Part shown: piece by piece, positions 1 to 64,000 of the stretch
Layout: each line of letters begins with the position of its first letter
How positions within the stretch are numbered: the stretch's first letter is position 1
Assembly (NCBI GenBank): GCA_016183325.1
Contig: JACPEV010000003.1
Location: forward strand, 82,000 to 145,999
DNA length: 64,000 bases
Reading direction: 5' to 3'
DNA from: Candidatus Curtissbacteria bacterium
GTDB taxonomy: Bacteria > Patescibacteriota > Microgenomatia > Curtissbacterales > GWA2-41-24
Notes under the pieces: model-generated
Database searches by the model: none
What the model saw: only the letters and a program-made list of their open reading frames with translations
What the model was told of the DNA's origin: nothing
Made by a program: the position numbers and the translations under genes

Positions 1-279
1 AATCTATTACTTTTATATGTTTTCCAATTGGCTATTTCCCCAGCACCATTCGGTGCGGGGCTGGCGTCGGATGGATATGGGAGCGGTAATGTTACAGGTT
101 CTTTTACCTTTCTGATTAAAAAGCTGTTGAAAAGTAAAGTTGCTGCAACGACAAGACAAATAATCGTAAGGCCGATTAGAACAGGTGGGGTTAGATAGCC
201 CCTACTCGCCGTGAAGCGGCGAAGCGGGCCGGTTTTAGTATTCGGGGGAATCTGATAAGAAAACCAGGCGCGCCGCATA
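1..279 (-). CDS. 5' part of a membrane-anchored hypothetical protein (paralog 1 of the MRRxxYLTPPVLIGL family); the gene runs off the window start
   Basis: Positions 181-290 are essentially identical to 1455-1565, so the N-terminus MRRAWFSYQIPPNTKTGPLRRFTASRGYLTPPVLIGLAIICLVVAG with its signal anchor is recreated; sequence below ~170 diverges. Confidence 0.45.
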
Positions 280-408
280 GTTTTATCATCTCACTTTTTG
301 CTTTTTAAAACAAACGGTTATCGTATTAAAAGACTGCATACCAAAATCACGCAATTGCGCGAAATTGGTATGCAGAGGAAGTTTAGGGAATGTATACAAA
401 TATCTGAC

Positions 409-476
409 GATCGTCAAGAAATTGTATAGATTGAATTTATGAAAGAAAAAGTTTTTATTGCGTGTGTTTTTTGATC
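409..476. repeat. 68-bp repeat unit (copy 1 of 3) carrying a fossil of the doc 3' end (…atcaaaaaacacacgcaataa = IKKHTQ*)
   Basis: Identical to 1681-1748 and 1749-1816. Confidence 0.8.
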
Positions 477-639
477 AGTTCTTCCCACGTCTTTGAGTAT
501 TTTTTGATAAGTTTTTTAGTTAACTTAGCAATTTTAGGATCAATTGTATTTGGACGTTTTGGTGCTTCTTGATCTACAGAATTTTTCCTCATTAATGATT
601 TGTGCATATGTTTCTTTTCTACTTACTTTGCGCTGACTT

Positions 640-765
640 GTCAACACACATCCTGTTGTCATTGCGAGGAGGTCTGCAGAATGCAGACCGACGAAGCAAT
701 CTATTTTAAGTGAGATTGCTTCGCTTCGTCGAGCCAGACTCGACTTCGCTCGCAATGACAAAGTA
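640..765. repeat. GC-rich structured palindromic element: outer inverted repeat GTCATTGCGAG…CTCGCAATGAC enclosing three internal hairpins
   Basis: Internal hairpins gtctgcaGAAtgcagac, gaagcaatc…gattgcttc and gtcgag-ccaga-ctcgac; shares the CGACTTCGCTC word with the wider repeat family. Confidence 0.6.
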
Positions 766-805
766 GTTATCTACTCTATAAATTTGAAAGGTGGAGAGGA
801 TTTGG

Positions 806-1552
806 TCAGTTTTGAAACTTGATTGTGTTGACCATTTGCATAAAGATTTGATCCCATTTCTCTTGTTCTTCTTTTGAACCTCCTCGGGACACAAATCCCA
901 AAATTTTACCATTAAAGGTTACATCGACCTTGTGATAATAAAAAATATCATGACCCCCTTCGGGATCTGTACCATCAACCACATATTCGATGGCAGGATT
1001 GCCATCTATCGTTAGATTTCTGATTTTGTAAAGAGGCGCTTTTGCAGCATGAAATTCCTCAATTTTTTCTCCTGGCTCTAAATTTAGTATTTTATAATAT
1101 TCATCGTAATTTTCTGTTACGCTAAAGCCGATTACTCCCCCAACCTTAGAATTATCGTTGGGCATAAATTGTAAAAACGCACCGCCGGTAGTTAAGGACT
1201 GTGGATGTTTAAAGCAGAATTTATCTTGAGAGTCTTTATAAGTAATCCAGTTTGCTGTGCCAGGAGTATTCCTTGGCTCGCATTCAAAATCTTCAATTTT
1301 ACTTTGGTGGTCTGTTTTGTCGGTTTGACGACTTGACGTTGGCTGTACAGAAGGTGATGGGTCAATAGTTTCATCTCTTGCGTTTCTAATGAGGAAGCTG
1401 TTGAAGAAGAGAGTGCCGGCGACAACAAGACAAATTATTGCAAGGCCGATTAGAACAGGTGGGGTTAGATAGCCCCTACTCGCCGTGAAGCGGCGAAGCG
1501 GGCCGGTTTTAGTATTCGGGGGAATCTGATAAGAAAACCAGGCGCGCCGCAT
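806..1552 (-). CDS. membrane-anchored/secreted hypothetical protein, paralog 2 of the MRRxxYLTPPVLIGL family
   Basis: ORF track frame; the likely start is the internal Met (MRRAWF…) because the 5' region including the N-terminus is duplicated at 1-290; single N-terminal TM helix. Confidence 0.5.
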   Translation of the reverse strand: MRRAWFSYQIPPNTKTGPLRRFTASRGYLTPPVLIGLAIICLVVAGTLFFNSFLIRNARDETIDPSPSVQPTSSRQTDKTDHQSKIEDFECEPRNTPGTANWITYKDSQDKFCFKHPQSLTTGGAFLQFMPNDNSKVGGVIGFSVTENYDEYYKILNLEPGEKIEEFHAAKAPLYKIRNLTIDGNPAIEYVVDGTDPEGGHDIFYYHKVDVTFNGKILGFVSRGGSKEEQEKWDQIFMQMVNTIKFQN

Positions 1553-1680
1553 AGTTTTATCATTCCACTTTTTGCTTTTTAAAACAAACTCTCGGTGGGT
1601 AATGGGTGGCATACCAAAATCACGCAATTGCGCGAAATTGGTATGCAGAGGAAGTTTAGGGAATGTATACAAATATCTGA

Positions 1681-1816
1681 CGATCGTCAAGAAATTGTAT
1701 AGATTGAATTTATGAAAGAAAAAGTTTTTATTGCGTGTGTTTTTTGATCGATCGTCAAGAAATTGTATAGATTGAATTTATGAAAGAAAAAGTTTTTATT
1801 GCGTGTGTTTTTTGAT
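1681..1816. repeat. tandem duplication (2 x 68 bp) of the unit at 409-476; the distal copy overlaps the doc stop codon
   Basis: Direct reading: cgatcgtcaagaaattgtatagattgaatttatgaaagaaaaagtttttattgcgtgtgttttttgat appears twice. Confidence 0.85.
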
Positions 1817-2176
1817 CCAATCGGCGATTTGGTCTAGCGACGGCTTTTCGTTTTCTGCCCATAAGGCAAAATCCACTTTTTCTCTTTGTGTTGCCACAAG
1901 TTCGTAGCCATTTAAATACAAAAAATATTCTAAAGTTCCCAGTGCGGTTCTTTTGTTTCCATCGATAAATGGATGATTTGATGAAAGTGATTGAATAAGG
2001 GCTGCAGCTTTTAGAAAAATGTCGGGATAGAGATCTTCTCCACCAAAAGTAGCTTGAGGCCGACCTAGCGCTGACGATAAGAGATCCCAATCTCGAACAC
2101 CTTGAGAACCACCAGTTTTTTCTGTAACACGAAGATGGATGGCGACGACTTCGTCTAGGGTGGGATATTTGATCAC
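1796..2176 (-). CDS. doc: Doc (death-on-curing) toxin, Fic/Doc family
   Basis: Fic/Doc motif HPFIDGNKRTA; 126 aa; overlaps the upstream antitoxin by 4 bp. Confidence 0.85.
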   Translation of the reverse strand: MIKYPTLDEVVAIHLRVTEKTGGSQGVRDWDLLSSALGRPQATFGGEDLYPDIFLKAAALIQSLSSNHPFIDGNKRTALGTLEYFLYLNGYELVATQREKVDFALWAENEKPSLDQIADWIKKHTQ

Positions 2177-2397
2177 TTATTGGCCAGCTCTTCTAAAGCT
2201 GGGCGATTTTTCTCGATGTACTTATCGACCCATTCTAAAAAAGCAGGAGTCAAAGTGGTTTTTCGAGCTTTTTTGACAGGCTGAATATCAACTTCAGCAG
2301 ATTGACCAACCTTCAGATTCTTTTCTTGAAGAACCTTTTTGGGAATAATGACGGCTACAGAATTACCGACACGAATTATCTTTTGAATCACGTTCAC
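2173..2397 (-). CDS. phd: AbrB/MazE-fold antitoxin partner of Doc (Phd-like)
   Basis: N-terminus IIRVGNSVAVIIPKKV is a typical SpoVT/AbrB swapped-hairpin; position and 4-bp overlap with doc. Confidence 0.7.
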   Translation of the reverse strand: MNVIQKIIRVGNSVAVIIPKKVLQEKNLKVGQSAEVDIQPVKKARKTTLTPAFLEWVDKYIEKNRPALEELANK

Positions 2398-2449
2398 CCT
2401 GAGTTTGTCGAAGGGTTAGTACAATGTTATAACAAAATTTGGGGTTTTG

Positions 2450-2812
2450 TCAATCACTTGATGATTTGGTTGTTTCTAAACATTTTGTGAGCTCTTCCGT
2501 TGGTGTCCAGCCGCACTTACCATCGGGCTGTAGTTCGCATCTGGCATTTTTATAACAAGCAAATTCTGCTCGCCACTCGCAAGTAGTGATTACATCTTGA
2601 TCGGAGCAAACTTGGCTGCTACAACCGGTTATTTTGCAACCATCGGTTGACGTGGCTTTAGATTTCGGACTTGATTGAGCAAAAGGTGTTGGGATTGGTT
2701 GGGTTTTGACATTTTTGACGAGGAGGCTGTGGAGAAAAAAAGTTCCTGCGACGAAAAAGCAAACGAGCGCAAGGCCGATTAGGACAGGAGGGGTGAGATA
2801 ACCGCGGCGCAT
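2450..2812 (-). CDS. membrane-anchored Cys-rich hypothetical protein, paralog 3 of the MRRxxYLTPPVLIGL family
   Basis: N-terminus MRRGYLTPPVLIGLALVCFFVAGTFF matches paralogs 1 and 2; the upstream catagtttaatcat is also conserved; C-terminus has 8 Cys. Confidence 0.55.
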   Translation of the reverse strand: MRRGYLTPPVLIGLALVCFFVAGTFFLHSLLVKNVKTQPIPTPFAQSSPKSKATSTDGCKITGCSSQVCSDQDVITTCEWRAEFACYKNARCELQPDGKCGWTPTEELTKCLETTKSSSD

Positions 2813-2851
2813 AGTTTAATCATGGCAGATTTTGGAAAATTGGACAAACTA

Positions 2852-3331
2852 TTAGGTCTGTAGTGTTTGAAGGATTTGAGAAATTTTTCCGTAGGCTTCG
2901 TCTGAATTTTTGTAGCTACCTTCTTGGTCCCTAGCCTCAACTATTCCATCTCTGAAATCAATAGTATTGTTTGTGGGATCTTTTATATATCCTGTGCGTA
3001 AATGAAGCCATCCAACTTCCTTATCGTCTGAATCTTTTTTCAGAATATATAAATCTGAACTAATTACATTACCACCAGGATCACTGGCTTGTGCTTCATA
3101 GCGAATTGTATATTTCAAACGACCCCTTTGAAATATAATATCTGGCCTTTTCCCTCCGTAGGTTGATATCTCAAAAAAGGCTGCGCCCGCAGCCGAGTTA
3201 TATTCCTGAGTCCCAAATAATGTTGCAGTGATAGTCGAGAGGGTTTCATAGTTTCGCCTACTGATTCCAATATCACCTTCTCCTGTTTCCGGTCCCTTGA
3301 TAGGTTCTTCTTTTCTTATATCTGTTGTCAT
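2852..3331 (-). CDS. hypothetical protein
   Basis: ORF only; immediately upstream of and co-directional with paralog 3. Confidence 0.45.
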   Translation of the reverse strand: MTTDIRKEEPIKGPETGEGDIGISRRNYETLSTITATLFGTQEYNSAAGAAFFEISTYGGKRPDIIFQRGRLKYTIRYEAQASDPGGNVISSDLYILKKDSDDKEVGWLHLRTGYIKDPTNNTIDFRDGIVEARDQEGSYKNSDEAYGKISQILQTLQT

Positions 3332-3441
3332 GTTTAGGGAATTATAACATCTATTCGCTCGAAAAGACTTATCTAGGTCCTTTCGTGGTCGTTGCCACTC
3401 CAGGATGACGAAAGAAAGAAATAGAATATATAATTGTTAAC

Positions 3442-4884
3442 ATGAAACGAATTTACATAACCACTGCTATCCCTTACGTTAATGCGGCGCCGCATATTGG
3501 TTTTGCCCTTGAGGCAGTGCAGGCGGATTGCCTGGCGAGATTTTATAGACTTTTGGGATATGACGTCTATTTTGCTTCGGGGACGGATGAAAATTCCCTG
3601 AAAAATGTGCAGGCGGCGGAGGCTGAAGGTTTGCCGACACAAGAATTGGTGGACAAATACGCCAAGCAATTTGAAAACTTAAAAGACGCGCTTAATTTAA
3701 CGTGGAATACTTTCAATAGGACCAGTGCCAAACACCATTTTGATGGCGCACAAAAATTGTGGAATCTTTGTAATAAAGAAGATATCTATAAAAAAAATTA
3801 TCGGGGACTTTATTGTGTTGGGTGTGAAGTCTTTTATGCCCAAGATGAAATTTCTGACGGAAAATGTCCAGACGGGCATACAAACATCGATGAGGTTGAG
3901 GAGGAAAATTACTTTTTTGCTCTCTCCAAATATCAAAGATACTTGGAGACGCTGATTAACACGGATCCTTCGACTTCACTCAGGACAGGTAAATTGCGGA
4001 TTGTACCGAATACGAAAAAAAATGAAGTTTTATCTTTTATTAAACAAGGACTTGAGGATTTTAGTATTTCGAGATCCCGAGAGAGAGCTCGGGGTTGGGG
4101 CGTGCCGGTGCCCGGCGACGAATCTCAGGTAATGTATGTATGGTTCGATGCTCTGACAACTTACTTGACGGCTTTGGGATTTTCGTCAAACGATGAACTT
4201 TATAAACAATATTGGACTAACAATTCCAATCGACTGCATGTTATTGGTAAGGGGATTATCAGGTTTCATGCAGTTTACTGGCCGGCGATGCTGGCATCGG
4301 CAGGGCTTCCCCTTCCCGCGATCGAATTTGTACATGGATATGTGACAGTTGATGGTCAAAAGATTTCTAAATCGCTTGGGAATGTGATCAACCCGTTTGA
4401 TTTAGTTTCTAAATTCGGCGTCGATCCGGTTCGATATTATTTACTTCGGGAAATTCCGGCGTATGGGGACGGGGATTTTTCGATTGCAAGATTTAAGGAT
4501 TTATACAATGGGGAGTTGGCAAATGGGCTTGGGAACTTGGTGGCGCGGGTGGCGCGACTGGCTTCTGATACAAGTCTGAGTTTGCCTGAAAAAAAGAATT
4601 TTAAGTTTAAAAAAACAGTTTCTGATAATTTGAGGATATTTAAATTTGATCAAGCTTTGCTTTCGATATGGGATGATATTTCGCGACTTGATAAAAAGAT
4701 CAATGAGGAAAAACCTTGGGAGCTCGCGGGTAAAAACCTTAAGAAATCGATAACTCCAATTGCCCAAGAGATTCGCGAAATTGCTTTTAACCTTGCGCCG
4801 TTTTTACCGGACACATCGAGGAAAATTCTTGATCAGTTTACGGGGAAAGTTTCGTCCGAAAAGCCTTTATTCCCCCGCATATGA
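3442..4884 (+). CDS. metG: methionyl-tRNA synthetase
   Basis: Class I aaRS motifs PHIGF (HIGH) and KISKS (KMSKS); the N-terminus aligns with MetRS. Confidence 0.9.
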   Translation: MKRIYITTAIPYVNAAPHIGFALEAVQADCLARFYRLLGYDVYFASGTDENSLKNVQAAEAEGLPTQELVDKYAKQFENLKDALNLTWNTFNRTSAKHHFDGAQKLWNLCNKEDIYKKNYRGLYCVGCEVFYAQDEISDGKCPDGHTNIDEVEEENYFFALSKYQRYLETLINTDPSTSLRTGKLRIVPNTKKNEVLSFIKQGLEDFSISRSRERARGWGVPVPGDESQVMYVWFDALTTYLTALGFSSNDELYKQYWTNNSNRLHVIGKGIIRFHAVYWPAMLASAGLPLPAIEFVHGYVTVDGQKISKSLGNVINPFDLVSKFGVDPVRYYLLREIPAYGDGDFSIARFKDLYNGELANGLGNLVARVARLASDTSLSLPEKKNFKFKKTVSDNLRIFKFDQALLSIWDDISRLDKKINEEKPWELAGKNLKKSITPIAQEIREIAFNLAPFLPDTSRKILDQFTGKVSSEKPLFPRI

Positions 4885-5549
4885 AAAAGCAATTTAAGGT
4901 TTTTGCTTGGGATTTCCACGGAACCTTGGAACAAGGGGTTGAAGTAGGATTTTGGCATATTTTGAAGGCTATAGCGAAAAAGCGCGGAATAGCCGAGAAT
5001 TTTAAGTTGTCTGAAGTTAGAAAGCTCTATGGAGTCACGGTTGCCAATTATCTACGGCATTTTTTCCCAGAAAGCAACGAGGCAGAGATTCGTGAAGTGA
5101 TGAAAGACGTGGCAACTATTCAAAATCAATCACATTTAAAAAAATATGTTCGTGCGGCACCTGGAGCAATCGAAGTTTTGGGCAGGATTCGCGCGGCAGG
5201 CCACAAGAATATTGTTCTTTCTAATTCACATCCAGATCACATTAAGCCGCTTATTAAAATTGTTGGCATGGCCGAGTTAATCGATGAGGTTTATGCCATT
5301 GACAGGCACTACACGCACAAGAAATTCGATCCTGTTGTTGAAAAGACAAAAGTTTTAAAGCGAATTAAAAAACAAGACCAGCTCGGTCGCAGTCAGTTAA
5401 TTGCCATCGGTGATCGTGCCAGCGACATAAATGCAGGGATAGCGGCAGGAACGGTGACTTATCAGTTCCTTCGGCGTGGTTTTCCGATTGACGAGACAGA
5501 TGCCGACTATAAAATATATCATTTGAGTGAGATTTTGAGAGAAATTTAA
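4881..5549 (+). CDS. HAD-superfamily hydrolase-like protein
   Basis: AWDFHGTL (degenerate motif I) and IAIGDRASDINAG (motif IV); 4-bp overlap with metG. Confidence 0.55.
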   Translation: MKKQFKVFAWDFHGTLEQGVEVGFWHILKAIAKKRGIAENFKLSEVRKLYGVTVANYLRHFFPESNEAEIREVMKDVATIQNQSHLKKYVRAAPGAIEVLGRIRAAGHKNIVLSNSHPDHIKPLIKIVGMAELIDEVYAIDRHYTHKKFDPVVEKTKVLKRIKKQDQLGRSQLIAIGDRASDINAGIAAGTVTYQFLRRGFPIDETDADYKIYHLSEILREI

Positions 5550-6571
5550 TGTTTGTCGATACCCATGCGCATTTGGATTTCTGTGATGACATTGATGATT
5601 GGATTGAAAGAGCAAAAGAGGCGGGGGTTAGGAAGATTATTAATGTTGGGACTTCTATTGAGGCAAGCAAGAAAAGTGTTGAGATTGCAGAGAAGTATTC
5701 TGAAAATGGATCCCGAATCAAGTTCGGAATGACAAAAGAGGATGACTTTCAGATCTTCGCCTCAGTCGGAATTCATCCTCAAGACGGAAAAGGTGATGTT
5801 AAAAAGTTTGGCTCTTTGCTGCACTGTTTCGAAACGCTGAAGCAAATTGCAGAGTCGTCTAAGAAAGTGGTGGCGGTTGGAGAGACCGGACTCGACTATT
5901 ACTTAAAAACAACTGATCCTTCGACCCATTCGATGAACTCAGGGCAAGCAAACTCAGGACAAACAGCAAGGCAACTGACAACTGACAAGGAAAGGGAATT
6001 TCAAAGAAAACTTTTTACTGAACAAATAAAATTAGCGCGGGAACTAAACTTGCCGATTCTCGTCCACTGCCGTAATGCTTGGGATGAGATTTTCGAGATA
6101 ATTTCAAACGAGCATGATAGTCATCCTGAATTTATTTCAGGAACTAAAAAAAAGATTCCGAAACAAAACCAGATCCCGAAACCCATTCGGGTCGATAAAA
6201 TCAGACAAGTTCGGGATGACATGGTTCGGAATGACAGAGGTGGAGTTCGAGGTTTGTTCCATTCATGGACCGGGGATTGGGAAGCGGCGAAAAAGGCTTT
6301 GGATCTGGGATTTTATATTTCCTTTTCCGGAATTGTGACGTTTAAAAATGCGCCAAAGGTCGCAGAAGTGGCGAAAAAAGTGCCGCTTGATAGAATGTTA
6401 GTTGAGACGGACTCCCCTTTTCTTTCACCGGAACCTTATCGCGGAATGGAAAATGAGCCTAAAAATGTTATAATAACGGCTCAGTTTTTGGCCAAGCTTC
6501 GAGACATTCCCCTTGATACAATAGAGGATGCGACATCGCGGAATACACAAAGGTTGTTTAACATACAATAA
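5549..6571 (+). CDS. tatD: TatD-family metal-dependent DNase/hydrolase with an in-frame low-complexity insertion
   Basis: MFVDTHAHLDF start, HCRNAW, ETDSPFLSPEPYRG; the insertion around 5918-5960 carries the GC-rich repeat words. Confidence 0.8.
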   Translation: MFVDTHAHLDFCDDIDDWIERAKEAGVRKIINVGTSIEASKKSVEIAEKYSENGSRIKFGMTKEDDFQIFASVGIHPQDGKGDVKKFGSLLHCFETLKQIAESSKKVVAVGETGLDYYLKTTDPSTHSMNSGQANSGQTARQLTTDKEREFQRKLFTEQIKLARELNLPILVHCRNAWDEIFEIISNEHDSHPEFISGTKKKIPKQNQIPKPIRVDKIRQVRDDMVRNDRGGVRGLFHSWTGDWEAAKKALDLGFYISFSGIVTFKNAPKVAEVAKKVPLDRMLVETDSPFLSPEPYRGMENEPKNVIITAQFLAKLRDIPLDTIEDATSRNTQRLFNIQ

Positions 6572-6834
6572 ATCCGAAATACGCAGCACGAAATTAGTGC
6601 ATAAAGAAATTAGTTACTGGAAATTAGAAAATTGTAATGGAAAGTAGAAAATAGAAAATGGAGAATAAATTATAACTATTTTCCAATCTCAATTTTCCAT
6701 TTCCAATTTTGCGAAGCAAAACTTCGCTTTCCAGTTTCTAGAAACTATTTTCTAGAATACAGAATTGTTTCGTATTTCGGCCGGGGACTTTTTCCTGGAG
6801 TTTAATACTTTTTCCCGTCTGGGGATCGTTTTGG

Positions 6835-8211
6835 GTGCCACATTATGTTGCTTATTACATTATTCTTTTTGATATTTTGTGGTTTTATAAATCCGGATCT
6901 TTGGCGCTAACTTCCGTGATTTCTCATCTAAAGATGAACGCGGCAAAAAATTATGACTGGCTTGCGGATGCAAAACGCTTGCCAAACTTTAAAAAAATTC
7001 ACCACTTGATTGTGATTCCAACTTTTAAAGAACCTCTGCACACACTCGAGCGAGGTTTGGATTCTTGCGCAAGTCAGGATTTTCCCAAGAAACAGATTTC
7101 GGTTTGTTTGGCTTTTGAAGAACGGGAGGGAAATGATGCACATGAGAAGGCCAGAAAGCTTGCGGCTAAATACAAAAATAAATTCGCCAATCTCATTACT
7201 ACTTTTCATCCGGAGATCCCAAGTGAGGTTAAAGGTAAATCTTCGAATGAAGCATGGGCCGGGAAATATACCAAGAAGATTTTGGTTGATGTGCAAAAGA
7301 GAGATATAAATTACATCACGGTCACGTCAAAAGACGCGGATGGAGTTTTATCCGAGAAATTTCTTTCGGCTTTAACTTATCAATTTTTAACTTCCGAAAA
7401 TCGTCATTTACTTTTTTGGCAACCGGTTGTTCTTTATTACACGAATATTTGGAAGGTACCGGCGCCAATTAGGGTGATGAGCACTCTTGGCTCTGTTTGG
7501 CAAACTGCAATGAACACCAGGACAGACAAGCTGGTTAACTTTTCGATTTATTCAACATCCTTGAAACTTTTGGACGATGTTGGTTATTGGGATGTTGATG
7601 TGATTCCTGAGGATTTTAGAATTTTTTTCAAAAGCTATTTTGCAAAAAACGGGAAAGTGGAAGTCGATCCGATATTTTTGCCGGTTTATGCAGATGCGGC
7701 AGAATCGACAAGCTACATGAAATCGCTTGTTAATTTTTACGAACAGGAAAAAAGGTGGGCTTGGGGAGTTTCCGATGACGCTTATTTTCTTAAGAAGTGG
7801 ATAACTCATACTCATATTCCGTTTTGGCATAGAACTATTCGAGTTTTTAGAGTAATTGCGGACCATTTTTTGTGGCCGGTTAATTGGTTTGCGATAACAG
7901 TTGGTGCCAATATTCCGGTACTTTTAAATCCGCTTTTTGCACAAACTGTAATGGGGCAAAATCTGCCGAGAGTTTCGTTTGGAATTTTGACAATTTGCTG
8001 GCTATTTTTGGCGGTGATTCTGATTGTTGACATGAGACAGAGACCAAAACGCACTGAGAAGGTTTCAATTTTCCGTAAAATTTTAGCACCGGTGGAGTTT
8101 GTGCTTTTGCCAATTGTGACTTTAATTTTTTCGGCGCTACCGGGCATTGATGCCCACACCAGACTGATGCTGGGGAAGTACTTGGAGTATAGAGTAACAG
8201 AGAAAGTCTAG
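6835..8211 (+). CDS. GT2-like membrane glycosyltransferase (N-terminal GT-A domain plus C-terminal TM region)
   Basis: VIPTFKEP…, KDADGV (DxD-like), multiple C-terminal TM helices; the start may be the internal Met at ~6934. Confidence 0.5.
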   Translation: MPHYVAYYIILFDILWFYKSGSLALTSVISHLKMNAAKNYDWLADAKRLPNFKKIHHLIVIPTFKEPLHTLERGLDSCASQDFPKKQISVCLAFEEREGNDAHEKARKLAAKYKNKFANLITTFHPEIPSEVKGKSSNEAWAGKYTKKILVDVQKRDINYITVTSKDADGVLSEKFLSALTYQFLTSENRHLLFWQPVVLYYTNIWKVPAPIRVMSTLGSVWQTAMNTRTDKLVNFSIYSTSLKLLDDVGYWDVDVIPEDFRIFFKSYFAKNGKVEVDPIFLPVYADAAESTSYMKSLVNFYEQEKRWAWGVSDDAYFLKKWITHTHIPFWHRTIRVFRVIADHFLWPVNWFAITVGANIPVLLNPLFAQTVMGQNLPRVSFGILTICWLFLAVILIVDMRQRPKRTEKVSIFRKILAPVEFVLLPIVTLIFSALPGIDAHTRLMLGKYLEYRVTEKV

Positions 8212-8404
8212 GGGCGCTTCTGGCAACAGACGGTTTGGGGGCTAATGAATCGATTTATTAGCGATAAAAATGTCGAAGTGAATCAATTTTTTAAATTTTG
8301 AGGCTGAAAACATCACAAATTATGACATGTCAAAAAATGTGATGGTTATGTTTTAACCAAAGAAGATTCTACGAATATTGGCTATAAGGAATTTTGCCTA
8401 TGGG

Positions 8405-8821
8405 TTATTTGTCAATGCCGAGGCGCTTGTAGCCGTTTTTGGCAAAAGTTTCGTCAAAGCCAAATATTTCGTTTGTCTCGAACTCATCGGCAAAGGCCAT
8501 GACTAGACAATCTGTAAAACTGACAGACTTTGGTTGTCTTTGGAATTTCTCTAATGTCTTTTTGCGAATTTGCAATGTTGCCTCCATAATGGATAGCTCT
8601 TTTGATTCTAAAAACTTCCAGCCAGTTTCGACTGATAATTCATGGTTAACTTTTTTCCCTAAGACATTTAGAGTTTCTGCAAATATTTCGCCAGGAATAA
8701 TTAATGCACGGTTTGTTTTTTTAATGTGGATGCTTAAACTAACTGCAAGATTATGGTCGTGGTCGACAGTTGATGCTTGTGCCACAAGCGCACTCGAGTC
8801 TGCAATTACTGGAGTTTTCAT
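8405..8821 (-). CDS. vapC: PIN-domain toxin VapC
   Basis: PIN signature with the acidic C-terminal GFDETF; paired with a small upstream ORF. Confidence 0.8.
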   Translation of the reverse strand: MKTPVIADSSALVAQASTVDHDHNLAVSLSIHIKKTNRALIIPGEIFAETLNVLGKKVNHELSVETGWKFLESKELSIMEATLQIRKKTLEKFQRQPKSVSFTDCLVMAFADEFETNEIFGFDETFAKNGYKRLGIDK

Positions 8822-9078
8822 TCCTCGTAGAGGTACTTATCGATATTTCTGGAAAGATCCTTTGGAGCTTTGGTTTTATATTTTTCCCCTAACTTTGCAA
8901 TCTCTAGTAAAACGTCGCCTGCATTTTTGGGTGTTTTCTTGTCGAGACTGTCTTCCAGCGCCTCACGGATTACTGCCGCTTTGGTCTTTTTCTCTCTTTT
9001 GGAGATTAAGTCTATATGCTGATAGAGACCTTTAGGTAAGTAAATTTGAGTGCGGATCATATGTCTGATGTATAACAT
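8818..9078 (-). CDS. vapB: ribbon-helix-helix antitoxin (VapB-like)
   Basis: IYLPKGLYQHIDL… is an RHH-like N-terminus; 4-bp overlap with vapC. Confidence 0.6.
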   Translation of the reverse strand: MLYIRHMIRTQIYLPKGLYQHIDLISKREKKTKAAVIREALEDSLDKKTPKNAGDVLLEIAKLGEKYKTKAPKDLSRNIDKYLYEE

Positions 9079-9130
9079 ATATTTTGTTGGTTTGTCAATG
9101 TAATGACTTTCTTAATATACTGATTAGGAA

Positions 9131-10687
9131 ATGTTTCCCCTAACAGAGAATTATTTGACGCGTGGTTTTTGGGGTGATGAGGCGTGGACTTCGCTGATTT
9201 CGCAACTTCCGTATTTGCAAATGCTAAAAACCACGGCAGCGGATTTTCATCCCCCCGGATATTACACGGTGGTTGAGCTTTGGTATAAGGTTTTCCCGCC
9301 AACGGAAGTTTCGACAAGAATCGTTTCCATTGTTTTTTACTTTTTGACGATTTTTTTGGTTTATAAGCTTGCATCTCTTCTTATTAATTCCACCTCCGAG
9401 GAGCCCCCTTCGACTGCTTCGACTACGCTCAGTACGGGTTTGCTCAGGGCAAGCGAGCTCACCTCGGAGGTGAATAGGGATAAAGTTGAAGGGTCCAAGC
9501 TCGCACCTTGGGAGGTGATTAGTAAAAAAAGATTCTGGGGACTCTTGAGCGCAATAGTTGTCGCTGTTAATCCAATCTTTTTTACTTATGCGTTTGAAGC
9601 AAGGAACTATACGATGTTTGCATTTGCGTCTGTCGGATCTATTTATTTTTTGATTGGAATTTTGAACAAATCCACCTCCGAGGTGAAAAGTACTCCCACC
9701 TCGCAGGTGACTGGAGGTAAAGTTGAGGAGTCAAAGCTCGCACCTTGGGAGGTAAGTAGGGGTGGTGTTACTAATGTGATCTTTTTTATTCTTTTTTCAA
9801 CCTTAGGCATTTATACCCATTACTACATGTTTTTGACGCTTTTTGCACAGGGATTTTATATTGTACTTTTTCATCGAAAAATTCTTTTGAAAATGATCGG
9901 TATTTATGCAATCATCGGACTTTTATATTTGCCTTGGATGCCTTTTTTGTTGGGACAGCTAAAATCCGTCGGAAGCGGCTATTGGATCGGCCCAATAGAT
10001 GGGAAAACGCACTGGGAGGCAATTTTGCGCATACTTTCTGGAGAATTTGAAAATGGTTTTCGACCATTTTTATTGACACTTTCAATCGGGTTGATACTCA
10101 CAGGATTTTTTCAACATTTAAAAAAGAGGATATTGGCAAAAGCCTACATTTTGATTTGGTTTTGGGCGGTAGTGCCATTTATTCTGGCAACGTTACCAGG
10201 ACTTTCCATTAACGGTTTTAAATTACCCTTTCGACCAATTTTTTTCTGGAGATATTTGATCCCGGCTTCGGTACCCTTGTCGCTGATTATCTTGCAACCA
10301 CTGAGAACACTGAAATTGCAACCACTGAAAATACTGACATTAATCACTGTGATAGCACTGAGTTTGACTATAGATTATCTGACATTGACCCGCTATCCTT
10401 ACACTTTTCGCCAAGTTTATGAACAAAAAGTTTTGCCTGAAATTGCCTCTCGCGATAAAATAGTAACCGTTCTGCCTTCTTTCGCCGAAGTCCTTTACTA
10501 TCGAAATCGTTTTAGACTTGATAATGAACTAATAATTTTGCCAGAGGGAATAGTGCAATTTTCAGGGAAAAGTTTACTAGACGCATATGTGCAAAATGGA
10601 GTTGTAAAAATCGATGACAATCCGGCCGGAAGATATTTTGAGTTGAGACCAGGGCCGAGTATCGAAATGATAGAAAATAGTTTATAG
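9131..10687 (+). CDS. GT-C glycosyltransferase (GT39/ArnT/PMT-like) with two in-frame repeat-element insertions
   Basis: GDEAW DE-motif near the N-terminus and a polytopic membrane body; insertions at 9391-9472 and 9673-9709. Confidence 0.65.
   Translation: MFPLTENYLTRGFWGDEAWTSLISQLPYLQMLKTTAADFHPPGYYTVVELWYKVFPPTEVSTRIVSIVFYFLTIFLVYKLASLLINSTSEEPPSTASTTLSTGLLRASELTSEVNRDKVEGSKLAPWEVISKKRFWGLLSAIVVAVNPIFFTYAFEARNYTMFAFASVGSIYFLIGILNKSTSEVKSTPTSQVTGGKVEESKLAPWEVSRGGVTNVIFFILFSTLGIYTHYYMFLTLFAQGFYIVLFHRKILLKMIGIYAIIGLLYLPWMPFLLGQLKSVGSGYWIGPIDGKTHWEAILRILSGEFENGFRPFLLTLSIGLILTGFFQHLKKRILAKAYILIWFWAVVPFILATLPGLSINGFKLPFRPIFFWRYLIPASVPLSLIILQPLRTLKLQPLKILTLITVIALSLTIDYLTLTRYPYTFRQVYEQKVLPEIASRDKIVTVLPSFAEVLYYRNRFRLDNELIILPEGIVQFSGKSLLDAYVQNGVVKIDDNPAGRYFELRPGPSIEMIENSL
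9391..9472. repeat. 82-bp palindrome-terminated GC-rich element (CACCTCCGAGG…CCTCGGAGGTG), in-frame inside the GT-C gene
   Basis: Exact reverse complement of 37933-38014. Confidence 0.9.
9673..9709. repeat. 37-bp short derivative of the same element (cacctccgaggtgaaaagtactcccacctcgcaggtg)
   Basis: Near-identical to 37587-37623. Confidence 0.85.
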
Positions 10688-10800
10688 AAAGTGGAAAGAA
10701 GTAATGGACATTAGATAATAGAAATTGGACAATTTTCCAGTTTCCATTTTCCATAACCAATCTCTAGTTTCTAAAAACTAATTTCTTTTATGATTTACGG

Positions 10801-12270
10801 TTGTCTGATATGAAGAAGCATTTTTTGGTATTTGCCTTAATTCTATTTCTAATTTTCATCTTCCGTCTTCCATCACTCTTCGAACCTTTCTGGTACGGGG
10901 ATGAGGGCATTTTTGCGGCGGTTGCCAATAATTTGAATCAGGGAGGAGTGCTCTATCGTGACTCTTGGGATAACAAGCCGCCAATGATTTATTTGACTTA
11001 TGCTGCCATTTTTAAGTTTTTCGGAGTTTCTATGTTCTGGTTGAGACTTGCGGCGGCGATCGTCGTTCTGACAACAGCAGCAGTCATCTATGAAATTGGC
11101 CAAAAGATGCTTAGTAAAAAGAGGGCACTTTTGGCAACTTTCACTTTTGGATTTTTGACCTCGCTAAGGCTTATAGAAGGAAACTTGGCTTTAACAGAAA
11201 TCTTGATGATTCTGCCTATAACACTGGCGATCTTGATGGCAATTCTTCGTAAATTCGATTATGTTTCGCTTTTTTTCGCAGGCTTTCTTTTTGCGGTTGC
11301 TTCCCTCTATAAACAAGTGGGCGCTCTGGAAACAGGTGCACTGGGAATATATATCTTTTTGATCAGTAAAAATTTTGGCCAGTTTTTCACCAAAGGACTT
11401 GTTTTAACTGCTGGATTCGCAGTTCCATTTTTAGCATTTATTGCCTACTTTGCACCAAAAAATTTAGTCGGGGAATATATTTTCGCAGCTTATACTTACT
11501 ATCGAATTTATTTTGGTGAGAGTCCCAAATATACTTTTTTGATTAACCTATTAAAGTTTTTACCAATTATGGCAGCTGTGGCATGGGGCGCCTATCAAAA
11601 GGCTAGAAAAAAAGTTCAGCTTTTAAATTTATTATTACTTTGGGCCGCTTTTTCGGCTTTAGGCAGTTTTTTTTCGGGAAGAACTTACGGTCATTATCTG
11701 ATTCAAACGATCCCAGCAATTTCACTGATTTTGGCTTCGATTAATCTAAAATTCAAATTCAAGAAAAATGTTTTGATTTTTGGTCTTTTCTTTTTAGCAC
11801 CTCTTTTGATTTTGACCAAAGTTCTCTTTTTCGATTTTTTGACTTCGGGACCGTTAAATCAGTTCGGATACTGGGGTAACTTTTTGGCGTACAGTTTGGG
11901 CAAAAAAGGTCTTGATAACTATAATGACTATTTTGACAAAAATGTAAACTCAATTATGGCACTTGCCGACTTCTTTGCCACAAGGGGTGATGTGCAACCA
12001 ACTGCCTATATATGGGGAGACTACCCATGGCTTTATGCAATTTCTGATTTAAAAAATCCCGTCCGATATGTTACATCGTTTCACGTTTTCGGAGTTGGTG
12101 GCGGGCGCAGTGAAGTGGCAAAAGCTCTCACCTTGCGTCCTCCAAAATATATTATTAAACCTGCCAGTTCTATTGGGTATTTTAATGAGCTTGAAAGACT
12201 TTTAGTCGTAAAATATAGATTGTTTGCCAAGATAGAGTCAGCTGACGTCTATATAAAAGAACCTGAATAG
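10801..12270 (+). CDS. GT39/ArnT-family glycosyltransferase (dolichyl/undecaprenyl-phosphate-sugar dependent)
   Basis: FWYGDEGIFAA DE-motif after TM1, polytopic membrane protein, 489 aa. Confidence 0.7.
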   Translation: MSDMKKHFLVFALILFLIFIFRLPSLFEPFWYGDEGIFAAVANNLNQGGVLYRDSWDNKPPMIYLTYAAIFKFFGVSMFWLRLAAAIVVLTTAAVIYEIGQKMLSKKRALLATFTFGFLTSLRLIEGNLALTEILMILPITLAILMAILRKFDYVSLFFAGFLFAVASLYKQVGALETGALGIYIFLISKNFGQFFTKGLVLTAGFAVPFLAFIAYFAPKNLVGEYIFAAYTYYRIYFGESPKYTFLINLLKFLPIMAAVAWGAYQKARKKVQLLNLLLLWAAFSALGSFFSGRTYGHYLIQTIPAISLILASINLKFKFKKNVLIFGLFFLAPLLILTKVLFFDFLTSGPLNQFGYWGNFLAYSLGKKGLDNYNDYFDKNVNSIMALADFFATRGDVQPTAYIWGDYPWLYAISDLKNPVRYVTSFHVFGVGGGRSEVAKALTLRPPKYIIKPASSIGYFNELERLLVVKYRLFAKIESADVYIKEPE

Positions 12271-12272
12271 AG

Positions 12273-12674
12273 ATGGCTAAGAACAACAACAATACTTCCG
12301 CACGCCACTTAGATTCGTATGCGACAATTGCCCAAAGAAACTTTCAAAAGGATAAATTTGTACTTCTCGTTTTTTTGGCGGCCGTAATTTCAATCTTTTT
12401 GCAGGCTGCCATAATCGTGGGATCCTGGAGTAAATTGCCTCCAGAAATTCCGCTTTATTACTCAAGGCCATGGGGAGAAAATGTTCTTTCCCCGCCTGTT
12501 GGCTTGTGGCTTTTACCTGGCATTGGTCTCGTTTGCCTAATAATTAACTTCTTAATTGAAACTTTTCTAATTTCTGAAAACAAATTTCTTTCGAGAATTC
12601 TGGCTATTTTCTGTTTTTTGGTAGCTTTGACGACTTTATACGGTACTTTTAAAATAGTCAGTCTTTTAATATGA
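12273..12674 (+). CDS. small integral membrane protein
   Basis: Three predicted TM helices; sits in an operon with the glycosyltransferases. Confidence 0.45.
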   Translation: MAKNNNNTSARHLDSYATIAQRNFQKDKFVLLVFLAAVISIFLQAAIIVGSWSKLPPEIPLYYSRPWGENVLSPPVGLWLLPGIGLVCLIINFLIETFLISENKFLSRILAIFCFLVALTTLYGTFKIVSLLI

Positions 12675-13765
12675 ATTTAATTATTCCTTTTGGCGTATCG
12701 TTGATCTTAAGTTTGATCTTGACACCTTTGACTATTTTATTTGCTAAAAAATACGGGCTAGTTGATGATCCAAGAGTCCATAAACACCCCGCAATTTTGC
12801 ATAAGAGGGCGGTACCAAGGGCAGGTGGAATTCCAATTTTTTTAGCTTTTGTGGCAACCATAGTTTTGACACTTGGCTTATCAAAACAAATTATTGGAGT
12901 TTTTTTGGGAGGTTTGTTGCTTGTGGTAGTTGGGATTATGGATGATAAATATGATTTAAAAAATTCGTATAAACTTTTCTTTCAAATTTTGGCAGCACTA
13001 CTTGTGATTGCCAGCGGAGTAGGTATTACTTTTATAACTAATCCGTTTACGCTATTTGACTCTTCTGGCTTTGGCTTGGGACCTGTAATTCATCTAGATT
13101 TCTGGCGTCTTAGTTTTAATTTTTTTGGAGAACATTCGATTTTAGTTTTGGCAGATATTTTCGCACTATTTTGGATTGTATGGGTCATTAACATGGTTAA
13201 CTTTTCGACAGGAGTGGATGGACAAATGCCTGGAATAGTTTTTGCTTCGCTGATGGTAATATTTATAGCCACTTTGAGATTTTTCCCGAAAGATCCGAAT
13301 GAGCTTATTGTTACTAAAATGGCACTAGTCGGAGCAGGTGCAACTTTGGGATTTTTGTTTTTTAACTTTTATCCGGCAAAAATTTTCCCTGGAGATTCCG
13401 GGTCTTATTTTTTGGGATTTTTAGTAGCGGTTTTGGCAATACTAGCTGGAGCAAGAGTAGGAACTGCAATTTTAGTAATGGCAGTACCGCTAATTGATGG
13501 GGTTTTTACAATCATCAGGAGAATTATAAACAGGCAATCACCTTTTGTCGGAGACCGGAAACATCTGCAACACAGGCTGATGGAACTAGGCTGGGGACAG
13601 AGACGAGTAGCCTTGTTTTATTGGCTTTTGTGTGCTATTTTGGGGCTTATTGCGCTGACTCTTTCGCCGACTGAAAAACTTTTCGCAGGAATTGTTAGCG
13701 CTATTATTGTCTTAGGAGGATTGCTTTGGCTCAATATGAGTTTACAACAAAAGGCCCAAGATTAA
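12671..13765 (+). CDS. polyprenyl-phosphate sugar-1-phosphate transferase (MraY/WecA family)
   Basis: DDxxD motif IMDDKYDL and NMVNFSTGVDG; ~10 TM helices. Confidence 0.8.
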   Translation: MNLIIPFGVSLILSLILTPLTILFAKKYGLVDDPRVHKHPAILHKRAVPRAGGIPIFLAFVATIVLTLGLSKQIIGVFLGGLLLVVVGIMDDKYDLKNSYKLFFQILAALLVIASGVGITFITNPFTLFDSSGFGLGPVIHLDFWRLSFNFFGEHSILVLADIFALFWIVWVINMVNFSTGVDGQMPGIVFASLMVIFIATLRFFPKDPNELIVTKMALVGAGATLGFLFFNFYPAKIFPGDSGSYFLGFLVAVLAILAGARVGTAILVMAVPLIDGVFTIIRRIINRQSPFVGDRKHLQHRLMELGWGQRRVALFYWLLCAILGLIALTLSPTEKLFAGIVSAIIVLGGLLWLNMSLQQKAQD

Positions 13766-14736
13766 TCTGGTTACCATTTTGGTTGTTAATCTCTGCACGG
13801 CCAAGACAATGGCTTAAGAACTTAGCTCTTTTTGCTCCATTAGTTTTCGAAGGTGAATTTTTTAATCCTAACAAATTTTTTATTACAATTTTTGGTTTTT
13901 TCATTTTTTCGATGATAACTTCGGGAATTTATATTATTAATGACGTAATTGATCTCAAATCTGATCTTGTCCATCCTTATAAAAGAAAAAGGCCAATTGC
14001 AGCAGGAAAGATTAATCCAATTGTGGCACTGATTTGCGCAGTTTTAATTTTGATTGTGGCGCTATTTCTGGCCAGTAAACTTTCGTCATTCTTTGCATAT
14101 GCGGCTATTGCTTACACAATTTTGCAGATTGTTTATTCTCTGTTTTTAAGATCGGTGATTTTGGTGGATGTGATGGCGATCGCTTCGGGATTTTTACTAA
14201 GAGTTTACGCGGGAGCCTCGCTAATTGACGCTCACGTAACGGTTTGGTTTATTTTAACGGTTGTGTCTCTGGCCTTGTTTTTGGCAATTGGAAAAAGGCG
14301 CTCTGAGCGTACATTGCTTATGGCGAGTGAAGAAAAGACTCTTGGGACGAGAAGGATTTTGCATCATTATCCGGAGACACTTCTTGATTCCTTAACAATT
14401 ATGTTTGCGACTGCATCCTGGCTTTCTTATACGATGTTTACGTTTTTGCAACCCCCACCTTCTGCAGGACCGCAAGTTTTAGTTTTGTTTGGCGACTATT
14501 TGCCAAGAACTTTTTTGGCATCTAAATGGCTGATGATTACTGTACCTTTTGTGATTTATGGCGTAATGAGGTATTTGTATGTGATTTATGAGAAAAAAGA
14601 GGGCGAATCGCCGGAGAGAATTTTACTCTCTGATATCCCGCTTCTGACTTCAGTAATATTGTGGATGGTCTTGGTTTTTGTGATTATTTACGGCAGCGAC
14701 TTTTTGCCGGCCAGAATAATTCGCTATTTGCAGTAG
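13726..14736 (+). CDS. UbiA-family prenyltransferase, decaprenyl-phosphate phosphoribosyltransferase (DPPR synthase)-like
   Basis: RPRQWLKN N-terminus and NDVIDLKSDLVHPYKRKRPIAAGKI (NDxxDxxxD). Confidence 0.7.
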   Translation: MAQYEFTTKGPRLIWLPFWLLISARPRQWLKNLALFAPLVFEGEFFNPNKFFITIFGFFIFSMITSGIYIINDVIDLKSDLVHPYKRKRPIAAGKINPIVALICAVLILIVALFLASKLSSFFAYAAIAYTILQIVYSLFLRSVILVDVMAIASGFLLRVYAGASLIDAHVTVWFILTVVSLALFLAIGKRRSERTLLMASEEKTLGTRRILHHYPETLLDSLTIMFATASWLSYTMFTFLQPPPSAGPQVLVLFGDYLPRTFLASKWLMITVPFVIYGVMRYLYVIYEKKEGESPERILLSDIPLLTSVILWMVLVFVIIYGSDFLPARIIRYLQ

Positions 14737-14808
14737 GTCTATCACGATCCCGTTTCGTGATTGTTTCGTGATTATACCAACAATGGTTGGAGAAGGCGAA
14801 AGGGCATT

Positions 14809-14845
14809 GACTTGTTACTATTATACTAGTATATTAGTTTTTGAA
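14809..14845 (+). promoter_or_regulatory. sigma70-like promoter (TTGACT-17-TATATT) overlapping the 12-bp palindrome TATACTAGTATA
   Basis: Read directly; a second copy of attatactagtatatt-r-gtttt lies at 15283-15310. Confidence 0.5.
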
Positions 14846-14847
14846 AC

Positions 14848-15279
14848 GTGACGCGGGTTTCAAGAATAAAATTGCACCCAAAAAAGATTGCAGAAATACG
14901 AGAATACTTCTCTTTCCTGATTGCTTCCCTTAACAATTCGGGTGAGATAGAAAATTTTCTTGATGGTTTTTTAACAGATGAAGAGAAAGTTATGCTTTCA
15001 AAAAGACTGGTTCTTTTGATGATGTTGAAACGGGGATACTTATCAGGCGAGATTGCGTCGGTTCTTTCGATGAGCTACGAGAGTATAAGAACATATAAAA
15101 ACCTGCTGGTTACCAGAAATAACCAGTTTCATAAGACGATCAAGATACTTGTTAAGAGAGATGGAGCTAAGGAATTCTGGCAAAAGGTGGACAAAATATT
15201 GAAACCTCTGGACTTGGCTTTACGTTCTGGAACTGATATGAAGGCCCGAGCGAAGCTCTACTCTGGTGACTGGAACTAG
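14848..15279 (+). CDS. TrpR/YerC/YecD-family small DNA-binding protein
   Basis: Resembles the Trp-repressor-like YerC family (SxxEIAxxLxxS HTH). Confidence 0.6.
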   Translation: MTRVSRIKLHPKKIAEIREYFSFLIASLNNSGEIENFLDGFLTDEEKVMLSKRLVLLMMLKRGYLSGEIASVLSMSYESIRTYKNLLVTRNNQFHKTIKILVKRDGAKEFWQKVDKILKPLDLALRSGTDMKARAKLYSGDWN

Positions 15280-15313
15280 TACCATTATACTAGTATATTG
15301 GTTTTAAAGACAT

Positions 15314-15766
15314 TTAGTTTGCTCGAATAGTAAATTCAATTGTTTGACCTTCGGCAGTAGCTTCTTCACCTGAGAAGAGGCTAATGGGAACTGAGGTTTT
15401 TTGGGGAACTGCGATTTTGGTGATTTGATTATCGAGATCTTCGCTGAAAAAGGGCTTGGCTTGGCCGGATGTGACGTCCAGTGAATAAGTTTGAGTTTGA
15501 TTGGTGGGATTATTGAGAATGAGGACTGAAAGAAAGGCTTGGGATGGGCCAAGTTTATCAAAGGAAATTTTATAGCGATCTTCTTGTTGTGATAAAGTCA
15601 TATCTGGGAATTTGTCGATTTGGGAAACTATTAGATATTTTGACTGGTTTTTGACTCCGGCCACTTTTGTAAAACTTGCGGCAAATAAAAGAGGTAGGGC
15701 AAGAATAGCAATTAAAATTAGGGTGGCGAAAAAGTTGGCAGTGATTTTGAGAAAATGATTATTCAT
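15314..15766 (-). CDS. secreted hypothetical protein
   Basis: N-terminal signal peptide/TM; no motifs. Confidence 0.45.
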   Translation of the reverse strand: MNNHFLKITANFFATLILIAILALPLLFAASFTKVAGVKNQSKYLIVSQIDKFPDMTLSQQEDRYKISFDKLGPSQAFLSVLILNNPTNQTQTYSLDVTSGQAKPFFSEDLDNQITKIAVPQKTSVPISLFSGEEATAEGQTIEFTIRAN

Positions 15767-15873
15767 TTTAAATTTCTAATTACTCTAATTTCTAATTTCT
15801 AAATAATATCCCAATTAATAAATTTCTAATTTTTAGGTCAATTAGAATAATTAGGTTAATTAGGTCAATTCTA

Positions 15874-16407
15874 CTAGTTCCTACTAAGCTCTATTTCCCT
15901 TTCGATATCAATGGCAAAAACCCAGGAAAAGTTGGCGGCAACAATAAAAGCGATGAAGGCAAGATAAGGATAAGTAATGCCCAGAACTGTGGAGATAATC
16001 AGAAAGCCGACTGTCAGCCACAAAAAGATAAGCCAGATGGCAGCTTGATGATAGAGATGGTAGCTTGGAGCCACAAGATTTTCTAAATTTAATGCGACTA
16101 GTTTGGCATGAAGAGTGGGGTGGATATGACTTTCGTGGAAGTAGTGGGCTTGGATGATCACCAAAAGAGTGCCGAGACTGGCGGCTATAAACATACCCAT
16201 GTTGGAGTAGCTTTCGGCCAGAATGTAATCTTTGAGATTGGCAAATTCAACAGCAGGTAAGATTTTAAGGAAATGGCCGGCTTGGACCGTAAAAGGTAAT
16301 TGGAAATAGAGACTGGCCAAAAGAAGGCCAAGCATTTTACCAATGATCAAAGCAGCTGCGGGCATGATAGCCTCGTCGATGAGTTTGAGAAGAGATTTAA
16401 CAATCAT
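15874..16407 (-). CDS. integral membrane hypothetical protein
   Basis: Four to five TM helices. Confidence 0.45.
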   Translation of the reverse strand: MIVKSLLKLIDEAIMPAAALIIGKMLGLLLASLYFQLPFTVQAGHFLKILPAVEFANLKDYILAESYSNMGMFIAASLGTLLVIIQAHYFHESHIHPTLHAKLVALNLENLVAPSYHLYHQAAIWLIFLWLTVGFLIISTVLGITYPYLAFIAFIVAANFSWVFAIDIEREIELSRN

Positions 16408-16599
16408 AAGCTAAGTTTACCAAATTTAGGGGATTGCATAATTACGAACGTAAAACCATCATCAATTTTGCCATGGCGAATTGTGTGATGGCAATTTCAA
16501 TTTGTAAACATTGATGGAGATATGAACTTATGTTAGTTTCTTCCAGTAAATTTATAGCCAATGAGCTTGTAGGCCAGTTTGGCAGCTGGAAAATCTTGG

Positions 16600-17484
16600 C
16601 TATTGGGGAGCTTCGGCCGTTGCTAGAATTACTATCATCCCTTCTTCTTTTTCAAGACTGCCTTCGGTCCCTGGAATATATTTTCGGACTCTAACCGATT
16701 CGAAACCAGCTTTTTTTAATGCTTTTCTCAGCGAATTTTGGTCAATCGTCAGATTCGTGTGGTACTTTTGGGTAACAATTGGATCTTCACCAAAAGTTTC
16801 AATATTCTCTTCAGTGAATTCTTGAAAATCAATTATTATTAAACGACCTTGTGGATTTAAATGGTTTCTAATCTGTTTAAAAAGTGGAAGCTCTGTAAGT
16901 TCGTGCACCCCTTGAGGTGCAAATATGGCAAAAGTCATCATGATATTGTCAAATTTTCTATCACCTAGGCTTCTATCCAGATCGTAATAATCGCCAACGA
17001 TTAGATCCGCCTTTCCATCTGGTGTTAGACTTTTTGCTACTAGAGCCCGGGTGATCCCTTCAGGAGTTCGACCTTGACCATATCGTTTATACCTGGCGAT
17101 TGCTTCTATTAATGTTTTTAAATTTTCTACATCCCTGCCTTCGGCGTATTGGAAAGTTGCTGCTTCACCCTTTAAGGCCTGGTAGAACTCTCTTAATGCT
17201 TGAATGTTTTTGGCAGAAAGATCAAAAGCCGTTATACAGGTAACTTTATCTTCAACTGCTGGCATGTAGTACCAGTGGGTACTTCCAGCTCCTAAGTTTA
17301 GAAGGGACCCCTCTCGTACAGATCCCCTGAGAAACGTCAAAAAAGCTTGCAGATCAGGATCGTCAATTATTGCCCTTCCTTTTTCCCTGTAGATATTTTC
17401 TCTATCGAAGTCGCGTCGGACGGGACCGATAGGATTGTAACCTTCTTGATTATGTTCGCCTTCAGTGAATTCAACCATAAACAA
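16600..17484 (-). CDS. class I SAM-dependent methyltransferase
   Basis: Motif I LLNLGAGST; Rossmann MTase pattern. Confidence 0.6.
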   Translation of the reverse strand: MFMVEFTEGEHNQEGYNPIGPVRRDFDRENIYREKGRAIIDDPDLQAFLTFLRGSVREGSLLNLGAGSTHWYYMPAVEDKVTCITAFDLSAKNIQALREFYQALKGEAATFQYAEGRDVENLKTLIEAIARYKRYGQGRTPEGITRALVAKSLTPDGKADLIVGDYYDLDRSLGDRKFDNIMMTFAIFAPQGVHELTELPLFKQIRNHLNPQGRLIIIDFQEFTEENIETFGEDPIVTQKYHTNLTIDQNSLRKALKKAGFESVRVRKYIPGTEGSLEKEEGMIVILATAEAPQ

Positions 17485-17499
17485 AATTATAGCATATCT

Positions 17500-18384
17500 T
17501 CATAAGAATCTGTATCCTATAAGTTTGTAGGCCAGTTTGGCGGCAAGAAAATCGGGGGCTTGCTGTCCGGGGATGGGGTCAAGCTCGACGATATCGCAGC
17601 CAACAATGTTGTGTTTTTGGGCAACTTTTTTAAGGAGTGCAAGGGTTTCATACCAACCAATTCCACCGGGTTCGGGTGTACCAACAGCTGGCATGATAGA
17701 TGTATCAAAAGCATCAAGATCAAATGTTAGATAGACATTTTTCTTGAGAGTGGCAAGAATTTTACTGACTGGAAGTTCAGGAGCATAAAAAATATTATTT
17801 AATTTGGATTTTTTGAAAAATTCGGCCTCTTCTTTGCTGTGACTGCGAATACCAACATGAGTAACGGGAATTTTTAGATCTTCAACGACTCTGCGCATAG
17901 TTGTGGCATGCGAGTAAAGAGTGTCTTCAAATTCAAACCGAGAGTCAGTGTGGGCATCAAGTTGAAGCACAGAAAGATTGCGGTATTTTTGGGCGCAGGC
18001 AGCGGCACCGGCAAGGGCCAGGGAGTGCTCGCCGCCGAGCATTAAAGGAAATTTGTTGTCTTTGAGTATGCCTGCGATGATATCTGTCACTCGATCGATA
18101 GTTTCTTTGGGAGAATTTTTGGAGACTTGAACCTCGCCAAGGGTAAAGACACCAACCTCTGACGAGTCTTTTTTGAGCTCTTCATCCCAAAGTTCCAGGT
18201 GTCTTGAGGCCTCGATTATTGCTCGAGGCCCATCTTTGGTGCCGGATTTCCAGTAAGTGGTGGAATTATACGGGACTGGCAAAACGACAACTTTTGATGA
18301 GTCGTAATCTTGAATGTCTAGACCCAAGAAATTAAAGGGTTCTGTTTGGGGGTAGTTAAAATTAGGTCCCCGTAAATCCGCCAT
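17500..18384 (-). CDS. speB: agmatinase/arginase-family ureohydrolase
   Basis: GGEHS, DAHTD and DLDAFD metal-binding motifs. Confidence 0.8.
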   Translation of the reverse strand: MADLRGPNFNYPQTEPFNFLGLDIQDYDSSKVVVLPVPYNSTTYWKSGTKDGPRAIIEASRHLELWDEELKKDSSEVGVFTLGEVQVSKNSPKETIDRVTDIIAGILKDNKFPLMLGGEHSLALAGAAACAQKYRNLSVLQLDAHTDSRFEFEDTLYSHATTMRRVVEDLKIPVTHVGIRSHSKEEAEFFKKSKLNNIFYAPELPVSKILATLKKNVYLTFDLDAFDTSIMPAVGTPEPGGIGWYETLALLKKVAQKHNIVGCDIVELDPIPGQQAPDFLAAKLAYKLIGYRFL

Positions 18385-19533
18385 CTATGTGCGTGAATCG
18401 AGTCCTTTAAAGAACCAGGAGAAATCGGTTCCTTTTCTTTTACCTTTAACTCGCTCGACCAAGGCATGGGTAACAATGGGAATACCGATTGTGGCATCGC
18501 AATAACACTGGACGTTATTACCCTCCGGCTCTTCTTTACCCCAGCTAGTGGCTTCCTCAAAGGTACAGCCGGAGAGGCCGCCCCATTGAGGACTGTCGGT
18601 TGTAATTTGAATAGCATATTTGTGAGGATAGTAGGATTCGACAAGTTCTTCCTTTTCACCACGTTTTGCCCTGAAAACTTTGGCAGTTCGACCGGGAACT
18701 CTTCTTGATTCATACATGAGGTCGGGAGTTACCGCAAATAGTTGAATAAAATCCTTAGGTACTCCTCCGCCAATATAGATGACACCGGTTTCTTTGACTT
18801 TTTCAGCTAGCTTCATGAATTCTATGTAATCCTTCATATTATCGATGACTAAGTTAAAGTTCTGACTTTTGGCTACCAGGCCGCCATCACCATAAGGGCT
18901 GTCTACAATGGCAGGACAAAAGACAGGGACATTGTAATGGGCGGCTGTTGCCACAATACTTTTGATGCCTTTTTTCCAAAGCCACTTGCCAAAAAGGTGG
19001 AGAATTTCTCTTGAGGAATACGGATGATCCGGCTTGAGGTTTTTGACGTAGAATTCACCAATCATTTCTGTCATTACCATATAATCTGTCTCAAGGCCAT
19101 AAACGTCATAGTATCTGTTGATGTCGGTTGCAAGAAGCACAGCGTCGTCGACCATGTGCGTGCCTTTCCAGTAGGAAAAGCCCATGGCATCGACAATATC
19201 TTCGGAAAGATTAGCGCCGGTGCCGACTAAAATGTCGATGTAGCGGTTTTCGATGAGCCAGTTGATCATTTTCCACTGGCCGGTGGTGGAAAGAGATCCG
19301 GCGTAACCCATGAGAATGGTTGCGCTTTTGTCCTTAATCATTTTTTCCCAAGTTGCGGCAACTTCGGCAAGTTTTCGTCCTTGAAAGCCGGTATCGGCCA
19401 TTTCTTCCAAAAGTTTTGAGATGGATTTTTTCTTGACTTCAATCGCGGTGACTTTTCTGATGAGGTATGGTTTTGTGAGTTTTTTTGCTTTTTCGGCTTG
19501 TGCTTTTTCGGCTTTTGTACTAATTGTTGGCAT
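18385..19533 (-). CDS. deoxyhypusine synthase-like protein
   Basis: DHS-family length and motifs (GYAGSLSTTG…, GGGVPKDF); adjacent to agmatinase. Confidence 0.7.
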   Translation of the reverse strand: MPTISTKAEKAQAEKAKKLTKPYLIRKVTAIEVKKKSISKLLEEMADTGFQGRKLAEVAATWEKMIKDKSATILMGYAGSLSTTGQWKMINWLIENRYIDILVGTGANLSEDIVDAMGFSYWKGTHMVDDAVLLATDINRYYDVYGLETDYMVMTEMIGEFYVKNLKPDHPYSSREILHLFGKWLWKKGIKSIVATAAHYNVPVFCPAIVDSPYGDGGLVAKSQNFNLVIDNMKDYIEFMKLAEKVKETGVIYIGGGVPKDFIQLFAVTPDLMYESRRVPGRTAKVFRAKRGEKEELVESYYPHKYAIQITTDSPQWGGLSGCTFEEATSWGKEEPEGNNVQCYCDATIGIPIVTHALVERVKGKRKGTDFSWFFKGLDSRT

Positions 19534-19735
19534 TTTAGTTAAAGCTATTTACGTTCGATAATAGCTGAGAAATATTTTTTTGTAAAGCAGAGAAAAAATT
19601 CATATTAAATTTTGGGGGCAGATAAATGTTGCGGTCCTTCGACTCCGTTCTGCAAATGCAGAACTTCGCTCAGGATTGTGAACAGAAGACAAATTTATTA
19701 TTGGAATCTTTTCACAGTTTGTCAATGGGGAAATT

Positions 19736-19770
19736 AGAGCTTTTTGGTGTAGATGGCTTGGAGCAAGCCT
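19736..19770. repeat. ~35-bp direct repeat flanking the VapBC cassette (second copy at 20507-20541)
   Basis: gagctttttggtgtagatggcttggag(c/t)aagcct found on both sides. Confidence 0.8.
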
Positions 19771-20203
19771 AATTATCGTAATCTTTTAAACTTTTTACTA
19801 ATTTACTTTTTGACTTTTTGATTAAATTATCATCTGCGGTATATAGAGGAGATTTTAGATATTCAGCTAAAGCTACATAGGCTGCGTCATAAGAAGAAAT
19901 ATCAAGATCAATGGCTTTTTCAAGAGAAGTTTTAAATAAATCAACTGAAGAGTGCACAAGAAAGTTTAAATCAAGAAATCCCTGGTAGGCTTTGATCGCT
20001 ATATGTTTATTAATTCTTAAGCGTTTAATTGCTGTTTTTAGCAAATTGCTAACTTCATAAAAAATTAAGGTCGGTACTGATACGATCACTTTTCGATTGA
20101 CAAAATCTTCTTTTATTTTTAAAGCGTAACTTTTAAACGTTTCATCCGGGAGGAACCATTTAGCTATAACTGAAGAATCAAGAACTACATTTTTGACAAT
20201 CAC
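19769..20203 (-). CDS. vapC: PIN-domain toxin VapC
   Basis: LDSSVIAKWF…YDAAYVALA PIN pattern. Confidence 0.75.
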   Translation of the reverse strand: MIVKNVVLDSSVIAKWFLPDETFKSYALKIKEDFVNRKVIVSVPTLIFYEVSNLLKTAIKRLRINKHIAIKAYQGFLDLNFLVHSSVDLFKTSLEKAIDLDISSYDAAYVALAEYLKSPLYTADDNLIKKSKSKLVKSLKDYDN

Positions 20204-20481
20204 TTTTGGTCTTTTTTGCTTTCAGAAAGTAATGCTTGAGGATTAATTTTTTGATCTTTAAGGCTTTCCCTAAACTCGTCAATTTTAGCCATTGCTTGTT
20301 TTTGGCTATCCAAATTTGAGATTCTGCTTAAACCTAGAGCTATTACGTCATTGATTGTCCTTTGAAGTGACGTCCCTTGATTAAAAGCGAGTAATCTTGA
20401 TTTGTCAAACAAGTCCTTTCTAATTCTAATGGTGGTTCTGACTGCGTTTTGCATTGTGTTTTGAAAGTAACATATAGGCAT
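20200..20481 (-). CDS. putative antitoxin for the adjacent VapC
   Basis: Position, size and 4-bp overlap only. Confidence 0.45.
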   Translation of the reverse strand: MPICYFQNTMQNAVRTTIRIRKDLFDKSRLLAFNQGTSLQRTINDVIALGLSRISNLDSQKQAMAKIDEFRESLKDQKINPQALLSESKKDQK

Positions 20482-20506
20482 ATAGATGTCAAGATGTCTT
20501 ATTTCT

Positions 20507-20541
20507 AGAGCTTTTTGGTGTAGATGGCTTGGAGTAAGCCT
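20507..20541. repeat. second copy of the direct repeat flanking the VapBC cassette
   Basis: See 19736-19770. Confidence 0.8.
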
Positions 20542-20746
20542 TGTTTAATTTTCTTCAAAGAGTTTGGATAATTTTGTATCAAAAGTTTTGGGAAGATTTA
20601 GATTATGGATAGATTTGGGTGACTGGATGTCATAGAGCCGAATTGCCATAGGGTTTACTCCAGCTTCTTGAGACAAAGGTGGCAATTTGAGAAGTTTATT
20701 GGCCGATGAGTTTGAAACATCACGCCAAGAGATCCTAAAACCAACA

Positions 20747-20775
20747 TTGACATATAGGTACTTTATGAGTATTAT
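20747..20775 (+). promoter_or_regulatory. sigma70-like promoter TTGACA-17-TATTAT upstream of fic
   Basis: Read directly. Confidence 0.45.
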
Positions 20776-20798
20776 ATAGGCAGTAATTATAATCTACG

Positions 20799-21845
20799 AT
20801 GTACACACCCAGGTTCACAATTACGCCTAAAATAACCCAAGATATAGAAAAAATAGGGGTAGTTTTTGGGTATTTTAGGGCAGTTCAACTTCCCGAAAAT
20901 TATAGAAGAGAGCTAGTATCGAAAGTGGCTGTAGAGACTGTCCACGCATCAACTGCAATTGAAGGGAATACCCTGACACAAAAACAAGTAGGTGAGGTCT
21001 TAAGTGGAATACCGGTAACCGCACAAGAAAAGGAAATAAAAGAGGTAGAAAACTACAATAAAGCCTTGGTAAGTATTGAAAAATTCGGTAGGCAAAAAGG
21101 CTTTAAGGTTGGTGAGCAAACTGTAAAGGGAATACACGCAACACTTCTAAAAGATATAGATAACGAGATTGCTGGTAAATATCGGACAAGGCAAGTATAT
21201 GTCGGGGATTATATGCCTCCAGAGCATTACAAAGTTCCAACTTTGGTGCAAGAATTGGTTTCTTGGATAAACAACCCAAATCCAGAAAACTTATCCCCAA
21301 TTTTACTTGCTGGTATTGCCCACTACCAATCCGTCGCCATCCATCCTTTTGAAGACGGCAATGGCAGGATAACAAGACTTTTAACGACCTTAATACTTAT
21401 CCAAAACGACTACGACATGGTTAGTTTTTTTGCCCCTGAAAGTTTTTACAACAGAAACAGAAAGGCATATTATGAGGCATTAAGTTCGGCTGATAAATAC
21501 GGAGTTCGTGGGCAACCAGACTTAACCAGATGGCTTGAGTATTTTGTGTCGGGCATGCTAATTGAGGCTGAAAGGGCAAAATCCAGGATAGAAGAAATGT
21601 TGCAAAAAAAAAGTACATTTGGCAGGCAGGACTATATAAGCGATAATCAAAGAAAAATACTCAAACTGGCTACCCAAAAAGGTACGATTAAAACGGCAGA
21701 TGTATTACAACTCACCGGTTTAAGCAGAAAAGGTGCCTACAACGCGGTTGAAAAACTGGTACACATTAGATTATTGGAAAGTGTTGGAGTAGGGAAAGGA
21801 ACATATTATAAAATTACAGATAAAGGATTGGAATATGTCAGATAG
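20799..21845 (+). CDS. fic: Fic-family protein (AMPylase-type) with a C-terminal winged-helix
   Basis: Canonical Fic motif HPFEDGNGRITR. Confidence 0.85.
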   Translation: MYTPRFTITPKITQDIEKIGVVFGYFRAVQLPENYRRELVSKVAVETVHASTAIEGNTLTQKQVGEVLSGIPVTAQEKEIKEVENYNKALVSIEKFGRQKGFKVGEQTVKGIHATLLKDIDNEIAGKYRTRQVYVGDYMPPEHYKVPTLVQELVSWINNPNPENLSPILLAGIAHYQSVAIHPFEDGNGRITRLLTTLILIQNDYDMVSFFAPESFYNRNRKAYYEALSSADKYGVRGQPDLTRWLEYFVSGMLIEAERAKSRIEEMLQKKSTFGRQDYISDNQRKILKLATQKGTIKTADVLQLTGLSRKGAYNAVEKLVHIRLLESVGVGKGTYYKITDKGLEYVR

Positions 21846-21950
21846 GGAGTACGTAGATTATCTTGTTAAAATCTGGGGTACTGTCTTAAATGTGTCTGAT
21901 CTTTTTCAAATGAATTTTTAGGGGGATCCAGCCATTGGCCGGCGCTTACT

Positions 21951-22400
21951 TTAATAAATGCTTCTTAAATATTGCAATAGCTCACCAGGAAGTATTACTC
22001 TAAGCCCGAAATCTTGTTGAATCTTTTCTATTTTATAATCCTTGGTATTGAAGGTAACTAAAAATTTTGCTTGAGCTGCTTTTGCTCCTGCTACGATATA
22101 AGCATCTTTAATGTCATTGGTGTAGCTGGCAAATCTATCCAAAATTTTCTCTTTGTCTAACTTTATTTTGATAATTTTTAATCTGGTTTTTAATATTCTT
22201 TCTAGCTTATTTTTATCAATTCCTAATTTATCAACAGTTCTATTCAGCTCTTCATGAGAAAAATTCGAGATAAAAGATCTTAAATCGGCATTATTCACAA
22301 TAAGATTGGAGGCACCGGTTTGTGAAAGCAGTGAAGAAATTACAACATCCGAATCGATAAAGACTTTTATTTGCAAGAAGGCCTTGCTTATTTTCGCCAC
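21951..22400 (-). CDS. PIN-domain toxin
   Basis: IDSDVVIS…DAYIVAGA…TFNTKDY. Confidence 0.7.
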   Translation of the reverse strand: MAKISKAFLQIKVFIDSDVVISSLLSQTGASNLIVNNADLRSFISNFSHEELNRTVDKLGIDKNKLERILKTRLKIIKIKLDKEKILDRFASYTNDIKDAYIVAGAKAAQAKFLVTFNTKDYKIEKIQQDFGLRVILPGELLQYLRSIY

Positions 22401-22663
22401 ATTTTTGCTCTTACCTTGGAAAGCTCTTTTTCTATTTTGGCAAAGTTTTGCAAATCTTCTTGTTGTGCTCTATAGATATCCTCATCTAAACCTGTAAATA
22501 CAAAGGTCAGGGAGCTAGCCGGAATTCTGTAAACTTTACCGATTCTTTTGGCCACAATATCTCCCCGATTAATCAACTGATAAACCGTATTTTTACTAAG
22601 CTGAAGCATACTCGCTACCTGCTCCGGAGTGTAAACTTTTGGCAAAACTTGATTACTAATCAT
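22388..22663 (-). CDS. HTH (excisionase/MerR-like) antitoxin
   Basis: QVASMLQLSKNTVYQLINRGDI HTH; overlaps the PIN gene. Confidence 0.6.
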   Translation of the reverse strand: MISNQVLPKVYTPEQVASMLQLSKNTVYQLINRGDIVAKRIGKVYRIPASSLTFVFTGLDEDIYRAQQEDLQNFAKIEKELSKVRAKMWRK

Positions 22664-22707
22664 AACTATATTGTATTAAACATGACAAAACATGTCAATA
22701 GACAAAG

Positions 22708-23562
22708 CTAAAGTTTTTTGGTGAATTGGGTTTGGATCCAGCCTTGTTTGCCAGCCTCGCCAGCTCGGCTAGGCGGGCCGTCGAATTTGATTTTGATCCA
22801 ATCGCCGGTTTCCTGGATGATTTCCAGTTGATCGCCAGTTCGGACTCTGCCGACTTCGGTGGAAGTTGTTTGAGGTTCCTGGCGAACCCTTAAAAACCCT
22901 TGTGGTGCTTTTACGACCTCAATTTTTAAGATCTGAGGTGCGCTGACTTGCGGTTTATTAATGCCTTTGGCAATTTCAGAAGCCAGGCTAACGTCGGCAA
23001 CAAGCTGATAACGGCTGGCGGTTTTAATGGCAAATTCCCTCTGCACATAGCCTGTTTGAGAAAGAAGAACTTTGTGCTCACCGTCCTCGATATCGGTAAT
23101 CAGAAGAGGGGTTTTACCAATGTACTTGCCATCAATGGTAACGTCTGTCTCTGTAGGCTGAGAGGAAATAAAAAGACCTTTTTCCTGAGGTCTCAGCCAT
23201 AAGTTCTCTCCTGATTGGGCAAGAAAGTTGTTGGCAAGTTCGCGATTGACGACGGTAAGGGTACCGGAAGTTAAGGTTATTTTGTCCACAAAGCTTGCCT
23301 CAGACGCAGTGATTTTTAAAAGGTACTCACCGGCCTTGAGCTGTTCTGAAAAATAGGGAGTTTTTCCTAAGTGTTTACCGTCTAAAAACACTGAGGCTTC
23401 CGGGGTCGAAGTGACTTGGAGTGCAGCTGGTTTTTGGGTGCCGATGAGAGTGCAGCCGGAAAGAAGCAGAACAATTGACAATTGACAAGTGACAAAAAGT
23501 AAGCTTTTAAGAAACAATTTTCCATTTTCCCTGCGGGCCAGAGGCCCCGGGCCGGAGGCCAT
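22708..23562 (-). CDS. lipoprotein with PEGA-domain repeats and a C-terminal SH3b-like domain
   Basis: Lipobox LLSGC after RR/K; repeats V(F/T)(L/I)DGK(H/Y)(L/I)GKTP. Confidence 0.6.
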   Translation of the reverse strand: MASGPGPLARRENGKLFLKSLLFVTCQLSIVLLLSGCTLIGTQKPAALQVTSTPEASVFLDGKHLGKTPYFSEQLKAGEYLLKITASEASFVDKITLTSGTLTVVNRELANNFLAQSGENLWLRPQEKGLFISSQPTETDVTIDGKYIGKTPLLITDIEDGEHKVLLSQTGYVQREFAIKTASRYQLVADVSLASEIAKGINKPQVSAPQILKIEVVKAPQGFLRVRQEPQTTSTEVGRVRTGDQLEIIQETGDWIKIKFDGPPSRAGEAGKQGWIQTQFTKKL

Positions 23563-23806
23563 TTTCCATTTTCCATTTAGGGTGGGCATTGGGATAAAGT
23601 TAACACTTCGACTTCGCTCAGTGCAAGCTATGGTGATGGCAAAACGATAATCTAGGATTATTATGGGATTTGACTTTTAGGGTGAAATCTGCTAGAATTT
23701 GCCTTCGTAAAATTCCCACTATGGGTCGGCTTAGACGACCCATGATTCTCAGAAAGTTCTATTGTGGGATTTTACGTGGGCAAGTCAAACTTGCCTTTGA
23801 AAAAAC

Positions 23807-24565
23807 ATGAATAAATACATTAGACGAATCAAGGCTATCTCGTCACATGCCGTAGCTTGCGCCAGCTCGAAGTTGGGTAAAACTGGTAGTATGAACGTCT
23901 CCCCTATCTTGATTGCACTTGCGGGCATGAGTCTACTTGCGCTCCTTTTTGTTCTTACTCAGCTTAAGATCAGGCCAAGGTTAAAACTAGCCATGAAGCT
24001 GATTCTTGTGCTTTCAGTCATTTTCCAGCTCACAAGCGTGGCTGTTTCCGCGATTAAACCTCATGAAGCCAAAATTGAGATCAATGGCCACAGAATTATC
24101 GTGGCCCAGGAGCCTGACGAGCAAAATGAGCCTAGCGTGGAAATTAGCCAGGAGATAGCCTCCAAGCTGTCACCATTTGAATTCAGAAGCCCTATTGAGG
24201 GTAGACTCTCGCAGGGCTACCACGGCTACCATAGGGCAAACGACATCGCAGGCCCCTTGGGTACTCCTATTCACCCCGTGGGTGCCGGTACTGTTGAGTT
24301 CGCCGGCAGAGTTAATGATGGTAAGGGGAATATCGTTGTAATTGACCACGGTGACGGCCTTAAATCTCTATACGCTCATGTGGGCAGAATTGAAGTTGGA
24401 GTTGGCAACACAGTTGACACAAAAGCTGTAATTGGCACAGTGGGGCTAACGGGACGAACTACTGGTCCTCACGTTCACTTGGAGATTTACGATCATGACG
24501 TGGCAGTTAACCCCGCAAGTGTGTTACCGGATACTTTGGGACAGTCTGACTTCTCAGGCACTTAA
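23807..24565 (+). CDS. M23-family metallopeptidase (LytM-like)
   Basis: HxxxD…HVHLE motifs (YHRANDIAGP…, GPHVHLEIY). Confidence 0.85.
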   Translation: MNKYIRRIKAISSHAVACASSKLGKTGSMNVSPILIALAGMSLLALLFVLTQLKIRPRLKLAMKLILVLSVIFQLTSVAVSAIKPHEAKIEINGHRIIVAQEPDEQNEPSVEISQEIASKLSPFEFRSPIEGRLSQGYHGYHRANDIAGPLGTPIHPVGAGTVEFAGRVNDGKGNIVVIDHGDGLKSLYAHVGRIEVGVGNTVDTKAVIGTVGLTGRTTGPHVHLEIYDHDVAVNPASVLPDTLGQSDFSGT

Positions 24566-25039
24566 AGCCCTGAGGCTAAACTGATCATCTTCGTCCTCGA
24601 GTTTGGATGTCAATTCTTCTACTAAAATCTTGAAAGCCACAGGGTCGCCGATGTGCTCAATAACTATTTCTCTTTGATCGAAGCCGGCAGTAATGATGAC
24701 TAAATGCCCGGTGTTGTAGAGGTAACGCTGGGCTATAGATTGCTCGACTGTAATATGGGTGATTCTTTCAAGGGGCGCAGTAACGATTTTCCTAGTGAAG
24801 ATACCTCTTATAATTAAGAATCTCTTATTAGTGAGAGCATAGACATAGGATTGCCTCATTCTTAAAAGTTGACCAAGTTTTGGAAGACCGATAAACAAGA
24901 AGGCAAAGGGCAAGAGAAACAATAACCTGATTAGAAAGTATCTGGAACCAATTGAGGTTACCAAGATGACTTTCTCCCCTTTGGCCAGTAACTTTGAAAG
25001 CTTTTCTTTTTGTCTTTGTGTTGGGGGTTTGAAAGCCAT
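24554..25039 (-). CDS. membrane protein with a bacterial PH (YdbS/YdbT-like) domain
   Basis: Two TM helices followed by a PH-like module. Confidence 0.5.
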   Translation of the reverse strand: MAFKPPTQRQKEKLSKLLAKGEKVILVTSIGSRYFLIRLLFLLPFAFLFIGLPKLGQLLRMRQSYVYALTNKRFLIIRGIFTRKIVTAPLERITHITVEQSIAQRYLYNTGHLVIITAGFDQREIVIEHIGDPVAFKILVEELTSKLEDEDDQFSLRALSA

Positions 25040-25162
25040 GATTTTAACATTTGACCACTAACAATTGACAACTGACAGCAATCTTTGAAACTTAATTTAA
25101 ATATAGCATTTATATAAACTTACGACTAACGACCAGTGCTAATTTGATAAGATGGATTAAGG

Positions 25163-25828
25163 ATGGATGAATCCTTTATTAGTAGAATTTTATCGAAAAT
25201 GGCCCTGGCAATTATAGTAGTGGCTGTGGCGGATCTTTTGTTTTTAAATTATTTAGTCATAAAAGGCCAGAGGCAAGCCTTGCCGGCAAACGATTCAGCC
25301 GGAAGCGAGACCAGAGAGGCGGAAAGAAAGCTCGAGGTAATAACCCCTTCTCCTAGCGACTTGGGTTCTCCGTCACCTCCTGTCGAACCTAGGACTGAGA
25401 TTAAGACCGTGGAGACGAAAACGATAGTGGAGAAGGAGGCTCAAACCATTGTGCAAACGGCTCAGAAAGAGATCTTTATACCGATGGGCTCAGGAGCAAC
25501 TAAAAGTCGTGAATTTGCAGATTTAACTAGTACAGATGTAAAGATTGATACTTCTAAGTACTCCAATGTCGAATCAGTGGTTTTTGAGGCTTCGATTTGG
25601 GTTGAGGGTGGTAACGGAGCTGCTTATGCTCAATTGTATAACGTTGAGGATAAAACTGGGTACTTCGAAAGCCAGATTAGCAATAACACTGGATCCGCAG
25701 CTTACAAGACTTCTGGGAAGCTGCAGCTTCCCAATGGACAGAAGACTTACAGAGTGAGGGCTAAAACTGATATTGTGGAGTTTGCGGCGCATGTGGAGAA
25801 TGCTAGAATTAAGATTACTTTGAAGTGA
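25163..25828 (+). CDS. membrane-anchored hypothetical protein
   Basis: N-terminal TM only. Confidence 0.45.
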   Translation: MDESFISRILSKMALAIIVVAVADLLFLNYLVIKGQRQALPANDSAGSETREAERKLEVITPSPSDLGSPSPPVEPRTEIKTVETKTIVEKEAQTIVQTAQKEIFIPMGSGATKSREFADLTSTDVKIDTSKYSNVESVVFEASIWVEGGNGAAYAQLYNVEDKTGYFESQISNNTGSAAYKTSGKLQLPNGQKTYRVRAKTDIVEFAAHVENARIKITLK

Positions 25829-25962
25829 TACAGATTAAAAATAGAGATTAGTTAGTGGAAATTGGTAATGGAAATTAGAGATTAGAAATAAGAAAACTAT
25901 TTTCTAATTTCCATTTTCCATAACTATTTTCTACTTTCTAGTAACTAATTTCTATTATCAAT

Positions 25963-27930
<1,968 letters not shown>

Positions 27931-27949
27931 TGATGACCCGAGTACCTCG

Positions 27950-28234
27950 TCACTTTGTAACGACTGCCATTAAGTCTTCGAACTTGGTGAGCAGGAGTTC
28001 TTTACCTTCGACTTTGATTTCGTTACCGCCCCATTTTTTGTAAACGACTTTATCGCCTACTTTAACGGGGCATTTGATTGTTTTGCCTTCTTCAACAAGA
28101 TCGTCACCGCAAGCTAAAACTTTGCCCTCTTGAGGTTTTTCGTCGGCAGTGTCAGGTAAAACAATTCCGGAGGCAGTTTTAGTTTCTTTTGCGGCAGGTT
28201 CTATTAGTACGTAACCGGCTAAAGGTTTCAACAT
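27950..28234 (-). CDS. groS: co-chaperonin GroES
   Basis: 94 aa, typical GroES sequence. Confidence 0.9.
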   Translation of the reverse strand: MLKPLAGYVLIEPAAKETKTASGIVLPDTADEKPQEGKVLACGDDLVEEGKTIKCPVKVGDKVVYKKWGGNEIKVEGKELLLTKFEDLMAVVTK

Positions 28235-28321
28235 AGTTAATGGTTAATAGTTAATAGTTTATGGACAGAAAGGCAAATTCAGGGCAAAAGTCGCGAGCAG
28301 TTGATGCTTGCGACTGCTAAT

Positions 28322-28349
28322 ATTATAGCTATGGTTGTCAAGTTGTCAA
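28322..28349 (-). promoter_or_regulatory. sigma70 promoter TTGACA-16-TATAAT for groESL
   Basis: Read on the minus strand; the leader carries a weak half CIRCE-like TTAGCAGTC. Confidence 0.5.
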
Positions 28350-28353
28350 GTCC

Positions 28354-28902
28354 TCAGTTTTTTGACCGTAATTTTGAAAGTTTTTTTAAAATAAGCTTTA
28401 GCTTTTTATCAACAGTATAATTCTGAGCAGTTATCCAGAATTCGTCTAATTTTTTAGATTCGATTTGATCTTCGTATTCAAGTGCTTGCATGGCCATTTC
28501 CAATTTATCGAGTTGTTTGAGGACTTGGAATTCTTTACTATCCCCTGCTTGAGCCTCTTGCCAAAGACTGACATATTCTTGACCATTATCGATATTTGAG
28601 AAAATTTCTTTGATTGCTTTTTCTTCAAGTTGAAATTTTTTGCCTTTATCCCCTATTGTTTTATTCCCCCTTTTAATAACCAGATCCCCCACGACGCTTT
28701 CTGCTAAATCGTCGATTAAGGCCATTCGGACAATCTTTTCGGTGTTTAGTTTGAGCTGATCGCCAAGAATCATGCAAAGAACGGCGAGTCGATATGAATG
28801 CTCGGCAACAGATTCCGGGTTTTTGATGCCGGCATTGACCCAGCCGGTTCTTTTGGTTGTTTTGAGCTTGCCGACAATTTGAGCGAACTTAATGAGATTC
28901 AC
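28354..28902 (-). CDS. HD-domain phosphohydrolase (YfbR-like)
   Basis: H…HD…D pattern (AEHSYRLAVL, IDDLAE). Confidence 0.7.
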   Translation of the reverse strand: MNLIKFAQIVGKLKTTKRTGWVNAGIKNPESVAEHSYRLAVLCMILGDQLKLNTEKIVRMALIDDLAESVVGDLVIKRGNKTIGDKGKKFQLEEKAIKEIFSNIDNGQEYVSLWQEAQAGDSKEFQVLKQLDKLEMAMQALEYEDQIESKKLDEFWITAQNYTVDKKLKLILKKLSKLRSKN

Positions 28903-28929
28903 GGGGCGAAATTATATCAAGAGATGAAA

Positions 28930-29256
28930 TTACTTGTTTTTAAATTTATTGCTTACTTTTGCTATTCCTTTATAGATTGCAATTGATCCGGAAATTAATG
29001 TTGCCGCTATGGGTTCAATGGGATATACAATTTTATCTGGAGCACAACCCTCTTGTTGATAGCCAACTACATTTCCGTCATAAATTATGGGGATTTTTAA
29101 TCCACTTGAGGGAGAGACAAGTCTTCCTCCATATTGCCAGAAAAATTCAAAGCTTGGCGGGGAGCCAGTTGAACATCCCTTTTGAAAACTTGCAAGTCCA
29201 ACTATAGTGCCAGTTAGAAAAAACAAAACGACAGTGATTATGATCCATTTGGCCAT
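28930..29256 (-). CDS. small membrane-anchored hypothetical protein
   Basis: ORF plus TM. Confidence 0.4.
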   Translation of the reverse strand: MAKWIIITVVLFFLTGTIVGLASFQKGCSTGSPPSFEFFWQYGGRLVSPSSGLKIPIIYDGNVVGYQQEGCAPDKIVYPIEPIAATLISGSIAIYKGIAKVSNKFKNK

Positions 29257-29343
29257 TAAATTAATTGTAACAGAATTAGTTATTGATTAAATATTTCTGC
29301 TAACTGCTTTCATGAGGACTAAATCTAGCTTTGGAGAGCTGAA

Positions 29344-29718
29344 TTAAATAATTTTTAGATCATTAATCTTCTCAAAATCTTTTAGATTCAAAGTTGATAA
29401 AAGTAAAGAATGTTTGATCGCTGTGGCCGCAATGATAGCATCAATTAGTGAAACTCCTTGATTATGAACTTTAATGTATCCCGCTTTTTTAGATATGTCC
29501 GGTGACAATGAAATTATTTGCAAACCGGAAAGTGTTCGCTCTACAGTTTTTTTGACTTCAATTTTCTCCCAGATACTTTTTCCTGCATAAAGTTCTGTGT
29601 GGGTAATTATAGAAATAAAAAGCTCTTCATCCGTTAGTTTATAAAATAGACTGTTTTCTTTATCCGGTCGACGAAGGAAATCTATGACAACGGAAGTATC
29701 CAGAAGAAGTCTCTTCAC
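29344..29718 (-). CDS. vapC: PIN-domain toxin VapC
   Basis: LLDTSVVIDFL… PIN. Confidence 0.8.
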   Translation of the reverse strand: MKRLLLDTSVVIDFLRRPDKENSLFYKLTDEELFISIITHTELYAGKSIWEKIEVKKTVERTLSGLQIISLSPDISKKAGYIKVHNQGVSLIDAIIAATAIKHSLLLSTLNLKDFEKINDLKII

Positions 29719-29990
29719 GGATTTTGTCTTTTGAGTCTATCTTCAATTTCTTCTCTATTTCTTTTGATTTCTTCCAAATCTATGTCTACAGGTTTCATTT
29801 TAAGTAAACTTTTCTTCCATTCTTGTTTATCTCTAATCTTTTCTTCCTCTATTGGTTCGGCAATAATCTTTCCGTTGTCTGTCGAGACTTTAAGCCAAAA
29901 ATCGCTGGAGAGGCCGATAGATTCTCTAATCTTTTTGGGAATAGTTATTTGCCCCTTGCTGAATGATTTGACGAATCTGACTACGTCCAT
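29715..29990 (-). CDS. AbrB/MazE-family antitoxin
   Basis: KGQITIPKKIRESIGL; start probably at the internal Met. Confidence 0.7.
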   Translation of the reverse strand: MDVVRFVKSFSKGQITIPKKIRESIGLSSDFWLKVSTDNGKIIAEPIEEEKIRDKQEWKKSLLKMKPVDIDLEEIKRNREEIEDRLKRQNP

Positions 29991-30097
29991 ACTGAATTTC
30001 AGTATATATTGAAATTGTTCAAATTGCAAGGTTTTTGTAAATTTTGAGGAAAATTGACAACGTCCTACAATAAGCTATACGCTTAAAATAGCTGCCA

Positions 30098-31093
30098 ATG
30101 AAAAAAGGGTTCGCCCAATTTGTCCCTTTAGTTGCTATTGCCTTTGCCATTTTAATTGGCCTATCCATCATCAGTGCCGACAAAACCACCAACAATCAAG
30201 ACAACATCTTAAGCAGCTCCGATAAAGACAATGGTTCCTCGGGCTCCGGCTCATCTGGCTCGGGTTCGTCTGACTCAGGCTCCTCGGGATCTAGCGACTC
30301 GGATTCATCAGATAACCCATCCACTTCTACCTCCAGTGGTCCTGGCTCAGCCGACACCACCCGAATCGAATCCAATACAGGCGACACCAGAACCAGAATC
30401 GAAACCAGGCCCGGCGAAACCAGAATTGAAACTAGAAACGAACAGGGCCGTTTCGAAACAAGGTTAAAAGACGATAAAGAAGAAACCAAAATCAGAACCG
30501 GTAATTTGAGAATTGAATTGAAAAGAGAAGGCGACAAAATTGTCACCACGGTTAAAAATGAAAACGACGAAGAAGTTGAGCTGGAAGATGAAGAAACAGA
30601 CGAACTTTTAGAGGATGCCTCCGCCAAGCTGGAAGTCGATGGCGTCAAATTTGCCACCGATTCTGGACGTCTGGACATTATTCAAAATGGCCGGCGCGTC
30701 AGAATTAATTTCCCGCTTTCTGTCAATCCGACAACCGGCGAACTTTTTGTCACAACCCCTGCAGGCGAAAAAGTAGTCGCCATCTTGCCGGATACTGCTA
30801 TCCAAAATATGCTCTCGGCCGGTATTTTGACTAGAGTCGAGCCGGAGCCAGAACCCTTACCCTCCCCATCACCGGGTGCCACCGAGTCAGCCACTGTCGT
30901 AGAAACCGGCATTGAGCTCACCCAACTTAACAATCAGCCGGTCTATATCATTAGCGGAATCAAGAATAAAAGCTTCCTAGGACTCGTGCCTGTAGATCTT
31001 AAACTAAAAGTTGTGGTCTCAGCCCAAAACGGCCAAGTTTTACAAACCCGTCAGGGCCTCTTGACAAGACTTCTCGATTTCTTCTCGATTTGA
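30098..31093 (+). CDS. secreted Ser/Gly-rich repeat protein
   Basis: Signal peptide, SSGSGSSGSGSS tract, TRIETR-type repeats. Confidence 0.5.
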   Translation: MKKGFAQFVPLVAIAFAILIGLSIISADKTTNNQDNILSSSDKDNGSSGSGSSGSGSSDSGSSGSSDSDSSDNPSTSTSSGPGSADTTRIESNTGDTRTRIETRPGETRIETRNEQGRFETRLKDDKEETKIRTGNLRIELKREGDKIVTTVKNENDEEVELEDEETDELLEDASAKLEVDGVKFATDSGRLDIIQNGRRVRINFPLSVNPTTGELFVTTPAGEKVVAILPDTAIQNMLSAGILTRVEPEPEPLPSPSPGATESATVVETGIELTQLNNQPVYIISGIKNKSFLGLVPVDLKLKVVVSAQNGQVLQTRQGLLTRLLDFFSI

Positions 31094-31301
31094 CCTTATA
31101 ATTACCAAAATGGCTAAAAATAAAAGCTGCAGGCAATAGCTCCCTAACAATTAAACTTGGGAAGTGGTTCGCCTGAGCTTGCCGTCGATGACTTGACGAA
31201 GGTTTGGGATAAGAGTGAGATTTTGGGCGAATATTGACCTATTTAACACAAGTTTATTCCAAGGGCTTGTGCAATTTATATAGATAAAACTCTTATCGAG
31301 G

Positions 31302-32150
31302 CTAATATTTTGGAGGCCAGAAGACACCTAGAACTAGGAAAGTTGGATTCGGAAATTGTGTTCCCACAATTAAGTAAGAATCCCGCTTTTCGCTCCACAT
31401 TTCATCTAACCACTTTTGTTTTATCTTTTTTAAAACAATATCCATCGAAAATGGTTTTTCTTCCATTAACCTTAAATAAAGCATAAAAATCTCCCAATCA
31501 AATATGGACAACTGATGGCCTTTGCACCTCGAATCATTACAAATAAACTCATATATGAACTTATAAGGAATCTTTTTAAGCGTTTTGGGCTGTTGTCCAA
31601 ATAATACCAATTGGCTTTGAACCCTCTGATGTTTACTGCTCCATTGCGCTGAGTCAGCTTTTATTTTTAAGTCAATAATCTTCTTAGGTTTAAAAATACC
31701 GAGTGAAACTCCGAACTTTTTATAATCATTCGCAATCTCTTCTAAAGAATTGTAATGGATTGTTGGGATGACAATCTCTTTTCTTTGGAGCCAGCTTTTG
31801 TCTTTTTTAGTGTCAAGTGGTTGGCCCTCAGGTTTTATGGATTCCACATCTGGACGATAACTGTCGACTCTAAAATCCTTGAGATTTTTCTCTATTTTTA
31901 CCTTTACCCACTGGTATTTTTTATACCATTTTGGATATTGCATATAGCGGTAGTTGACAGGATATAGTCTGATCCATCTCTCATTTCTGGTGATACCCGC
32001 GGTGCAAACGATTTCCTTATAGGAAGTGGAAGGGCGGGGGTAAGTTTTTACAACTATTAATATTTCTTCTTCGTGGGATTTTAAATCGGGATAACCCGCA
32101 GGTTGTTGTTCAGTTTTAGCAGTTCGCTTGCTATTATCGATCTGTGACAT
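31302..32150 (-). CDS. hypothetical protein (282 aa)
   Basis: ORF; 70-nt out-of-frame overlap with the upstream DUF488 gene. Confidence 0.45.
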   Translation of the reverse strand: MSQIDNSKRTAKTEQQPAGYPDLKSHEEEILIVVKTYPRPSTSYKEIVCTAGITRNERWIRLYPVNYRYMQYPKWYKKYQWVKVKIEKNLKDFRVDSYRPDVESIKPEGQPLDTKKDKSWLQRKEIVIPTIHYNSLEEIANDYKKFGVSLGIFKPKKIIDLKIKADSAQWSSKHQRVQSQLVLFGQQPKTLKKIPYKFIYEFICNDSRCKGHQLSIFDWEIFMLYLRLMEEKPFSMDIVLKKIKQKWLDEMWSEKRDSYLIVGTQFPNPTFLVLGVFWPPKY

Positions 32151-32518
32151 AATTCACAAAATTTTTCGTAACACATAATAGCAGGATGTTTCCATTTTTC
32201 TATTGAGTCTAAAACACTCTGAATTTCATGTGCGTTTTCATTAGCATATTTTCTATACTCAGAAAAGAATTTAACATAATCTCCGTTCTTGTATAATTCT
32301 TTTCTTATTACACTAGGACTGCCGAGTTTTGGATAGTGAAGATAAGAGACTCCATTTGACTCAAGCAATTTTTGTAAGTGTTGTTTAGAAAAACCATTCT
32401 TTCGGCTCAATGGAATTTCCCGAACATCAACAATTAAATCAATTTTCGCTTTAATTATCTTTGAAAGAAATTCTTCAATTGTTTCTTTTTCATAACCCGT
32501 GAGAAATAGTATGGGCAT
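32081..32518 (-). CDS. DUF488-family protein
   Basis: Matches the DUF488 pattern (LFTIGYE…VDVR…SRK.GFSK). Confidence 0.65.
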   Translation of the reverse strand: MPILFLTGYEKETIEEFLSKIIKAKIDLIVDVREIPLSRKNGFSKQHLQKLLESNGVSYLHYPKLGSPSVIRKELYKNGDYVKFFSEYRKYANENAHEIQSVLDSIEKWKHPAIMCYEKFCELCHRSIIASELLKLNNNLRVIPI

Positions 32519-32618
32519 ATGTGTATCATAACACTAAATCGTCCCAGAAAATTTTGACTTCTAAATTCCGAGCATTTATTTTTATCCTCATATTCTTGCT
32601 TGTGATAGACTTTCATTT

Positions 32619-32897
32619 ATGAAAATATTTCAAGAACCTGACAAAAGACTTCATCTGGTAAGTTCAACGGTAAAGAATTTTGATGAAGCTAAAAAAATAA
32701 CCCAAGAGCTCGTTGAGGTGACAAGAGGTTTGGATAGACCTTATAAACTCTGGATTGGGATGGCTGCTGTCCAAATTGGGTACAAAAAGAGAATAATTTT
32801 GTACAAGAAGGGTATCCTCAGGCTACGCCTTCGGCGAGTACGTAATTATTCAATTCACCCACGGGTAAAAACCCGTGGTACTCTTGAACAATTATAG
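32619..32897 (+). pseudogene. def: peptide deformylase N-terminal fragment (truncated def)
   Basis: First ~65 aa align to the PDF N-terminus including G(M/L)AAVQ(I/V)G motif 1; the EGCLS and HExxH motifs are absent. Confidence 0.55.
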
Positions 32898-33006
32898 ACC
32901 ATATTGATGGAATACTAATATCAGATATAGGGAAAAAGGTTTTTTAGAGTTCGAAAATCGGCCCCAAATTGATTTTTCCCATTAATCTTTCTGCTAGAAT
33001 GGCTTC

Positions 33007-33291
33007 GTGGATAAAAGGCAATTGGAAAACTTGGTAAGAAAGGAGATTACTGAAGCTGATCCTATTGGACTAATTTCGATGGGAGCGCCAAAGGATGAGT
33101 ATGACACAGAGGTGAAGGAAATTATCGCGAGGATAGACACCTGTAAGAGTACGACAGATCTGCAGGAATTAATCTACGGTATTTTTGTCAAAATGTTCGA
33201 TGAAAAGATCGCAGGACGGAGAGAAACATATCAAAACTTGGCCGGCAGAATATTTAGTAGTCTAAAAACTAATTCGACTTGGACCCATTGA
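33007..33291 (+). CDS. hypothetical protein
   Basis: ORF only. Confidence 0.4.
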   Translation: MDKRQLENLVRKEITEADPIGLISMGAPKDEYDTEVKEIIARIDTCKSTTDLQELIYGIFVKMFDEKIAGRRETYQNLAGRIFSSLKTNSTWTH

Positions 33292-33321
33292 TTTTTGTGT
33301 TACAATGTACTACAATTTATA

Positions 33322-33648
33322 ATGTCAAAATCAAGTGTCGCAAAAATTGATATTAATGTTGACACTTTGATTGTTGAAGAAGACAGGCTAGGGCATATTG
33401 CAAAGCATGGGGTGACTTTAAAGGAAATTTTAGAAATTATTTCGCAAGATTACATTTATATCGAAGGTAAACACGGACGTTGGTTATTGATAGGCAAGAC
33501 GAAAATGGGGCGTTTCCTAACAGTTGTTGTTGGCTCACGTCCAGAGAAAAACACACGTGGTTTAGTAACTGCGAGACCATCAAGCAGAGAAGAGAGAAGC
33601 TTTTATAAGGAGTTTACTTTACAATATGAGTATGACAAAATCAATTAA
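33322..33648 (+). CDS. brnT: BrnT-family (DUF497) toxin
   Basis: AKHGVTLKEI… and a C-terminus matching the BrnT pattern. Confidence 0.65.
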   Translation: MSKSSVAKIDINVDTLIVEEDRLGHIAKHGVTLKEILEIISQDYIYIEGKHGRWLLIGKTKMGRFLTVVVGSRPEKNTRGLVTARPSSREERSFYKEFTLQYEYDKIN

Positions 33649-33928
33649 AGTTAAAAATATTAAAAATGGTGGAATCAAACCAATTTCACCATTTAAAACT
33701 TTGGAGGAGGAAGCTAATTTTTGGGACACCCATTCGGCGGTTGATCAGATTAACAAGGGTACTTTAGTCGGTTTCCATCAAGCTAATAAGACTAAAACTT
33801 TAACTATTCGTGTCCAACCCGAGGATTTGCAATCTTTACGCGAATTGGCTTTCAAGCAAGGTATTGGTCCAACTACGCTCGCTCGTATGTGGTTACTTGA
33901 AAAACTCCACGAATCCAAAACGAAATAA
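33626..33928 (+). CDS. brnA: BrnA antitoxin
   Basis: EEEANFWDTHSAVD hallmark plus a C-terminal RHH. Confidence 0.75.
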   Translation: MSMTKSIKVKNIKNGGIKPISPFKTLEEEANFWDTHSAVDQINKGTLVGFHQANKTKTLTIRVQPEDLQSLRELAFKQGIGPTTLARMWLLEKLHESKTK

Positions 33929-33970
33929 GTTGGAAAATCGTCCCGAGTTTTTCTGATATAATTTCCTCTT

Positions 33971-34081
33971 ATGATTAAAAGGAAATCTACATGTGGTTTA
34001 TGTAAACCTCACAAAAAGTGGAAGAGAAATGATACTAAAGAAAAACAACGTATTGCCTTGGAGATCAAAGGAGAAATTTAG
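33971..34081 (+). CDS. 36-aa basic CxxC mini-protein (possibly leaderless)
   Basis: ATG 33971 is preceded at -11 by ctgaTATAAT; below the ORF-track length cutoff. Confidence 0.25.
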   Translation: MIKRKSTCGLCKPHKKWKRNDTKEKQRIALEIKGEI

Positions 34082-34125
34082 TTTGACGATTATTGTATAA
34101 TCTTGTAACCTAAAAGAAGGTTTAA

Positions 34126-34317
34126 ATGTCTAAAGTTGATCTGAGAAAGATTCTAAAAAAACATAAATCAGGATGGTTGGCATTAACTGCGGACAACAAG
34201 AAAGAAGTGGCTTCCGCAAAGACTCTGCGAGAGGTGCTTTCTCGCGCAAGGGCGAAAGGTGTTGAGAGGCCAAGCGTTTTAAAGGTGCCTAAATTGGATT
34301 CTTACTATGTCGGTTAA
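34126..34317 (+). CDS. small DUF5678-like protein
   Basis: Good SD (aagaagg); 63 aa; stop overlaps the next start (TAATG). Confidence 0.45.
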   Translation: MSKVDLRKILKKHKSGWLALTADNKKEVASAKTLREVLSRARAKGVERPSVLKVPKLDSYYVG

Positions 34318-34772
34318 TGGATTTTGATTATGCATTAGTTACCGACTGGCCCAGACATAAACCCCGCCAGCGTTATCTTCCCTGGATAAATATAGGTATT
34401 AGAAAGATTGGGAAAGAAAAAACTATTTGGCCATTAGGACTAGTTGATTCCGGGGCCGATCTAACTATAGTTGATAGAGAAATTGGTGACGAGCTGGGTT
34501 TCGATTTCAAAAAGGCTAGAAAAAATTTTATTACCGGTTTTGGTGGAGCTAAAGTAGAAGTTTTATTGACAGAGGCAGAATATGTTATTGATGACAATAA
34601 AGGCAAACGTCCAATAATTTATCGTGATCTCATTGGATTTACAAAAGGTCAATTTCCTCTCTCACATCCGCAACAAACTGCTATATTTGGAACTATTGGT
34701 TTATTTAGGAATGTTCACGTAGAGTTTGATTTCCCAAGAAATATCCATATAGAAAAATTCAGAATTAGATAA
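34317..34772 (+). CDS. retropepsin-like aspartic protease
   Basis: Active-site LVDSGADLTIV (D-S/T-G-A). Confidence 0.7.
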   Translation: MDFDYALVTDWPRHKPRQRYLPWINIGIRKIGKEKTIWPLGLVDSGADLTIVDREIGDELGFDFKKARKNFITGFGGAKVEVLLTEAEYVIDDNKGKRPIIYRDLIGFTKGQFPLSHPQQTAIFGTIGLFRNVHVEFDFPRNIHIEKFRIR

Positions 34773-34801
34773 AAATTAGTTCGAAAATCGTCCCGACTGA
34801 T

Positions 34802-35278
34802 TTATTGTTGAAATGTAATTAAAATGCTGTCTTCATCCTCAATTTTTTTATCCAACAGATCAGGTTCTTCCCGGCCATTTAAATAAAACTTTAGAGAGCT
34901 GCTGGAACCATTGCAAAAAGTTTCTCCGTCACCGGTTGTAAGACAATCTTTGGTTAACTTCATCGGAAGAGTTTTAAAAAAATCGTCCCAGGTGATTCCA
35001 TCTTTTTTGACATGAACTATTGTTGGACTATCAGCCGAAAGATAAACATCGGGTGATCTTTGGTGATATTTGGGACTTTTAAAATTTCTGATTATTCCAT
35101 TTGTGTTGATTTGAAACGAGGCCTCAATATTGACCTCTTGAATTTCGGGCGATGAAGAAGGCGAAAATGCAAGAATTGGAGATGATGATGGTGCTAACGG
35201 ATTGGGAGTTGTTCTTAAGAAAAGTATTGAGCCGACAGAAAGAAGTATTATTGCAATTGTAAAAAAAATAGCTCGCAC
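34802..35278 (-). CDS. secreted hypothetical protein
   Basis: Signal peptide. Confidence 0.45.
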   Translation of the reverse strand: MRAIFFTIAIILLSVGSILFLRTTPNPLAPSSSPILAFSPSSSPEIQEVNIEASFQINTNGIIRNFKSPKYHQRSPDVYLSADSPTIVHVKKDGITWDDFFKTLPMKLTKDCLTTGDGETFCNGSSSSLKFYLNGREEPDLLDKKIEDEDSILITFQQ

Positions 35279-35348
35279 TTTTTAATTCTACAGTAGTAAA
35301 GGGAGATAGCAATAGACTCTAATATTGTCTTTGATGTAAAATACACAT

Positions 35349-36083
35349 ATGGCTCAAAGTTTCAAATTTCAAAAGGGCACCGCGTGGCTCTGGCCACTTG
35401 TCGTTTTGATAATTACATTCGGCGCTTTTTACTTTAAACCCTGGCAGACAAAACCGACAGAAACCATCTCTGTTTCCGCAACTGGCAAAGCCCAAGTTAC
35501 TCCAAATGTTGCCACAATTACCGCAACCATTGAATCTAAAAATCCAAATCTAGAACAAGCCAGAAAAGAAAACGAGCTAAAGGTCAGCATGCTAATCTCC
35601 GCTCTCAAAAATCTCGGCGTTGAGGAAAAAGACATCAAAACTCAGCATATTTCAGGCGGCCCCGGCTATGAAATTATGATCTATCCCCCAAGAAAACCAA
35701 CCACCAACCAATTCACCACAAGTCTTGAAGTCAAAATCAGAAACTTTGAAAATACCGATGAGATTATTGCAGCAATGACCCAAAATGGAGCCACCAATCT
35801 TTATGGTCCCAATTTAACTGTTGATGAAGCACTTCAGGAAGAAGGCAAATCCAAGGCTCGCGAAAACGCTGTCAATGAAGCTCGCAAAAAGGGTGAACAA
35901 CTGGCCAAACTTTCCGGCAGGAAACTTGGTAAAGCGGTCAAAATCTCAGAGCAAGGTGATTATGGTTTCCCTATCCCCATCTACGCCCAATCTGAAGCTG
36001 ATCTTCGCCAAAAAGCCAACCAAATCCAACCCGGTCAAAACGATGTCACCATTACCCTCCAAGTCGACTTCGAACTCAAGTAG
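35349..36083 (+). CDS. SIMPL-domain (DUF541/YggE-like) protein
   Basis: Length and sequence pattern. Confidence 0.7.
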   Translation: MAQSFKFQKGTAWLWPLVVLIITFGAFYFKPWQTKPTETISVSATGKAQVTPNVATITATIESKNPNLEQARKENELKVSMLISALKNLGVEEKDIKTQHISGGPGYEIMIYPPRKPTTNQFTTSLEVKIRNFENTDEIIAAMTQNGATNLYGPNLTVDEALQEEGKSKARENAVNEARKKGEQLAKLSGRKLGKAVKISEQGDYGFPIPIYAQSEADLRQKANQIQPGQNDVTITLQVDFELK

Positions 36084-36169
36084 CACTAATTTTCAATTTT
36101 TAATTTAAAATTTTTATTGAATTTTTATTTTTTTTAAAATTTTAAATATTTTAAATTTGATTTCAAATT

Positions 36170-38794
36170 TCAAATTGTAAATTTCAAATTCCTGCCAAAT
36201 ATCACCAGACCTATGAATCCCAAACTTATTAAGCTTATCAACAACCCTGCTTTAAAAGTATCCGGATCATAATAAAACCTCACCTCATGCTCTCCGCGAG
36301 TTAGAGGTACCGCCCGAAACGTATAATTTGCCCGCAAAATCTCAGTCTCTTCTCCATCAACTTCCGCCTTCCAGCCAAGGTAATAATTATCTGAAATAAA
36401 AAGCAACTTTGGCTGTAAAGATCTAGTTTTAACAATCACCTCTTGTGATTTATAACTAACAACTTCGACCTCACCTTCTCCAAATTGCGGCGAAATCGGC
36501 GAAGGCTTTTCCAAAATCAAAGAATTGCGAAAATCAAAATCGCTGGATAATAATTTTTGAAAGATCAACTTCCTCCTTCGCCTGTCAATCTCACGAGTCG
36601 TCAAATTAGTCACATCAGCTAAGTTAGGAGGTCCCTCATAACTAGAGGCTAAAAAAATCCTCGCCAGCACCTGGGGATTTTCAAAAACTCCATAGTCTTT
36701 GTGTTCAAATGCTTTCTTAAAATTATTTGCCTCCATCACTTCAAAATCACCGCTTTTGGCAACAACATATTTGATCCCGAGCATATTAAGGAGTCTTCTC
36801 CTGTTTTGATTCTCAATCAGAAATTTCGCATCTCCTACTGCCCCAAGTCCCGCGTCCGATCTCAGATAAAAATCTTCTATGTTGTTACCCTGCATCGCGT
36901 AGGTAAACTCTCCGTAAGAACGGTTATTCAAAGAATCATAACCTTCTGGCCAGAAAAGAGAATATTGGCTAGCAAAATTATTGCCCAAAGCCGCCTCACC
37001 CACCCCCCAGGACCTAGAATACCCCTGGTTATTTTTAAGAAAATCTAAAATCGGAGTTGGCGGAAAAACATACTTTGCTTCCGAAAACGAGAAATATTTC
37101 TGAGAAAAATAAAAAATATGCAAAAAGGCTATCCCCATGATCAAAACTGCAGCTATTTCCCTTCTTAACCAGTGACCAACAGTGCTTGCAATAATCATCA
37201 AAACAGTGGTTGCAAAAACCGCAACCGGCACGACCAAATTCCTAAGCGAAATCACAGCCGTCTCCTTGGGACTAAATTTCAGAAACTCAATATAGGGGAA
37301 ATTGAAAAATCTAACCAAAAGCAGATAAAAAGCTATCAATAAATACGAAAGGCCGAAGGCCAAAATTATTTTAAAAATTTTTCTGTCTCTCCGCAGCAAC
37401 CACTGATCAAACCCAATCGCTCCTAAAACAGCAATACAAAAGGCTGGAATAAACAATATCCTGTTGGCAATAGAAGTTGATAAAAACGGAACCGGCAGTG
37501 AAAGAAAAAGTTTTGACGTTGGCAAGTCTAAGGTAGTTGAAAGTGCAACCATCCCAAAAATCGCCAAAAATATTACAAGTTTATTATCACCTCCGAGGTG
37601 AAAAGTTCTCACACCTCGGAGGTGTAAACCTGTATAGAAAACAGCAAACGTCGCAAAGATCACTGCAGCAACGCCGACAAACATAATCCCTTCGTAATAT
37701 TGCGCTGCCCCACCTCTGAAAAAATTATGAGTAGCCGGATGACCAAAAATGTCTGGCGCCAAAAAGGTCACTATTGATTGAATTGGCAGCAAAAAGCTAA
37801 ATAAAGTCTCGGAAAGAGCAATCGTCGATCTCCCCGAATTAAAATAAAGCTCGGCAGAAGGCAAAAGCTGCACCGCCGCAATTCCCGCTCCTATCAATAT
37901 CCCAAGCCCGGCTTGGAATAGCTTTTGTATCACACCTCCGAGGTGAGCTCGCTTGCCCTGAGCAAACCCGTACTGAGCGTAGTCGAAGCAGTCGAAGGGG
38001 GCTCCTCGGAGGTGGACTATCTGCCAAATTCTAAAAATTAAATAAGCGGCACTGAAAATCAATAGATAGATTGTAGTCTGCATATAGCCCCCTAAGAGCG
38101 AAGCACCGACCCCAAGAGAGATTAAAGCTAAATACTGCCTCCTGTCTGTAGCTAAAAACTTATCAATCGCCCACAAAATTAACGGTAACCAGACAACCGA
38201 ATGAGGCGACATCACTACTTCCTCTCCCCACGTCAAAATAAAAGGGCTAAATCCAAAAGTTATAGCTCCAAAAATGCTTGCCAGCATCGATAGTTTCCCG
38301 TCACTTTTCTTCTTAATCGTCATTCTGGCTTGTCCAGAATCTTTCTTCATTGCGGATTCTGGAGTCGTTTCACTCCCCAGAATGACGTTATTCGATAGGT
38401 TTCTAAGAAACAAATACATAAAAAACGCCCCCAGAATTGTCGGCGTAATTCGCAGTAGATGCCAAAACTCAACCTGCGACATAAAAAATCCCAAAATATT
38501 CAAAGGATAAAAAACTGCAGTCTGAAAATCGGCCATATGAGGGTGTCCCGAAAAGGCAAAGGGATTCCAAAATGGAACGCTACCTGATCGAAAAGCATCA
38601 AGGGTTACCTTGTAAAATGGCAAGTAAATCCGAAGTTGATCCCAACCGGTATTTTTGTAGGGCAGATTCTCTCCATATGGGGCATAAAAACTCACCAACA
38701 AATGTCCATTCAAATTAACCTTCGAAAGAAATATCGGCCAAAAAAGAATCAGAGAAAGAAATGTCAATAAAAGGAGGATTTTGAGCTTCACCAC
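36170..38794 (-). CDS. YfhO-family membrane glycosyltransferase with two in-frame repeat-element insertions
   Basis: N-terminal YfhO region (…FWNPFAFSGHPHMADFQTAVFYP…); insertions at 37587-37623 and 37933-38014. Confidence 0.75.
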   Translation of the reverse strand: MVKLKILLLLTFLSLILFWPIFLSKVNLNGHLLVSFYAPYGENLPYKNTGWDQLRIYLPFYKVTLDAFRSGSVPFWNPFAFSGHPHMADFQTAVFYPLNILGFFMSQVEFWHLLRITPTILGAFFMYLFLRNLSNNVILGSETTPESAMKKDSGQARMTIKKKSDGKLSMLASIFGAITFGFSPFILTWGEEVVMSPHSVVWLPLILWAIDKFLATDRRQYLALISLGVGASLLGGYMQTTIYLLIFSAAYLIFRIWQIVHLRGAPFDCFDYAQYGFAQGKRAHLGGVIQKLFQAGLGILIGAGIAAVQLLPSAELYFNSGRSTIALSETLFSFLLPIQSIVTFLAPDIFGHPATHNFFRGGAAQYYEGIMFVGVAAVIFATFAVFYTGLHLRGVRTFHLGGDNKLVIFLAIFGMVALSTTLDLPTSKLFLSLPVPFLSTSIANRILFIPAFCIAVLGAIGFDQWLLRRDRKIFKIILAFGLSYLLIAFYLLLVRFFNFPYIEFLKFSPKETAVISLRNLVVPVAVFATTVLMIIASTVGHWLRREIAAVLIMGIAFLHIFYFSQKYFSFSEAKYVFPPTPILDFLKNNQGYSRSWGVGEAALGNNFASQYSLFWPEGYDSLNNRSYGEFTYAMQGNNIEDFYLRSDAGLGAVGDAKFLIENQNRRRLLNMLGIKYVVAKSGDFEVMEANNFKKAFEHKDYGVFENPQVLARIFLASSYEGPPNLADVTNLTTREIDRRRRKLIFQKLLSSDFDFRNSLILEKPSPISPQFGEGEVEVVSYKSQEVIVKTRSLQPKLLFISDNYYLGWKAEVDGEETEILRANYTFRAVPLTRGEHEVRFYYDPDTFKAGLLISLISLGFIGLVIFGRNLKFTI
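37587..37623. repeat. 37-bp short palindromic element (copy of 9673-9709)
   Basis: cacctccgaggtgaaaagttctcacacctcggaggtg. Confidence 0.85.
37933..38014. repeat. 82-bp element, exact reverse complement of 9391-9472
   Basis: Direct comparison. Confidence 0.9.
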
Positions 38795-38891
38795 GCCAAA
38801 TTATCCAATTTCCTATACTAAATTTCAATCAAGGCCAATTATCAAAATCTTCATGCCTTAAGTGCAACAAAACAGCTAATATGTTTTATGC

Positions 38892-39116
38892 TTATTTCAA
38901 CTCTTCAAGCTCTTCATCAGTCAACTTGGCTTGATTAATTATCTTCCTTAAAGTCCCAACAGGAATAGGCCCAGGGTGAACTGCTACCTGAGTCCATCTA
39001 CCATCAAGATGAGTAAGTCTGACATGACTCCCTCTACCTTTAGTCTCTACAAATCCAATTTTTGTAAGAAATCTTATTAATTGTTTTGCTTTTACATTGC
39101 GCCGCAGCTTACTCAT
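38892..39116 (-). CDS. hicA: HicA mRNA-interferase toxin
   Basis: YcfA/HicA pattern (KxxIRFL…GSHVRLTH). Confidence 0.8.
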   Translation of the reverse strand: MSKLRRNVKAKQLIRFLTKIGFVETKGRGSHVRLTHLDGRWTQVAVHPGPIPVGTLRKIINQAKLTDEELEELK

Positions 39117-39394
39117 GCAAAAGTAAGCCTGGCACCAGCTGGAGCTTTAACTTGTGCAGTAGTCACTATACCCTTTTTGAGATTATCGACTGGGACTTCT
39201 TTACCTTCTTCCACTAAAGACTCGACTGCCAACTCAATACCGTCTTTTATGCTTTTTAAAACTTCCTCGACAGAGTTTCCCCAGTCGGCAACACCCAAAG
39301 TCGGGCAATAGGCATTGTAGACCGTCCTTTTGCCCTGCTTTTCCGGCTCAATAATAATGCGATAATTTAAAACTTGCGTTTGCATGGCAAACAT
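39113..39394 (-). CDS. hicB: HicB antitoxin
   Basis: HicB/UPF0150 N-terminus; 4-bp overlap with hicA. Confidence 0.75.
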   Translation of the reverse strand: MFAMQTQVLNYRIIIEPEKQGKRTVYNAYCPTLGVADWGNSVEEVLKSIKDGIELAVESLVEEGKEVPVDNLKKGIVTTAQVKAPAGARLTFA

Positions 39395-39695
39395 ATTTTA
39401 GCACATGCTGCCTAAAAGAGCGTATAAATAAACGGAGCAACGCCGCTAGCTTGGGCAAAAATTAAAAGCAGGCCAAACACTAAAAGCACCACCACAAATG
39501 GGATCAAAAACCACAGCTTCGCTTTCCACAAAAATTCCAAGAGCTCTCCAGCTTCTCCGCTTCTTGAAAAAAATGATTTAAGAAATCTCATTTTTAAATT
39601 GATCTAATTAACCTAATTGCTCTAATTGGTCTAAATAATTTAGAAATTTGAAAATTTTGAAATTAATTAGAAATTAGAAATTAAAAATTAGAAAT

Positions 39696-41483
39696 TTATT
39701 TTATATCTTCTTTCAAAATAATATATCTCTCCAGCGCCAAAATATCCAGTCCGCTCTTACTAAAAGTGTTAAAAGCATCTTCTGGCGAATTAACAATCGG
39801 CTCTCCTTTCAAGTTAAAAGAAGTATTTAAAAGAACATAAACTCCCGTTTTATCTCCAAATTTCTTCACCAGATTGTAATATCGGGCATTCTGTGTCTCA
39901 GCTATTATCTGCAGTCTCCCCGACCCATCCACGTGAGTCACCGCCGGAATCACTTTGCGCATCCCGCGTCTAACTGGAAAAACTCCCAACATAAAATTAG
40001 TCAGATACTGGTGATCAAGCTCATCAAGCTCAAAGTAATCTTTGGCTCTTTGGGCCAAAACCACCGGAGCAAAAGGTCGATAAGGCTCTCTGAATTTAAT
40101 CTTCGTATTGACCACCTCTTTCATCTCTTCCCGGCGCGGATCAGCAAGTATCGACCTTGCTCCAAGTGCCCTCGGGCCCCACTCTGCCCGCGAGTGGAAA
40201 AAACCAATAACTTTTCCATCAGCTATCTCACCAGACAAATAATCGACCAACTTCCCTTCAGATACTATTTTTTGATATTTAATCTTTTTACTCTTTAAGA
40301 ATTTCTCGATCTCGTGCTCACTAAATTCCGCGCCAAAATAACAATTATCCTGAACAAATTGTCTTTTCTTTCTAAGAACCGCATGATAGACGTAAAGAGC
40401 TGCTCCCATCGCCCCGCCATCATCTCCTGCTGCTGGCTGTACAAAAATTCTCTTGAACGGTCCTTTTTGCGCCAATAGTCCATTCGCTACACTGTTTAAA
40501 CCGACTCCACCGGCAATACATAAATTTTCTTCGCCTGTTTTTAGGTGGGCATAGTTTGCCAAATCCAAAATAACCTCCTCGGTAAGTTTCTGGATTGAAG
40601 CGGCAATATCTGCATATTTTTGATTAAGAGCGCACAGATCTTCGTAATTCTTTGGCTTTTCCCCAAAATAAGACGGATATCCTGAAGATCTTGTAAAAAA
40701 ATGCAGATCTCGCGGTCTTGGCTCTCCAAAAAGTTCCACAAATTTCGAACCAAATGCCCTGTCCGACGACTTGTGATATGTAAAATATTCCATCCTCAGC
40801 GCATAAGAACCGTCACCATATCTCTTAACCAGCTTTCTTGCACGATCCAAGTATTTCGGAAGTCCATAGGGAGCCATACCCATCACTTTATATTCACCAT
40901 CATTGACTTCAAAACCTAAAAAGGCCGTAAACACTGAATACAAAAGCCCCAAGCTATGTGGAAACTTAATCTCCGATAATATTTCCAAATCTAAACCCTT
41001 GCCCAACCCAATTGTCGTTGTCGTCCACTCTCCCACACCGTCAAATGTCAAAACGCAAGCACTACCAAAACCGGATGCATAAAAAGCTGATGCTGCGTGC
41101 GAAACATGATGGGCAGCAAAGAGGATTTTGTCACGTTCGACGGCAAGTTTATCGGAAATTATAGAACGGACCCAGAGTTTGTCGGAAAGCCAAGTAACCA
41201 TTGATTTTGCAAAAAACCGATGTGCTTGCGGCCAACTTGCTAAAGAAGATATTAAAATTCTGGTAAATTTCCAAAAAGGTTTCTCATAAAAAACTACAAA
41301 ATCAAGATCAGTTGCAGTTATTCCTGCCCGAAGAAGACAAAAGTCAATCGCCATTTTGGGGAATTCGCTGTCATGTTTTTTGCGACTAAATCTTTCCTCG
41401 GCCGACGCCGCCACCACCCTGCCATCTTTTATTAAACATGCCGCCGATTCGTGGTAGAAACAAGAGATACCTAGAATATACAT
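39696..41483 (-). CDS. NodU/CmcH-family carbamoyltransferase
   Basis: MYILGIS…HESAA start, C-terminal LLNTSFNLKGEPIV. Confidence 0.85.
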   Translation of the reverse strand: MYILGISCFYHESAACLIKDGRVVAASAEERFSRKKHDSEFPKMAIDFCLLRAGITATDLDFVVFYEKPFWKFTRILISSLASWPQAHRFFAKSMVTWLSDKLWVRSIISDKLAVERDKILFAAHHVSHAASAFYASGFGSACVLTFDGVGEWTTTTIGLGKGLDLEILSEIKFPHSLGLLYSVFTAFLGFEVNDGEYKVMGMAPYGLPKYLDRARKLVKRYGDGSYALRMEYFTYHKSSDRAFGSKFVELFGEPRPRDLHFFTRSSGYPSYFGEKPKNYEDLCALNQKYADIAASIQKLTEEVILDLANYAHLKTGEENLCIAGGVGLNSVANGLLAQKGPFKRIFVQPAAGDDGGAMGAALYVYHAVLRKKRQFVQDNCYFGAEFSEHEIEKFLKSKKIKYQKIVSEGKLVDYLSGEIADGKVIGFFHSRAEWGPRALGARSILADPRREEMKEVVNTKIKFREPYRPFAPVVLAQRAKDYFELDELDHQYLTNFMLGVFPVRRGMRKVIPAVTHVDGSGRLQIIAETQNARYYNLVKKFGDKTGVYVLLNTSFNLKGEPIVNSPEDAFNTFSKSGLDILALERYIILKEDIK

Positions 41484-41489
41484 CAGGAA

Positions 41490-41524
41490 AATTGAAAATT
41501 GAAAATTGAAAATTGAAAATTCAT
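41490..41524. repeat. (GAAAATT)x5 tandem repeat
   Basis: Read directly. Confidence 0.9.
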
Positions 41525-41754
41525 TAATATTGTTTCCTCGCTCCCTCCAATGTTTCTTTCGGATGTTCCCATTTCTGGAAGTTGGTTCTTCTAATCTTTT
41601 TCATCCTCAAGGGATCTACAAAAAATCTTAAGACGAGTCCTAGCGGCAAAAATAAAATAAAATAAAATATAGATAAGATTACCTGAGCCTGAAAATTACC
41701 AATAGCATGCGCAATCACCAGCCATTTGCGCCACAGCTGCTTTAAAAAAACCAT
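41524..41754 (-). CDS. small membrane protein, SxtJ-like
   Basis: Resembles small membrane proteins found next to carbamoyltransferases (WRKWLVIAHAIGNFQAQVIL…). Confidence 0.4.
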   Translation of the reverse strand: MVFLKQLWRKWLVIAHAIGNFQAQVILSIFYFILFLPLGLVLRFFVDPLRMKKIRRTNFQKWEHPKETLEGARKQY

Positions 41755-41777
41755 GGGGACATTAAACCATGAGTCAG

Positions 41778-42068
41778 TTACTTGAGGGAAGCTCGCAGTT
41801 TTAGTGATCCAGAGAATAAAAGCAGAAATCCCAAAATATACAAAAGTCCCGAAAGGGTCGTACTAAAATTGCCTAACTGGGCGGTAAGTTTAACCAGAAT
41901 TGCCGATTGTGGCAACACCAAAGAAAACATCAAGCAAACAGTCCCTAGCGCGGTTAAAACCTGACTCCAAGCAAGTCTTCCACCCCTCAAAACATAAGCA
42001 TTGTAAGTTGCCGAAATCGAAACCAAAAGGGCAATTAATGCTGCAACGTTGGAAATCGTTAGTTCCAT
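41778..42068 (-). CDS. small membrane hypothetical protein
   Basis: ORF plus three TM helices. Confidence 0.4.
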   Translation of the reverse strand: MELTISNVAALIALLVSISATYNAYVLRGGRLAWSQVLTALGTVCLMFSLVLPQSAILVKLTAQLGNFSTTLSGLLYILGFLLLFSGSLKLRASLK

Positions 42069-42144
42069 AATAAATAAGCCCTTTTATTTTAGTGTGTCAC
42101 CAAAATCCGACTTTTGCAAGTTCTCGACCGTCTAGAAAATTAGT

Positions 42145-43308
42145 TCACGCAGTTCCTAAATAATCACGAAGTTTTTTGGCCCGAGTTGGGTGGCGCAGTT
42201 TTCTAATTGCCTTAGCCTCAATCTGTCTTATTCTCTCCCGAGTTACTCCAAATTCGCGACCTACTTCCTCAAGTGTCCTCTGTTTTCCATCCTCGAGCCC
42301 GAATCGATATTCCAAAACCTTAGCTTCCCTCGGTGAAAGTGTTGACAGAACTTCACGAATATGATCCTTCAAAAGTGCCTGTGTCGCCTGGTCAGTTGGG
42401 CTAGCTGAAACATCCTGAATAAAATCTCCCAGCCTGCTGTCCTCTTCCTCTCCAACAGGTGCTTCGAGTGATGCCGGCTCCTGTGATACTTTAATTATCT
42501 CCCTAACTTTGTCTTCTCCAACCCCCATCTCCATCGCCACTTCCTCGGGTATCGGCTCACGGCCCAACTCCTGCATCAGTTTCCTAGATATACGGTTAAA
42601 CTTGTTAATCGTCTCGACCATGTGTACGGGAATCCTAATCGTCCGTGCCTGATCGGCAATCGCCCGAGTTATCGCCTGCCTTATCCACCAAGTGGCATAA
42701 GTGGAGAATTTATAGCCTCGGCGCCAATCGTATTTAACAACTGCGCGCATGAGACCGATATTCCCTTCCTCGATTAAGTCTAAAAGGGTTAAGCCTCGAT
42801 TAACATATTTTTTAGCAATGGAAACTACCAAACGAAGATTAGCATTAATAAGTCTTTCTCTGGCCTTCTTATCACTCTTTTCCACTCTCTTGGCCAAAGC
42901 CACTTCCTCCTCATATGTCAAAAGTGACACTCTTCCGATCTCTCTCAAATACATCCTTACCGGATCAGAAAGATATCCTTCTTCCAAAGTGGCTAAATCT
43001 TCTAGTTCTTTCTCAAGTTCTGTTATAGATTTTGAGGCTTCGGCAACGTCAATTTCAGTCGTGTCAAAAACGTCTATACCTTCATCGAGAAATTTGTGAT
43101 AAAGTTCATCGACTTCAGAAATTGCAATCTCAGGCTTGGGGAAAATTGCCAGTATATCTTCCTGCGTTACAAATCCTTGTTCGCGTCCTCGCTTGAGTAG
43201 CTTCCTAATTTCAGCCTTAACATCAATATTTTTCTCATCTTTCTGAACTGGAGTTGACGAACCTTTTTTAAGACTTACTTTAGTGGCTCTTGGTCGCTTT
43301 TTATTCAT
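42145..43308 (-). CDS. rpoD: RNA polymerase sigma-70 (RpoD)
   Basis: Regions 2-4 ([37 protein letters not shown]). Confidence 0.9.
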
Positions 43309-45188
43309 TAAATTAATTCTTTAAGATTTTTTGATATAACATCAAATTGCTTTGACAAAACCGACAATTGAGCCTCATCTTTTTTGCTCTGCGCTAATTT
43401 AATTTTCTTTGAAATTGCAGAAAGTCTTCTCTTACAAGACTCTTGCTTGATCCTTCTTGCTGTTTTTACCAGTTCTTGGGCACAAAGCTCTTTATCGGCA
43501 AAAGCGGGACTTATATTGACCAAATAAAGATTATCCACAAATCCGCTCAAGTTCTTTGGCAGTCCGATAAGTAACCTTTTTAAGCTTTTAGATTTAAGCT
43601 TAGAGTCTTTAATTATATCACGAACCCATTTCCAGAAATCGGCGGCTTCTTCACTGCCAAAGTCAGAAGGCTCAACTAATTTCAAAAAACTAAAGGTAGC
43701 TTCGTCCTGAAAAACAAAAAGGGCTAAAAAATATTCCTCTAGATTTAAAATATTTGTCTTATTTGAACTATCACTTTTTGACTCGGGACTTAGCATAGAA
43801 TAAAGATTACTTTGTTTTTTCTCCACAGCCGCTGCCACTAGAGATGTCTCAAGATCAAGTACCTTCGCTAGCTGGGAAATATAATGGGCTTTCACTAAAT
43901 CATCGGATATCTTTGAAATTATGGGCAGGATTTCCTGCCCAATTTTCTTTTTCCCTAAAGAAGTTCGCCCGTCATATCTTGCACTTGCCGACTCAATAAA
44001 ATAATCATACACATTAGCAGAGCTTCCAACTGCCTCCTTGAAACCGGCTGGGTCACTTTGAGCAAACTCATCTGGGTCCTTGTAGTTCCCAAGCCTTACC
44101 ACCTTTATACCCACCCCACTAATATCCAAAAGTTCGATACCGCGTCTTGCCGCCGCATCACCAGCCAAATCAGTGTCAAAACAAACAACCACACTCTCCG
44201 CAACCCTTGAAAGAATCACCGCTTGTTTTTGGGTCAAAGCTGTCCCTTTTGAAGCCACCACGTTTTCTAAACCAGCCTTGTAAGCGGAAAGAACGTCAAA
44301 TTCACCTTCAACTAAAATTGCCTCATTCTTATCCCTAATCGCTTTTCTGGTTACGTCCAAACCGAAAAGCAGGGAACCCTTATTAAAAATCGGCGTTTCA
44401 GGAGAATTGATATACTTTGGTTCCCGGACTTGTCCTGAGTCCTGAGCGGAGTCGAAGGGCCGAAGGGTTCTTCCTGAAAATCCTAAAACTGAGCCTCGAC
44501 TGTCCTTGAGAGGAAAAATCAACCTTTCCCTAAATCTATCGTAAAAACCACCACCTGGCCAGGTACGTGCCCCTGATGTCGATCGGGCAATAACCAGTCC
44601 CGCTGTTGCAAGGTCAGCTAAGTTAAACCCTCTTTTGGCGAAAAAATTTAATGTGTTGTCCCAGCCGGAAGGCGCATATCCAAGACCGAATTTCTCCCAC
44701 AAAGTCTGGGGTATTCCTCTTTTTGCAAGATACTTACGAGCCACTTCTCCAGCCGGATGTTTATTTAAGAGATGACTATAAAACTTTTCTGCCAAACTAT
44801 TGACAGCAAACAGTTTATCGCGGTCGCGATCACGATCTGTCGGTCGAAAAGCGGCCAGTTTCACTCCTGCTTTTTTTGCCAGTTCTTGTAAAGTCTCTCT
44901 GAATTCCCAACCCTCAATTTTTTCCAAAAATGTAAAAACGTCCCCATTCTCTCCGCATCCAAAACATTTCCAAACCTGCCTGTCTGGCGAAACCATAAAA
45001 GATGGCGTTTTTTCAGTGTGGAACGGACAAAGCCCAGCGTAATTTCTCCCGGCTTTCTTAAGAGGAAGATACGCAGAAATAACCTCCACTAAATCAACCT
45101 TGCTCTTGACCTCATCAACTTGCCTGCCCGCTGACCTGTCCGCCATAGCTTTAGCGACGGAGGAAACTTTAGTGAAAGAGGGGTCCAT
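43308..45188 (-). CDS. dnaG: DNA primase DnaG
   Basis: Zn-ribbon [23 protein letters not shown]; sits upstream of rpoD. Confidence 0.9.
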
Positions 45189-45220
45189 CGCCTATATTCT
45201 AACCCCAATGTAAACCATTG

Positions 45221-45292
45221 CGCCCTTGGCGGGACTCGAACCCACACAACAGGATCCGGAATCCTGTGGTCTTTCCATTAGCCTACAAGGGC
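45221..45292 (-). tRNA. tRNA-Arg (anticodon CCG)
   Basis: Manual cloverleaf: acceptor GCCCTTG/CAAGGGC, anticodon loop TTCCGGA, T-loop TTCGAGT; 72 nt, no encoded CCA. Confidence 0.7.
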
Positions 45293-45301
45293 ATTTTAGG
45301 G

Positions 45302-45388
45302 CGGAGAGGGAGGGATTCGAACCCTCGATAACCTTGCGGCTATACCCGCTTTCCAAGCGAGCGCACTAGGCCACTATGCGACCTCTCC
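45302..45388 (-). tRNA. tRNA-Ser (anticodon GGA), type II
   Basis: Acceptor GGAGAGG/CCTCTCC, anticodon loop TTGGAAA, long variable arm, T-loop TTCGAAT. Confidence 0.65.
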
Positions 45389-45523
45389 AATGGCACATAA
45401 TTATATCTCACACAACATTTGATGATGGACGATTGAAGCTAGATACTAGATTTAAGAAACTAGAGGATAGAAGTTGGAAAATCCATCCTCAAACTTCTAA
45501 CTTCAAGGTCCATCTTCTAGTTT

Positions 45524-46057
45524 CTATTGTCTATCCTCAAATAACAGTTCTATCTTTGCCCTCGCTTTTCTCCACATCTCCTTCGTATCCTTGAAAGTCA
45601 GTCTGTCCTCAACTTCATCAATCGGCAGCCATGCATGATCGGAAACCTCAAACGCCGTCGTCGCATCTCCATCGCTTTTGTATCTCATTAAATAAAAAAC
45701 TACGGTCTTCAAAACCTTTTGTTTACCCGACGAAGCCCTGAGCGACTTGCCCTGAGTTCTATCGAAGGAAGTCGAAGGGGCGAAGTCAGGGCCCTCTTCC
45801 CAATAAAAATACTTCGTTTCTCCAGCCCTCTCAATTATCTCTCCTTTGACTCCTGTCTCCTCCTCAACCTCGCGCAAAGCCGTCTGTTCCTCACTCTCGT
45901 AAATCTCCCGATGCCCCTTTGGGAAATCCCAACCCTTATGCTTCGAATGCTGCGTCACCAAAACCTCAATCCCTCTTGTACCTTCCGTACCTTTTGTACT
46001 TCTCGTACTTTTTCTTATAACGATGCCCCCAGCACTGAAGATCCTTTTAATCGCCAC
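45524..46057 (-). CDS. NUDIX hydrolase with an in-frame repeat insertion
   Basis: Nudix box REVEEETG; insertion at 45731-45794. Confidence 0.8.
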   Translation of the reverse strand: MAIKRIFSAGGIVIRKSTRSTKGTEGTRGIEVLVTQHSKHKGWDFPKGHREIYESEEQTALREVEEETGVKGEIIERAGETKYFYWEEGPDFAPSTSFDRTQGKSLRASSGKQKVLKTVVFYLMRYKSDGDATTAFEVSDHAWLPIDEVEDRLTFKDTKEMWRKARAKIELLFEDRQ

Positions 46058-46120
46058 AGCGAAATTTTACATCAGGCAATTGATTTTCTCAATAAGTAAT
46101 ACTATAATTTAGGTAATACT

Positions 46121-46411
46121 ATGCAAATACAACCAACTACCATCACTCAAAAAGGCCAAGTAACTATTCCAGCACCAGTCAGAAAGGCGTTGGGATTAAA
46201 AAGCGGTGATCAAGTAAAATTCATTCTCACTAAAAAGAAGGAGGCTAAAATCAAACCGGCCAAACGCTTTTCAATCATGTCTCTCTATGGTTCCTTAAAG
46301 GTTAAGGTGAAATACAAAGCGACTGATGACATTTACAAAATAATCAAACAAGAAGAACAAGCTTGGCCAGAAGCTGCCGTAGAGAGGGACCAAAAAAGCA
46401 AAATTCGATGA
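46121..46411 (+). CDS. AbrB/MazE-family antitoxin
   Basis: TQKGQVTIPAPVRKALGL. Confidence 0.7.
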   Translation: MQIQPTTITQKGQVTIPAPVRKALGLKSGDQVKFILTKKKEAKIKPAKRFSIMSLYGSLKVKVKYKATDDIYKIIKQEEQAWPEAAVERDQKSKIR

Positions 46412-46812
46412 TTTTTCTGGACACGAATATTATCCTTCGCTTTGTCCTTCAAGATCACCCCATTTACTCTAAAAAAGCGGCCAACATTTTTGCACAAATC
46501 GATCGGGGAAAAATCAGAATTTATCTTTCTTGGTTAGTAATTTTTGAAGCTGTGTTTGTACTACAAAATTCCCATAAACTTTCCAAGACAGAAATAACCG
46601 AAAAATTATTCCCAATGCTTCTTCTCAAAAATATCCTTTTCGAGAATAAAGATTTATTAAAAACCACTTTCGAATATTATGTTGATCGCAACATCAGCTT
46701 TGCCGATGCATATCACGCAGCTTTAATGGCCAAAAAAAAGATAAAGGAAATCTACTCTTTCGACCGCGATTTCGATAAATTTCCTCAAATCAGACGTTTA
46801 GAGAACCCCTAA
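46408..46812 (+). CDS. vapC: PIN-domain toxin VapC
   Basis: MIFLDTNIILRF…; start taken at the internal Met overlapping the antitoxin stop. Confidence 0.75.
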   Translation: MIFLDTNIILRFVLQDHPIYSKKAANIFAQIDRGKIRIYLSWLVIFEAVFVLQNSHKLSKTEITEKLFPMLLLKNILFENKDLLKTTFEYYVDRNISFADAYHAALMAKKKIKEIYSFDRDFDKFPQIRRLENP

Positions 46813-46902
46813 ATTTAGGTATTCGACAGTGCCTAGTTGCCTGCCCGCCTCTGGAGGGACTATGTTGGAACTTATTTTAAGCACCAATTACTTACAACAG
46901 TC

Positions 46903-47694
46903 TCAAGTATAAACCTCTTGCCTAACATCTCTGTATAAGTCAATACCAAATATTCTTAAAAACCAATACTTTAATATCTCATACCAAAAGCGAAGGTTAT
47001 GTGGCTTAAACCACTTATACAATTCATAGCCAAACTTCAACTTGTGCTCGTGAAGAACTACTGCTTTGGGATTATAAACAATGTCGTAACCAGCGGTGTG
47101 CAAGAACCAAGCATACTCTGCATCCTCGCCTTCTGAGAGTTTTTCATTAAAAGGTCTTTTTACCCAAATAGATTTTCTGATAGCACAGCATCCGCCTGCA
47201 AAATTGAATATTTCGGTTCTTGCTTTTCCTATTTCAACTATGCCTGTAAACATTTTTCGTTTAGTTGAATATCTGACCAATTCTTTCGGAAACCTAGAAG
47301 CAGGCCAGTATGAAGGGTAACCGTAACCTTTCTTACCAGAAATCGTGTATTTGCCGTAAGCCCCCCCGACTTTATTATCCTTAAAAGACCCAATCAACTC
47401 TCGTATAAAATCACTTCTAAGAGGAATACAGTCGCCAGAAAGTCTTATTAAATATTCACCTTTTGCTTGTGAAGCACCTTTATTAAAAGCAAAAGCATAG
47501 TTAAACTTTTCTAGTCTAATTTGAACTAATTTAACAGGTAAGGATTTTATATATTCAACCGCACCATCAGTTGAGCCAGAATCTACAACAATAATCTCGT
47601 AACTTCCTTTTAACTTTTGATTAAGAATAATTGGTAAAGACTTTTTGAATAAATCTTTTTGGTTTTTAGTAATAACCACAACCGATGCAATCAT
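46903..47694 (-). CDS. GT2-family glycosyltransferase
   Basis: SVVVITKN…IIVVDSGSTDG. Confidence 0.8.
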   Translation of the reverse strand: MIASVVVITKNQKDLFKKSLPIILNQKLKGSYEIIVVDSGSTDGAVEYIKSLPVKLVQIRLEKFNYAFAFNKGASQAKGEYLIRLSGDCIPLRSDFIRELIGSFKDNKVGGAYGKYTISGKKGYGYPSYWPASRFPKELVRYSTKRKMFTGIVEIGKARTEIFNFAGGCCAIRKSIWVKRPFNEKLSEGEDAEYAWFLHTAGYDIVYNPKAVVLHEHKLKFGYELYKWFKPHNLRFWYEILKYWFLRIFGIDLYRDVRQEVYT

Positions 47695-47836
47695 TTCAAC
47701 AGAAGTATATCAGCAAATTTTATGCTTAATAAAATTGAGTAGAAGTTCTAACAGTCTCGTGCTTGCGGAGGCGAGAGGATGTTTGCTTCGCAAAGCATAG
47801 TGCATTTCATTTGCACTATGTGCGAACCTCTAACCT

Positions 47837-47913
47837 GCGGAAAGTAGTAGACGATGTTAGAACTTTTTACAAAGAGTCTTTAGCTTCTCCAGACTACATT
47901 ATACCCAGTTTTG
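47837..47913 (-). promoter_or_regulatory. repeated promoter/leader element copy A (TATAAT box plus conserved GTAAAAAGTTCTAAC leader), minus-strand oriented
   Basis: ~77-bp element shared with 48481-48560 and 52563-52640. Confidence 0.55.
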
Positions 47914-48469
47914 TTAAATCGTTTTTCAGTTGATCGGTATTAATAAACAGAACAGACTCAGTGCCAAGATTTTTTGCTACGCTAATGTTTTGAGGATTGT
48001 CATCGATAAAAAGAGCCTCCTCTTCTTTGCTTTGGAGTTTGTCAAGGATTATCCTAAATATTTTAGGGTCTGGTTTGCTTACCTTATGATCACTTGAGAC
48101 AACTATCTCATCAAATAAGTCTGTTAGATTGTTCTGTTTAAGGATTGAACGAAAAAAGTTACTCGGACTATTTGTACAAACTCCTATTTTATAATTTGGC
48201 TTAAGTTTTTTTATCAGTTCAACAGCCGAATCATTAATTTTAATAAAACTCTTAAACTCTTTTTCAACTTTTTCTGGCTGACTATTAACTAAGGAAGCGA
48301 GTTTACCGAAGAGCTCCAGCTCTAACACCTCCCCTCGATCAACAGGTTTAAAGTAAGCTTCTTTAAGCTGTTTAGCTTTCTCCTCTGAAAAATATCTACC
48401 GAACCAAAAAGGAGCAATTTCAGAGCATATTACTCCATAGAAGTCAAAGATAATAGCTTTAATTTCCAT
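47894..48469 (-). CDS. HAD-superfamily hydrolase
   Basis: IIFDFYGV (motif I variant), FIDDNPQN (motif IV); start at the internal Met. Confidence 0.6.
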   Translation of the reverse strand: MEIKAIIFDFYGVICSEIAPFWFGRYFSEEKAKQLKEAYFKPVDRGEVLELELFGKLASLVNSQPEKVEKEFKSFIKINDSAVELIKKLKPNYKIGVCTNSPSNFFRSILKQNNLTDLFDEIVVSSDHKVSKPDPKIFRIILDKLQSKEEEALFIDDNPQNISVAKNLGTESVLFINTDQLKNDLTKLGIM

Positions 48470-48480
48470 TGTAAAAATGA

Positions 48481-48560
48481 GCGGAAAGCCGTGGACGATG
48501 TTAGAACTTTTTACATGCAATCTCTAGCTTCCCAGCAATATATTATACCAACTTTTCCAG
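48481..48560 (-). promoter_or_regulatory. repeated promoter/leader element copy B (TGGTATAAT extended -10 plus conserved leader)
   Basis: See 47837-47913. Confidence 0.55.
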
Positions 48561-48617
48561 CCTTTACTTCTGCCTAAAAGGTAATTATTTTATGCTACAC
48601 TAAATATAATTCTTAGT

Positions 48618-50237
48618 ATGGTAAAACAACGAAAATCTTCATCAAATAAAATAGCCTTTATTATTATTCCTATAATTTCTCTTTTCCTTGCATTTTCAGT
48701 AATGAGAAAGGCGGTTTATTATTCTTCTGAACCTACCGAAGATAAAAATTGTCACCTGTTGTACCCATTTTCCTTTACTGATCCTTCAAAGGCCACAACT
48801 ATTGTTATGCAAAATCCACCAGCAACAATTCCGTTTTTGCAAAAAGGTGGAATTATCGATGATATTAGTTGTCTAAACAAAACTTCTGTTTATGGAATTG
48901 TGAAAGTAAATGGAGTTGAAGATATTCAGAACACTATATTATTTGCAAAAGAAAATAATATAAAAACTTCAATCGCTGGTATTAGACATAGTATGGGAGG
49001 ACAGTCTTTTTTTAGAAATGCCGCTGTGCTTGATATGACTGGCTTTAATCAAATGTCCATTGATGAAGAAAATAAAATCTTAACCGTTCAAAGCGGTGCT
49101 ACCTGGCATGATATTCAAAAGTTCTTACATCCAAAGGGACTAGCAGTAAAAGCTATGCAATCAAGTGATATCTTCACAGTTGGAGGTTCAATATCAGTAA
49201 ATGCTCATGGAATGGATCATCACGTTGGTTCTTTGGGAACAACTATTAAATCCATGCGAATAATGTTGAGCGATGGCACAATTAAGACTGTAAGTAAAAC
49301 ACAAAGTCCAGAACTTTATAGATTAGTTATTGGTGGTTATGGATTATTCGGGGTAATTTTAGATGCTGATATTGAGGTTACTAACAATGAAATGTATGAG
49401 CGTGAGACATATGTGATTGATTACAAAGAGTTCCCAAGAGTTTTTGAAGAAATAATGGCAAGTGGCGACAAATCTGGACTAATGTATGGACATTTATCAA
49501 CTGGGCCAAACGCTTTCTTAAAAGAAGTAATTATCTACAATTTTAGAAGAACGGATAATTTTAATGGCCAAATACCTCCCCTCCAGGAAAAATCTAATGT
49601 GGGGCTTAAGAGATTATTTTTGAACCTTGGAAAAACAGGTACTATTGGCAGGCAAATTCGCTATTGGGCAGAGAAATATCTACAGCCTCGTTTTGAATCT
49701 TGTGCCGTCTCCCGCAATGATGCAATGGGAGAACCCGAAGCATGTTTTATATCGAGAAATCAAGAGATGTATGAATCTGGTAAATTCCTGAGAAATAATC
49801 TCAAAAATGATACCGACATTCTCCAAGAATACTTCATCCCAAGAGATAAGTTTATTGAGTTTGTTGATGGCATGAGAGAAATTCTCCAAAAGAATAAAGC
49901 AGTTGTTCTTAATTCTGGAATAAGAGTTGTGAATAAAGAAGATAATTTTTTAAATTATGCTCCAGAAGATGCCTTCGCTATGGTACTTTACCTAAATCAA
50001 AAGATGACATCTGAGGAAAATGAGAGGATGGAAAAATTAACTCGAAAGATGGTTGATTTAACAATCAGTCTAGGAGGTAAACCCTATTTACCTTATCAAC
50101 TATATTTTACCGATGAGCAGCTACAAAAAGCATACCCAAATATAAATCAGTTTTTTGCTCTTAAAACGCAGTATGACCCTAATCTTTTATTTATGAGTAG
50201 TCTTTATGAGAAATACTCCAAGGTTCGAACTTTTTAA
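48618..50237 (+). CDS. FAD-binding PCMH-type oxidase, DprE1/alditol-oxidase-like, with an N-terminal TM anchor
   Basis: TVGGSISVNAHGMDHH…GGYGLFGVI follows the DprE1-type FAD-binding pattern. Confidence 0.7.
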   Translation: MVKQRKSSSNKIAFIIIPIISLFLAFSVMRKAVYYSSEPTEDKNCHLLYPFSFTDPSKATTIVMQNPPATIPFLQKGGIIDDISCLNKTSVYGIVKVNGVEDIQNTILFAKENNIKTSIAGIRHSMGGQSFFRNAAVLDMTGFNQMSIDEENKILTVQSGATWHDIQKFLHPKGLAVKAMQSSDIFTVGGSISVNAHGMDHHVGSLGTTIKSMRIMLSDGTIKTVSKTQSPELYRLVIGGYGLFGVILDADIEVTNNEMYERETYVIDYKEFPRVFEEIMASGDKSGLMYGHLSTGPNAFLKEVIIYNFRRTDNFNGQIPPLQEKSNVGLKRLFLNLGKTGTIGRQIRYWAEKYLQPRFESCAVSRNDAMGEPEACFISRNQEMYESGKFLRNNLKNDTDILQEYFIPRDKFIEFVDGMREILQKNKAVVLNSGIRVVNKEDNFLNYAPEDAFAMVLYLNQKMTSEENERMEKLTRKMVDLTISLGGKPYLPYQLYFTDEQLQKAYPNINQFFALKTQYDPNLLFMSSLYEKYSKVRTF

Positions 50238-50393
50238 TTAAAGAAAAAATTCATACTTTCAGCTTCAGAAACTCTGCAAAGTTAGAGGAAAGACTAAAAC
50301 TGAATCTGACAGAATTTATCCGAGTTAGAACTAGATGAAAATGCTGTCTTAACGCCCCGATTGGATCATGCTTTTGACCAAAATCTCACTCTG

Positions 50394-50480
50394 CGGAGGC
50401 GGCAGGATTCGAACCTGCGACCGAGTTTCCCCGGTAGTCGTTTTCGAAACGACCGCACTAGTCCACTATGCGACGCCTCC
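50394..50480 (-). tRNA. tRNA-Ser (anticodon CGA), type II
   Basis: Acceptor GGAGGCG/CGCCTCC, anticodon loop TTCGAAA, T-loop TTCGAAT. Confidence 0.65.
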
Positions 50481-50507
50481 CAAGTTTACCCTGAGTTTAT
50501 CGAAGGG

Positions 50508-50580
50508 TGCGCCCGACAGGACTCGAACCTGTAACCGTTAGCTCCGCAAGCTAATGTTCTATCCAGTTGAACTACGGGCG
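50508..50580 (-). tRNA. tRNA-Arg (anticodon GCG as read)
   Basis: Acceptor GCGCCCG/CGGGCGC, anticodon stem TTAGC/GCTAA, loop TTGCGGA, T-loop TTCGAGT. Confidence 0.55.
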
Positions 50581-50749
50581 CAAATCGCGGCGCTGTAATT
50601 ATAGCTCAGTTGATAAATCTCCTCCATCCCCGCGCACTCGGAGGAATTTTTAAATAACAATATTAACAAAATATGCAACGATCATTGAATAAAATGTAAT
50701 TTTGGTCTACTTGGAAATTAGAAATTTGGAATTGAAAACTCCTCGAGTT

Positions 50750-51367
50750 CTACTCGAGGTTAATCCTCTTCTGAAGCGCCGCGGCCCACCTGTCAAAAAG
50801 AGTATACACCGGAGCATGATAATAGTGGAGATGCTTCTCTAAATTATCCAAAATCGTCTTCTCATCTACTGTTGAAAGCAGAAGTATAAGTCGTGACGGA
50901 TAATGCAGGTACGTTTGTACAACCAATAATCTATCATCTCCCCGCTTATCAAACCAGAAAGAATCCAACTCGTCCCATAAAAATGCTCTTCTGCCGGTAA
51001 CTATCCCCATATTTGTAATTTTGTGCTCGATCACCTCAGGCTCGACTGTTGCAAAAACCCAAATTACAAAAACCAAAGCAAAAATTACTCCCACTGCAAA
51101 AAATTCGCTAAAGGCAACCGCCAAAAGAATTAATATCAATGCAAAAAGAGCAGTTTTGGTAAAATATTTTTTTGTCCTCGCCTTAAAAATTCTAACCGGA
51201 GATTTCCAGGAAACAATAGGTTTTGCCTCCAAAGCCGCTTGATGTTTAGCATCAAGTTCCTCCTTGGTAGGCGGTCTTTCAGGCCTATCCAGTTTCTCAG
51301 CTGATTCCTTTTCTGGCTTTGGCTCTTTTGCAGAATCAGCAGAGTTCTTTTTCTCAGGTTTAGCCAC
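50750..51367 (-). CDS. membrane hypothetical protein
   Basis: Lys/Glu-rich N-terminus followed by two TM helices. Confidence 0.45.
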   Translation of the reverse strand: MAKPEKKNSADSAKEPKPEKESAEKLDRPERPPTKEELDAKHQAALEAKPIVSWKSPVRIFKARTKKYFTKTALFALILILLAVAFSEFFAVGVIFALVFVIWVFATVEPEVIEHKITNMGIVTGRRAFLWDELDSFWFDKRGDDRLLVVQTYLHYPSRLILLLSTVDEKTILDNLEKHLHYYHAPVYTLFDRWAAALQKRINLE

Positions 51368-51493
51368 TTCAATAATCTTTCTAATATTAAGTTTATCACA
51401 TTCCCAAAAATGTCAAGAAGTGCAGGGGGTATCACCTTCATCATTCACCATCGGGTATAATTATACTGTGCTGCGGGGTCTGTAGAAGAGAAA

Positions 51494-51874
51494 TCAATAC
51501 GGAGATTCTACTGAGAGTGAGGGTATAAAATCAAAATCCTTTTGATTTTTAGTTAAAAGTCTTGCTTTATATTCAAGTGCTGTTGAAGCAATTAGGCTAT
51601 CTGCTAAAGCTAAAGAATAATTAAGATGAAATTTTTTAATCAACTCAAAAGAGCGCTTACTAATTTTGTCAGTAATCTCCATTACCGAAAATTTCGAAAT
51701 TAAATCTTCTGCAATTTTTTGTGCTCTTTTATCCCTAGCCCCCTTCACAAACTCTATTGCTGTTACAACAGAAATAGAATATTTATGCACCTTATAGGTA
51801 GAATTCAGAAATTGTTGAGCTTTAGTAAAACCGCGTGCATAGTCGACAATTACATCAGTATCAATAAGCATCAT
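51494..51874 (-). CDS. vapC: PIN-domain toxin VapC
   Basis: MMLIDTDVIVDY…. Confidence 0.8.
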   Translation of the reverse strand: MMLIDTDVIVDYARGFTKAQQFLNSTYKVHKYSISVVTAIEFVKGARDKRAQKIAEDLISKFSVMEITDKISKRSFELIKKFHLNYSLALADSLIASTALEYKARLLTKNQKDFDFIPSLSVESPY

Positions 51875-52137
51875 TGAAACAAAAGGGGTCGTTTATTCCT
51901 CGGTAGCTTAGCGAGCACATCTAGTGCCTGGCCAATTTCGTCTTGATACCTCTCCCAACTCTGCCTAATTTTTTTAAAATCAGTTTTAAATTGTCCCATT
52001 GTAATTGGCTTTAGAAGTAATCCTTGTTCTGTCTGTTCGACCTCAAGCAATGAGTTCTCCTCTAGGTTAAGATTTTTTCTCATTTTATTAGGAATAGTGA
52101 TTTGTCCTCTAGGCAAAATTCTCACAACTGTCTGCAT
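51871..52137 (-). CDS. AbrB/MazE-family antitoxin
   Basis: RGQITIPNKMRKNLNL. Confidence 0.7.
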   Translation of the reverse strand: MQTVVRILPRGQITIPNKMRKNLNLEENSLLEVEQTEQGLLLKPITMGQFKTDFKKIRQSWERYQDEIGQALDVLAKLPRNKRPLLFQ

Positions 52138-52276
52138 TCTACAGATATGATAATCGGAAAATCAGATTTTTTCAATAACTAAAATAGTGGAAACGCTGCG
52201 GTGCCTAGTTGATTGAAAATGGTGAGTTTATCGAACCACTATGTTGGAACCTTCTTTAAGAATTATTTTTCAGATG

Positions 52277-52513
52277 CTATTTTTTGGGTTTAGCAAAATA
52301 AATTACCCAACTACCAAATGTTAACGCAAGGAATACAACAAGGAATACTAGTAAGGTATTAATTCCTCCAGGTATGATGCCTTCTAATACTTCGCTCCTC
52401 GAGATACCTCCTTGTGTTGGATCAGCAACAGTTTTTGAATATTGAAAAACGACGACAAGAAGTACAGCATAGAAAATAGTCAATATAGTAATTAACAATG
52501 CTATATTCTTCAT
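52277..52513 (-). CDS. small two-TM membrane protein
   Basis: ORF plus TM. Confidence 0.4.
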   Translation of the reverse strand: MKNIALLITILTIFYAVLLVVVFQYSKTVADPTQGGISRSEVLEGIIPGGINTLLVFLVVFLALTFGSWVIYFAKPKK

Positions 52514-52562
52514 ATTTCAAATTGGACCCTATTAAGATTAAAGTCCTAATGTTATTAACTGT

Positions 52563-52640
52563 GCGGAAAGCAGTAGATGACGTTAGAACTTTTTACGCAC
52601 AATCCCTTGCTTTCCCACAGTACATTATACCAAGTTTTCC
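52563..52640 (-). promoter_or_regulatory. repeated promoter/leader element copy C (TGGTATAAT plus conserved leader with GGAAAGCA…TGCTTTCC closing stem)
   Basis: See 47837-47913. Confidence 0.55.
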
Positions 52641-52696
52641 AGGTGATATCAGCCAGTGATATTGACATATGATATAATAGTTACTAGAATACATTT

Positions 52697-52978
52697 ATGT
52701 TCAATACAAATATTATCCCAGCCAGAAACCTTCAAAAATCTTATAAGTCTATTATTGAAAGAGTTAAAACTAAAAAGAATGCAATAGTCTTAACCACTAA
52801 TAAAAAGCCTCAGGCTGCTATTGTTAGTCTTGAGGACTTAGACAGAATCCAGCAAGCTAAAGCCATGCAGTCTTCTCTAGACATTCTTAAGTTGGCAACT
52901 GAAAGCAAAGAAGAACTAAAAAACCTACCAGCCGATTTGCGCAAAAGGGCAAACAAAATTTTATACAGCATAAAGTAA
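52697..52978 (+). CDS. Phd/YefM-family antitoxin
   Basis: YefM-like N-terminus. Confidence 0.65.
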   Translation: MFNTNIIPARNLQKSYKSIIERVKTKKNAIVLTTNKKPQAAIVSLEDLDRIQQAKAMQSSLDILKLATESKEELKNLPADLRKRANKILYSIK

Positions 52979-52980
52979 AT

Positions 52981-53403
52981 ATGGCAAAGAGCGTTGTGGT
53001 TGATTCAGACGCAATCTTTGCTATTTACAATCCCAACGACCCACTAAACACTCAAGCAACTCAGACTTTCCAGCAGTTGATCGCCCGTGAATTTCAGCTT
53101 ATTTATCCTGTAACGGTTCTTTTTGAAGTAATCTCACTATTCCAACGTGTTTTACCAACACCAGCAGTAACTAAAAAACTTATAGATATGATTAAAAATG
53201 ATCAGTTTCTAGTTCAAGCCATTGATAGCGATATATTAAAAAAATCAGCAGAATTGTTTGACCCTACCGGAAGTAAGAAAAATACTTTAATTGATTGTTC
53301 AGTAGTTATTGTTGCTAAAAAGATAAAAGCTAGTGGCGTTTTTGCCTATGATAGTTTCTACACCAAGCAAAGTCTAAAATTAGCTGAAGATTTAATTGGT
53401 TAG
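52981..53403 (+). CDS. vapC: PIN-domain toxin
   Basis: VVVDSDAIFAIY… PIN. Confidence 0.75.
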   Translation: MAKSVVVDSDAIFAIYNPNDPLNTQATQTFQQLIAREFQLIYPVTVLFEVISLFQRVLPTPAVTKKLIDMIKNDQFLVQAIDSDILKKSAELFDPTGSKKNTLIDCSVVIVAKKIKASGVFAYDSFYTKQSLKLAEDLIG

Positions 53404-53571
53404 AACTTTTTGCAAGAAAGTAAAATAAAGCATATTTAGGTTCCAAAACCATTTATAGTTATAGAAAAAGCAAAATCTGAAGCTGATAAAATTTTGTCCG
53501 AGTTAGAACTCGATGAATATGCGCACTTGACGGCCCAATTGGCCTCTATTTTCTCCCAAAATCTCACTCTG

Positions 53572-53656
53572 CGGAGAGGGTGGGATTCGAACCCACGGTA
53601 GCTTGCGCTACATTCGTTTTCAGGACGAACGCACTAGCCCACTATGCGACCTCTCC
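53572..53656 (-). tRNA. tRNA-Ser (anticodon TGA), type II
   Basis: Acceptor GGAGAGG/CCTCTCC, anticodon loop CCTGAAA (C33 is unusual), T-loop TTCGAAT. Confidence 0.6.
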
Positions 53657-53661
53657 AAGTG

Positions 53662-53745
53662 CGGAGGGTGTGGGAGTCGAACCCACTCTGGACTTTCGCC
53701 CAGCAAGTTTAGCAAACTTGTGCCTTACCGTCCGGCCCACCCTCC
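53662..53745 (-). tRNA. tRNA-Ser (anticodon GCT), type II
   Basis: Acceptor GGAGGGT/ACCCTCC, anticodon loop TTGCTAA, T-loop TTCGACT. Confidence 0.65.
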
Positions 53746-54731
53746 CAAAATGTATGATTTTTTAAAAAGAAACTCTTTTTAAAATTCCCTGTTCCAATTT
53801 CTTTAAGATAGCTCTTAACTTCGCTTTTATTATATAACCATACTTTATATCTACCATCATTCTTGGGCTTGTAACCTAGGCCCCTTAATCCTTCATGAAC
53901 AAAATCCAGAAGCGGCAAAGATCGATTCGTAAAAACAATCTTTGGATATGAATATAGCTTCCCATTTACTTTATAGCGATGCATCGCAAAACAACCGTCT
54001 GTATCAACTAAACCGCGAATGCATGCTTTAATATATTCAGGCTTCAACAAAATCCATTCTGGAACTCCAACTTGTAAAAGTACTTTATTACCTCTTCTGA
54101 GACCTTTTTGCTCTAGGTATTTTATCAGATTAATACTTGAAACCATAACTCTTACGACTTTCTGAGTTTTATGTCTAAATAGACTTGGTTTTAAACCAAA
54201 AAGTTTCTCTATTAAATCGCGCACATAAAAAACATACTCCTCATCAACTTCACTGTTCAGGTAGATAACACATTGAAAATTACTTAATCCTCCATCACCA
54301 AGTAAAATTCCAATAAATTCTGCTAAATTCTCGTTTTCCTCGGGAATATTTATGTTTTTCGCCAAATTTCCGAGAACTCTTCTTTTTTTAATTCCATTTA
54401 AACCGCCCCTTCTACGTCCTTCAGGAGTGCCCAAATCCCCATGCAATTTAAAACGAACCATAGCACCTTTGCGACATATCTCTAGTTTTCTAGCAAACCA
54501 GCGGTCAATTAAGATTTTCTCCTGTTCTGGAAAGAGAACTTCATATTTTTTTGCAAGCAACTTCACAGCTTCAGAAGGTGGGCACAACTTTTCCCTCCTC
54601 CAATCAAAAAGGGTTCTTCGATGCACACCCACTTCGTCTGCAAGCTGTTTCGGAGAAAAACCACTATTCCTAACTACTCGCTCAAAAAAGTCTCTCTGCT
54701 CTCCAGTTCTAAATAAAACTCTCTGTTTCAC
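53709..54731 (-). mobile_element. free-standing double-motif LAGLIDADG homing endonuclease with an N-terminal HTH; its 3' end runs into tRNA-Ser(GCT)
   Basis: Two LAGLIDADG motifs (LAEFIGILLGDGGL and IRGLVDTDGCF); the last ~12 codons are encoded by the 5' half of the tRNA gene. Confidence 0.75.
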
Positions 54732-54837
54732 AAATATATTTCTAAGCTACTTCTCCATTTTACCAGAATATATCCCCTTAACCAAGCGCAATCGCCAATC
54801 CCCAAACAGGCTGTACCTATTTTGGTAATATAATCTT

Positions 54838-56358
54838 GTGACAAAATTTTTCGAAAAATCCCTAATCATTCTAATTTTGCCACTAATTGTCCTTGCAGTT
54901 GAAACATTTACCCTCTTTCTCAAAAATCCACCCGTATGGCCGGATGAAGCAATCTACGCTAATATTGCCAGTAATTGGCTCACTGAAAAAAGATTAGGTC
55001 CGGATATTTGGCTTGACGCTTATCCCGGAGCAACTGACCATTTTTATTCATATCCTCCTTTATTTTTCTTAATAATTGGAGCTTATTTTAAACTCTTCGG
55101 CGCTTCTATCGAATCTCAAAGACTGATCAGTCAAACAGCAGCAATTGTCTTCTTAATTGTCTTTTTCTTTTTAGTTAAATCTATCTTTCCAAACAAAAAA
55201 GTTCATGTCTTATTTATCTTACCTCTAATCGCCCTCATTCTAGATCCGTTCTTCTCGCGGGCTTCCAGAATCGCCAGACCGGAGATGACAGTTACCCTAA
55301 TTGGTTCTCTTGGCTTTCTTGCTTTTATCAAATCCAGAAATTCACACAACCCAGCCATAAGTCACCTTCTTACAATAATTTGTGGGATTCTAACTAGTTT
55401 TGCGCTTTTGACTCACTTTTTGGGCGGAATGATTTTTACAATCAGTATCCTGTTAAATTTCCTCTTCCAGGATAAATTTAGGCTTATCAAATCTAAAAAT
55501 TTTTATTTGTTTATTCTTTCATTCCTAACTGCACCCTTCTTATACTTCCTCTCAATCCTTCCCAATTGGACCATATTTCAATACCAATTACTTACATACT
55601 CTAAAGCCGTTTCCGAATATTCTTATTTCGTCTTAAGCCTTATCTATAGCACTAACACCGTGCACCAAATACTTATAATCACCTACATCGCAGCAACTGT
55701 ATCATTTATCATCAAAACAGCAATAAACAAATCCCAAGAATTAATCCCTTTTGCCATAATTCTTTGCGTATCTTGGATAGCCGTTGTTTATTATAAAGAA
55801 GTTTGGTATTTTTTTTATGTTATCCCTTGGATTTATTTATCCGCATCATTTATTTTTATAGAATTTTTTACTAAATATTTTAAAAACTTTATAAAACTGC
55901 AGAAGAGAAATTTTTTTCATCTGGTGGCAATTGAAGCCCCAATTATCCTCACAAGTCTCATGTTTATGGTGGGTCTATTTTACACACTTAAATTAATTTA
56001 TACCTATTTGCCCAATAAATACTCATACCATCTTTTCGAAAAACGTATACTTGATGTCATTCCCCAAAATAAAACAGTTTTTCTTTCTTCCATCCCGGAT
56101 CCTTATTTTGCTCTTAAATTAAGGGGTACAAATACCCTTTATGAATTTCCTGTTGTGACAATAGAAAAAGAAAAATTTCTAGAGCTTCTCGACAATTCCG
56201 ACTACATTATATTTACCAATGTTTACAGCAAAACAAGCAGTCTACTCCCTGCATATATCAGCAAAAATGCCCAAAAAACTATTACCATTGGATCAAAAGA
56301 TCAATACCAAACACATGTTTTCGAACTCAAACCTAAAGACCAAAGACAAAAACCTTGA
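54838..56358 (+). CDS. GT-C membrane glycosyltransferase (GT39/ArnT-like)
   Basis: VWPDEAIYA DE-motif after TM1; polytopic. Confidence 0.65.
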   Translation: MTKFFEKSLIILILPLIVLAVETFTLFLKNPPVWPDEAIYANIASNWLTEKRLGPDIWLDAYPGATDHFYSYPPLFFLIIGAYFKLFGASIESQRLISQTAAIVFLIVFFFLVKSIFPNKKVHVLFILPLIALILDPFFSRASRIARPEMTVTLIGSLGFLAFIKSRNSHNPAISHLLTIICGILTSFALLTHFLGGMIFTISILLNFLFQDKFRLIKSKNFYLFILSFLTAPFLYFLSILPNWTIFQYQLLTYSKAVSEYSYFVLSLIYSTNTVHQILIITYIAATVSFIIKTAINKSQELIPFAIILCVSWIAVVYYKEVWYFFYVIPWIYLSASFIFIEFFTKYFKNFIKLQKRNFFHLVAIEAPIILTSLMFMVGLFYTLKLIYTYLPNKYSYHLFEKRILDVIPQNKTVFLSSIPDPYFALKLRGTNTLYEFPVVTIEKEKFLELLDNSDYIIFTNVYSKTSSLLPAYISKNAQKTITIGSKDQYQTHVFELKPKDQRQKP

Positions 56359-56371
56359 GTAAAAAATACCA

Positions 56372-57103
56372 TCATCCAAGCGCGACTGCCAATCCCCAAA
56401 CATCTTTTGCCCCGACTCGTTTTAGAACTTTACAGCATTCACTCATAGTAGCCCCGCTTGTATAGACATCATCCACTAACAAAATATTCTTGTCTCTAAT
56501 ATCAAAATTTAGCGGTTTACCATGAACCTGCTCGCCCTGAGCTTGTCGAATGGGCCGAAGCGAAAAAGCGCTTCTAACATTTTCTTTTCTTTTATCAGAC
56601 TTAAGTTCAACTTGAGGTCTTGTATACCTGTTTCTAACAAGCAAATCACTGTAGGGGTGCTTAAATCTTCTTGCCAGATCCTGACCAATCAGTTCTGCTT
56701 GGTTAAAACCTCGCCATCTTTTTCTCTTAATGTGAAGTGGTACCGGGACCAAAGTTGCATCGGGGGGAAAATCAAATTTCCATAAATTGCCAGCTACGAC
56801 ACTAACCAAAATCTTGCCAATATCATAAACCCATTTATATTTAATTTTCTGCACTGCTTTGGCTATTGCACCTCGATACCGACAGACTACAATCAATCCA
56901 TCCAATTGATACCGGCCACCACACCCTGGGTGCGTCCTCCCACCGATTGCTTGCCTCTGGCAAATAGGGCAAAGTGGCTTCTTTATAAATTCGATCTCAG
57001 AAAAACATTTTTTACAAATATACGCACCGAGGTTTCCGCAGGAAACACAGCGCTTGGGGAAAAGAAAATCAAGCAAAAAGTTCATAGTTGATTCCACTAC
57101 CAA
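56372..57103 (-). CDS. comFC: ComF-family phosphoribosyltransferase-domain protein
   Basis: Two CxxC pairs at the N-terminus and a PRTase motif LLVDDVYTSGAT. Confidence 0.75.
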   Translation of the reverse strand: MVVESTMNFLLDFLFPKRCVSCGNLGAYICKKCFSEIEFIKKPLCPICQRQAIGGRTHPGCGGRYQLDGLIVVCRYRGAIAKAVQKIKYKWVYDIGKILVSVVAGNLWKFDFPPDATLVPVPLHIKRKRWRGFNQAELIGQDLARRFKHPYSDLLVRNRYTRPQVELKSDKRKENVRSAFSLRPIRQAQGEQVHGKPLNFDIRDKNILLVDDVYTSGATMSECCKVLKRVGAKDVWGLAVALG

Positions 57104-57135
57104 CTAAAAAGGTCTCCTTCGGGAGACCTTTTTCT
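57104..57135. terminator. bidirectional rho-independent terminator (AAAAAGGTCTCC-TTCG-GGAGACCTTTTT)
   Basis: 7-bp GC stem, UUCG tetraloop, A-run and T-run on either side. Confidence 0.8.
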
Positions 57136-57972
57136 GTGGAGATGGCCGGGTATGGCCCGGCGTCCAAGATAAACTTATCAAAAACTTCTACAAGCTTAGT
57201 TAATCTTTAAAATCTCGCCTCACCTCTTTGTCGATTAACAAACGGAAACAAGGCAAAGATCTAAATTTCAGGCTAAGGTTAGATCAAAACCAAAGTCCTA
57301 CTCTCGGCTAAGTTTGTGCCCCAAATAACCTCACCGAGAAAAGGTTAAAGAGACAAGCTCAAAGCTTAAGCTTATGCAAAAGCTAGAGCTGGACTTGGGC
57401 TAAAGGTTTCCCTCAAAGCCGCAAGACCTCGTGCAAATAAGTTTCTTGCACTTAAATTTGATTCAAAGCTTGACGCACTTTAGAATCGTATTCGGCTTGC
57501 AGTTTTTAATGTGCTATCCTGTCGAAACAATACATCCCCGTACTTTAAGGAGACAACTTGCGGTTTTCTCCCTACGGGTCGATCTTTTAGATCAGACCTT
57601 AATATTACTCTTTCCCTTTAAAGGATAAATTTAGACTGGCGGAGCCAGATTTAAATTTATCTTGAAGAACAAAAACAAATTATAGCAGTGTTTGGCCTCA
57701 AAAGCAAATTTTTGGAGTGTCGTAACTCTTACAAAGTCGGTGGTTGGTGATATGGATGCATTTGGTCTGTTTGGTTTTAACAGACTGAGGCGATCTGATC
57801 AAACCTGTGCATGCCTGTATACTGAGTCAGAAAGAAGAAGTTTAAGACCGCTTCTTGTGATTTAAATCCCTTTGTTGTTTTGTACCTGATCTTACTTCTG
57901 CCAATTGCTCTTTCCGTGGCATTGTTGGTTGTGGGCAAATCATCTCTTGGATGTTTAAGGTATGCTGTATAG

Positions 57973-58431
57973 TTGTGCCACTGCCATTTAGCAAATACAA
58001 AATTCTCAAAAGTGAAACCTAAGAGACATGCTCTGTTTGATCGAAGGAACGAGGAATTAACTTTTTTGCTTGGTAAAGCTCTAATTACGACCAGTTTTAG
58101 CCGTTTAGTTTCTAGATCATATTTACAAAACCAAACAGCTGGAACAAGGGAAAGTTTCTTAAGATGGATTGTTGATTATGGTAATACAGACGGGTTAGGG
58201 ATATTCGATCAAAATCGAGTAGAATGGTTTGAAAGAAAAGCATATAGAGATGTTTTGTTAGACTATTTAGGTTTTGAGAGACTATATGAAAATATATCAG
58301 GTGAAGAGGAGTATAAAGAACATAGAGATTACTTATCGAGAAAGGGTTTCTCTGATCCAGCTAAAGAAAAAGAGGAGCTTCTCAAAGAGTGGCGTAAAGA
58401 ATTTATTGAAAGGTATGCAGATGAGCCCTAA
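57973..58431 (+). CDS. hypothetical ORF (may be a remnant)
   Basis: ORF only; adjacent to an ~800-bp ORF-free region. Confidence 0.3.
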   Translation: MCHCHLANTKFSKVKPKRHALFDRRNEELTFLLGKALITTSFSRLVSRSYLQNQTAGTRESFLRWIVDYGNTDGLGIFDQNRVEWFERKAYRDVLLDYLGFERLYENISGEEEYKEHRDYLSRKGFSDPAKEKEELLKEWRKEFIERYADEP

Positions 58432-58469
58432 GATCAGATTCTTTGACTAATAGCTTCCATGAAGACAAT

Positions 58470-58730
58470 TCACTCGCTAACGGAACGGTGAAGGATTGAG
58501 GAAACTAGGGTTTGATACGGAATTCCTTCTCGGACTGCTCTGGCTTTTATTTTATGTAAGTCACGCTCCGTAAGCCTAATATTAATATTCCTTGTTTTAT
58601 TAAGAGTGTTTCTGGCATAAGCTTGGTAAAGCTTCTTCGCCTTGGTGAAGTTTTTAATACTTTTCCATTCTCCTGCCTCGAATTCTCTTAAAAGTTCCTC
58701 TTCTTCTTTATCTAACTCAAAGTATTTCAT
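58470..58730 (-). CDS. brnA: BrnA-like RHH antitoxin
   Basis: C-terminal INIRLTERDLHKIKARAVREGIPYQTLVSSILH. Confidence 0.65.
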   Translation of the reverse strand: MKYFELDKEEEELLREFEAGEWKSIKNFTKAKKLYQAYARNTLNKTRNINIRLTERDLHKIKARAVREGIPYQTLVSSILHRSVSE

Positions 58731-59014
58731 TTATTCTCCTTTCTTTGAAACAAATATTTTTTAGTTGCCTTCCTTGAAGGAAAAATAGTTTTTAAGAAAA
58801 TCTTCTCTTCATCCTCAACAAATGGAACCAAATAGGCATAATTACCAATCTCAACAACGAACATTTTCTGATTAGGATATTTCTTCTTATTGGGATGACC
58901 TGTTGTGTCTAATAACTTTCCTTCTTCAATGGCCACTTGTACGTCATCAAATCCTATACCTCGCTCAATTTTAAGCTTTAAATTCTTTCTTTCATCCCAA
59001 TCAAAGTATTTCAC
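58727..59014 (-). CDS. brnT: BrnT-like (DUF497) toxin
   Basis: FDWDERKN… N-terminus; 4-bp overlap with brnA. Confidence 0.6.
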   Translation of the reverse strand: MKYFDWDERKNLKLKIERGIGFDDVQVAIEEGKLLDTTGHPNKKKYPNQKMFVVEIGNYAYLVPFVEDEEKIFLKTIFPSRKATKKYLFQRKENK

Positions 59015-59363
59015 TTATAAATATTATGACAAAAGATATGATTTGTCAATTATCGAAGACATACGTAACTACTCACCATTCTGATGTTGTAATTATTGTT
59101 CGAGGCTAAAAGCCGAGAACTACAAACAGATTAGACTTCTCGCTTACGCTCGAAGAATACAATCGTATCAGTTATTGTGAACTCTTACAGACATACATGT
59201 TCACTTATCAACAAAATTATTCACTGAGCGAGCGTCAGCAAGTCGAAGTATTCCCCCAGTTATGCCTTCCCTTCGACTCCGCTCAGGGTAAACTAGCTCA
59301 GGTAATAATTATTTTGCAGAATGGTGGATACTTACATAATTAAGTATTAACTTAATTAAGTAA

Positions 59364-60206
59364 TTGTTTTATAATATAGTTATGGATGTTTTTAGTGCGC
59401 TCGGAGAACCTACAAGACGTAACATTATAGAAATGCTTGCTGCACGTGGTCAACTAACTGCAACCGATATTTCCGACCAATTTAAAGTCTCTCCTCCTGC
59501 CATCTCACAGCATTTAAAAGTTTTGCGAGAAGCAAAACTTGTGGAGATGGAGAAGAAAGCTCAGAAACATATTTACCGGATTAACCCAGGAAGTATTAAC
59601 GAGCTGGAACAGTGGGCAAAAAAGATCAAACACCTGTGGAACGAAAGATTTGACAAACTAGATAAGCTATTAGCAGAAGAGAAACGAAAGGCGGTGAAAT
59701 TAATGTCTAAAAATGAACTTGTTATAGAACGTATTTTTGATGCACCGGTTGAGACTGTATGGAAGTACTGGACAGAACCTGAATTATTAAAGAAGTGGTG
59801 GGGACCAAAAGTTTTTACTTGCCCATATGTTGAGATTGATTTTAGAGTTGGCGGTAAGTATCTGAGTTGTATGCGGGGAGCTCCTCAAGAAGGTGCACCA
59901 GTTCAGGATTTCTGGTCAACCGGAACCTACAAAGAGATTATCCCAATGAAAAAAATTGTCGCGACCGATTCATTTGCAGATGAAAAAGGAAACATAGTCC
60001 CATCAACTCACTATGGAATGGAAGGATTCCCGCTTGAAATGTTTGTTACTTTCGAATTTGAGGAAATTGATGGCAAAACAAAGATGACTCTTACACATTC
60101 GGGCATTAAGAACCTCGACGAAGCAACTCGTAAAGGCATGCATCAGGGCTGGAACGAGAGCTTCGATAAAATTGTTGGGGTATTGGCCGCCAAAGGCAGT
60201 GAGTAA
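59364..60206 (+). CDS. ArsR-family HTH regulator fused to an SRPBCC (AHSA1/START-like) domain
   Basis: LGEPTRRNIIEML…PPAISQHLKVL wHTH; the C-terminal domain is AHSA1-like. Confidence 0.75.
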   Translation: MFYNIVMDVFSALGEPTRRNIIEMLAARGQLTATDISDQFKVSPPAISQHLKVLREAKLVEMEKKAQKHIYRINPGSINELEQWAKKIKHLWNERFDKLDKLLAEEKRKAVKLMSKNELVIERIFDAPVETVWKYWTEPELLKKWWGPKVFTCPYVEIDFRVGGKYLSCMRGAPQEGAPVQDFWSTGTYKEIIPMKKIVATDSFADEKGNIVPSTHYGMEGFPLEMFVTFEFEEIDGKTKMTLTHSGIKNLDEATRKGMHQGWNESFDKIVGVLAAKGSE

Positions 60207-60221
60207 ATAATAGTCAATATC

Positions 60222-61193
60222 ATGCAAAAAATCACACCACATTTGTGGTTCGACAAAGAAGCCAAGGAAGCGGCCGAGTTTTATACCTCCGTTTTCCCGA
60301 ACTCAAAGATAACGAACATAACCACGCTCCACGATACGCCGTCGGGCTCGGTGGAGATTGTTTCGTTTGTGCTTTCGAGACAGGCCTTCATGGCAATTTC
60401 TGCTGGCCCGCTTTTTAAATTCAATCCATCCATCTCATCCCATGTTAAATGCAAAACGAAAGATGAAGTCGATGCATTATGGAAAAAGCTCTCAAAAGGC
60501 GGCATCATCCTCATGGAGCTTGGAAAATATCCGTGGAGCGAAAAGTATGGCTGGCTACAGGACAAGTACGGCCTTTCGTGGCAGATAATTTTTGTGGGTG
60601 AGGGTGAGATAAAGCAAAAAATTACTCCAGTACTCATGTTTGTCGGCGATGTGTGCGGAAAGGCAGAAGAAGCGGTCAATTTTTACACATCAGTGTTCAA
60701 AAATGCCCCCTTCGACTCTGCTCAGGCCTTCGGCTCTGAGGTCTTCGACCGTGAGGCTCAGACCGAATCGGCTCAGGCTCGAAGAGGCGTATCGAAAGTT
60801 GGCAATATCATCCGCTACGGCAAAGGTGAGGAACCAGACAGGCAAGGTTCATTAAAATACGCCGCTTTCACACTTGAAGGCCAGGAGTTTGGGGCTATGG
60901 ACAGCGCTCATAAACACAACTTTACCTTCAACGAAGCTATTTCCTTTATGGTGTACTGTGAAACTCAAAAAGGAGTGGACTACTTTTGGGAAAAGCTCTC
61001 CGCGGTTCCCGAAGCAGAGCAATGCGGCTGGCTCAAGGACAAATACGGTTTGTCTTGGCAGATCGTCCCCACTGCTCTGGGCAAGATGATGACAGACGGC
61101 AGCAAAGAGCAAATTGATCGCGTAACGCAGGCGTTCTTGCCGATGAAAAAGTTTGATATTGCAAAATTAAAGAAAGCCTACGAAGGGAGGTGA
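60222..61193 (+). CDS. tandem-domain VOC/PhnB-like protein with an in-frame repeat insertion
   Basis: Two copies of the PHLWFD…KYGLSWQI module; insertion at 60706-60786. Confidence 0.7.
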   Translation: MQKITPHLWFDKEAKEAAEFYTSVFPNSKITNITTLHDTPSGSVEIVSFVLSRQAFMAISAGPLFKFNPSISSHVKCKTKDEVDALWKKLSKGGIILMELGKYPWSEKYGWLQDKYGLSWQIIFVGEGEIKQKITPVLMFVGDVCGKAEEAVNFYTSVFKNAPFDSAQAFGSEVFDREAQTESAQARRGVSKVGNIIRYGKGEEPDRQGSLKYAAFTLEGQEFGAMDSAHKHNFTFNEAISFMVYCETQKGVDYFWEKLSAVPEAEQCGWLKDKYGLSWQIVPTALGKMMTDGSKEQIDRVTQAFLPMKKFDIAKLKKAYEGR

Positions 61194-61199
61194 AACATT

Positions 61200-61490
61200 A
61201 TGACAAAACTAAACACATATCTCAATTTTGCAGGCAACACGGAAGAAGCATTCAACTTCTATAAATCTGTTTTTGGTGGAGAATTAACACCAATTGTCCG
61301 ATTCAAGGATATGCCGATGGAAGGGGTAAAAATTCCTAAAGAGGATGAAAACAAAGTCATGCATGTCGGCTTGCCAATTGGCAACGACCAGATGTTAATG
61401 GCAACAGATACGCTTGAATCGCTCGGACAAAAGCTGGTACAGGGCAATAATGTCTATATTTCAGTCCATCCCAACATTTTCAAGGTTTAA
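61200..61490 (+). CDS. VOC/glyoxalase-family protein, short (possibly truncated)
   Basis: YLNFAGNTEEAFNFYKSVFGG N-terminus typical of PhnB/VOC; only 96 aa. Confidence 0.5.
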   Translation: MTKLNTYLNFAGNTEEAFNFYKSVFGGELTPIVRFKDMPMEGVKIPKEDENKVMHVGLPIGNDQMLMATDTLESLGQKLVQGNNVYISVHPNIFKV

Positions 61491-61654
61491 CCTGCCTTAA
61501 TGAACCATCAATATCTTCTCAAACATCTCGAACTTTTTCAATATGTAATTGGCATTACTCACTCACAGTTTGTTAGTCTTTTACCTTAGTTTATGGTCAC
61601 ACTTAACAAAGAATAGGTTGTAATAATATTACAAAAGTAATATAATTGTAAATA

Positions 61655-61948
61655 ATGGGTAGAGTAGTCTTGCAAATTCCATTGAATGCTGAACTTAGAA
61701 AAGCGGCTGAAGTCGAAGCAAAAGCTCAGGGGTTTTCCTCGTTACAAGAAGCTGTAAGAGTATTTTTAAAGAAGCTTTCTGACAGAACAATTGGGTTGAG
61801 ATTTGAGGCGCCAACCATTCAACTTTCTCAAAAAGCGATTAAAAGATACAATCGGATTGATGAGGATATCAAGATGGGTAAAAACGTCTACGAAGCTCGC
61901 GATGTCAAGGATTTGATGAAACAACTCCGTGAGAATCCTATTTCATAA
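61655..61948 (+). CDS. putative antitoxin (RelB/ParD-like)
   Basis: Position upstream of and overlapping the RelE-like gene. Confidence 0.5.
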   Translation: MGRVVLQIPLNAELRKAAEVEAKAQGFSSLQEAVRVFLKKLSDRTIGLRFEAPTIQLSQKAIKRYNRIDEDIKMGKNVYEARDVKDLMKQLRENPIS

Positions 61949-62192
61949 AAATTATCTAAAGCATTATAGGAAAAGAATTCTGCCAAATAAAAAACTTGAT
62001 AAGCGTTTAGAAAATAGGCTCGAACTTTTTATGAAAGACCCTAGTAATCCTTTGCTGGAAGACCATCGCTTAACTGGAGATAAGAAAGAATACCGAGCTT
62101 TTTCGATTACTGGAGATTATAGAGTTGTCTATAAAAAGTTCGACGACACTGTCGTCCTTTACGATGTTGGTACCCATAACCAAGTCTATTGA
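61929..62192 (+). CDS. RelE/ParE-family toxin
   Basis: C-terminal …YRAFSITGDYRVVYK…VLYDVGTHNQVY. Confidence 0.7.
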   Translation: MRILFHKNYLKHYRKRILPNKKLDKRLENRLELFMKDPSNPLLEDHRLTGDKKEYRAFSITGDYRVVYKKFDDTVVLYDVGTHNQVY

Positions 62193-63810
62193 GCTTTGGC
62201 CACTGCTTCCATGAAAGCCAGGTATAGAGGGTGGGGATGCATGGGGCGGGATTTGAGCTCTGGATGGAATTGGACACCGATGAAGAAGGGGTGATCTTTT
62301 AATTCCAAAGATTCGACAAGCTTACCATCTTTTGTAGTTGCAGCGATGATCATGCCTTTTTTCTCAAAAACTTTTCGATACTGGTTGTTAAATTCGTAGC
62401 GGTGGCGATGGCGCTCAGAGCCTTCAAGTTTCCCGTAGGTTTTAGCGAATTTGGTGCCTGCCGTTGCTTTAAAATCCCAAGAGCCTAAGCGCATGGTGCC
62501 GCCGAGATCTTTTTTTTCAACTTTTTCTTTTTGCGATTCCATGACGTGGATGATAGGGTGTTTGGTTTTAGGATTAATCTCGGTGGTATGGGCGTCTTTG
62601 AAGCCTGCGACGTTTCTGGCAAACTCGACGGCGGCCAGCTGCATACCAAAACAGAGGCCAAAGTAGGGAATTTTGTTTTGGCGCGCATATTTTATTGACT
62701 GGATGATGCCTTCAACAGCCCGGCCGCCAAAGCCGCCAGGGACGACAATACCGTCGTAACCAGCAAGAATATCTGGACCTTCTTTTTCAATTTGAGTGCT
62801 ATCGATCCAAGTCATTTTGGCTTTGATGTCGTTCTTTGCCGCAGCGTGTTTAACTGATTCGATGACGGAAAGATAGGCATCGGAGAGAGTAAAATCACCG
62901 GTTGAAAAATATTTGCCAACCATGGCAATTTTGGCGGTTTTTGGGGCCACAAGAGCACGATTGACCATGATTTTCCAATCGGAGAGGTCTTTTTTTCTGG
63001 GTTTGATGTGCATTTTTTGCAGGATTTTGTCGGAAAGGTCTTGATTTTCAAAGTTGAGAGGTACTTGATAGATGTTTTCGACATCGGGGGCGGAGATAAT
63101 ACCCGCAGGATCAAGACCACAGGCGATGGCAATTTTTTCTTTTCTCTTTTCATCAATAGCTACTTGAGATCTGGCCAGGACAAAATCAGCGTGGATGCCA
63201 GATGCAAAAAGTTGTTGAATTGACATTTGAGCCGGTTTTGACTTCATTTCCCCTATCGAGGAGGGAATGGGTAAATAAGTTACATGGACATGGAGAACAT
63301 CACGAGGATATCTGAGCTTAAGAAGACGATTAGCTTCTAAGAAAAGGAGGTTTTGGTACTCTCCTACTGTGCCGCCAACTTCAAAGACAATGATTTCGGC
63401 GTGGTTAGTTTTGACACATTTTTGGATACGACTGATGATTTCGCGGGGAGGATCCTGGAAGAATTCGACGGTTTTGCCTTCGTATCCAAGAGCTCTTTCT
63501 TTGTCGATGATGGCTTTCATGACCTGGCCGGTAGTCAGATAGTTGGTTTCGTTGAGACTTTGATCTAAGAAGCGTTCGTAGTTGCCCAAATCCTGATCAC
63601 ATTCCATGCCATCATCAAGAACAAATACTTCTCCGTGCTCGATGGGATTGAGGGTACCGGCATCGATATTGAGGTAGGGATCGGCTTTCATGGCGGTGAC
63701 TGAAAATCCGCGTGATTTAAGAAGTAGAGAAATCGAGGAGACGGCGATGCCTTTACCAATTCCGGAGATGACGCCACCTGAAACAAAGATGAATTTTGGT
63801 CTTAACAGAT
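62186..63810 (-). CDS. pyrG: CTP synthase
   Basis: GATase GLCFGMQ and the synthase domain. The reading frame continues upstream of the listed ORF through KFIFVSGGVISGIGKG (P-loop) to ~63810 with no in-frame ATG, so the start is non-canonical or CTG. Confidence 0.85.
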
Positions 63811-64000
63811 AAAAGCCCTCCTATGCTATTGCTATGGAGGGCCCGCCCTGCACCGTCTGGTGCGGGGCCCGCCTTTATTGTCTCAAAGCCAGATTGGAAT
63901 TGTCAAGATTACCTTCTCTCCTCAAAGTCTCGTTCCACATCCCTCTCGATCGCCCTTTTCCTCAAAATCGCTCGTTTATCAAATTTTGCCCAATTTTTGG

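Follow-up and report, generated by a model that had tools for sequence, protein, structure and literature searches.

The two near-identical 37-nt sequences found in two genes of this Candidatus Curtissbacteria genome are members of a family of very small hairpin repeats, which lie in frame within protein-coding genes of Curtissbacteria and other Microgenomates. In the window, the whole 64-kb stretch of DNA analysed here, the 13-nt arm CACCTCSGAGGTG (with at most one mismatch) occurs eight times, compared with 0.03 expected, and all of these arms are located inside two genes, with starts at 9391, 9460, 9673 and 9697 in gene 1 and at 37588, 37612, 37933 and 38002 in gene 2 (Table 1). They bound four elements, all intragenic: two 37-nt elements, which are identical at 34 of 37 positions (92%), and two long elements, one of which is the exact reverse complement of the other over 84 nt (100%). 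The original prediction had described near-identical 37-bp copies in the two genes and had grouped them with an 82-bp element; both points are borne out, the short and the 82/84-nt forms being one family by their same 13-nt inverted arms, although the second 37-nt copy had been placed one base off.

Table 1. Host genes, hairpin elements and repeat units in the window, with peptide readings and predicted hairpin stabilities.
Feature	Position	Strand	Description	Peptide reading	Hairpin (kcal/mol; z)
Host gene 1	9131–10687	+	GT-C membrane glycosyltransferase (PMT_2/GT39-like), 518 aa; ORF, Pfam PMT_2		
Long element, gene 1 loop 1	9389–9472	+	TC, arm 9391–9403 (CACCTCCGAGGAG), 56-nt loop, arm 9460–9472	STSEEPPSTASTTLSTGLLRASELTSEV	-36.1; -3.0
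63-nt block, copy A	9460–9522	+	Arm, 31 nt, variant arm P' (CACCTTGGGAGGTG, 9504–9517), 5 nt; arm pairs with P'		-21.1; -2.4
Decayed 34-nt-class hairpin, copy A	9482–9517	+	Residues 118–129	KVEGSKLAPWEV	
37-nt element, gene 1 loop 2	9673–9709	+	Arms 9673–9685 and 9697–9709 (CACCTCGCAGGTG); loop AAAAGTACTCC	TSEVKSTPTSQV	-17.9; -6.0
63-nt block, copy B	9697–9759	+	Arm, 31 nt, P' (9741–9754), 5 nt		
Decayed 34-nt-class hairpin, copy B	9719–9754	+	Residues 197–208	KVEESKLAPWEV	
Host gene 2	36170–38794	-	YfhO-family GT-C membrane protein, 874 aa; ORF, Pfam YfhO		
37-nt element, gene 2	37588–37624	+	Antisense to gene; loop AAAAGTTCTCA	HLRGVRTFHLGG	-25.3; -5.7
Long element, gene 2	37933–38016	-	Orientation relative to gene as in gene 1, other frame	HLRGAPFDCFDYAQYGFAQGKRAHLGG	

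Comparison with orthologues confirms that the elements are insertions, as had been predicted. The product of gene 1, which matches an NCBI Candidatus Curtissbacteria protein at 100%, keeps every invariant column of a 24-sequence alignment, and typical orthologues have 437 residues compared with 518 here. The segments holding loops 1 and 2 comprise 98 and 72 residues in this protein, whereas they comprise 51 and 42 residues in most of 57 orthologue loci, the deepest among them included. The nearest orthologue (P0004; 74% identity over shared alignment columns), which has the same TatD–GT2–PMT_2 synteny, contains neither insert. In the predicted structure the inserts, at residues 89–125 and 187–209, form coil between helices; the model has a modest mean pLDDT of 59.9, with low confidence at residues 89–124 and 199–208. 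The orthologues of gene 2 mostly have approximately 785–830 residues and are without both inserts, which are missing in 19 of 19 aligned sequences. The hairpin repeats lengthen protein loops, in a manner that appears comparable to that of the Rickettsia palindromic elements (RPEs).

Each element of the family has two 13-nt arms, mutually complementary and with a CAC...GTG foot, and is assigned to a class by its short loop. The arms carry CACCTCSGAGGTG or covarying variants, all of which retain the foot, and loops of 8, 10, 11 and 23 nt give elements of 34, 36, 37 and 49 nt, respectively. A scan of one genome per species yielded at least 118 loci, and many of the loci listed are labelled Curtiss-, Davies-, Beckwith-, Roizman-, Woese- or Gottesmanbacteria. 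Element lengths range from 31 to 84 nt; among the loci listed, the length distribution in records with a G+C content under 50% has peaks at 37 nt (18), 49 nt (14), 36 nt (11) and 34 nt (10), with 37 nt the commonest size class. Loop sequence is conserved inside each class across genomes. The 37-nt class is marked by a conserved A-rich loop of 11 nt (AAAARNTCTCN-like) that is specific to it, and it was seen in about a dozen further genome records; the copies at loci L001, L040 and L022 are 89% identical across all 37 nt. The gene 1 element can be aligned from end to end with 37-nt elements from other genomes, and the gene 2 element is identical to that of L001 at 36 of 37 positions. Some family-bearing records are labelled Gammaproteobacteria; the labels and the taxonomic range are uncertain, since one such record (L040) has the element and the shown flanking bases of the Curtissbacteria locus L001.

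The stem varies in a compensatory fashion. One loop class contains five distinct arm pairs, each mutually complementary, in which both partners have changed at eight of 12 stem pairs and the CAC/GTG foot never varies; this set was chosen for complementary arms, so that its 100% pairing is partly circular. Self-palindromy of each arm, a possible dimeric protein site, was rejected as a conserved feature because L103, L189, L200 and L201 keep arm-to-arm pairing without it. Elements also adjoin one another: at L177 neighbouring elements have similar loops with arms beginning CACCCC and CACTCC, respectively, and arm-sharing composites are found at L031, L069, L091 and L096. Of two short Logan contigs that largely overlap the window (7,995 and 3,005 bp), the 7,995-bp one was scanned for the arm and had none. 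Viral contigs scanned for the arm pair gave no matches and hence no sign of phage carriage. An Rfam search of 9100–10000 gave one sub-threshold chance match only, and a phmmer search of cluster representatives with the 51-residue loop-1 insert gave a single spurious match to a repetitive eukaryote-like sequence. A peptide search with every open reading of the long element and the 31-nt module was uninformative, since it had no match at all and missed even the source proteins.

Coding sequence is occupied by the family at the background rate, with 76% of the elements lying within open stretches of at least 150 codons compared with 81% of positions drawn at random from these loci. The hosts include MgsA, ATP synthase gamma, UvrB, topoisomerase I, PurL and Ogt, with uvrB, topA and atpG among the in-frame hosts. 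The elements occur in either orientation within genes, in frames that read TSEV...TSEV or HLRG...HLGG and rarely PPR.... Since the host frame is open across the elements, they are read as additional loop residues, and the intact reading frames suggest that they are translated as such. The frames are mostly open across the elements, and the period of arm plus loop is usually a multiple of three. Length modulo 3 was rejected as proof of a constraint by translation: among the loci listed, 56 of 92 elements have lengths of 1 mod 3, and chance matches of high G+C content are equally biased (23 of 34), which makes this weak evidence.

Both insert-bearing loops of gene 1 carry a pair of elements with one common arm, the upstream member being an intact hairpin and the downstream member an old, decayed hairpin of the 34-nt class. 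The intact hairpin of loop 2 is a canonical 37-nt element; that of loop 1 is of the 34-nt type, with its 8-nt loop grown to 56 nt by uptake of a doubled repeat that belongs to another small family of the window, the CCCTTCGAC...CTCAGGG repeat of the loop core (9406–9449). At the same codon, the orthologue L199 has a hairpin of 34 nt: the arms are identical and the second module and tail are also the same, but the loop comprises 8 nt instead of 56 nt. From this loop and the extra DNA contributed by the second repeat family, it looks as if the long element, rather than the 37-mer, is the derived form, in which an 8-nt loop has been expanded to 56 nt. Neither the 56-nt loop nor the 31-nt module has another occurrence in 1.9 Mb of related DNA, so that their copying is documented within this window only.

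The peptide KVE(G/E)SKLAPWEV occurs twice in gene 1 at a spacing of 237 nt (79 residues), in two different inter-helix loops. It is encoded within a directly repeated 63-nt block (84% identity between copies), the similarity of which begins at the exact first base of an arm and ends 5 nt past the third arm. Decayed copy A aligns with canonical 34-nt elements GAGGAG-TCAAAGCC-CACCTCGGAGGTG (peptide STSEESKPTSEV), its left arm being degraded to AAAGTTGAAGGG, and the same degraded left arm (AAAGTTGAGGAG) identifies the two decayed hairpins as copies of each other. Each copy of the peptide is a decayed 34-nt-class hairpin, duplicated within an arm-bounded 63-nt unit. The original prediction had recognized the duplicated stretch after the long and the short copies, and was right in this; it had further taken the peptides for a tandem repeat created by the 37-mer, which does not agree with their separation by 79 residues or with the repeat itself being a decayed hairpin. 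Its proposal that local amplification had expanded a loop stands insofar as part of the sequence was copied within the GT39-like gene, but it concerns two loops and not one. Near-copies of the 37-mer are present in other genomes, and the peptide repeat is missing both from distant relatives and from the nearest one; neither observation speaks against the original prediction.

Taking the in-gene hairpin family, its layout, its history and its mobilization together, the explanation that we consider probable is as follows. The hairpins would be selfish, non-autonomous elements, moved or copied by machinery that may recognize the stem and the CAC/GTG foot, by analogy with REP/RAYT or IS200/IS605 ends. 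New copies would frequently land at or beside existing arms, and the survivors would be those that are in frame, without stops and in tolerant loops. The composite in loop 1 is probably old, since orthologues also have it. From loop 1, the 63-nt unit bounded by arms (arm, 31 nt and P') was probably copied to loop 2, and the chimeric 84-nt element probably spread between genes 1 and 2 in a very recent copying event, as suggested by the complete identity of 84 nt across two unrelated genes. Arm-to-arm recombination could also give identical copies without transposition. A scan of 44 window ORFs detected no transposase, RAYT or integrase domain, and neither a target-site duplication nor a target motif could be seen beside 20 copies of the 37-nt class or beside the window copies. 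A wider proposal, which we put forward tentatively as it has the smaller share of our confidence, is that the hairpins are an undescribed, lineage-wide class of ultra-small (31–49 nt), translation-tolerant mobile elements in Microgenomates/CPR, which are moved by a foot-recognizing enzyme, form arm-sharing arrays, receive other repeats nested in their loops and are a major source of loop insertions, including those in essential enzymes.

The lack of a transposase domain in the window ORFs scanned and of a target duplication would also fit a history without transposition, in which old hairpin sites were altered by gene conversion or template switching via 13-nt arm homology, with loop swaps and arrays grown by slippage. 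The sharing of arms in composites and the loop-1 site, which is common to orthologues that differ in the loop (8 compared with 56 nt), agree with such a history, as does the tail xRKK-RFWG, which is the same in orthologues with STS...EV inserts at site 1. We nevertheless regard it as unlikely, because the gene 2 sites are empty in the 19 aligned orthologues, so that at least those copies are new insertions and not conversions of resident hairpins, because the same classes are found in unrelated genes of many genomes, and because arms of 13 nt offer very little sequence for homologous recombination.

According to the original prediction, the 37-mer arose by internal deletion of the 82-bp element and was then locally amplified, giving a tandem peptide repeat in one loop. 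The presence of the same arms in both forms, the presence of both forms in the same two genes and the true duplication of the 63-nt block in gene 1 are what it would lead one to expect. The deletion step is, however, already contradicted by the loops of 11 nt (AAAAGTNCTCN) and 56 nt, which have no sequence in common, and the 37-nt class with its A-rich loop is independent and widespread, being present in about a dozen genome records without the long element. An orthologous site indicates that the long form is an expansion of a hairpin with an 8-nt loop, its additional DNA comes from the second repeat family, and the peptide copies lie in different loops, all of which makes this origin very unlikely.

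The covariation that keeps the arms paired points to a constraint at the nucleic acid level, and both window hosts are polytopic membrane proteins with the inserts in loops, as would be expected if the hairpins were functional and under selection as protein-binding sites, as mRNA structures pacing the translation of membrane proteins or as Ser/Thr-rich linkers. Their presence among close orthologues is sporadic, however, the use of both orientations and two frames leaves no conserved peptide, the host genes are unrelated to one another, with cytosolic housekeeping enzymes among them, decayed copies persist and the frequency within coding sequences equals the background; we therefore hold selected function to be highly improbable as an explanation. 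An artefact of assembly or binning, or chance low-complexity similarity, can practically be dismissed: the window comes from a metagenome-assembled genome and the short-read contigs of the organism are fragmented, but the reading frames of both genes are intact, the same classes are found in many independent assemblies and only 0.03 arms are expected by chance.

Several known systems resemble the present elements in part. REPs, REPINs and BIMEs are units of approximately 20–40 nt that form a single stable hairpin, with structure conserved over sequence and an invariant short motif at the stem foot, cluster into mosaics with alternating unit orientation and are mobilized by RAYTs (Y1/HUH); they are extragenic by definition and have a GTAG-type head. 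The present elements resemble them in size, stem-foot motif and clustering and are likewise short imperfect palindromes with one hairpin and compensatory changes, the latter seen in a set preselected for complementary arms, but they lie in coding DNA as often as random positions do, have a CAC...GTG foot in place of a GTAG-type tetranucleotide and are accompanied by no RAYT gene among the 44 window ORFs. The mobile GC clusters and double-hairpin elements of fungal mitochondria are short G+C-rich palindromes in A+T-rich genomes, with in-frame coding insertions and nesting; these are organellar and eukaryotic, and are not known to be related in sequence. PARCELs are coding repeats that show dyad symmetry, are believed to spread inside genomes as well as from one genome to another and are frequently located in membrane proteins, but they are tandem 25-residue domains making up whole ORFs, whereas the present elements are solitary hairpins in conserved enzymes.

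RPEs (Ogata et al. 2000, according to PMC10969869) are palindromic repeats of approximately 100–150 bp found in frame in unrelated protein-coding genes of small-genome bacteria, housekeeping genes included; they are translated as an extra peptide at fold-compatible places, and there are several families per genome, each with one conserved peptide. By description, the Curtissbacteria repeats are alike in being palindromic, in frame in genes and absent from orthologues. They differ from RPEs in length (31–84 nt), in using two frames and both orientations and in having common arms but no common peptide; they further differ in forming arm-sharing arrays and in their host, which belongs to the Patescibacteria (Candidatus Curtissbacteria). 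Bacterial MITEs are non-autonomous, multicopy elements with terminal inverted repeats and occasional in-frame ORF fusions (PMC10969869). The present elements share the terminal inverted repeats, in the form of the 13-nt arms, and the multiple copies, but their flanks lack a target-site duplication, no parent IS with matching ends, nor any other IS, is seen in the window, and MITEs are usually larger than most of the copies.

In conclusion, the present hairpin elements are RPE/REP-like, and no earlier description of comparable elements from CPR or Microgenomates was found in the literature searched. If this account is true, candidate-phyla genomes of approximately 1 Mb tolerate selfish hairpin DNA in coding sequence about as often as elsewhere, uvrB, topA and atpG included, and the elements would account for many of the odd length differences and low-complexity segments that now break Pfam matches and shorten alignments. 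They would also provide a second system, independent of the Rickettsia RPEs, for the study of how proteins absorb random loop insertions, and they prompt one to ask what enzyme moves a hairpin of 37 nt where recognizable transposases are very few. Masking of the elements should improve annotation and orthology calls in these genomes.

The window contains eight occurrences of the 13-nt arm CACCTCSGAGGTG, where 0.03 would be expected, and all of them lie within gene 1 and gene 2. Gene 1 encodes a protein that matches, at 100% identity, an NCBI Candidatus Curtissbacteria protein encoded on a 165,637-bp contig. The two 37-mers, each consisting of complementary arms around a loop, are identical at 34 of 37 positions, the copy in gene 1 being in the sense and that in gene 2 in the antisense orientation, and the 84-nt long element in gene 1 is the exact reverse complement of that in gene 2. 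A 63-nt block is present twice in gene 1 with 84% identity; in pairwise alignment the similarity begins at the first arm base and ends 5 nt beyond a third, variant arm P' (CACCTTGGGAGGTG), and the copies encode KVEGSKLAPWEV (residues 118-129) and KVEESKLAPWEV (residues 197-208). The sequence facts of the original prediction hold, apart from a second 37-mer coordinate that was one base off, but the peptide repeat that it called tandem consists of two copies 79 residues apart.

Positions of genes, elements and other repeats in the window
Feature	Position	Strand	Remarks
Gene 1	9131-10687	+	518 aa, PMT_2/GT39-like GT-C glycosyltransferase
Gene 2	36170-38794	-	874 aa, YfhO-family GT-C protein
37-mer, gene 1	9673-9709
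37-mer, gene 2	37588-37624
Long element, gene 1	9389-9472
Long element, gene 2	37933-38016
63-nt block, copy A	9460-9522		loop 1
63-nt block, copy B	9697-9759		loop 2
Second family, doubled, gene 1 long element	9406-9449	+	loop core
Second family, doubled, gene 2 long element	37956-37999	-
Second family, CCCTTCGAC-N3-5-CTCAGGG	2397-2415	-
Second family, CCCTTCGAC-N3-5-CTCAGGG	50489-50507	-
Second family, CCCTTCGAC-N3-5-CTCAGGG	59269-59288	+
Second family, similar doubled 44-nt form	45736-45779	-	in frame in NUDIX gene, peptide GPDFAPSTSFDRTQGKSLRASSGKQ
YfhO N-terminal loop insert	about 38300-38390	-	GSETTPESAMKKDSGQARMTIKKKSDGK
TatD-like DNase	5549-6571	+	340 aa
Methionyl-tRNA synthetase gene island	4073-4130	+	palindrome CCCGAGAGAGAGCTCGGG
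HTH + LAGLIDADG_3 ORF	53709-54731	-
Repeats near LAGLIDADG_3 ORF	45301-45388, 50393-50480, 53607-53658
A+T-rich blocks	6603-6754, 10671-10791, 25842-25958, 39597-39696, 15777-15870, 36088-36151		AATTAGAAATT, TTTTCCATTTTCC
Repeated blocks, window start	100-476, 1374-1817
Third, diverged partial copy	2705-2803

Comparison with orthologues indicates that the elements in both genes are insertions. The loop-containing segments of gene 1 comprise 98 and 72 aa, compared with 51 and 42 aa in most of 57 orthologue loci from metagenomes, a baseline that extends to orthologues only about 50% identical. The nearest orthologue (P0004, with 74% identity on shared alignment columns and a TatD-GT2-PMT_2 neighbourhood matching that of the window) has neither insert, and both gene 2 inserts are absent from 19 aligned orthologues. 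A modest-quality AlphaFold prediction (mean pLDDT 59.9) has the gene 1 inserts (residues 89-125 and 187-209) as inter-helix coil. In other orthologues the same loops hold different inserts, many starting STS(E/G/R/D)ES and finishing T(S/P)EV, with HLRG...HLGG or HPRG...HPGG as alternatives, and these are either the same arms in other frames or variants of the arms. The N-terminal loop of the YfhO gene contains an additional insert missing in most orthologues, and others hold different G+C-rich inserts there (RHPELDSGS..., FPRKRESNN...). The TatD-like DNase, 340 aa long where its syntenic orthologue in L201 has 265 aa, contains three additional segments in frame (NGSRIKFGMTKE; TTDPSTHSMNSGQANSGQTARQLTT; HDSHPEFISGTKKKIPKQ...VRNDRGGVR) that resemble other repeat families in translation, and an intragenic G+C-rich island with a palindrome in the methionyl-tRNA synthetase gene may be another hairpin element.

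A scan for pairs of arms spaced 6-66 nt apart, covering a single genome from each species, yielded at least 118 loci. Among the matches listed, many carry labels of Curtiss-, Davies-, Beckwith-, Roizman-, Woese-, Gottesmanbacteria or other Patescibacteria, and the lengths of the 92 elements from records below 50% G+C cluster sharply at 37 nt (18 elements), 49 nt (14), 36 nt (11) and 34 nt (10). The loop sequence is conserved within a size class between genomes, that of the 37-nt class being A-rich and 11 nt long (for example AAAAATTCTCA, AAAAGTTCTCA and AAAAATCCTCA), and copies in loci L001, L040 and L022 from other records are 89% identical to the gene 1 37-mer across all 37 nt, with unrelated flanks. 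Because the loop is kept within the class and these full-length copies exist, the 37-mer is a canonical member of the hairpin family and not a local deletion product of the longer element, as had been proposed; the original prediction was right in what it observed and partly wrong in how it interpreted it. The records with family members include some labelled Gammaproteobacteria. Since L040 (3622-3658), from a MAG labelled 'uncultured Gammaproteobacteria', has the same 37-nt element and the same listed flanking bases as the Curtissbacteria locus L001 (7958-7994), such labels look unreliable; several more MAGs with Gammaproteobacteria-type labels and 35-46% G+C also contain family members. Among the matches listed, 76% of elements lie inside open stretches of 150 codons or more, compared with 81% of random positions in the same loci, and coding DNA is therefore neither depleted nor enriched for elements. 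Among the host proteins confirmed are MgsA, ATP synthase gamma, a RadA-like ATPase, UvrB, topoisomerase I, PurL, a radical-SAM enzyme, an M1 peptidase and Ogt. Elements are found in both orientations relative to their host genes, and the frames used among the matches listed are HL(R/G)G (34), TSEV (30) and PPR (6).

What the family conserves is the hairpin. The folding energy is -17.9 kcal/mol (z-score -6.0) for the 37-mer of gene 1 and -25.3 kcal/mol (z-score -5.7) for that of gene 2. One loop class is paired with differing, still mutually complementary arm pairs (CACCTC/GAGGTG, CACCTG/CAGGTG, CACCCC/GGGGTG, CACACCGGGACAG/CAGTCCCGGTGTG and CACCTCCGATGAG/CACATCGGAGGTG), and adjacent elements in locus L177 have similar 23-nt loops with CACCCC and CACTCC arms. 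Both sides are changed in 8 of 12 stem pairs with the CAC...GTG foot invariant; the 100% pairing in this set, chosen for complementary arms, is partly circular, but the variety of arm pairs found with a single loop type is free of that circularity. Several variants have lost the self-palindromy of the arm and retain arm-to-arm pairing, which favours a stem over a dimeric protein site.

Aligned with the window sequence, the canonical 34-nt element is GAGGAG-TCAAAGCC-CACCTCGGAGGTG, with the peptide STSEESKPTSEV. Judged by this alignment, KVE(G/E)SKLAPWEV is the translation of a decayed 34-nt-class member, which has three extra bases and a left arm reduced to AAAGTTGA(A/G)G(G/A)G. As the same decayed left arm is present in both, copies A and B are copies of each other, without independent insertion. 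The copied block extends from the intact arm to just beyond P', and the natural unit therefore consists of arm-31-P' plus 5 nt (63 nt, 21 codons), the ends of which can pair at -21.1 kcal/mol. Each gene 1 loop thus holds two elements with one common arm, an arrangement also found in loci L031, L069, L091 and L096.

Loop 1 of the orthologue P0007 (locus L199) aligns base for base with loop 1 of the window: the left arm TTCCACCTCCGAGGAG is identical and at the same codon, the right arm is identical and followed by AAT, there is a decayed second unit, and the tail AAAAAAAGATTCTGGGG is the same. The hairpin loop is 8 nt in L199 (TCAGGGCC) and 56 nt in the window, which makes the long element a 34-nt-type hairpin whose loop has expanded. 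The core of the expanded loop consists of a second small G+C-rich repeat family member in doubled form. In a YfhO orthologue (L203), a different site has a shorter relative with CACCAC arms and a loop of 32 nt. The hairpin loop at site 1 of the orthologue P0006 (L201, 4951-5013) consists of TCAAAGCC with a tandem duplication of CTTCAGGGTGAAC after it, a further case of loop growth within a resident element. Between genes 1 and 2 the chimeric long element is 100% identical, compared with 92% for the 37-mers and, within gene 1, 84% for the 63-nt blocks, and its copying was therefore the most recent event, more likely from gene 1 to gene 2 because the ancestral site is in gene 1.

Other repeats were also observed in the window. 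Repeats that, by appearance, are putative tRNA genes lie near an ORF that combines an HTH domain with a LAGLIDADG_3 homing-endonuclease domain; A+T-rich low-complexity intergenic blocks separate gene clusters and are repeated in both direct and inverted orientation; and at the window start, two blocks, one of 216 nt with 90% identity and one of 141 nt with 100%, are repeated about 1.27 kb downstream, with part of the 216-nt block present in a third, diverged copy.

The elements are repeated, absent from orthologues and present in unrelated genes, with conserved stems, arm-sharing arrays and intact host frames. They are probably selfish hairpins, copied by something that recognizes the stem and the invariant foot, as at REP/RAYT or IS200/IS605 ends, with selection then retaining only copies in frame and within tolerant loops. 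Gene conversion through the arms competes seriously as the source of loop swapping at resident sites, but it leaves new insertions at empty gene 2 sites unexplained. A simple transposon model is disfavoured, as no transposase-like domain was found in the 44 window ORFs, no target duplication was seen at the element flanks and no viral contig matched the elements.

The closest functional analogue of the elements is the Rickettsia palindromic element, for which in-frame insertion into unrelated genes is described (PMC10969869). MITEs differ in their target duplication, which the hairpin elements lack. REP and BIME sequences are defined by an extragenic location and a GTAG head; the hairpin elements are nearer to them in size, single-hairpin form and mosaic clustering, but have neither the extragenic restriction nor the GTAG head. 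The literature searched yielded no account of such elements for CPR or Microgenomates, and no Rfam family matched them in a search of 9100-10000. The wider hairpin family is a more interesting result than the specific repeat in the two genes.

What the first reader, a model, noticed from the sequence alone, without database searches (positions are those of the whole stretch)
19736..20541. A VapBC cassette bounded by 35-bp direct repeats
The toxin-antitoxin pair at 19769-20481 is flanked on both sides by gagctttttggtgtagatggcttggag(c/t)aagcct. This looks like a target-site duplication or att-type boundary, implying the TA pair arrived as a discrete mobile cassette.
Basis: seen in the sequence. 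Interest (0 to 1): 0.55.

Follow-up and report, generated by a model that had tools for sequence, protein, structure and literature searches.

The report
Toxin-antitoxin cassettes stacked behind duplicated gene ends
The repeat flanking this toxin-antitoxin pair is a copy of the last 11 codons of a neighbouring gene, and it marks one unit of a stack of small cassettes inserted one after another at that gene's end in an ultra-small (CPR) bacterium, with no recombinase gene in sight.

Summary
In detail: 36-nt direct repeats (35/36) at 19735-19770 and 20506-20541 bracket a vapBC operon. The repeat is not an arbitrary target. It copies the 3' end (11 codons plus stop) of the PEGA/SH3 gene 2.2 kb away, which carries a third copy at 22709-22744 (27/36, stop in register). 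About 25 related Curtissbacteria loci have no insert after this gene. One has a homologous vapBC there and one a MazE-PIN pair. A second lineage (L018/L059) has three different TA pairs, each followed by a copy of the gene end. Copy 2 is preceded by the last ~53 nt of a PIN toxin gene, and that tail plus site is 83% identical to the L059 cassette. Three other loci show the same architecture with unrelated site sequences (def and agmatinase ends in the window, CTP synthase end in L060). No integrase was found among ~45 window ORFs. Best reading: att-type (Campbell-type) insertion of small circular cassettes at gene-end copies, forming an integrase-less array like CIME accretion or an integron. 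The enzyme is unresolved, and no strain-level empty site for vapBC was found.

The parts
22708..23589 (-). PEGA/SH3 lipoprotein-like gene, the anchor gene whose 3' end is the recombination site
   Evidence: Pfam PEGA E 2e-21 and SH3_3 E 2e-10. Orthologs lie in conserved synteny (M23 peptidase | PEGA/SH3 | 177-aa membrane protein | 150-aa protein) in about 30 Curtissbacteria loci.
22708..22749 (-). Site copy 0: the live 3' end of the gene (KQGWIQTQFTKKL*)
   Evidence: It aligns ungapped, with stop codons in register, to the two repeats (27/36). The gene's last 36 nt find exactly those two copies as best matches in the window (26/36 versus next-best 22; 0 of 300 shuffles reach 26).
21951..22663 (-). 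HTH_17 (22388-22663) plus PIN_3 (21951-22400) toxin-antitoxin pair, the unit nearest the gene
   Evidence: Pfam HTH_17 E 3e-13 and PIN_3 E 4e-11. A promoter-like TTGACA-17-TACAAT lies at 22698-22670, directly after the PEGA/SH3 stop.
20799..21845 (+). Fic/DOC gene in the opposite orientation inside the island
   Evidence: Pfam Fic E 1.5e-20. Promoter-like site at 20747-20775.
20547..20599 (-). Remnant: last ~53 nt of a MazE-PIN-type toxin gene (…KTFDTKLSKLFEEN*), truncated upstream
   Evidence: Window 20508-20599 aligns to L059 10151-10242 (intact MazE-PIN toxin tail plus site) at 83% over 93 nt, E 1e-22, versus ~70% for the backbone PEGA/SH3 gene. There is no Pfam hit.
20505..20546 (-).
   Evidence: On the minus strand it reads KQGLLQAIYTKKL*.
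20200..20481 (-). vapB-like antitoxin gene (84 aa from the ATG at 20454) with its own upstream region (perfect -35 TTGACA at 20488-20493, weak -10 TACTTT)
   Evidence: 4-nt overlap with vapC. Pipeline gene calls give 84 aa. It is 55% identical to the L027 antitoxin and 76% to the L018 remnant. Homologous cassettes share the TTGACATCTTGATGACAAGATGCTAA promoter/operator. The promoter is my reading of the sequence; the tool's scan did not list it.
19769..20203 (-). vapC PIN-domain toxin gene; its stop codon overlaps the first 2 nt of site copy 1
   Evidence: Pfam PIN E 1.2e-7. The closest homologs elsewhere are at most 63% identical.
19734..19770 (-).
   Evidence: It is followed by TTTCCCCATTGACAAAC, which matches what follows the PEGA/SH3 stop in the island-free relative L008 (TTTCCCTCTTGACAAAC, 15/17).
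19534..19733 (-). Original downstream flank: promoter region of the deoxyhypusine synthase-agmatinase operon
   Evidence: Promoter-like TTGACA-17-AATAAT at 19725-19697. The region is homologous to the L008 and L007 DS upstream regions.

Best explanation
The 36-mer copies the last 11 codons plus stop of the PEGA/SH3 gene. That gene end, and each earlier copy of it, serves as an attachment site where small circular cassettes (own promoter, a toxin-antitoxin operon and one copy of the site) insert by a single crossover (Campbell-type, att x att). Each insertion leaves the host gene intact and leaves a copy of the gene end distal to the new unit, so repeated insertions build an array: gene end | HTH-PIN_3, Fic, truncated MazE-PIN | copy 2 | vapBC | copy 1 | original downstream operon. 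vapBC most likely inserted into an already non-functional distal copy. Copies 1 and 2 share the same two departures from any live gene end (Trp to Leu, Ile to Leu), which explains their 35/36 identity. The cassettes encode no recombinase, so the crossover must be catalysed in trans. I put about 0.4 on a site-specific recombinase encoded elsewhere, as for CIMEs or integron cassettes. I put about 0.3 on host homologous recombination acting on the 24-47 nt of identity. Shown: the origin of the repeat, the three copies, the array in a second lineage, empty loci in relatives, and a cassette-end-plus-site junction shared between two genomes. Inferred: circular intermediates, the order of events and the enzyme.
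For: (1) The repeat equals the gene end. It aligns ungapped with the stop in register at 27/36, and it gives the only two strong matches of the gene's last 36 nt in 64 kb. All orthologs end GKQGW[IV]..QYTKKL* in the same register.
(2) Locus-level empty sites exist. In about 25 loci the next conserved gene follows within ~20-200 nt. L008 and L016 have DS-agmatinase directly after the stop, and the flank after copy 1 matches the L008 post-stop flank.
(3) A second array exists in L018/L059/L061: Phd-PIN, VapB-PIN and MazE-PIN, each followed by a copy of the gene end, four copies in all.
(4) L027 has a homologous vapBC (55%) starting 14 nt after the stop, and L041 has a MazE-PIN pair there.
(5) All four 'CCATC'-type copies are cassette-associated (window copies 1 and 2, L059 r2 and r3). 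None of 31 live gene ends at the DNA level has this type, and only one of 120 orthologous proteins (P0191) ends ...QAIYTKKL.
(6) The toxin tail and site junction AATTAA|RCAARGCT is the same in the window and in L059, at 83% DNA identity versus 70% for the backbone, while the variable part of the site differs. That is what a fixed crossover joining one cassette to two different resident gene ends would give.
(7) L059's terminal copy matches the window's live gene end 18/18 in its central part, so site variants circulate between lineages.
(8) The same architecture occurs at other gene ends. For agmatinase, the two copies differ 1:4:10 by codon position. This suggests the distal copy came from a different, once-coding allele rather than from an in-situ duplication.
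(9) The precedent is tandem accretion of integrase-less att-flanked elements at the 3' end of a target gene (PMC5704250).
Against: No integrase or recombinase was found among ~45 ORFs across the window, and none lies in the L059-L061 arrays. At least four unrelated site sequences are involved (PEGA/SH3, def, agmatinase and CTP synthase ends), which a single site-specific enzyme could not serve. The left edge of the copies varies (about -26 to -41 nt from the stop), whereas a fixed crossover predicts a fixed edge. The copies share no conserved dyad symmetry. No circular form or strain-level empty site was observed. L027's vapBC has no distal copy. Homologous vapBC cassettes at three other loci have no gene-end repeats, so the site belongs to the locus and is not an intrinsic part of this TA family.
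Confidence: 0.6

Rival explanations
1. No dedicated recombinase is involved. Fragments from relatives that carry a gene's 3' end plus its downstream neighbour genes circularise and integrate by RecA-mediated single crossover within the short homologous gene end. Only insertions with short repeats (below about 50 nt) persist, because longer repeats recombine the insert out again.
For: The same architecture appears at four or more loci with unrelated site sequences, and with non-TA cargo such as the 294-aa methyltransferase-like gene after agmatinase. The distal copies diverge in an allele-like way: 10 of 15 agmatinase differences fall at third codon positions, and the CTP synthase copy keeps frame and stop. 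No recombinase was found. The left edges of the copies vary. Repeat lengths of 24-47 nt lie near the minimum for RecA-dependent recombination (my own knowledge).
Against: Single crossovers on 24-40 nt are very inefficient. The same toxin-stop/site junction occurs in two genomes whose site variable parts differ. A fixed crossover explains this more easily than independent homologous events. Circularisation of imported DNA is hypothetical.
Confidence: 0.25
2. The repeats are a true target-site duplication. Insertion of vapBC duplicated 36 nt of the target, either through widely staggered cuts (as when Cas1 duplicates a CRISPR repeat) or through a replication template switch that returned upstream of its departure point.
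For: Copies 1 and 2 are 35/36 identical and share two changes (TGG to TTG/TTA, ATC to CTC) that no live gene end has. This fits duplication of an already decayed copy. The repeat edges are sharp.
Against: There is no transposase or Cas1-like gene, and no terminal inverted repeats at the cassette ends. 36 nt exceeds known transposon TSDs (my own knowledge). The third copy and the L059 copies are not duplicates of the resident gene end but variants found as live ends in other lineages. The agmatinase copies diverge mostly at synonymous positions, which argues against in-situ duplication there.
Confidence: 0.08
3. The units are what is left of full-size integrative elements (prophages, ICE/IME-like islands) that each integrated with their own integrase at the gene end and then decayed until only the addictive TA operon and the att scars remained (CIMEs in the strict sense).
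For: The published accretion model is integration, decay to a CIME, then a new integration at the att site that includes the gene end (PMC5704250). Tycheposon islands show stacked elements and partial tRNA scars (bioRxiv 10.1101/2020.12.28.424599). TA operons resist loss (my own knowledge). There is a truncated toxin remnant upstream of copy 2 and a VapB remnant in L018.
Against: At least seven units at three loci in two genomes are each 0.7-1.0 kb and consist of just a promoter, two or three genes and a site. None holds a fragment of an integrase, excisionase or structural gene. Repeated decay to exactly this minimal form seems unlikely.
Confidence: 0.12
4. The repeat is a functional DNA or RNA motif, such as a terminator hairpin, a UP-element-like A-tract for the next promoter, or an operator. 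It would then recur because it is needed between operons, not because of recombination.
For: The window copies contain a 6-bp hairpin, GGCTTG-GAG-CAAGCC. At copy 2 it scores as a terminator-like site on the + strand. Every copy lies 10-15 nt upstream of a TTGACA box.
Against: The hairpin is not conserved in the L059 copies or in the live gene end. The count of terminator-like sites equals the shuffle expectation (2 versus 1.9). There is no Rfam match. The motif is absent from other intergenic regions of the window and from the public collections. Its register-perfect homology to a coding gene end is unexplained by this reading.
Confidence: 0.03

Closest known systems
CIMEs and tandem accretion of integrative elements at the 3' end of a target gene (ICESt1/ICESt3 family and streptococcal IMEs; review PMC5704250)
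   Same: Units lack integration genes and are flanked by direct repeats that include the end of a protein-coding target gene. They stack in tandem by successive events at the att copies, and the target gene stays intact.
   Different: Here the units are minimal (0.7-2.2 kb; promoter, TA operon and site) with no trace of decayed integrase or transfer genes. No helper element or integrase was seen. The host is a CPR bacterium. The same pattern occurs at several gene ends with unrelated sequences.
Integron cassette arrays, including chromosomal arrays rich in TA cassettes and integrase-less attC clusters (CALINs) (my own knowledge)
   Same: Small one- to three-gene cassettes lie in series, with one recombination site at the 3' end of each. 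TA cassettes have their own promoters. Sites within an array are near-identical (copy 1 versus copy 2), as with species-specific attC sites.
   Different: There is no intI and no attC architecture: no GTTRRRY/RYYYAAC boxes, and the site is 24-41 nt rather than 55-140 nt of imperfect palindrome. The site is a copy of a host gene's coding end, and one unit (Fic) is inverted.
Tycheposons of Prochlorococcus (bioRxiv 10.1101/2020.12.28.424599)
   Same: The host has a streamlined genome. Successive integrations at one site push older elements outward and leave partial copies of the target gene as scars through the island.
   Different: Tycheposons carry tyrosine recombinases and target tRNA/tmRNA genes. 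Here the target is a protein-coding gene end and no recombinase is present.
pdif (Xer) modules of Acinetobacter plasmids (PMC6449649, PMC13141974)
   Same: Discrete small modules, often TA pairs, are bounded by short (28 bp) recombination sites and moved by a recombinase encoded elsewhere.
   Different: pdif sites have an 11-6-11 XerC/XerD layout and alternate in orientation. These sites are direct repeats without dyad symmetry, are chromosomal, and derive from a gene end.
VapBC type II toxin-antitoxin systems
   Same: A PIN-domain toxin is preceded by a small overlapping antitoxin gene with an autoregulatory-looking palindromic promoter region.
   Different: Nothing unusual in the genes themselves. 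The antitoxin matches no curated family directly.

Membership tests
Type II toxin-antitoxin, VapBC | Toxin with a PIN domain | tested here: met
   PF01850 E 1.2e-7, 32.8 bits versus cut-off 23.6. NCBI names the identical protein a VapC family toxin.
Type II toxin-antitoxin, VapBC | Small antitoxin gene immediately upstream, overlapping or abutting the toxin gene in one operon | tested here: met
   The 20200-20481 (-) ORF overlaps vapC by 4 nt. The pair is conserved in L027, L055, L057 and L058.
Type II toxin-antitoxin, VapBC | Antitoxin belongs to a recognised DNA-binding antitoxin family | tested here: inconclusive
   No Pfam or NCBIfam hit. It is 30% identical over 44 aa to an L018 antitoxin that matches PF09957 VapB_antitoxin at E 8e-4, below the cut-off.
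Type II toxin-antitoxin, VapBC | Toxicity that the antitoxin neutralises | not testable with these tools
   This needs an expression experiment.
Integron cassette array | Integron integrase (intI) next to the array, with attI | tested here: not met
   The gene upstream is PEGA/SH3. No Phage_integrase hit among ~45 window ORFs.
Integron cassette array | attC sites: 55-140 nt imperfect palindromes with R''/R' boxes (RYYYAAC ... GTTRRRY) at cassette boundaries | tested here: not met
   The sites are 24-41 nt. The boundaries read CTCTAR|AAATAAG, |TTTCCCC, |ATTAACA and |CTACGCC with no GTTRRRY. Only a non-conserved 6-bp hairpin is present.
Integron cassette array | Serial small cassettes, each with one site at its 3' end | tested here: met
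   Window: 3 copies and 2 units. L059: 4 copies and 3 units.
CIME / tandem accretion at a gene 3' end | Flanking direct repeats (attL/attR) that include the 3' end of the target gene, which stays intact | tested here: met
CIME / tandem accretion at a gene 3' end | No integration or transfer genes inside the unit | tested here: met
   The units contain only TA or Fic genes.
CIME / tandem accretion at a gene 3' end | Derivation by decay from an integrase-bearing ICE/IME, and a related helper element with a matching integrase | tested here: not met
   No integrase fragments in the units. No integrase-bearing element at this site in 45 related loci. The rest of the source genome could not be searched.
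CIME / tandem accretion at a gene 3' end | Excision or integration by recombination between the att copies | tested here: inconclusive
   The evidence is only indirect. Logan contigs from two samples end exactly at the repeat edges (L068 at 20506, L006 at 19764), although the longest exact shared stretch (29 nt) is below k=31. Reads were not available.
Transposon with target-site duplication | Short TSD (2-15 bp), terminal inverted repeats and a transposase (or a non-autonomous copy of such an element) | tested here: not met
   The repeat is 36 nt. There are no inverted repeats at the unit's ends, no transposase, and no other copy of the unit in any collection.
Xer/dif module | 28-bp site with two 11-bp arms of partial dyad symmetry around a 6-bp spacer; modules in alternating orientation | tested here: not met
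   By inspection of the aligned copies, the conserved core CCATCYACRCCAAAAARCTCTAR has no dyad symmetry, and all copies are direct.
tRNA/tmRNA-targeting genomic island | The repeat is the 3' part of a tRNA or tmRNA gene | tested here: not met
   The nearest tRNA is at 45220 and the tmRNA at 57134. The repeat matches a protein-coding gene end.

The most novel reading that the evidence does not exclude
Curtissbacteria (CPR) genomes gain genes through a general, recombinase-less or trans-acting cassette system. Units of one to three genes, mostly toxin-antitoxin operons with their own promoters, are captured serially at the 3' ends of conserved genes. Each unit carries a surrogate copy of that gene end as its attachment site. 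The result would be integron-like arrays at many loci (PEGA/SH3, def, agmatinase, pyrG), with site variants and cassettes exchanged between lineages.
Probability: 0.3. Interest if true: 0.75.

Novelty: new variant of a known kind. Interest (0 to 1): 0.58.

Why it matters
CPR/Patescibacteria have tiny genomes, few recognisable mobile elements and few integrases, and how they acquire accessory genes is poorly understood. This 64-kb window shows three gene ends with duplicated-end scars around small inserts. One of them matches an array in a second lineage that carries different toxin-antitoxin cargo, and that lineage has a further case at its CTP synthase gene end. If this reflects a general cassette-capture route, by a trans-acting recombinase or by short-homology recombination, it would explain TA accumulation and hotspot variability in streamlined genomes. 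It would also give a simple sequence signature (a gene-end copy distal to an insert) for finding recent gene gains in metagenome-assembled genomes. If it is only decayed integrative elements, it is an ordinary extension of tandem accretion to a new phylum.

Tried and rejected
- **tRNA/tmRNA or known RNA:** none at or near the repeat.
- **Widespread motif:** the 24-mer core is absent from GTDB representatives, JGI metagenomes and IMG/VR. The degenerate cassette-type core is absent from IMG/VR.
- **Strain-level empty site:** exact-protein look-ups for VapC, DS and Fic returned only the same strain with the cassette. The 91% DS relative's contig stops 135 nt before DS, short of the site. No PEGA/SH3 ortholog is above ~70% identity.
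- **P0191:** its contig DNA (a live gene end of cassette type) was unavailable because the sample file is too large.
- **Repeat intrinsic to this vapBC family:** rejected. Homologs after a Mg-chelatase_C gene, before mreB and before rpsO have the same promoter/operator but no gene-end repeats.
- **L022 Fic (85%) as a same-site insertion:** rejected. It lies beyond the next two conserved genes.
- **Remnant upstream of copy 2 as a PIN fragment, protein methods:** inconclusive (9/13 residues, no Pfam hit). It was settled by DNA homology to L059.
- **Recombinase search:** ~45 ORFs scanned with Pfam, none found. ORFs 30098-31093, 31302-32150, 25163-25828, 806-1690 and 50750-51367 have no significant family.
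- **L004's unaligned ends:** these are Nextera adapter, not variants.
- **Homology-facilitated illegitimate recombination:** considered and set aside. By my reasoning it yields deletions rather than flanking duplications.
- **Literature searches for TA cassettes in CPR:** nothing relevant found.

Full report
**1. The observation.** The repeat is real. It is 36 nt long, at 19735-19770 and 20506-20541, with 35/36 identity, sharp edges and no similarity in the flanks. These are the only matches in the window at up to 3 mismatches, and none is expected by chance. Between the copies lies an operon on the minus strand. The 19769-20203 product is a PIN-domain toxin (Pfam E 1.2e-7, above the curated cut-off). 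The upstream ORF is 84-93 aa (20200-20481) and overlaps it by 4 nt. That ORF matches no curated family. It does resemble a weakly VapB-like antitoxin of a related locus.

**2. What the repeat is.** On the minus strand both copies read GLLQAIYTKKL followed by a stop. The PEGA/SH3 gene 2.2 kb upstream on that strand (22708-23589) ends GWIQTQFTKKL plus stop. Its last 36 nt align to the repeat without gaps and with the stop codons in register, at 27/36.
- Searching the whole window with the gene's last 36 nt returns exactly the two repeat copies as best matches (26/36 in that register). The next best match is 22, and 0 of 300 shuffles reach 26.
- `repeat finder` recovers the three-copy family independently (D8).
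- All orthologs of this gene end GKQGW[IV]..QYTKKL in the same register.
So the repeat is a copy of this gene's 3' end, and the window holds three copies, not two.

**3. Context in relatives.** The host is a Candidatus Curtissbacteria (CPR/Microgenomates) bacterium. In about 30 related loci the backbone is M23 peptidase | PEGA/SH3 | 177-aa membrane protein | 150-aa protein, usually with only 20-200 nt after the PEGA/SH3 stop.
- In L008 and L016 the deoxyhypusine synthase-agmatinase operon follows directly. The sequence after the L008 stop (TTTCCCTCTTGACAAAC) matches the sequence after copy 1 in the window (TTTCCCCATTGACAAAC).
- The 3-kb stretch 19771-22707 is therefore an insertion between the gene end and its original downstream flank.
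- It holds HTH_17-PIN_3, Fic in the opposite orientation, a remnant, copy 2, vapBC and copy 1.
- The three best promoter-like sites in the island lie just after the gene's stop, upstream of Fic, and just after copy 1.

**4. A second array.** L018 is one lineage, seen more completely in L059-L064, whose PEGA/SH3 protein is 68% identical to the window's. It has this layout: gene end | Phd-PIN | copy | VapB-PIN plus a VapB C-terminal remnant (76% to the window's VapB) | copy | MazE-PIN | copy | polyamine/hypusine operon.
- Each copy is followed within 10-15 nt by a TTGACA box and the next operon.
- L027 has a vapBC 55% identical to the window's, starting 14 nt after the stop, but with no distal copy. 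L041 has a MazE-PIN pair there.
- A profile of the gene end finds extra copies only in the window and in the L018 lineage.

**5. Clues to the mechanism.**
- (a) The copies that carry CCATC[TC]AC are all cassette-associated: window copies 1 and 2 and L059 r2 and r3. All 31 live gene ends at the DNA level have Gln/Thr-Tyr codons at that position instead. Among 120 orthologous proteins only P0191 ends ...WIQAIYTKKL. L059's terminal copy instead matches the window's live gene end, 18/18 in the centre. Site variants therefore circulate between lineages and are not fresh duplicates of the resident end.
- (b) Window 20508-20599 aligns to the L059 MazE-PIN toxin tail plus its site at 83% over 93 nt (E 1e-22), against ~70% for the PEGA/SH3 gene itself. 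In both genomes the toxin stop joins the site at the same nucleotide (AATTAA|RCAARGCT), while the variable part of the site differs. A fixed crossover joining one cassette to two different resident ends would give this result.
- (c) Copies 1 and 2 share two changes that no live end has (Trp to Leu, Ile to Leu). This suggests that vapBC entered an already non-functional distal copy.
- (d) The left edges of the copies vary (about -26 to -41 nt from the stop), and no dyad symmetry is conserved.
- (e) No integrase or recombinase was found among ~45 ORFs across the window, nor in the L059 arrays.

**6. The pattern is not unique to this locus.**
- In the window, a site starting at the stop of a frameshifted def gene has three copies (32948, 33928, 34778). 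They bracket DUF1871-BrnT-BrnA and then a DUF5678 plus 151-aa pair.
- The agmatinase 3' end (17507-17553) recurs at 16549-16595, 4 nt after the stop of a 294-aa gene that L008 lacks. The two copies differ 1:4:10 by codon position, which implies that the distal copy came from another, once-coding allele.
- In L060 the CTP synthase end (AFMEAVSKQV*) recurs distal to a MazE-PIN pair as AFMEPVSKAK**.
- The site sequences are unrelated to one another.
- Homologous vapBC cassettes at three other loci lack such repeats. The site therefore belongs to the locus, not to the TA family.

**7. Interpretation.** The best-supported reading is att-type, Campbell-type insertion of small cassettes at the gene end and its copies. 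This builds an integrase-less array. In form it resembles CIME accretion at a gene's 3' end (PMC5704250). It also resembles the stacked elements and partial-target scars of tycheposon islands and integron arrays, and it is reminiscent of pdif modules.
- It fails the defining tests for integrons (no intI, no attC), for Xer modules (no dif-like site) and for transposons (no TIRs, no transposase, 36 nt is too long).
- It fails the 'derived from a decayed ICE/IME with a helper integrase' criterion of CIMEs.
- The enzyme is unresolved. A trans-acting site-specific recombinase fits the shared junction. Host homologous recombination on 24-47 nt fits the multiplicity of unrelated sites and the lack of integrases.
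- A TSD-type duplication cannot be excluded for the copy 1 / copy 2 pair alone.

**8. Limits.**
- No contig shows the vapBC-free state of this strain.
- The repeat's 24-mer core is absent from GTDB representatives, JGI metagenomes and IMG/VR.
- Three Logan contigs from two samples end exactly at repeat edges: L068 at 20506, L006 at 19764 and L005 at 19755. The longest exact shared stretch, 29 nt, is below k=31. This hints at structural variants in the population, but SNPs or low coverage would also explain it. Only the reads can tell.

**9. Verdict.** It is a new variant of a known kind. Interest is moderate to fairly high, because the same signature at several loci suggests a general route of gene gain in CPR bacteria.

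Noticed in passing
window 32619-34796: A second cassette array. A 17-24-nt site (AGTTSGAAAATCGKCCCGA) has three direct copies at 32948, 33928 and 34778. The first starts at the stop of a def gene and the second overlaps the stop of the BrnA/CopG antitoxin gene. The units are DUF1871 + BrnT + BrnA (980 nt), then DUF5678 + a 151-aa protein with a DSGADL motif (850 nt).
   Followed up: partly
window 16549-16595 and 17507-17553: The agmatinase gene's 3' end (DFLAAKLAYKLIGYRFL*) is duplicated 958 nt downstream (DFPAAKLAYKLIGYKF...), 4 nt after the stop of a 294-aa methyltransferase-like gene that relative L008 lacks. Of the 15 differences, 10 are at third codon positions, so the distal copy looks like a gene end from another allele.
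   Followed up: partly
L060 4022-4045 and 5006-5029: In the L018-lineage genome, a MazE-PIN pair plus an 84-aa reverse ORF is bracketed by the CTP synthase gene's 3' end (AFMEAVSKQV*) and a distal in-frame copy (AFMEPVSKAK**).
   Followed up: partly
window 14816-14841 and 15280-15305: A 26-nt direct repeat (24/26) containing the palindrome TATACTAGTATA brackets a Trp-repressor-like 143-aa gene (14848-15279). In L027 that gene is absent between UbiA and the 150-aa gene. The first copy coincides with the gene's own promoter (TTGACT-17-TATATT), so this may be a promoter/operator duplication rather than an att scar.
   Followed up: partly
window 20506, 19764, 19755 (contigs L068, L006, L005): Logan contigs from samples SRR12113420 and SRR12113384 end exactly at the edges of, or inside, the repeat copies, although the longest exact shared stretch (29 nt) is shorter than the assembler's k=31. 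VapC was not found on a contig from SRR12113420. This may reflect excision, deletion or SNP variants in the population.
   Followed up: partly
window ~19640-19690: A hairpin-forming insert (core GTTCTGCATTTGCAGAAC) lies in the DS upstream region and is absent from the 91%-identical relative L007, which has 32 unrelated nt there. It accounts for much of the spurious 48-aa ORF 19626-19772 (+).
   Followed up: no
window 32619-32950: The peptide deformylase gene appears frameshifted. The N-terminal 65 residues match Pep_deformylase in one frame, and the C-terminal motif (DHIDGILISDIGKKVF*) is in another. This is either a pseudogene or a sequencing/assembly error.
   Followed up: no
window 53709-54731 and 45220-53745: An ORF with HTH and LAGLIDADG_3 domains overlaps or abuts a tRNA-Ser pair. 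The tRNA-Arg/Ser clusters are accompanied by repeated 86-101-nt modules (47831, 48475, 52557; 50315, 53493).
   Followed up: no
window 29344-30029: Another MazE-PIN toxin-antitoxin pair lies upstream of the HD/GroES/GroEL genes. With vapBC, HTH-PIN_3, Fic, BrnTA and the DUF5678 pair, that makes at least six TA-like modules in 64 kb of a CPR genome. No flanking gene-end repeat was found for this one.
   Followed up: partly
window 100-2810: Large direct repeats (141-216 nt, 75-100% identity) at about 1.27-kb spacing indicate two or three tandem paralogous genes near the start of the window.
   Followed up: no

Follow-up and report, generated by a model that had tools for sequence, protein, structure and literature searches.

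A conserved pair of genes for a DUF5678 protein and a retropepsin-like aspartic protease in Candidatus Curtissbacteria and distant bacteria, with features reminiscent of toxin-antitoxin modules

In this study, we analyzed a stretch of 64,000 nucleotides from a Candidatus Curtissbacteria genome (contig JACPEV010000003.1, positions 82,000 to 145,999 of the forward strand; in the following called the window) and describe a cassette of two overlapping genes, in which a gene for a 63-aa protein of the family DUF5678 directly precedes a gene for a 151-aa retropepsin-like aspartic protease (Table 1). The comparative signal for the pairing is strong; the function proposed here is what we infer from sequence comparison. 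In our preferred reading, to which we assign a probability of about 45%, a cytoplasmic protease is kept in check by the DUF5678 protein, probably via the C-terminal tail of the latter, in a toxin-antitoxin (TA)-like arrangement analogous to the p6* peptide of HIV. DUF5678 is a Pfam family without an assigned function. Its tie to a specific enzymatic partner across distant phyla thereby offers a first testable role, as regulator of a retropepsin-like protease.

Table 1. Features of the cassette and of its surroundings in the window (positions are those of the window)
Feature	Position	Strand	Remarks
Conserved upstream region of the cassette	34083..34125	+	TTGACG 34083-34088, 7-nt spacer, TATAAT 34096-34101, TAACCTAAAA, GAAGG 34116-34120
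DUF5678 protein gene, 63 aa	34126-34317	+	Pfam PF18929; proposed to regulate or inhibit the protease
Retropepsin-like (clan AA) aspartic protease gene, 151 aa	34317-34772	+	Asp44 in LVDSGAD, flap, C-terminal motif
3' boundary motif GTTCGAAAATCGTCCCGA	34779..34796	+	starts 7 nt after the protease stop codon
PIN/MazE-type (VapBC-like) pair	29344-30029		within 10 kb of the cassette
BrnT/BrnA pair	33295-33928		within 10 kb of the cassette
BrnT-like ORF	33295-33648		E 1.9e-6, below gathering cut-off
CopG/BrnA-type antitoxin	33626-33928		score at gathering cut-off
Mini-ORF, 36 aa	33971-34081		no family match
HicA/HicB pair	38892-39394		within 10 kb of the cassette

The two genes and their products

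The first-pass annotation of the window had claimed a 63-aa ORF with a Shine-Dalgarno sequence, followed by a TAATG stop/start overlap and a 151-aa protein with the motif LVDSGAD, and all of these features are in place. The Shine-Dalgarno-like GAAGG lies 5 bases 5' of the ATG of the small ORF. Its stop codon TAA (34315-34317) shares the last A, at 34317, with the ATG of the protease gene (34317-34319), so that the junction reads ggtTAATGgat with an overlap of 1 nt. The protease gene carries no Shine-Dalgarno sequence of its own. Since its start codon also overlaps the stop codon of the small gene, the protease would be made only after its partner and in amounts not exceeding those of the partner, in line with the translational coupling suggested earlier. 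In most other loci the junction is likewise a stop/start overlap, either of 1 nt (TAATG or TGATG) or of 4 nt (ATGA); exceptions are a gap of up to 3 nt in L002 and L032-L034 and a longer overlap in L016, and in every locus examined the two genes either overlap or are separated by at most 3 nt. Two small, adjacent and co-directional genes with coupled translation are the arrangement found in type II TA operons, and gene order and coupling resemble those of TA pairs in which the antitoxin comes first.

Upstream of the small gene, an alignment of more than 20 loci of the close family revealed a common element, TTGAC-N7/8-TATAAT-N4-TAACCTA(A/G)AAGGAG-N5-7-ATG (also written TTGAC-N7/8-TATAAT-N4-TAACCTAAAAGGAG), which accompanies the pair into different neighbourhoods. 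The spacing of its hexamers differs from that of a canonical sigma-70 promoter, and a consensus promoter scan called no promoter at this position. The region may serve as promoter or operator.

The small protein genuinely belongs to Pfam DUF5678 (PF18929). It scores 27.5 bits (E 2.8e-6) against a gathering cut-off of 23.2, which bears out the earlier label "DUF5678-like", and the match spans residues 9-56 of the protein and positions 2-48 of the 49 profile positions. It is 100% identical to HYU92_01270 of NCBI, annotated as hypothetical in a Candidatus Curtissbacteria MAG (CPR), and has 32 close homologues with 63-84% identity. The aligned small partners share a W-[VL]-A-L strand and the start of a helix, [IV]-[AS]-x-G-x-T-x-x-E-A; they matched no Pfam family besides DUF5678. 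An AF2 model (pLDDT 71.5; one of five models confident) places helices at residues 6-12 and 34-43 and strands at 16-20, 27-31 and 50-54, followed by a low-confidence tail of residues 55-63. The protein is thus predicted to consist of a small core of alpha/beta type, to which a flexible C-terminal tail with a conserved aromatic-aliphatic end is attached. The tail motif, [KR]-[VI]-P-x4-5-[YF]-[IV]-[GLF]-stop, is kept across phyla and ends exactly at the stop codon. No RHH, HTH or AbrB fold was seen in the model, which is of moderate confidence, and a Foldseek search of PDB and BFVD returned no significant structural neighbour.

The tail can also be read differently, with the DUF5678 protein as a substrate or precursor of the protease; cleavage would, for example, release or remove the tail and thereby mature a small effector or signalling protein. 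Retropepsins favour aromatic and aliphatic residues at cleavage sites, and both kinds occur in the tail, which is conserved and, by prediction, flexible. However, the position of the conserved residues at the extreme C-terminus would be more fitting for a product-like ligand than for a site of cleavage, the entire 60-aa protein is conserved and not merely a leader or core peptide, and no genes for export, modification or immunity stand beside the pair in any locus. A role as substrate therefore appears improbable.

The product of the downstream gene is, judged by its motifs and profile matches, a retropepsin-like aspartic protease. The D-[TS]-G-[AS] motif of retropepsins, a glycine-rich flap and the C-terminal hhG are all present in one chain of the usual size (~100-150 aa). 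LVDSGAD occupies residues 42-48 with Asp44 as catalytic residue, the flap is G74-F-G-G77, and the C-terminal motif reads A-I-F-G-T-I-G-L-F-R (residues 122-131; I123-F-G125..G128-L-F). Asp44 is kept in 20/20 close and 60/61 distant relatives, while the glycines G46 and G125 are conserved in all 61, and the relatives have in common the signature D-[ST]-G-[AS]-[DE], the flap pattern G-x-G-G and, towards the C-terminus, the motif [ILV]-[LF]-G-x-x-G-F-F. This conservation of the catalytic residues argues for a working protease. In HIV protease, RPLVTIKI... is followed by ALLDTGAD, and the succession of R-P-x-[IV]-P-[IV] and A-L-[LV]-D-[ST]-G-A-D in the present family reads much like it. Retropepsins work as homodimers with one catalytic Asp per chain; the window protease has one such residue per chain and is presumably homodimeric as well.

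The earlier assignment as retropepsin-like is upheld by these motifs and by family profiles, although the Pfam scores remain below threshold: 16.3 bits for Asp_protease_2 (PF13650; gathering cut-off 24.3) and 14.5 bits for RVP (PF00077; gathering cut-off 20.7), and both matches lie around DSG. NCBIfam TIGR03698 (clan_AA_DTGF, AF_0612 family) gave no match at E<=1, and no curated protease model reached its threshold with the 151-aa protein. Among 1.84 billion representative proteins, a profile of the close protease family (A1) detected only 6 representatives at E<=1e-30, and at E<=1e-3 ~250 stand-alone proteins with lengths of 130-160 aa. An alignment of 61 protease relatives detected by profile (A3) connects the protein to established families: at E<=0.01, 52/61 relatives match Asp_protease_2 and 16/61 match TIGR03698, and 36/61 match gag-asp_proteas. 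Against PDB, the A3 profile found Ddi1, the proteases of FIV, RSV and HIV, and ApRick with E-values of 3e-6 to 3e-3, the best matches being Ddi1 and FIV protease (E 3e-6). The AF2 model of the 151-aa protein has a pLDDT of 64.7, with values below 50 in the C-terminal third; its top Foldseek matches in PDB, RSV protease, ApRick and FIV protease, are weak (E 6e-3 to 2e-2, TM 0.35-0.53).

With its single domain of ~140-150 aa, D-[ST]-G-A, G-x-G-G flap and C-terminal hhG..GFF, the window protease is like the stand-alone prokaryotic retropepsin-like proteins; an N-terminal extension of ~18 aa (M-x-F-x-Y...) before the R-x-x-x-P-W strand sets it apart from them. By these profile comparisons, it belongs to a divergent CPR sub-family. 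The protein is 100% identical to HYU92_01275 of NCBI, annotated as hypothetical in a Candidatus Curtissbacteria MAG. Direct reading of the sequences revealed no signal peptide or hydrophobic segment in either of the two proteins, and both are therefore presumably cytoplasmic.

Conservation of the pair and decay of the protease gene

Conservation in other gene neighbourhoods had been named in the first-pass annotation as one of the points on which the idea of a functional pair would stand or fall, and on this point the idea clearly withstood the comparison. In a survey from the side of the protease, the pair was present at every locus, from CPR to Bacteroidota and Anaerolineae: in all 16 distinct loci, the window included, a co-directional small gene was the immediate upstream neighbour of the protease gene. 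Seven of these loci (L001, L002, L004-L008) hold close relatives of the protease and belong to other Curtissbacteria, a Roizmanbacteria and a Saccharibacteria genome. Eight loci (L009-L016) hold distant relatives with 21-29% identity, among them Parafilimonas terrae (Bacteroidota), an Anaerolineae MAG and several unassigned metagenome contigs, and in 8/8 of them the small gene overlaps the start of the protease gene. The upstream small genes were called at 59-71 aa, except for L016 (175 aa), in which only the C-terminal end resembles the other partners. The small partner proteins align with each other, and 11/12 match DUF5678.

Both genes are under purifying selection, with a median dN/dS of 0.17 (small gene) and 0.24 (protease gene), and with pN ~0.25 and pS ~0.75 for both. 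Also, the pairwise distances of the two proteins correlate (r = 0.89; 19 loci). The comparative data indicate that the pair is inherited as a unit. The flanking genes include dprA in L001 and L038, ParE and SecA in L002, T9SS or PKD genes in L011 and L015, and an integrase together with an HTH gene in L012. As the neighbours of the pair change from one locus to the next, it behaves as an autonomous cassette.

These data also bear on the reading of the pair as what is left of a retroelement or another mobile element (gag-pro-like) or as a chance adjacency of two unrelated small ORFs. The protease does resemble the Pfam families RVP and gag-asp_proteas. Yet, apart from the integrase gene of L012, neither reverse transcriptase, integrase nor repeats flank the pair in the 16 loci, both ORFs are under purifying selection, and the adjacency recurs across phyla at protease identities as low as those given above. 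Such an origin is very improbable and, because of the conservation data, effectively refuted.

In a weightier alternative, the protease would depend on the DUF5678 protein as a positive and obligate subunit, which would act as folding chaperone, dimerisation aid, activator or substrate-recruiting adaptor, so that the pair would form a two-subunit protease with regulatory or housekeeping function. An obligate complex would account just as well for the strict co-occurrence, the coupling and the correlated divergence. Moreover, the small protein shows no recognisable DNA-binding fold of the antitoxin type, and the pair was found in chromosomal contexts only: a tblastn search with the L010 pair against plasmids and phages gave no match, and a scan of IMG/VR viral contigs with three alignments detected no copy of the pair. 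Because plasmid, phage and viral-contig copies were absent from these searches, the behaviour of a classic plasmid-addiction or phage-borne system is not seen, and a plasmid- or phage-borne origin of the module, considered as a further possibility, is unsupported by them. Against a positive subunit speaks the patchy distribution of the pair with a different neighbourhood in each genome (L001-L016), as is known for TA modules. Obligate subunits often occur fused, whereas no real fusion of small protein and protease was found among the over-long gene calls inspected (~250 representative relatives). Three candidates for natural fusions, P0237, P0126 and L016, were rejected as gene calls with over-extended N-termini.

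Another argument against the positive subunit comes from decayed copies, in every one of which the protease was lost and the small gene kept. A metagenome scan seeded with the small protein yielded 18 true loci. A further hit, L035, was discarded as a false positive, the match being due to a GGWLALTSDN stretch within a 619-aa protein. In 14/18 of the loci found from the side of the small gene the protease is intact, in 1/18 it is cut by the contig end, and in 3/18 it is dead beside an intact small gene. Overall, four loci combine a deleted or broken protease gene with an intact small gene. In L025, protease residues 22-111, and with them the active site, are missing because of an internal deletion; in L026, the gene is interrupted by a stop at codon 5 and a frameshift; L030 has lost residues 1-124; and L038 carries a frameshift near codon 99, for which an assembly error is possible. 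The reverse case, an intact protease gene without the small gene, was not seen in any locus. One-sided decay is the pattern that TA logic would predict. Its asymmetry is not significant, as all four events (4/4) fall into the longer of the two genes (456 vs 192 nt; p ~0.24). With these points on its two sides, we regard a positive subunit as rather unlikely, and retain the restraint of the protease by the DUF5678 protein as the preferred reading.

Proposed mechanism and comparison with known systems

According to the preferred reading, the DUF5678 protein would bind the protease and keep it inactive. Most likely, the C-terminal tail with its free carboxylate would enter the substrate cleft as a product mimic; alternatively, the tail might disturb the dimer interface of the protease. 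If the partner were lost or displaced, the protease would be freed to cleave cellular, perhaps phage, targets, and the pair would then act as a type II TA, addiction or abortive-infection module. The support for restraint is circumstantial and comprises the strict pairing, the coupling, the differing flanks, the inheritance as a unit, the conserved catalytic residues, the TA-rich setting, the one-sided decay, the lack of fusions, the likeness to PADLOC candidates and the p6* precedent. Counted against it are the lack of a recognisable DNA-binding fold, the absence of plasmid and phage copies from the searches, the non-significant asymmetry of decay and the non-significant PADLOC match of the window protein.

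The precedent is taken from HIV-1, in which p6* precedes the protease immediately on the N-terminal side and modulates protease activation through its C-terminal tetrapeptide (PMC8794111); for the modulation or inhibition of HIV protease by the p6* tail, Paulus et al. 1999 is cited there (PMC8794111). By analogy, p6* and the DUF5678 protein are alike in that a short polypeptide with a conserved C-terminal tail is encoded just upstream of a retropepsin. In contrast to p6*, which is fused to the protease in Gag-Pol and released by autoprocessing, the DUF5678 protein is a separate polypeptide whose gene is joined to that of the protease by a stop/start overlap. There is no sequence similarity between the two, and the likeness is one of the proposed mechanism only.

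With type II TA systems the cassette shares two small genes, the putative antidote in first position, overlapping frames, variable contexts and a decay that hits the putative toxin only. It differs from them in that no DNA-binding domain is recognisable in the partner and no plasmid or phage copies were found. Among TA modules, IetAS is a rare case of a protease toxin, and we know of no TA family with an aspartic protease as toxin. Going beyond the preferred reading, the cassette might represent an undescribed, phylum-spanning TA or abortive-infection family with a cytoplasmic aspartic-protease toxin, the first of its class, and a separately encoded, prosegment-like inhibitor whose conserved tail would plug the active site as a product mimic, in a prokaryotic counterpart to the control of HIV protease by p6*; this is possible but doubtful. 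If the protease did act as toxin or as effector of defence, the enzyme classes represented among TA and abortive-infection effectors would gain the aspartic proteases. Furthermore, the pair would provide a compact system of 63 + 151 aa for studying how a retropepsin is kept inactive, parallel to the zymogen-like control of retroviral proteases.

Among defence-system candidates, PDC-M08 and PDC-M52 of PADLOC come closest. Both are two-gene A>>B cassettes within BREX, DISARM or type I RM loci, and relatives of the window protease match their B models weakly (118-139 positions; best E 3.3e-6), mainly over the active-site region. The match of the window protease itself to PDC-M08/PDC-M52 B is not significant (E 0.024), and four small DUF5678 partners matched none of the PADLOC models; the cassette thus does not combine matches to A and B, as a member of PDC-M08 or PDC-M52 would. 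By such membership tests, the module could be assigned to no named TA or defence family.

Retropepsin-like proteins are known from other bacteria as well, and one of them, APRc, is membrane-associated. The clan AA architecture with a dimeric active site described for APRc/ApRick of Rickettsia and RloA/RimB of Pseudomonas (PMC4140852; PMC12239564) is, as far as clan AA goes, common to these proteins and the window protease. RloA is secreted, and RimB partners the ATP-grasp enzyme RimK (PMC12239564). APRc/ApRick, RloA and RimB have no DUF5678 partner and are mostly not cytoplasmic, whereas the window pair is presumably cytoplasmic; neither the window protease nor the A3 relatives matched the Pfam family of APRc/ApRick and RloA/RimB. 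In the literature searched, DUF5678 was mentioned only in passing, in an unrelated plant study. A systematic pairing of DUF5678 with a protease was not found in searchable records, nor did we find a publication linking DUF5678 to a protease or retropepsin-like proteins to TA systems.

Genomic setting and the 18-nt motif

Within 10 kb of the cassette, the window contains three TA-type pairs (PIN/MazE, BrnT/BrnA and HicA/HicB; Table 1), and this position among TA pairs is another point that disfavours a positive subunit and fits the restraint reading. The run of small accessory cassettes reported in the first-pass annotation is present, with the BrnA-type antitoxin scoring at its cut-off, the BrnT-like ORF below the gathering cut-off and the mini-ORF without a family match. 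Because this 36-aa ORF is absent beside the pair in all other loci, we place it outside the module. In L002, the pair lies ~2.3 kb from a gene for a ParE-type toxin. Genomes of CPR bacteria are tiny, and the retention of the cassette in them therefore suggests a selective value or selfish self-maintenance.

A recurring motif near the cassette, also noted earlier, was recovered as the 18-nt sequence GTTSGAAAATCGKCCC with copies at 32949, 33929 and 34779, all on the + strand. Three copies compare with 0.11 expected, and 0/100 shuffles reached this number; a fourth copy of the motif core, AAAATCGTCCC, is located at 34979. The motif matched no Rfam family, a terminator scan called no terminator, and fold z-scores of -1.2 to +1.2 gave no indication of a significantly stable hairpin, so that a known RNA, a terminator and a hairpin were all rejected as explanations. 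In the window, the copies end three successive units, namely a truncated deformylase fragment, a DUF1871-BrnT-BrnA block and the block of mini-ORF and DUF5678-protease pair. The motif is absent from L001-L003 and is therefore regarded as a cassette-end element specific to Curtissbacteria and not as a general part of the module. In two other Curtissbacteria loci, L005 (3455) and L030 (1779), it again stands directly 3' of the protease gene or its remnant, and altogether the motif (GTTCGAAAATCGTCC) looks like a lineage-specific cassette-end or insertion-site element.

Inactivated protease copies beside intact DUF5678 genes

At four of the other loci holding the pair or its remnants (L025, L026, L030 and L038), the DUF5678 gene is intact beside a naturally inactivated protease gene (Table). 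In P0078, a relative of the window protease from the representative protein library (40% identity), the catalytic Asp is replaced by Asn (LINSGAD); the protein may be a pseudo-protease.

Accessory units, their 3′-end motif and the island edge

Each of three consecutive accessory units in the window carries the motif GTTCGAAAATCG(G/T)CCC at its 3′ end, and in two further Curtissbacteria contigs (L005 and L030) the motif lies immediately 3′ of the protease gene or of what is left of that gene. These positions suggest a lineage-specific element marking a cassette boundary or an insertion site. The motif had no match in Rfam and forms no stable hairpin.

Upstream of the pair, the BrnT- and BrnA-like genes overlap by 23 nt and the DUF1871-like ORF ends 3 nt 5′ of them; all three genes (33007-33928) may form one unit. 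The lysine-rich mini-ORF had no family match and is absent beside the DUF5678-protease pair at every other locus. Just ahead of the island, a 92-aa ORF matching only the N-terminal ~60 positions of peptide deformylase ends at an inverted repeat; this ORF probably represents a truncated piece of def lying at the border of an insertion zone.

Two further toxin-antitoxin (TA) type pairs, PIN/MazE-AbrB-type and HicA/HicB-like, flank the region, making this 10-kb stretch unusually rich in TA modules. A 331-aa protein without a Pfam match has a hydrophobic N-terminal segment and long low-complexity repeats rich in Ser/Gly/Asp and Thr/Arg/Glu.

Features of the window and of other loci (L handles; coordinates of the respective contig)
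Feature	Position	Strand	Remark
PIN-domain protein, MazE/AbrB-type partner	29344-30029	-	
331-aa protein	30098-31093	+	
92-aa ORF, partial peptide deformylase	32619-32897	+	Pfam positions 3-63 of 156
Inverted repeat	32843-32894		24-nt arms
Motif GTTCGAAAATCG(G/T)CCC	32949-32966, 33929-33946, 34779-34796		
Motif core, additional copy	34979-34989		
Motif, other contigs	L005: 3455, 1761; L030: 1779, 624		
DUF1871-like ORF	33007-33291	+	94 aa
BrnT-like gene	33295-33648	+	Pfam score under gathering threshold
BrnA-like gene	33626-33928	+	
Mini-ORF	33971-34081	+	36 aa; C-x2-C-K-P-H-K
TTGAC-N7/8-TATAAT	34083-34125		range includes the leader; also upstream in L001, L002, L005, L006, L019-L030
SIMPL/DUF541 gene	35349-36083; L005: 4092-4826		
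HicA, HicB-like partner	38892-39394	-	
Protease gene	L025: 1350-1480		internal deletion
Protease gene	L026: 1692-2131		early stop, frameshift
Protease gene	L030: 1692-1770		nearly all deleted
Protease gene	L038: 1603-2057		frameshift (possible assembly error)

Upstream element and genomic site of the cassette

The conserved element TTGAC-N7/8-TATAAT is followed by a conserved leader, TAACCTAAAAGGAG. Its hexamers are spaced far below the 17 nt that are the norm for sigma-70; the element may serve as a CPR promoter of an unusual type, or as an operator. Since the window and L005 share a SIMPL/DUF541 gene 3′ of the pair, the cassette site is roughly syntenic in these two Curtissbacteria, whereas in L001 and L038 dprA adjoins it.

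Follow-up and report, generated by a model that had tools for sequence, protein, structure and literature searches.

The window analysed here, a 64,000-nt stretch of a Candidatus Curtissbacteria genome (contig JACPEV010000003.1), contains three direct copies (A, B, and C) of a short repeat on the minus strand (Table 1). Mechanical repeat finding placed them in a single family (D5), and their alignment showed 72-80% identity across 86 nt. Copy A overlaps the final codons of a HAD ORF (47894-48469), copy B sits ahead of this gene, and copy C lies ahead of an ORF encoding a 78-aa protein (52277-52513), all as described in an earlier note on this DNA. The 21-nt core of the repeat, GTAAAAAGTTCTAACRTCRTC, occurs 3 times against 0.02 occurrences expected in shuffled sequences, and none of 100 shuffles reached 3, which places the reported repetition far above chance. 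The proposed order of a TATAAT box and a conserved leader was likewise confirmed, the box of every copy lying exactly 33 nt ahead of the core. Around the box, copies B and C share the extended sequence TGGTATAAT, and copy A has GGGTATAAT; a TGn motif precedes it in copies B and C, not in A, and the -35 region is weak (CTGATA in copy C). Further copies also turned up, about 150 related ones being found on CPR contigs. As these loci were gathered with an exact 19-base pattern, the conservation of the core among them is partly by construction.

Table 1. Positions of the repeats, tRNA genes, recombinase relics, and putative island units in the window.
Feature	Position	Strand	Remarks
Copy A, element	47837..47916	-	repeat unit 47831-47916; core 47850-47870; TATAAT 47898-47903; terminus 47837, in ..CTTTCCGC
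Copy B, element	48481..48560	-	repeat unit 48475-48560; core 48494-48514; TATAAT 48542-48547; terminus 48481
Copy C, element	52563..52642	-	repeat unit 52557-52642; core 52576-52596; TATAAT 52624-52629; terminus 52563
Flank of copy A, ahead of GT2 gene	47743..47836	-	strong hairpin, then ATCCTCTCGCCTCCGCA (47764-47780)
LSR-body relic, last ~26 codons	50316..50392	+	LSELELDENAVLTPRLDHAFDQNLTLR; 73% identity to L055
tRNA-Ser(cga)	50393..50480	-	putative integration target of island 48481-50392
LSR-body pseudogene fragment	53395..53570	+	residues 476-543 of the L055 recombinase; 60% identity; two in-frame stops
tRNA-Ser(tga)	53571..53656	-	putative integration target of the island ending at copy C
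HAD unit	47837-48480		putative fossil unit
FAD oxidase unit	48481-50392		putative fossil unit
PIN/antitoxin unit	52563-53570		putative fossil unit
Degraded pre-GT2 junction			putative fossil unit

Read on the plus strand, each copy translates to the pattern ..RK[AV]VDDVRTFY.[QE]SLA..YIIP.F.. followed by a stop codon: ..NLRKVVDDVRTFYKESLASPDYIIPSFVKSFFS for copy A (47837-47933), ..NERKAVDDVRTFYMQSLASQQYIIPTFPAFTSA for copy B (48481-48577), and ..TVRKAVDDVRTFYAQSLAFPQYIIPSFPGDISQ for copy C (52563-52659). In this frame, TATAAT corresponds to the codons Y-I-I, and the conserved “leader”, once reverse-complemented, spells the codons V-D-D-V-R-T-F-Y of a serine recombinase tail. On its complementary strand, the core also occurs in frame within intact proteins of 534-559 aa encoded at the reference loci L131 and L113/L102 (contexts ..QRCPLVDDVRTFYMDPDW.. 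and ..SWCTTVEDVRTFYEILQ.., the latter running to the stop), which carry the Pfam domains Resolvase, Recombinase, and Zn_ribbon_recom. At the level of sequence, these comparisons show the repeats to be remnants of a large serine recombinase (LSR) gene of CPR bacteria, namely its final ~30 codons. The LSR family is common in CPR/Microgenomates bacteria, and hosts of the recombinase type were Candidatus Curtissbacteria and other Microgenomates. Copy A is an orphan LSR C-terminal tail and the predicted P' arm of an attachment site.

The variation among copies follows the same frame. Substitutions in the ~150 related copies fall on third codon positions of the recombinase frame; divergent copies vary at positions 0, 3, 6, 12, 15, 18, and 21, and by a change of AGA to CGA, all of which are synonymous on the opposite strand. 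Pairwise differences among 16 window-type copies numbered 58 at third codon positions, against 34 and 37 at the two remaining codon positions.

Homologues from the database fall into two C-terminal classes, which divide at one alignment column. The first ends in ..W..[VL][END]DVRTF.. (P0058, P0065, P0066, P0068, and P0070), and the second in ..R[DE]SNPR.. (L055, P0047, P0050, P0053, P0056, and P0067), an ending that is the reverse translation of a tRNA T-arm. Both states were found at reference loci, where they align at this single column. At L081, 58 codons of a truncated recombinase are contiguous with a window-type tail (..ANPILREAVDDVRTFYAQSLASPQYIIPNFPAFAST, then a stop), which by this comparison represents the unrecombined site inside the gene. 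L055, which is syntenic with the window (tRNA-Arg(gcg)/tRNA-Ser(cga)), carries an intact recombinase running into the tRNA. Its window-type tail element lies 6.4 kb from the recombinase body, which abuts tRNA-Ser(cga), and the locus shows what by its layout is the complete, recombined island arrangement.

The final ~10 nt of each copy resemble the 3' end of a tRNA encoded in the same locus. The tRNA that matches the tail is tRNA-Ser in the window, L055, and L022, tRNA-Tyr in L018, L034, and L032, and tRNA-Asn in L033. In the window, the 3' end of tRNA-Ser(tga), ..CTCTCCGC/A, is mimicked by the tail of copy C, ..GCTTTCCGC/A; the 3' arm of the “stem” is this tRNA-Ser 3'-end mimic at the recombination junction. 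The boundary is sharp: homology of the PIN/antitoxin island with five loci (L022, L036, L074, L118, and L119) stops at 52562/52563, the exact last base of copy C. More generally, the ends of pairwise matches accumulate at position +33/+34, and past +33 identity drops from 94-97% to 0-45%. The motif GTTC.AA is separated from the junction by 27 nt in the element and by 22 nt in tRNA-Ser. This spacing would fit the 5-bp shift of serine integrases, whose attP half-sites place the outer motif farther out from the centre than attB half-sites do (PMC3783163). GTTC.AA may be the motif bound by the zinc-ribbon domain. The exact crossover point and the order of the integrations are inferred. Serine-integrase attP sites usually have inverted-repeat similarity between their arms; on visual inspection of L113 and L131, the opposite arm of the unrecombined site, beyond +33, showed no clear inverted similarity to the conserved arm.

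Both tRNA-Ser genes in the window have LSR stubs against them (E = 5e-17 and 6e-10). The frame of the pseudogene fragment continues into tRNA-Ser(tga), from which the PIN/antitoxin island extends to copy C at its far end. This fragment starts at an IG(S)NF motif, which coincides with a partial fourth core match on the minus strand (AAAAAGTTCTAAC, 53399-53411) that the earlier note had overlooked. The shorter relic adjoins tRNA-Ser(cga), and its frame likewise continues into that tRNA; together with a second member at 53493-53593, it makes up repeat family D7. The cargo of the island at this tRNA is a gene for an FAD-binding oxidase (48618-50237), and copy B forms its far end. Each of these two islands is bounded by two putative hybrid junctions, with the stub at its tRNA-Ser gene on one side and copy B or C on the other. 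Ahead of the GT2 gene, where copy A had been said to head a structured leader, a strong hairpin is indeed present. The segment behind it matches the 3' end of tRNA-Ser(cga), and a GAGTGAGAT-like LSR relic (47743-47763) comes next. The flank appears to be a further degraded tRNA/recombinase junction. As the recombinase bodies have been deleted down to short pseudogene stubs, the islands in the window are probably fossils.

Other contigs carry related arrangements. An empty site was found at L119, in which tRNA-Ser(cga) is followed by 28 nt and then tRNA-Arg(ccg), while at L071 an island of ~1 kb and an element are located between tRNA-Ser(cga) and tRNA-Arg(ccg). Arrays of 4-6 elements are present at L080, L128, and L057. 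The orientation of the elements is constant along each contig, regardless of the direction of neighbouring genes. A consistent 5'-leader position was considered and rejected: 79 of 110 elements (72%) have a downstream gene that shares their strand, every gene at L110 is on the strand opposite to the element, and most copies lie nearest to gene 3' ends.

From the coding identity of the repeats, their tRNA mimicry, the sharp boundary, the stubs beside the tRNA genes, and the intact or unrecombined forms at the reference loci, we consider it likely that the three cassettes are scars left at the junctions of integrative genomic islands, which this LSR family would have inserted at tRNA genes (tRNA-Ser in the window). 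In the free circular element, the final ~35 codons of the recombinase gene would contain attP. The arm encoding ..W-x-x-x-V-[DE]-D-V-R-T-F-Y.. would double as a DNA mimic of a tRNA 3' half, in which a T-loop-like GTTCTAAC precedes an acceptor-strand-like run and, last, the discriminator base. When the element recombines with a tRNA gene at its 3' end (here tRNA-Ser), the island would be linearised inside the recombinase gene, such that the recombinase body comes to adjoin the tRNA and its frame continues into it. A detached tail of ~30 codons would stay behind as a scar at the island's other end, and, viewed from the opposite strand, would be seen as the “promoter and leader” repeat.

In its Resolvase, Recombinase, and zinc-ribbon architecture, the enzyme is the same as known serine integrases, such as those of Listeria phage A118/LI, Bxb1, and phiC31. 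Their attachment sites likewise have a conserved arm of ~25-27 bp, a sharp break in homology at the junction, and a motif whose distance from the junction is 5 bp greater in the element arm than in the target arm (PMC3783163). Unlike in these systems, the attachment site is internal to the coding sequence of the recombinase itself, the targets are tRNA 3' ends whose 3' half is imitated by the element arm, and junctions accumulate in tandem; neither a recombination directionality factor nor a palindromic partner arm was recognised here.

A parallel in gene organisation is found in the “suicidal” integrases of the archaeal SSV/pTN3/pT26-2 type. These carry attP in the integrase gene, which is partitioned upon integration into a tRNA gene, and the orphan fragments left by tRNA genes and island ends favour island capture; they are tyrosine recombinases (Pfam PF16795), described as exclusive to Archaea (PMC8371274). 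The elements studied here share the attachment site within the integrase ORF, the splitting of the gene by tRNA-gene integration, and the orphan integrase fragments beside tRNA genes and island ends. They differ in that the enzyme is a serine recombinase, the hosts are bacteria (Candidatus Curtissbacteria and other Microgenomates), and only the last ~30-35 codons are detached. Since the recombinase body gains a new tail by reading into the tRNA, the integrated enzyme may still be active.

Tandem islands also occur in staphylococcal SCC composites, where Ccr serine recombinases leave direct repeats of the 3' end of rlmH/orfX at the junctions. These islands pile up in tandem, with short direct repeats in one orientation between them, and many units lack a recombinase of their own; the target is protein-coding, and the repeats are copies of it of ~15-20 bp. 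Insertion by a serine recombinase at the 3' end of a conserved gene and the tandem islands are features in common with the present loci. In contrast, the target here is a tRNA gene and the repeats are C-terminal codons of the recombinase itself.

The earlier note had proposed either a mobile promoter module or a shared cis-regulatory RNA. A reused module of mobile origin is supported by our results. TATAAT, a putative promoter element, is present in all 16 window-type copies at position -33, and this perfectly conserved -10-like box is aimed at a gene on the same strand or at a tRNA in most cases. The structured RNA was not borne out. It would be a leader, or a small tRNA-like minihelix RNA, transcribed from TATAAT, whose hairpin, with the conserved loop AAAAAGUUCUA, would control or process the downstream gene. 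Consistent with this, the two Ile codons are always ATT ATA while other third positions vary, the stem begins where transcription would begin, and the stem with its G-C-A end is reminiscent of an acceptor stem and its discriminator base. At L071, the element is located 5 nt ahead of tRNA-Arg, and the share of downstream genes on the same strand given above is also in its favour. The GGAAAGC and GCTTTCC arms described earlier are present, but folding was good only for copy C (z = -4.7), moderate for copy B (-0.9), and no better than shuffled sequence for copy A (+0.7), and the 5' arm is wholly absent from ~90% of related copies. In favour of the hairpin, 78% of its cells were paired, against 41-49% in shifted controls, with a few double changes (at six pairs). 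Covariation was weak: the score of 0.194, compared with 0.164 in shuffles, was reached by 24 of 500 shuffles and is within the tool's range for unconstrained alignments. A search of the window and 20 loci against Rfam 15, at gathering thresholds and at E <= 10, returned only tRNA, tmRNA, and one group I intron, and no match to a family for the repeat. As the orientation is also fixed independently of the genes (as at L110), the variation tracks the codon phase of the other strand, the core consists of recombinase codons, and one arm mimics a tRNA, we regard an RNA leader as improbable.

Still less likely are attC-like integron cassette sites, a reading in which the region would be a cassette array whose genes are shuffled by a site-specific recombinase that uses complete sites. 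The arrays of 4-6 elements, with one element per gene boundary in a single orientation, would fit this idea, as would a cargo of accessory genes and toxin-antitoxin pairs. Upstream ORFs have their stop codons inside ..TTCTAAC or GTAAAAAG, and ~90-110 nt downstream lies an inverted partner that matches imperfectly, GTTCGAACC in general and GTTAGAAC behind copy A. No tyrosine recombinase was present in the 135 loci or the window, however; jackhmmer with a CPR tyrosine recombinase against the 1540 ORFs of all loci and the window retrieved only the query itself. In addition, a core of recombinase coding sequence and a tail that mimics a tRNA are unlike attC sites, and our literature search yielded no integron reports for this group. 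A miniature transposable element (MITE or REP-like repeat) or a translated plus-strand small ORF, suggested by the interspersed, intergenic, multi-copy nature of the repeat and by the 36-79-aa ORFs that gene callers annotate over it in other genomes, is barely tenable given the absence of terminal inverted repeats and target duplications (an inverted-match search gave one 11-nt match near copy A and none near copy C), the uniform orientation, the clustering near tRNA genes, and plus-strand frames of 13-94 codons that often lack a start or contain internal stops (L017 and L074).

Scars of past integration do not account for all features of the tails. Orphan tails at orthologous positions are 81-91% conserved, against 69-79% for neighbouring genes; they are thus at least as conserved as their neighbours, and therefore some present-day function is called for that the scar model alone does not supply. 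Insertion sequences and integrative elements can carry outward-facing promoters at their ends, and the -10 box at the very end of the tail, aimed into flanking host genes, resembles these; unlike them, the putative box here is at the same time part of the recombinase tail, as its codons Y-I-I. It is plausible that TATAAT now acts as an outward promoter for flanking genes. Tandem units, in which copy A directly follows copy B as in the arrays on other contigs, raise a second point. To our knowledge, reuse of hybrid junctions is not expected of serine integrases, and the tandem units are therefore not explained by simple repeated integration.

Tentatively, these features could be joined in a wider model, to which we give rather less than even weight. 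Serine integrases that carry attP in their own last ~35 codons, as a mimic of a tRNA 3' half, would be widespread in CPR bacteria, and integration at tRNA ends would swap the C-terminal tail from ..VDDVRTFY.. to ..RDSNPR... The detached tails would be selected as outward promoters with a tRNA-like 5' hairpin, serving displaced genes and tRNAs, and may be reused as secondary landing sites. If so, bacteria would have in these enzymes a serine-type equivalent of the “suicidal” integrases known from Archaea, and reuse of the tails would build cassette-like arrays.

An inverted 11-mer overlooked by the earlier note is located near copy A, at 47743-47753.

A mechanical repeat search of the window recovered three direct copies of 86 nt, 72-80% identical, at 47831-47916 (copy A), 48475-48560 (copy B), and 52557-52642 (copy C), which bears out the repeat described in the earlier note. 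Its 21-nt core, GTAAAAAGTTCTAACRTCRTC, occurs three times, always on the minus strand, against 0.02 occurrences expected, and 33 nt upstream of it all three copies have a TATAAT box. The neighboring genes are also as described, encoding a HAD phosphatase, a family-2 glycosyltransferase, and a 78-aa product. The HAD protein has a 100% identical counterpart in a Candidatus Curtissbacteria genome (CPR, Microgenomates group). Since HAD orthologs in three other contigs (L001-L003) lack the motif upstream, the element is not tied to this gene.

Further copies proved to be widespread. Scans for the exact core yielded 29 loci in representative genomes, mostly of Microgenomates (Woyke-, Davies-, Woese-, Curtiss-, Gottesman-, Levy- and Roizmanbacteria), and 96 in metagenomes, together about 104 distinct instances, and searching the fetched DNA with a profile brought in about 45 more diverged copies, several per contig. 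Among these fetched loci (L numbers), L080 holds five elements in 7 kb, L128 four, and L057 six. A pattern scan of viral contigs gave chance matches only. The block common to all copies covers positions -6 to +33 only; the ends of pairwise matches cluster at 0/-6, +23/24, and +33/34, and the block's final ten bases are lineage-specific.

The elements are very probably junction scars of recombinase tails, left by islands that target tRNA genes. When all ORFs in the loci were clustered, a small GIY-YIG family emerged alongside one of large serine recombinases (LSRs), and in the latter Pfam detected Resolvase, Recombinase, and Zn_ribbon_recom domains. In the recombinases of L131 (534 aa; ..QRCPLVDDVRTFYMDPDWEDK.. 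before the stop) and L113/L102 (559 aa; ..DFESWCTTVEDVRTFYEILQESKKCDYYHSN and stop), the reverse-complemented core lies in frame near the C-terminus, while the remaining ~140 instances have short frames and are orphans. Coding of a protein or peptide by the plus strand had at first been dropped as an explanation, as frames over the elements span 13-94 codons and 5.8 billion proteins, searched with a profile, yielded only hypothetical ORFs of 36-79 aa; the latter result arose because nearly all instances are orphans, and the intact recombinases in the fetched loci revived the idea. In the diverged copies, substitutions fall at positions 0, 3, 6, 12, 15, 18, and 21, along with a change of AGA to CGA, and all are synonymous in the recombinase frame. 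The region -51 to -1 of the 16 window-type copies reads ..AQSLASPQYIIPNFPAF.. up to a stop, with 58 pairwise differences at third positions versus 34 and 37 at the other two. On the opposite strand, the TATAAT box reads ATT ATA (Ile-Ile), with a Tyr codon before it.

The C-terminal half of the L055 recombinase, used as a query, retrieved 24 homologs (P numbers), which have ..GSN..LKDK.L.I...KPF...LEP.. in common when aligned and then diverge at one column. One class of tails continues as ..W[CL]xx[VL][END]DVRTF[FY].. (L131, L113, P0058, P0065, P0066, P0068, and P0070), the other as ..R[DE]SNPR.. (L055, P0047, P0050, P0053, P0056, and P0067). The latter is the translation expected from the complementary strand of a tRNA T-arm, and this class would represent the integrated state, with the ORF leaving the island into the tRNA gene. 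L055 has tRNA-Arg(gcg)/tRNA-Ser(cga) in common with the window (synteny); the final codons of its intact recombinase gene (7020-8726) are the complement of the tRNA, a window-type element lies at 2231-2270, and the joined island ends read ..DQSLTL followed by RRAVDDVRTFYAQSLASPQYIIPNFPTFAST and a stop. In L081, a window-type tail is contiguous with 58 recombinase codons (..EIEQILKTFEPKK..ANPILREAVDDVRTFYAQSLASPQYIIPNFPAFAST, then a stop), which makes it the unrecombined site within a truncated recombinase gene; the center of such a site reads ..CTTCCCGC, then AAAATG... The predicted native-tailed recombinase would consist of L055 residues 1 to ~535 followed by ..R[RK]AVDDVRTFYAQSLASPQYIIPNFP.. 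and a stop.

In individual loci, the element closes with bases identical to those at the 3' end of a nearby tRNA (see table), and the conserved Trp codon, TGG, is complementary to CCA. The distance to the end of the block is 27 nt for a T-loop-like GTTCTAA, and GTTCGAA is 22 nt away from the end of tRNA-Ser. In serine integrases, the outer recognition motif is shifted by 5 bp between the half-sites of attP (element side) and attB (target side) (PMC3783163), and the two spacings seen here would correspond to that shift. Close adjacency of elements and tRNA genes was discarded as the link between them, just 3 of 147 elements lying within 400 nt of a tRNA gene; the link would run via the other end of the island. 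The I-G-S-N-F motif of the recombinase is encoded by GGTTCGAAC(T/C)TTT, a T-loop-like stretch near-identical to GTTAGAACTTTTT of the core, and is found at 53399-53411 on the minus strand of the window and ~85-95 nt past the core in many loci. Many recombinase relics, including the stub adjoining tRNA-Ser(tga), end at GGTTCGAAC of the GSN motif.

In the window, tblastn with the L055 recombinase detected two plus-strand stubs (see table). Both belong to repeat family D7 (101 nt, 78% identical, at 50315-50415 and 53493-53593), which follows tRNA-Ser(cga) and tRNA-Ser(tga) immediately on their downstream side. On the plus strand, this repeat encodes the last serine-recombinase codons (..ELDENAVLTPRLDHAFDQNLTLR) and continues into the tRNA. 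Compared with L022, L036, L074, L118, and L119, the window is homologous over the PIN/antitoxin island as far as 52562/52563, where copy C has its last base; beyond this point, identity to copy C drops from 94-97% to 0-45%. From the stubs at the tRNAs, the synteny with L055, and this homology break, we therefore infer three units in the window (see table). Next to copy A, the flank that forms the "structured leader" ahead of the glycosyltransferase (47743-47836) ends in ATCCTCTCGCCTCCGCA and a GAGTGAGAT-like stretch, and appears to be a further decayed tRNA-Ser/recombinase junction. L119 contains an empty site, in which tRNA-Ser(cga) is followed by 28 nt and then tRNA-Arg(ccg); in L071, an island of ~1 kb and an element lie between tRNA-Ser(cga) and tRNA-Arg(ccg).

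Features of the window, and tRNA 3' ends paired with element tails
Feature	Location	Strand	Remark
Family-2 glycosyltransferase gene	46903-47694		
HAD unit	47837-48480		ends in copy A
HAD phosphatase gene	47894-48469		
Island with FAD oxidase	48481-50392		behind tRNA-Ser(cga)
LSR stub	50316-50426	+	E = 6e-10; enters tRNA-Ser(cga)
78-aa ORF	52277-52513		no Pfam match
Island	52563-53570		behind tRNA-Ser(tga)
LSR stub	53395-53598	+	L055 residues 476-543, E = 5e-17, 60% identity, two stops; enters tRNA-Ser(tga)
AT-rich repeats D4/D6/D9	6608-6751, 10675-10791, 25859-25958, 39664-39695, 41489-41519, 50708-50738		
tRNA-Tyr 3' end; element tail	L018		..CCCTGGAC; ..CGCCTGGAC
tRNA-Tyr 3' end; element tail	L034		..TCCCCCTGGAC; ..CTCCCCTGGAC
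tRNA-Tyr 3' end; element tail	L032		..CTCTGGAC; ..GTCTGGAC
tRNA-Asn 3' end; element tail	L033		..GGGGAGCCA; ..TCGGAGCCA
tRNA-Ser 3' end; element tail	window, L055, L022		..C[CT]TCCGC; ..CT[TC]TCCGC

A promoter may coexist with the coding origin of these tails. The -10 box TATAAT is invariant in 16/16 window-type copies, the Ile codons always being ATT ATA, and orphan tails at orthologous sites are 81-91% conserved versus 69-79% for adjacent genes. Because the box is invariant and the orphan tails are at least as conserved as their neighbors, it is reasonable to infer a putative outward-reading promoter, which would keep displaced downstream genes or the tRNA expressed.

A regulatory leader RNA fares less well. 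The GGAAAGC/GCTTTCC arms are present and the inverted repeat is real, with 78% of cells paired versus 41-49% in shifted controls, but covariation is weak (24 of 500 shuffles reach the score), and an RNA hairpin is convincing only in copy C (z = -4.7, versus -0.9 for B and +0.7 for A). The 5' hairpin arm is absent from most family members, and on inspection of the aligned elements the core did not pair consistently with the lineage-specific tail. An Rfam match for the leader, which the earlier note had proposed to look for, was not found at the copies even at E ≤ 10; over the window Rfam detected only tRNAs and one tmRNA, and 20 of the fetched loci likewise gave nothing relevant. Of the proposed cassette, the repeat stands, while its leader RNA is re-explained by recombinase-tail junction scars. 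An integron-like attC reading was dropped, with no tyrosine recombinase in the loci or the window and an uninformative literature search, as was a MITE reading, since elements share a single orientation on each contig. This orientation is uniform regardless of that of the genes, which in L110 all lie on the strand opposite to the elements; across all elements, 79 of 110 have their downstream gene on the same strand.

The junction scars would result from serine-integrase recombination in which the site is part of the integrase gene itself, the target is a tRNA gene, and orphan pieces of the integrase gene remain at the island ends. Archaeal "suicidal" integrases are alike in having their site in the integrase gene, in tRNA integration, and in orphan fragments at island ends, but they are of the tyrosine type and, according to a review, occur only in Archaea (PMC8371274), whereas the CPR enzymes are bacterial and of the serine type. 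Until now, only the archaeal tyrosine integrases have been described as losing or exchanging their C-terminal tail when they integrate (PMC8371274), and the literature searched contained no description of such self-splitting sites in CPR serine recombinases. A serine-type bacterial version would bear on the evolution of directionality and immobilization ("gene capture"). With an apparent regulatory RNA becoming an island-boundary marker, one profile of 34-40 nt could delimit integrative islands and their cargo (here toxin-antitoxin pairs, GIY-YIG genes, glycosyltransferases, and the HAD phosphatase) in CPR genomes, whose mobile elements are poorly charted. Serine integrases are widely applied in genome engineering, for which this new clade could provide computationally defined attP/attB pairs at tRNA 3' ends.

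Arrays of 3-6 elements in L080, L128, L057, L110, and L087 have one element per gene boundary in a single orientation, each preceding a conserved ~90-nt stretch (TTTTAGAGC..ACAATCTAA) that also follows tRNA-Tyr in L034. Their layout resembles that of cassettes and is not accounted for by simple repeated integration. In the window, copy A sits directly behind copy B, a tandem arrangement like that in L080, L128, and L057. The commonest neighbors of elements are small GIY-YIG nuclease genes (80-106 aa; 13 ORFs in 12 loci, among them L021, L049, L063, and L085), which begin 30-165 nt past the element end on the same strand in at least 4 loci. A Patescibacteria contig with two elements (L020) has a group I intron at 4517-4815 (Rfam RF00028, 50.8 bits), near tRNA-Ala and tRNA-Pro.

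Elsewhere in the window, a 340-aa ORF with a helix-turn-helix region and a LAGLIDADG_3 domain (homing-endonuclease type) is encoded at 53709-54731 on the minus strand, its 3' end overlapping a tRNA-Ser(gct) call. The tmRNA gene lies at 57134-57539, also on the minus strand (106.5 bits), and in the related locus L036 a tmRNA is found at a similar distance from the element. Cumulative GC skew has its maximum near 34-36 kb and its minimum near 58 kb, placing the repeat region in a stretch whose G-rich minus strand carries most genes. Long direct repeats at the window start (100-476, 1374-1817, and 2705-2803; as long as 216 nt with 90% identity, and 141 nt with 100% identity), spaced by ~1.27-1.33 kb, are probably tandem paralogous genes. 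Several copies of the palindrome CACCTC(C/G)GAGGTG at 9460-9759 and 37588-37624 (families D12 and D16) may represent either terminator hairpins or a further repeat family, and the AT-rich intergenic repeats consist of units like AATTAGAAAT and TTTCCA(T/G)TT.
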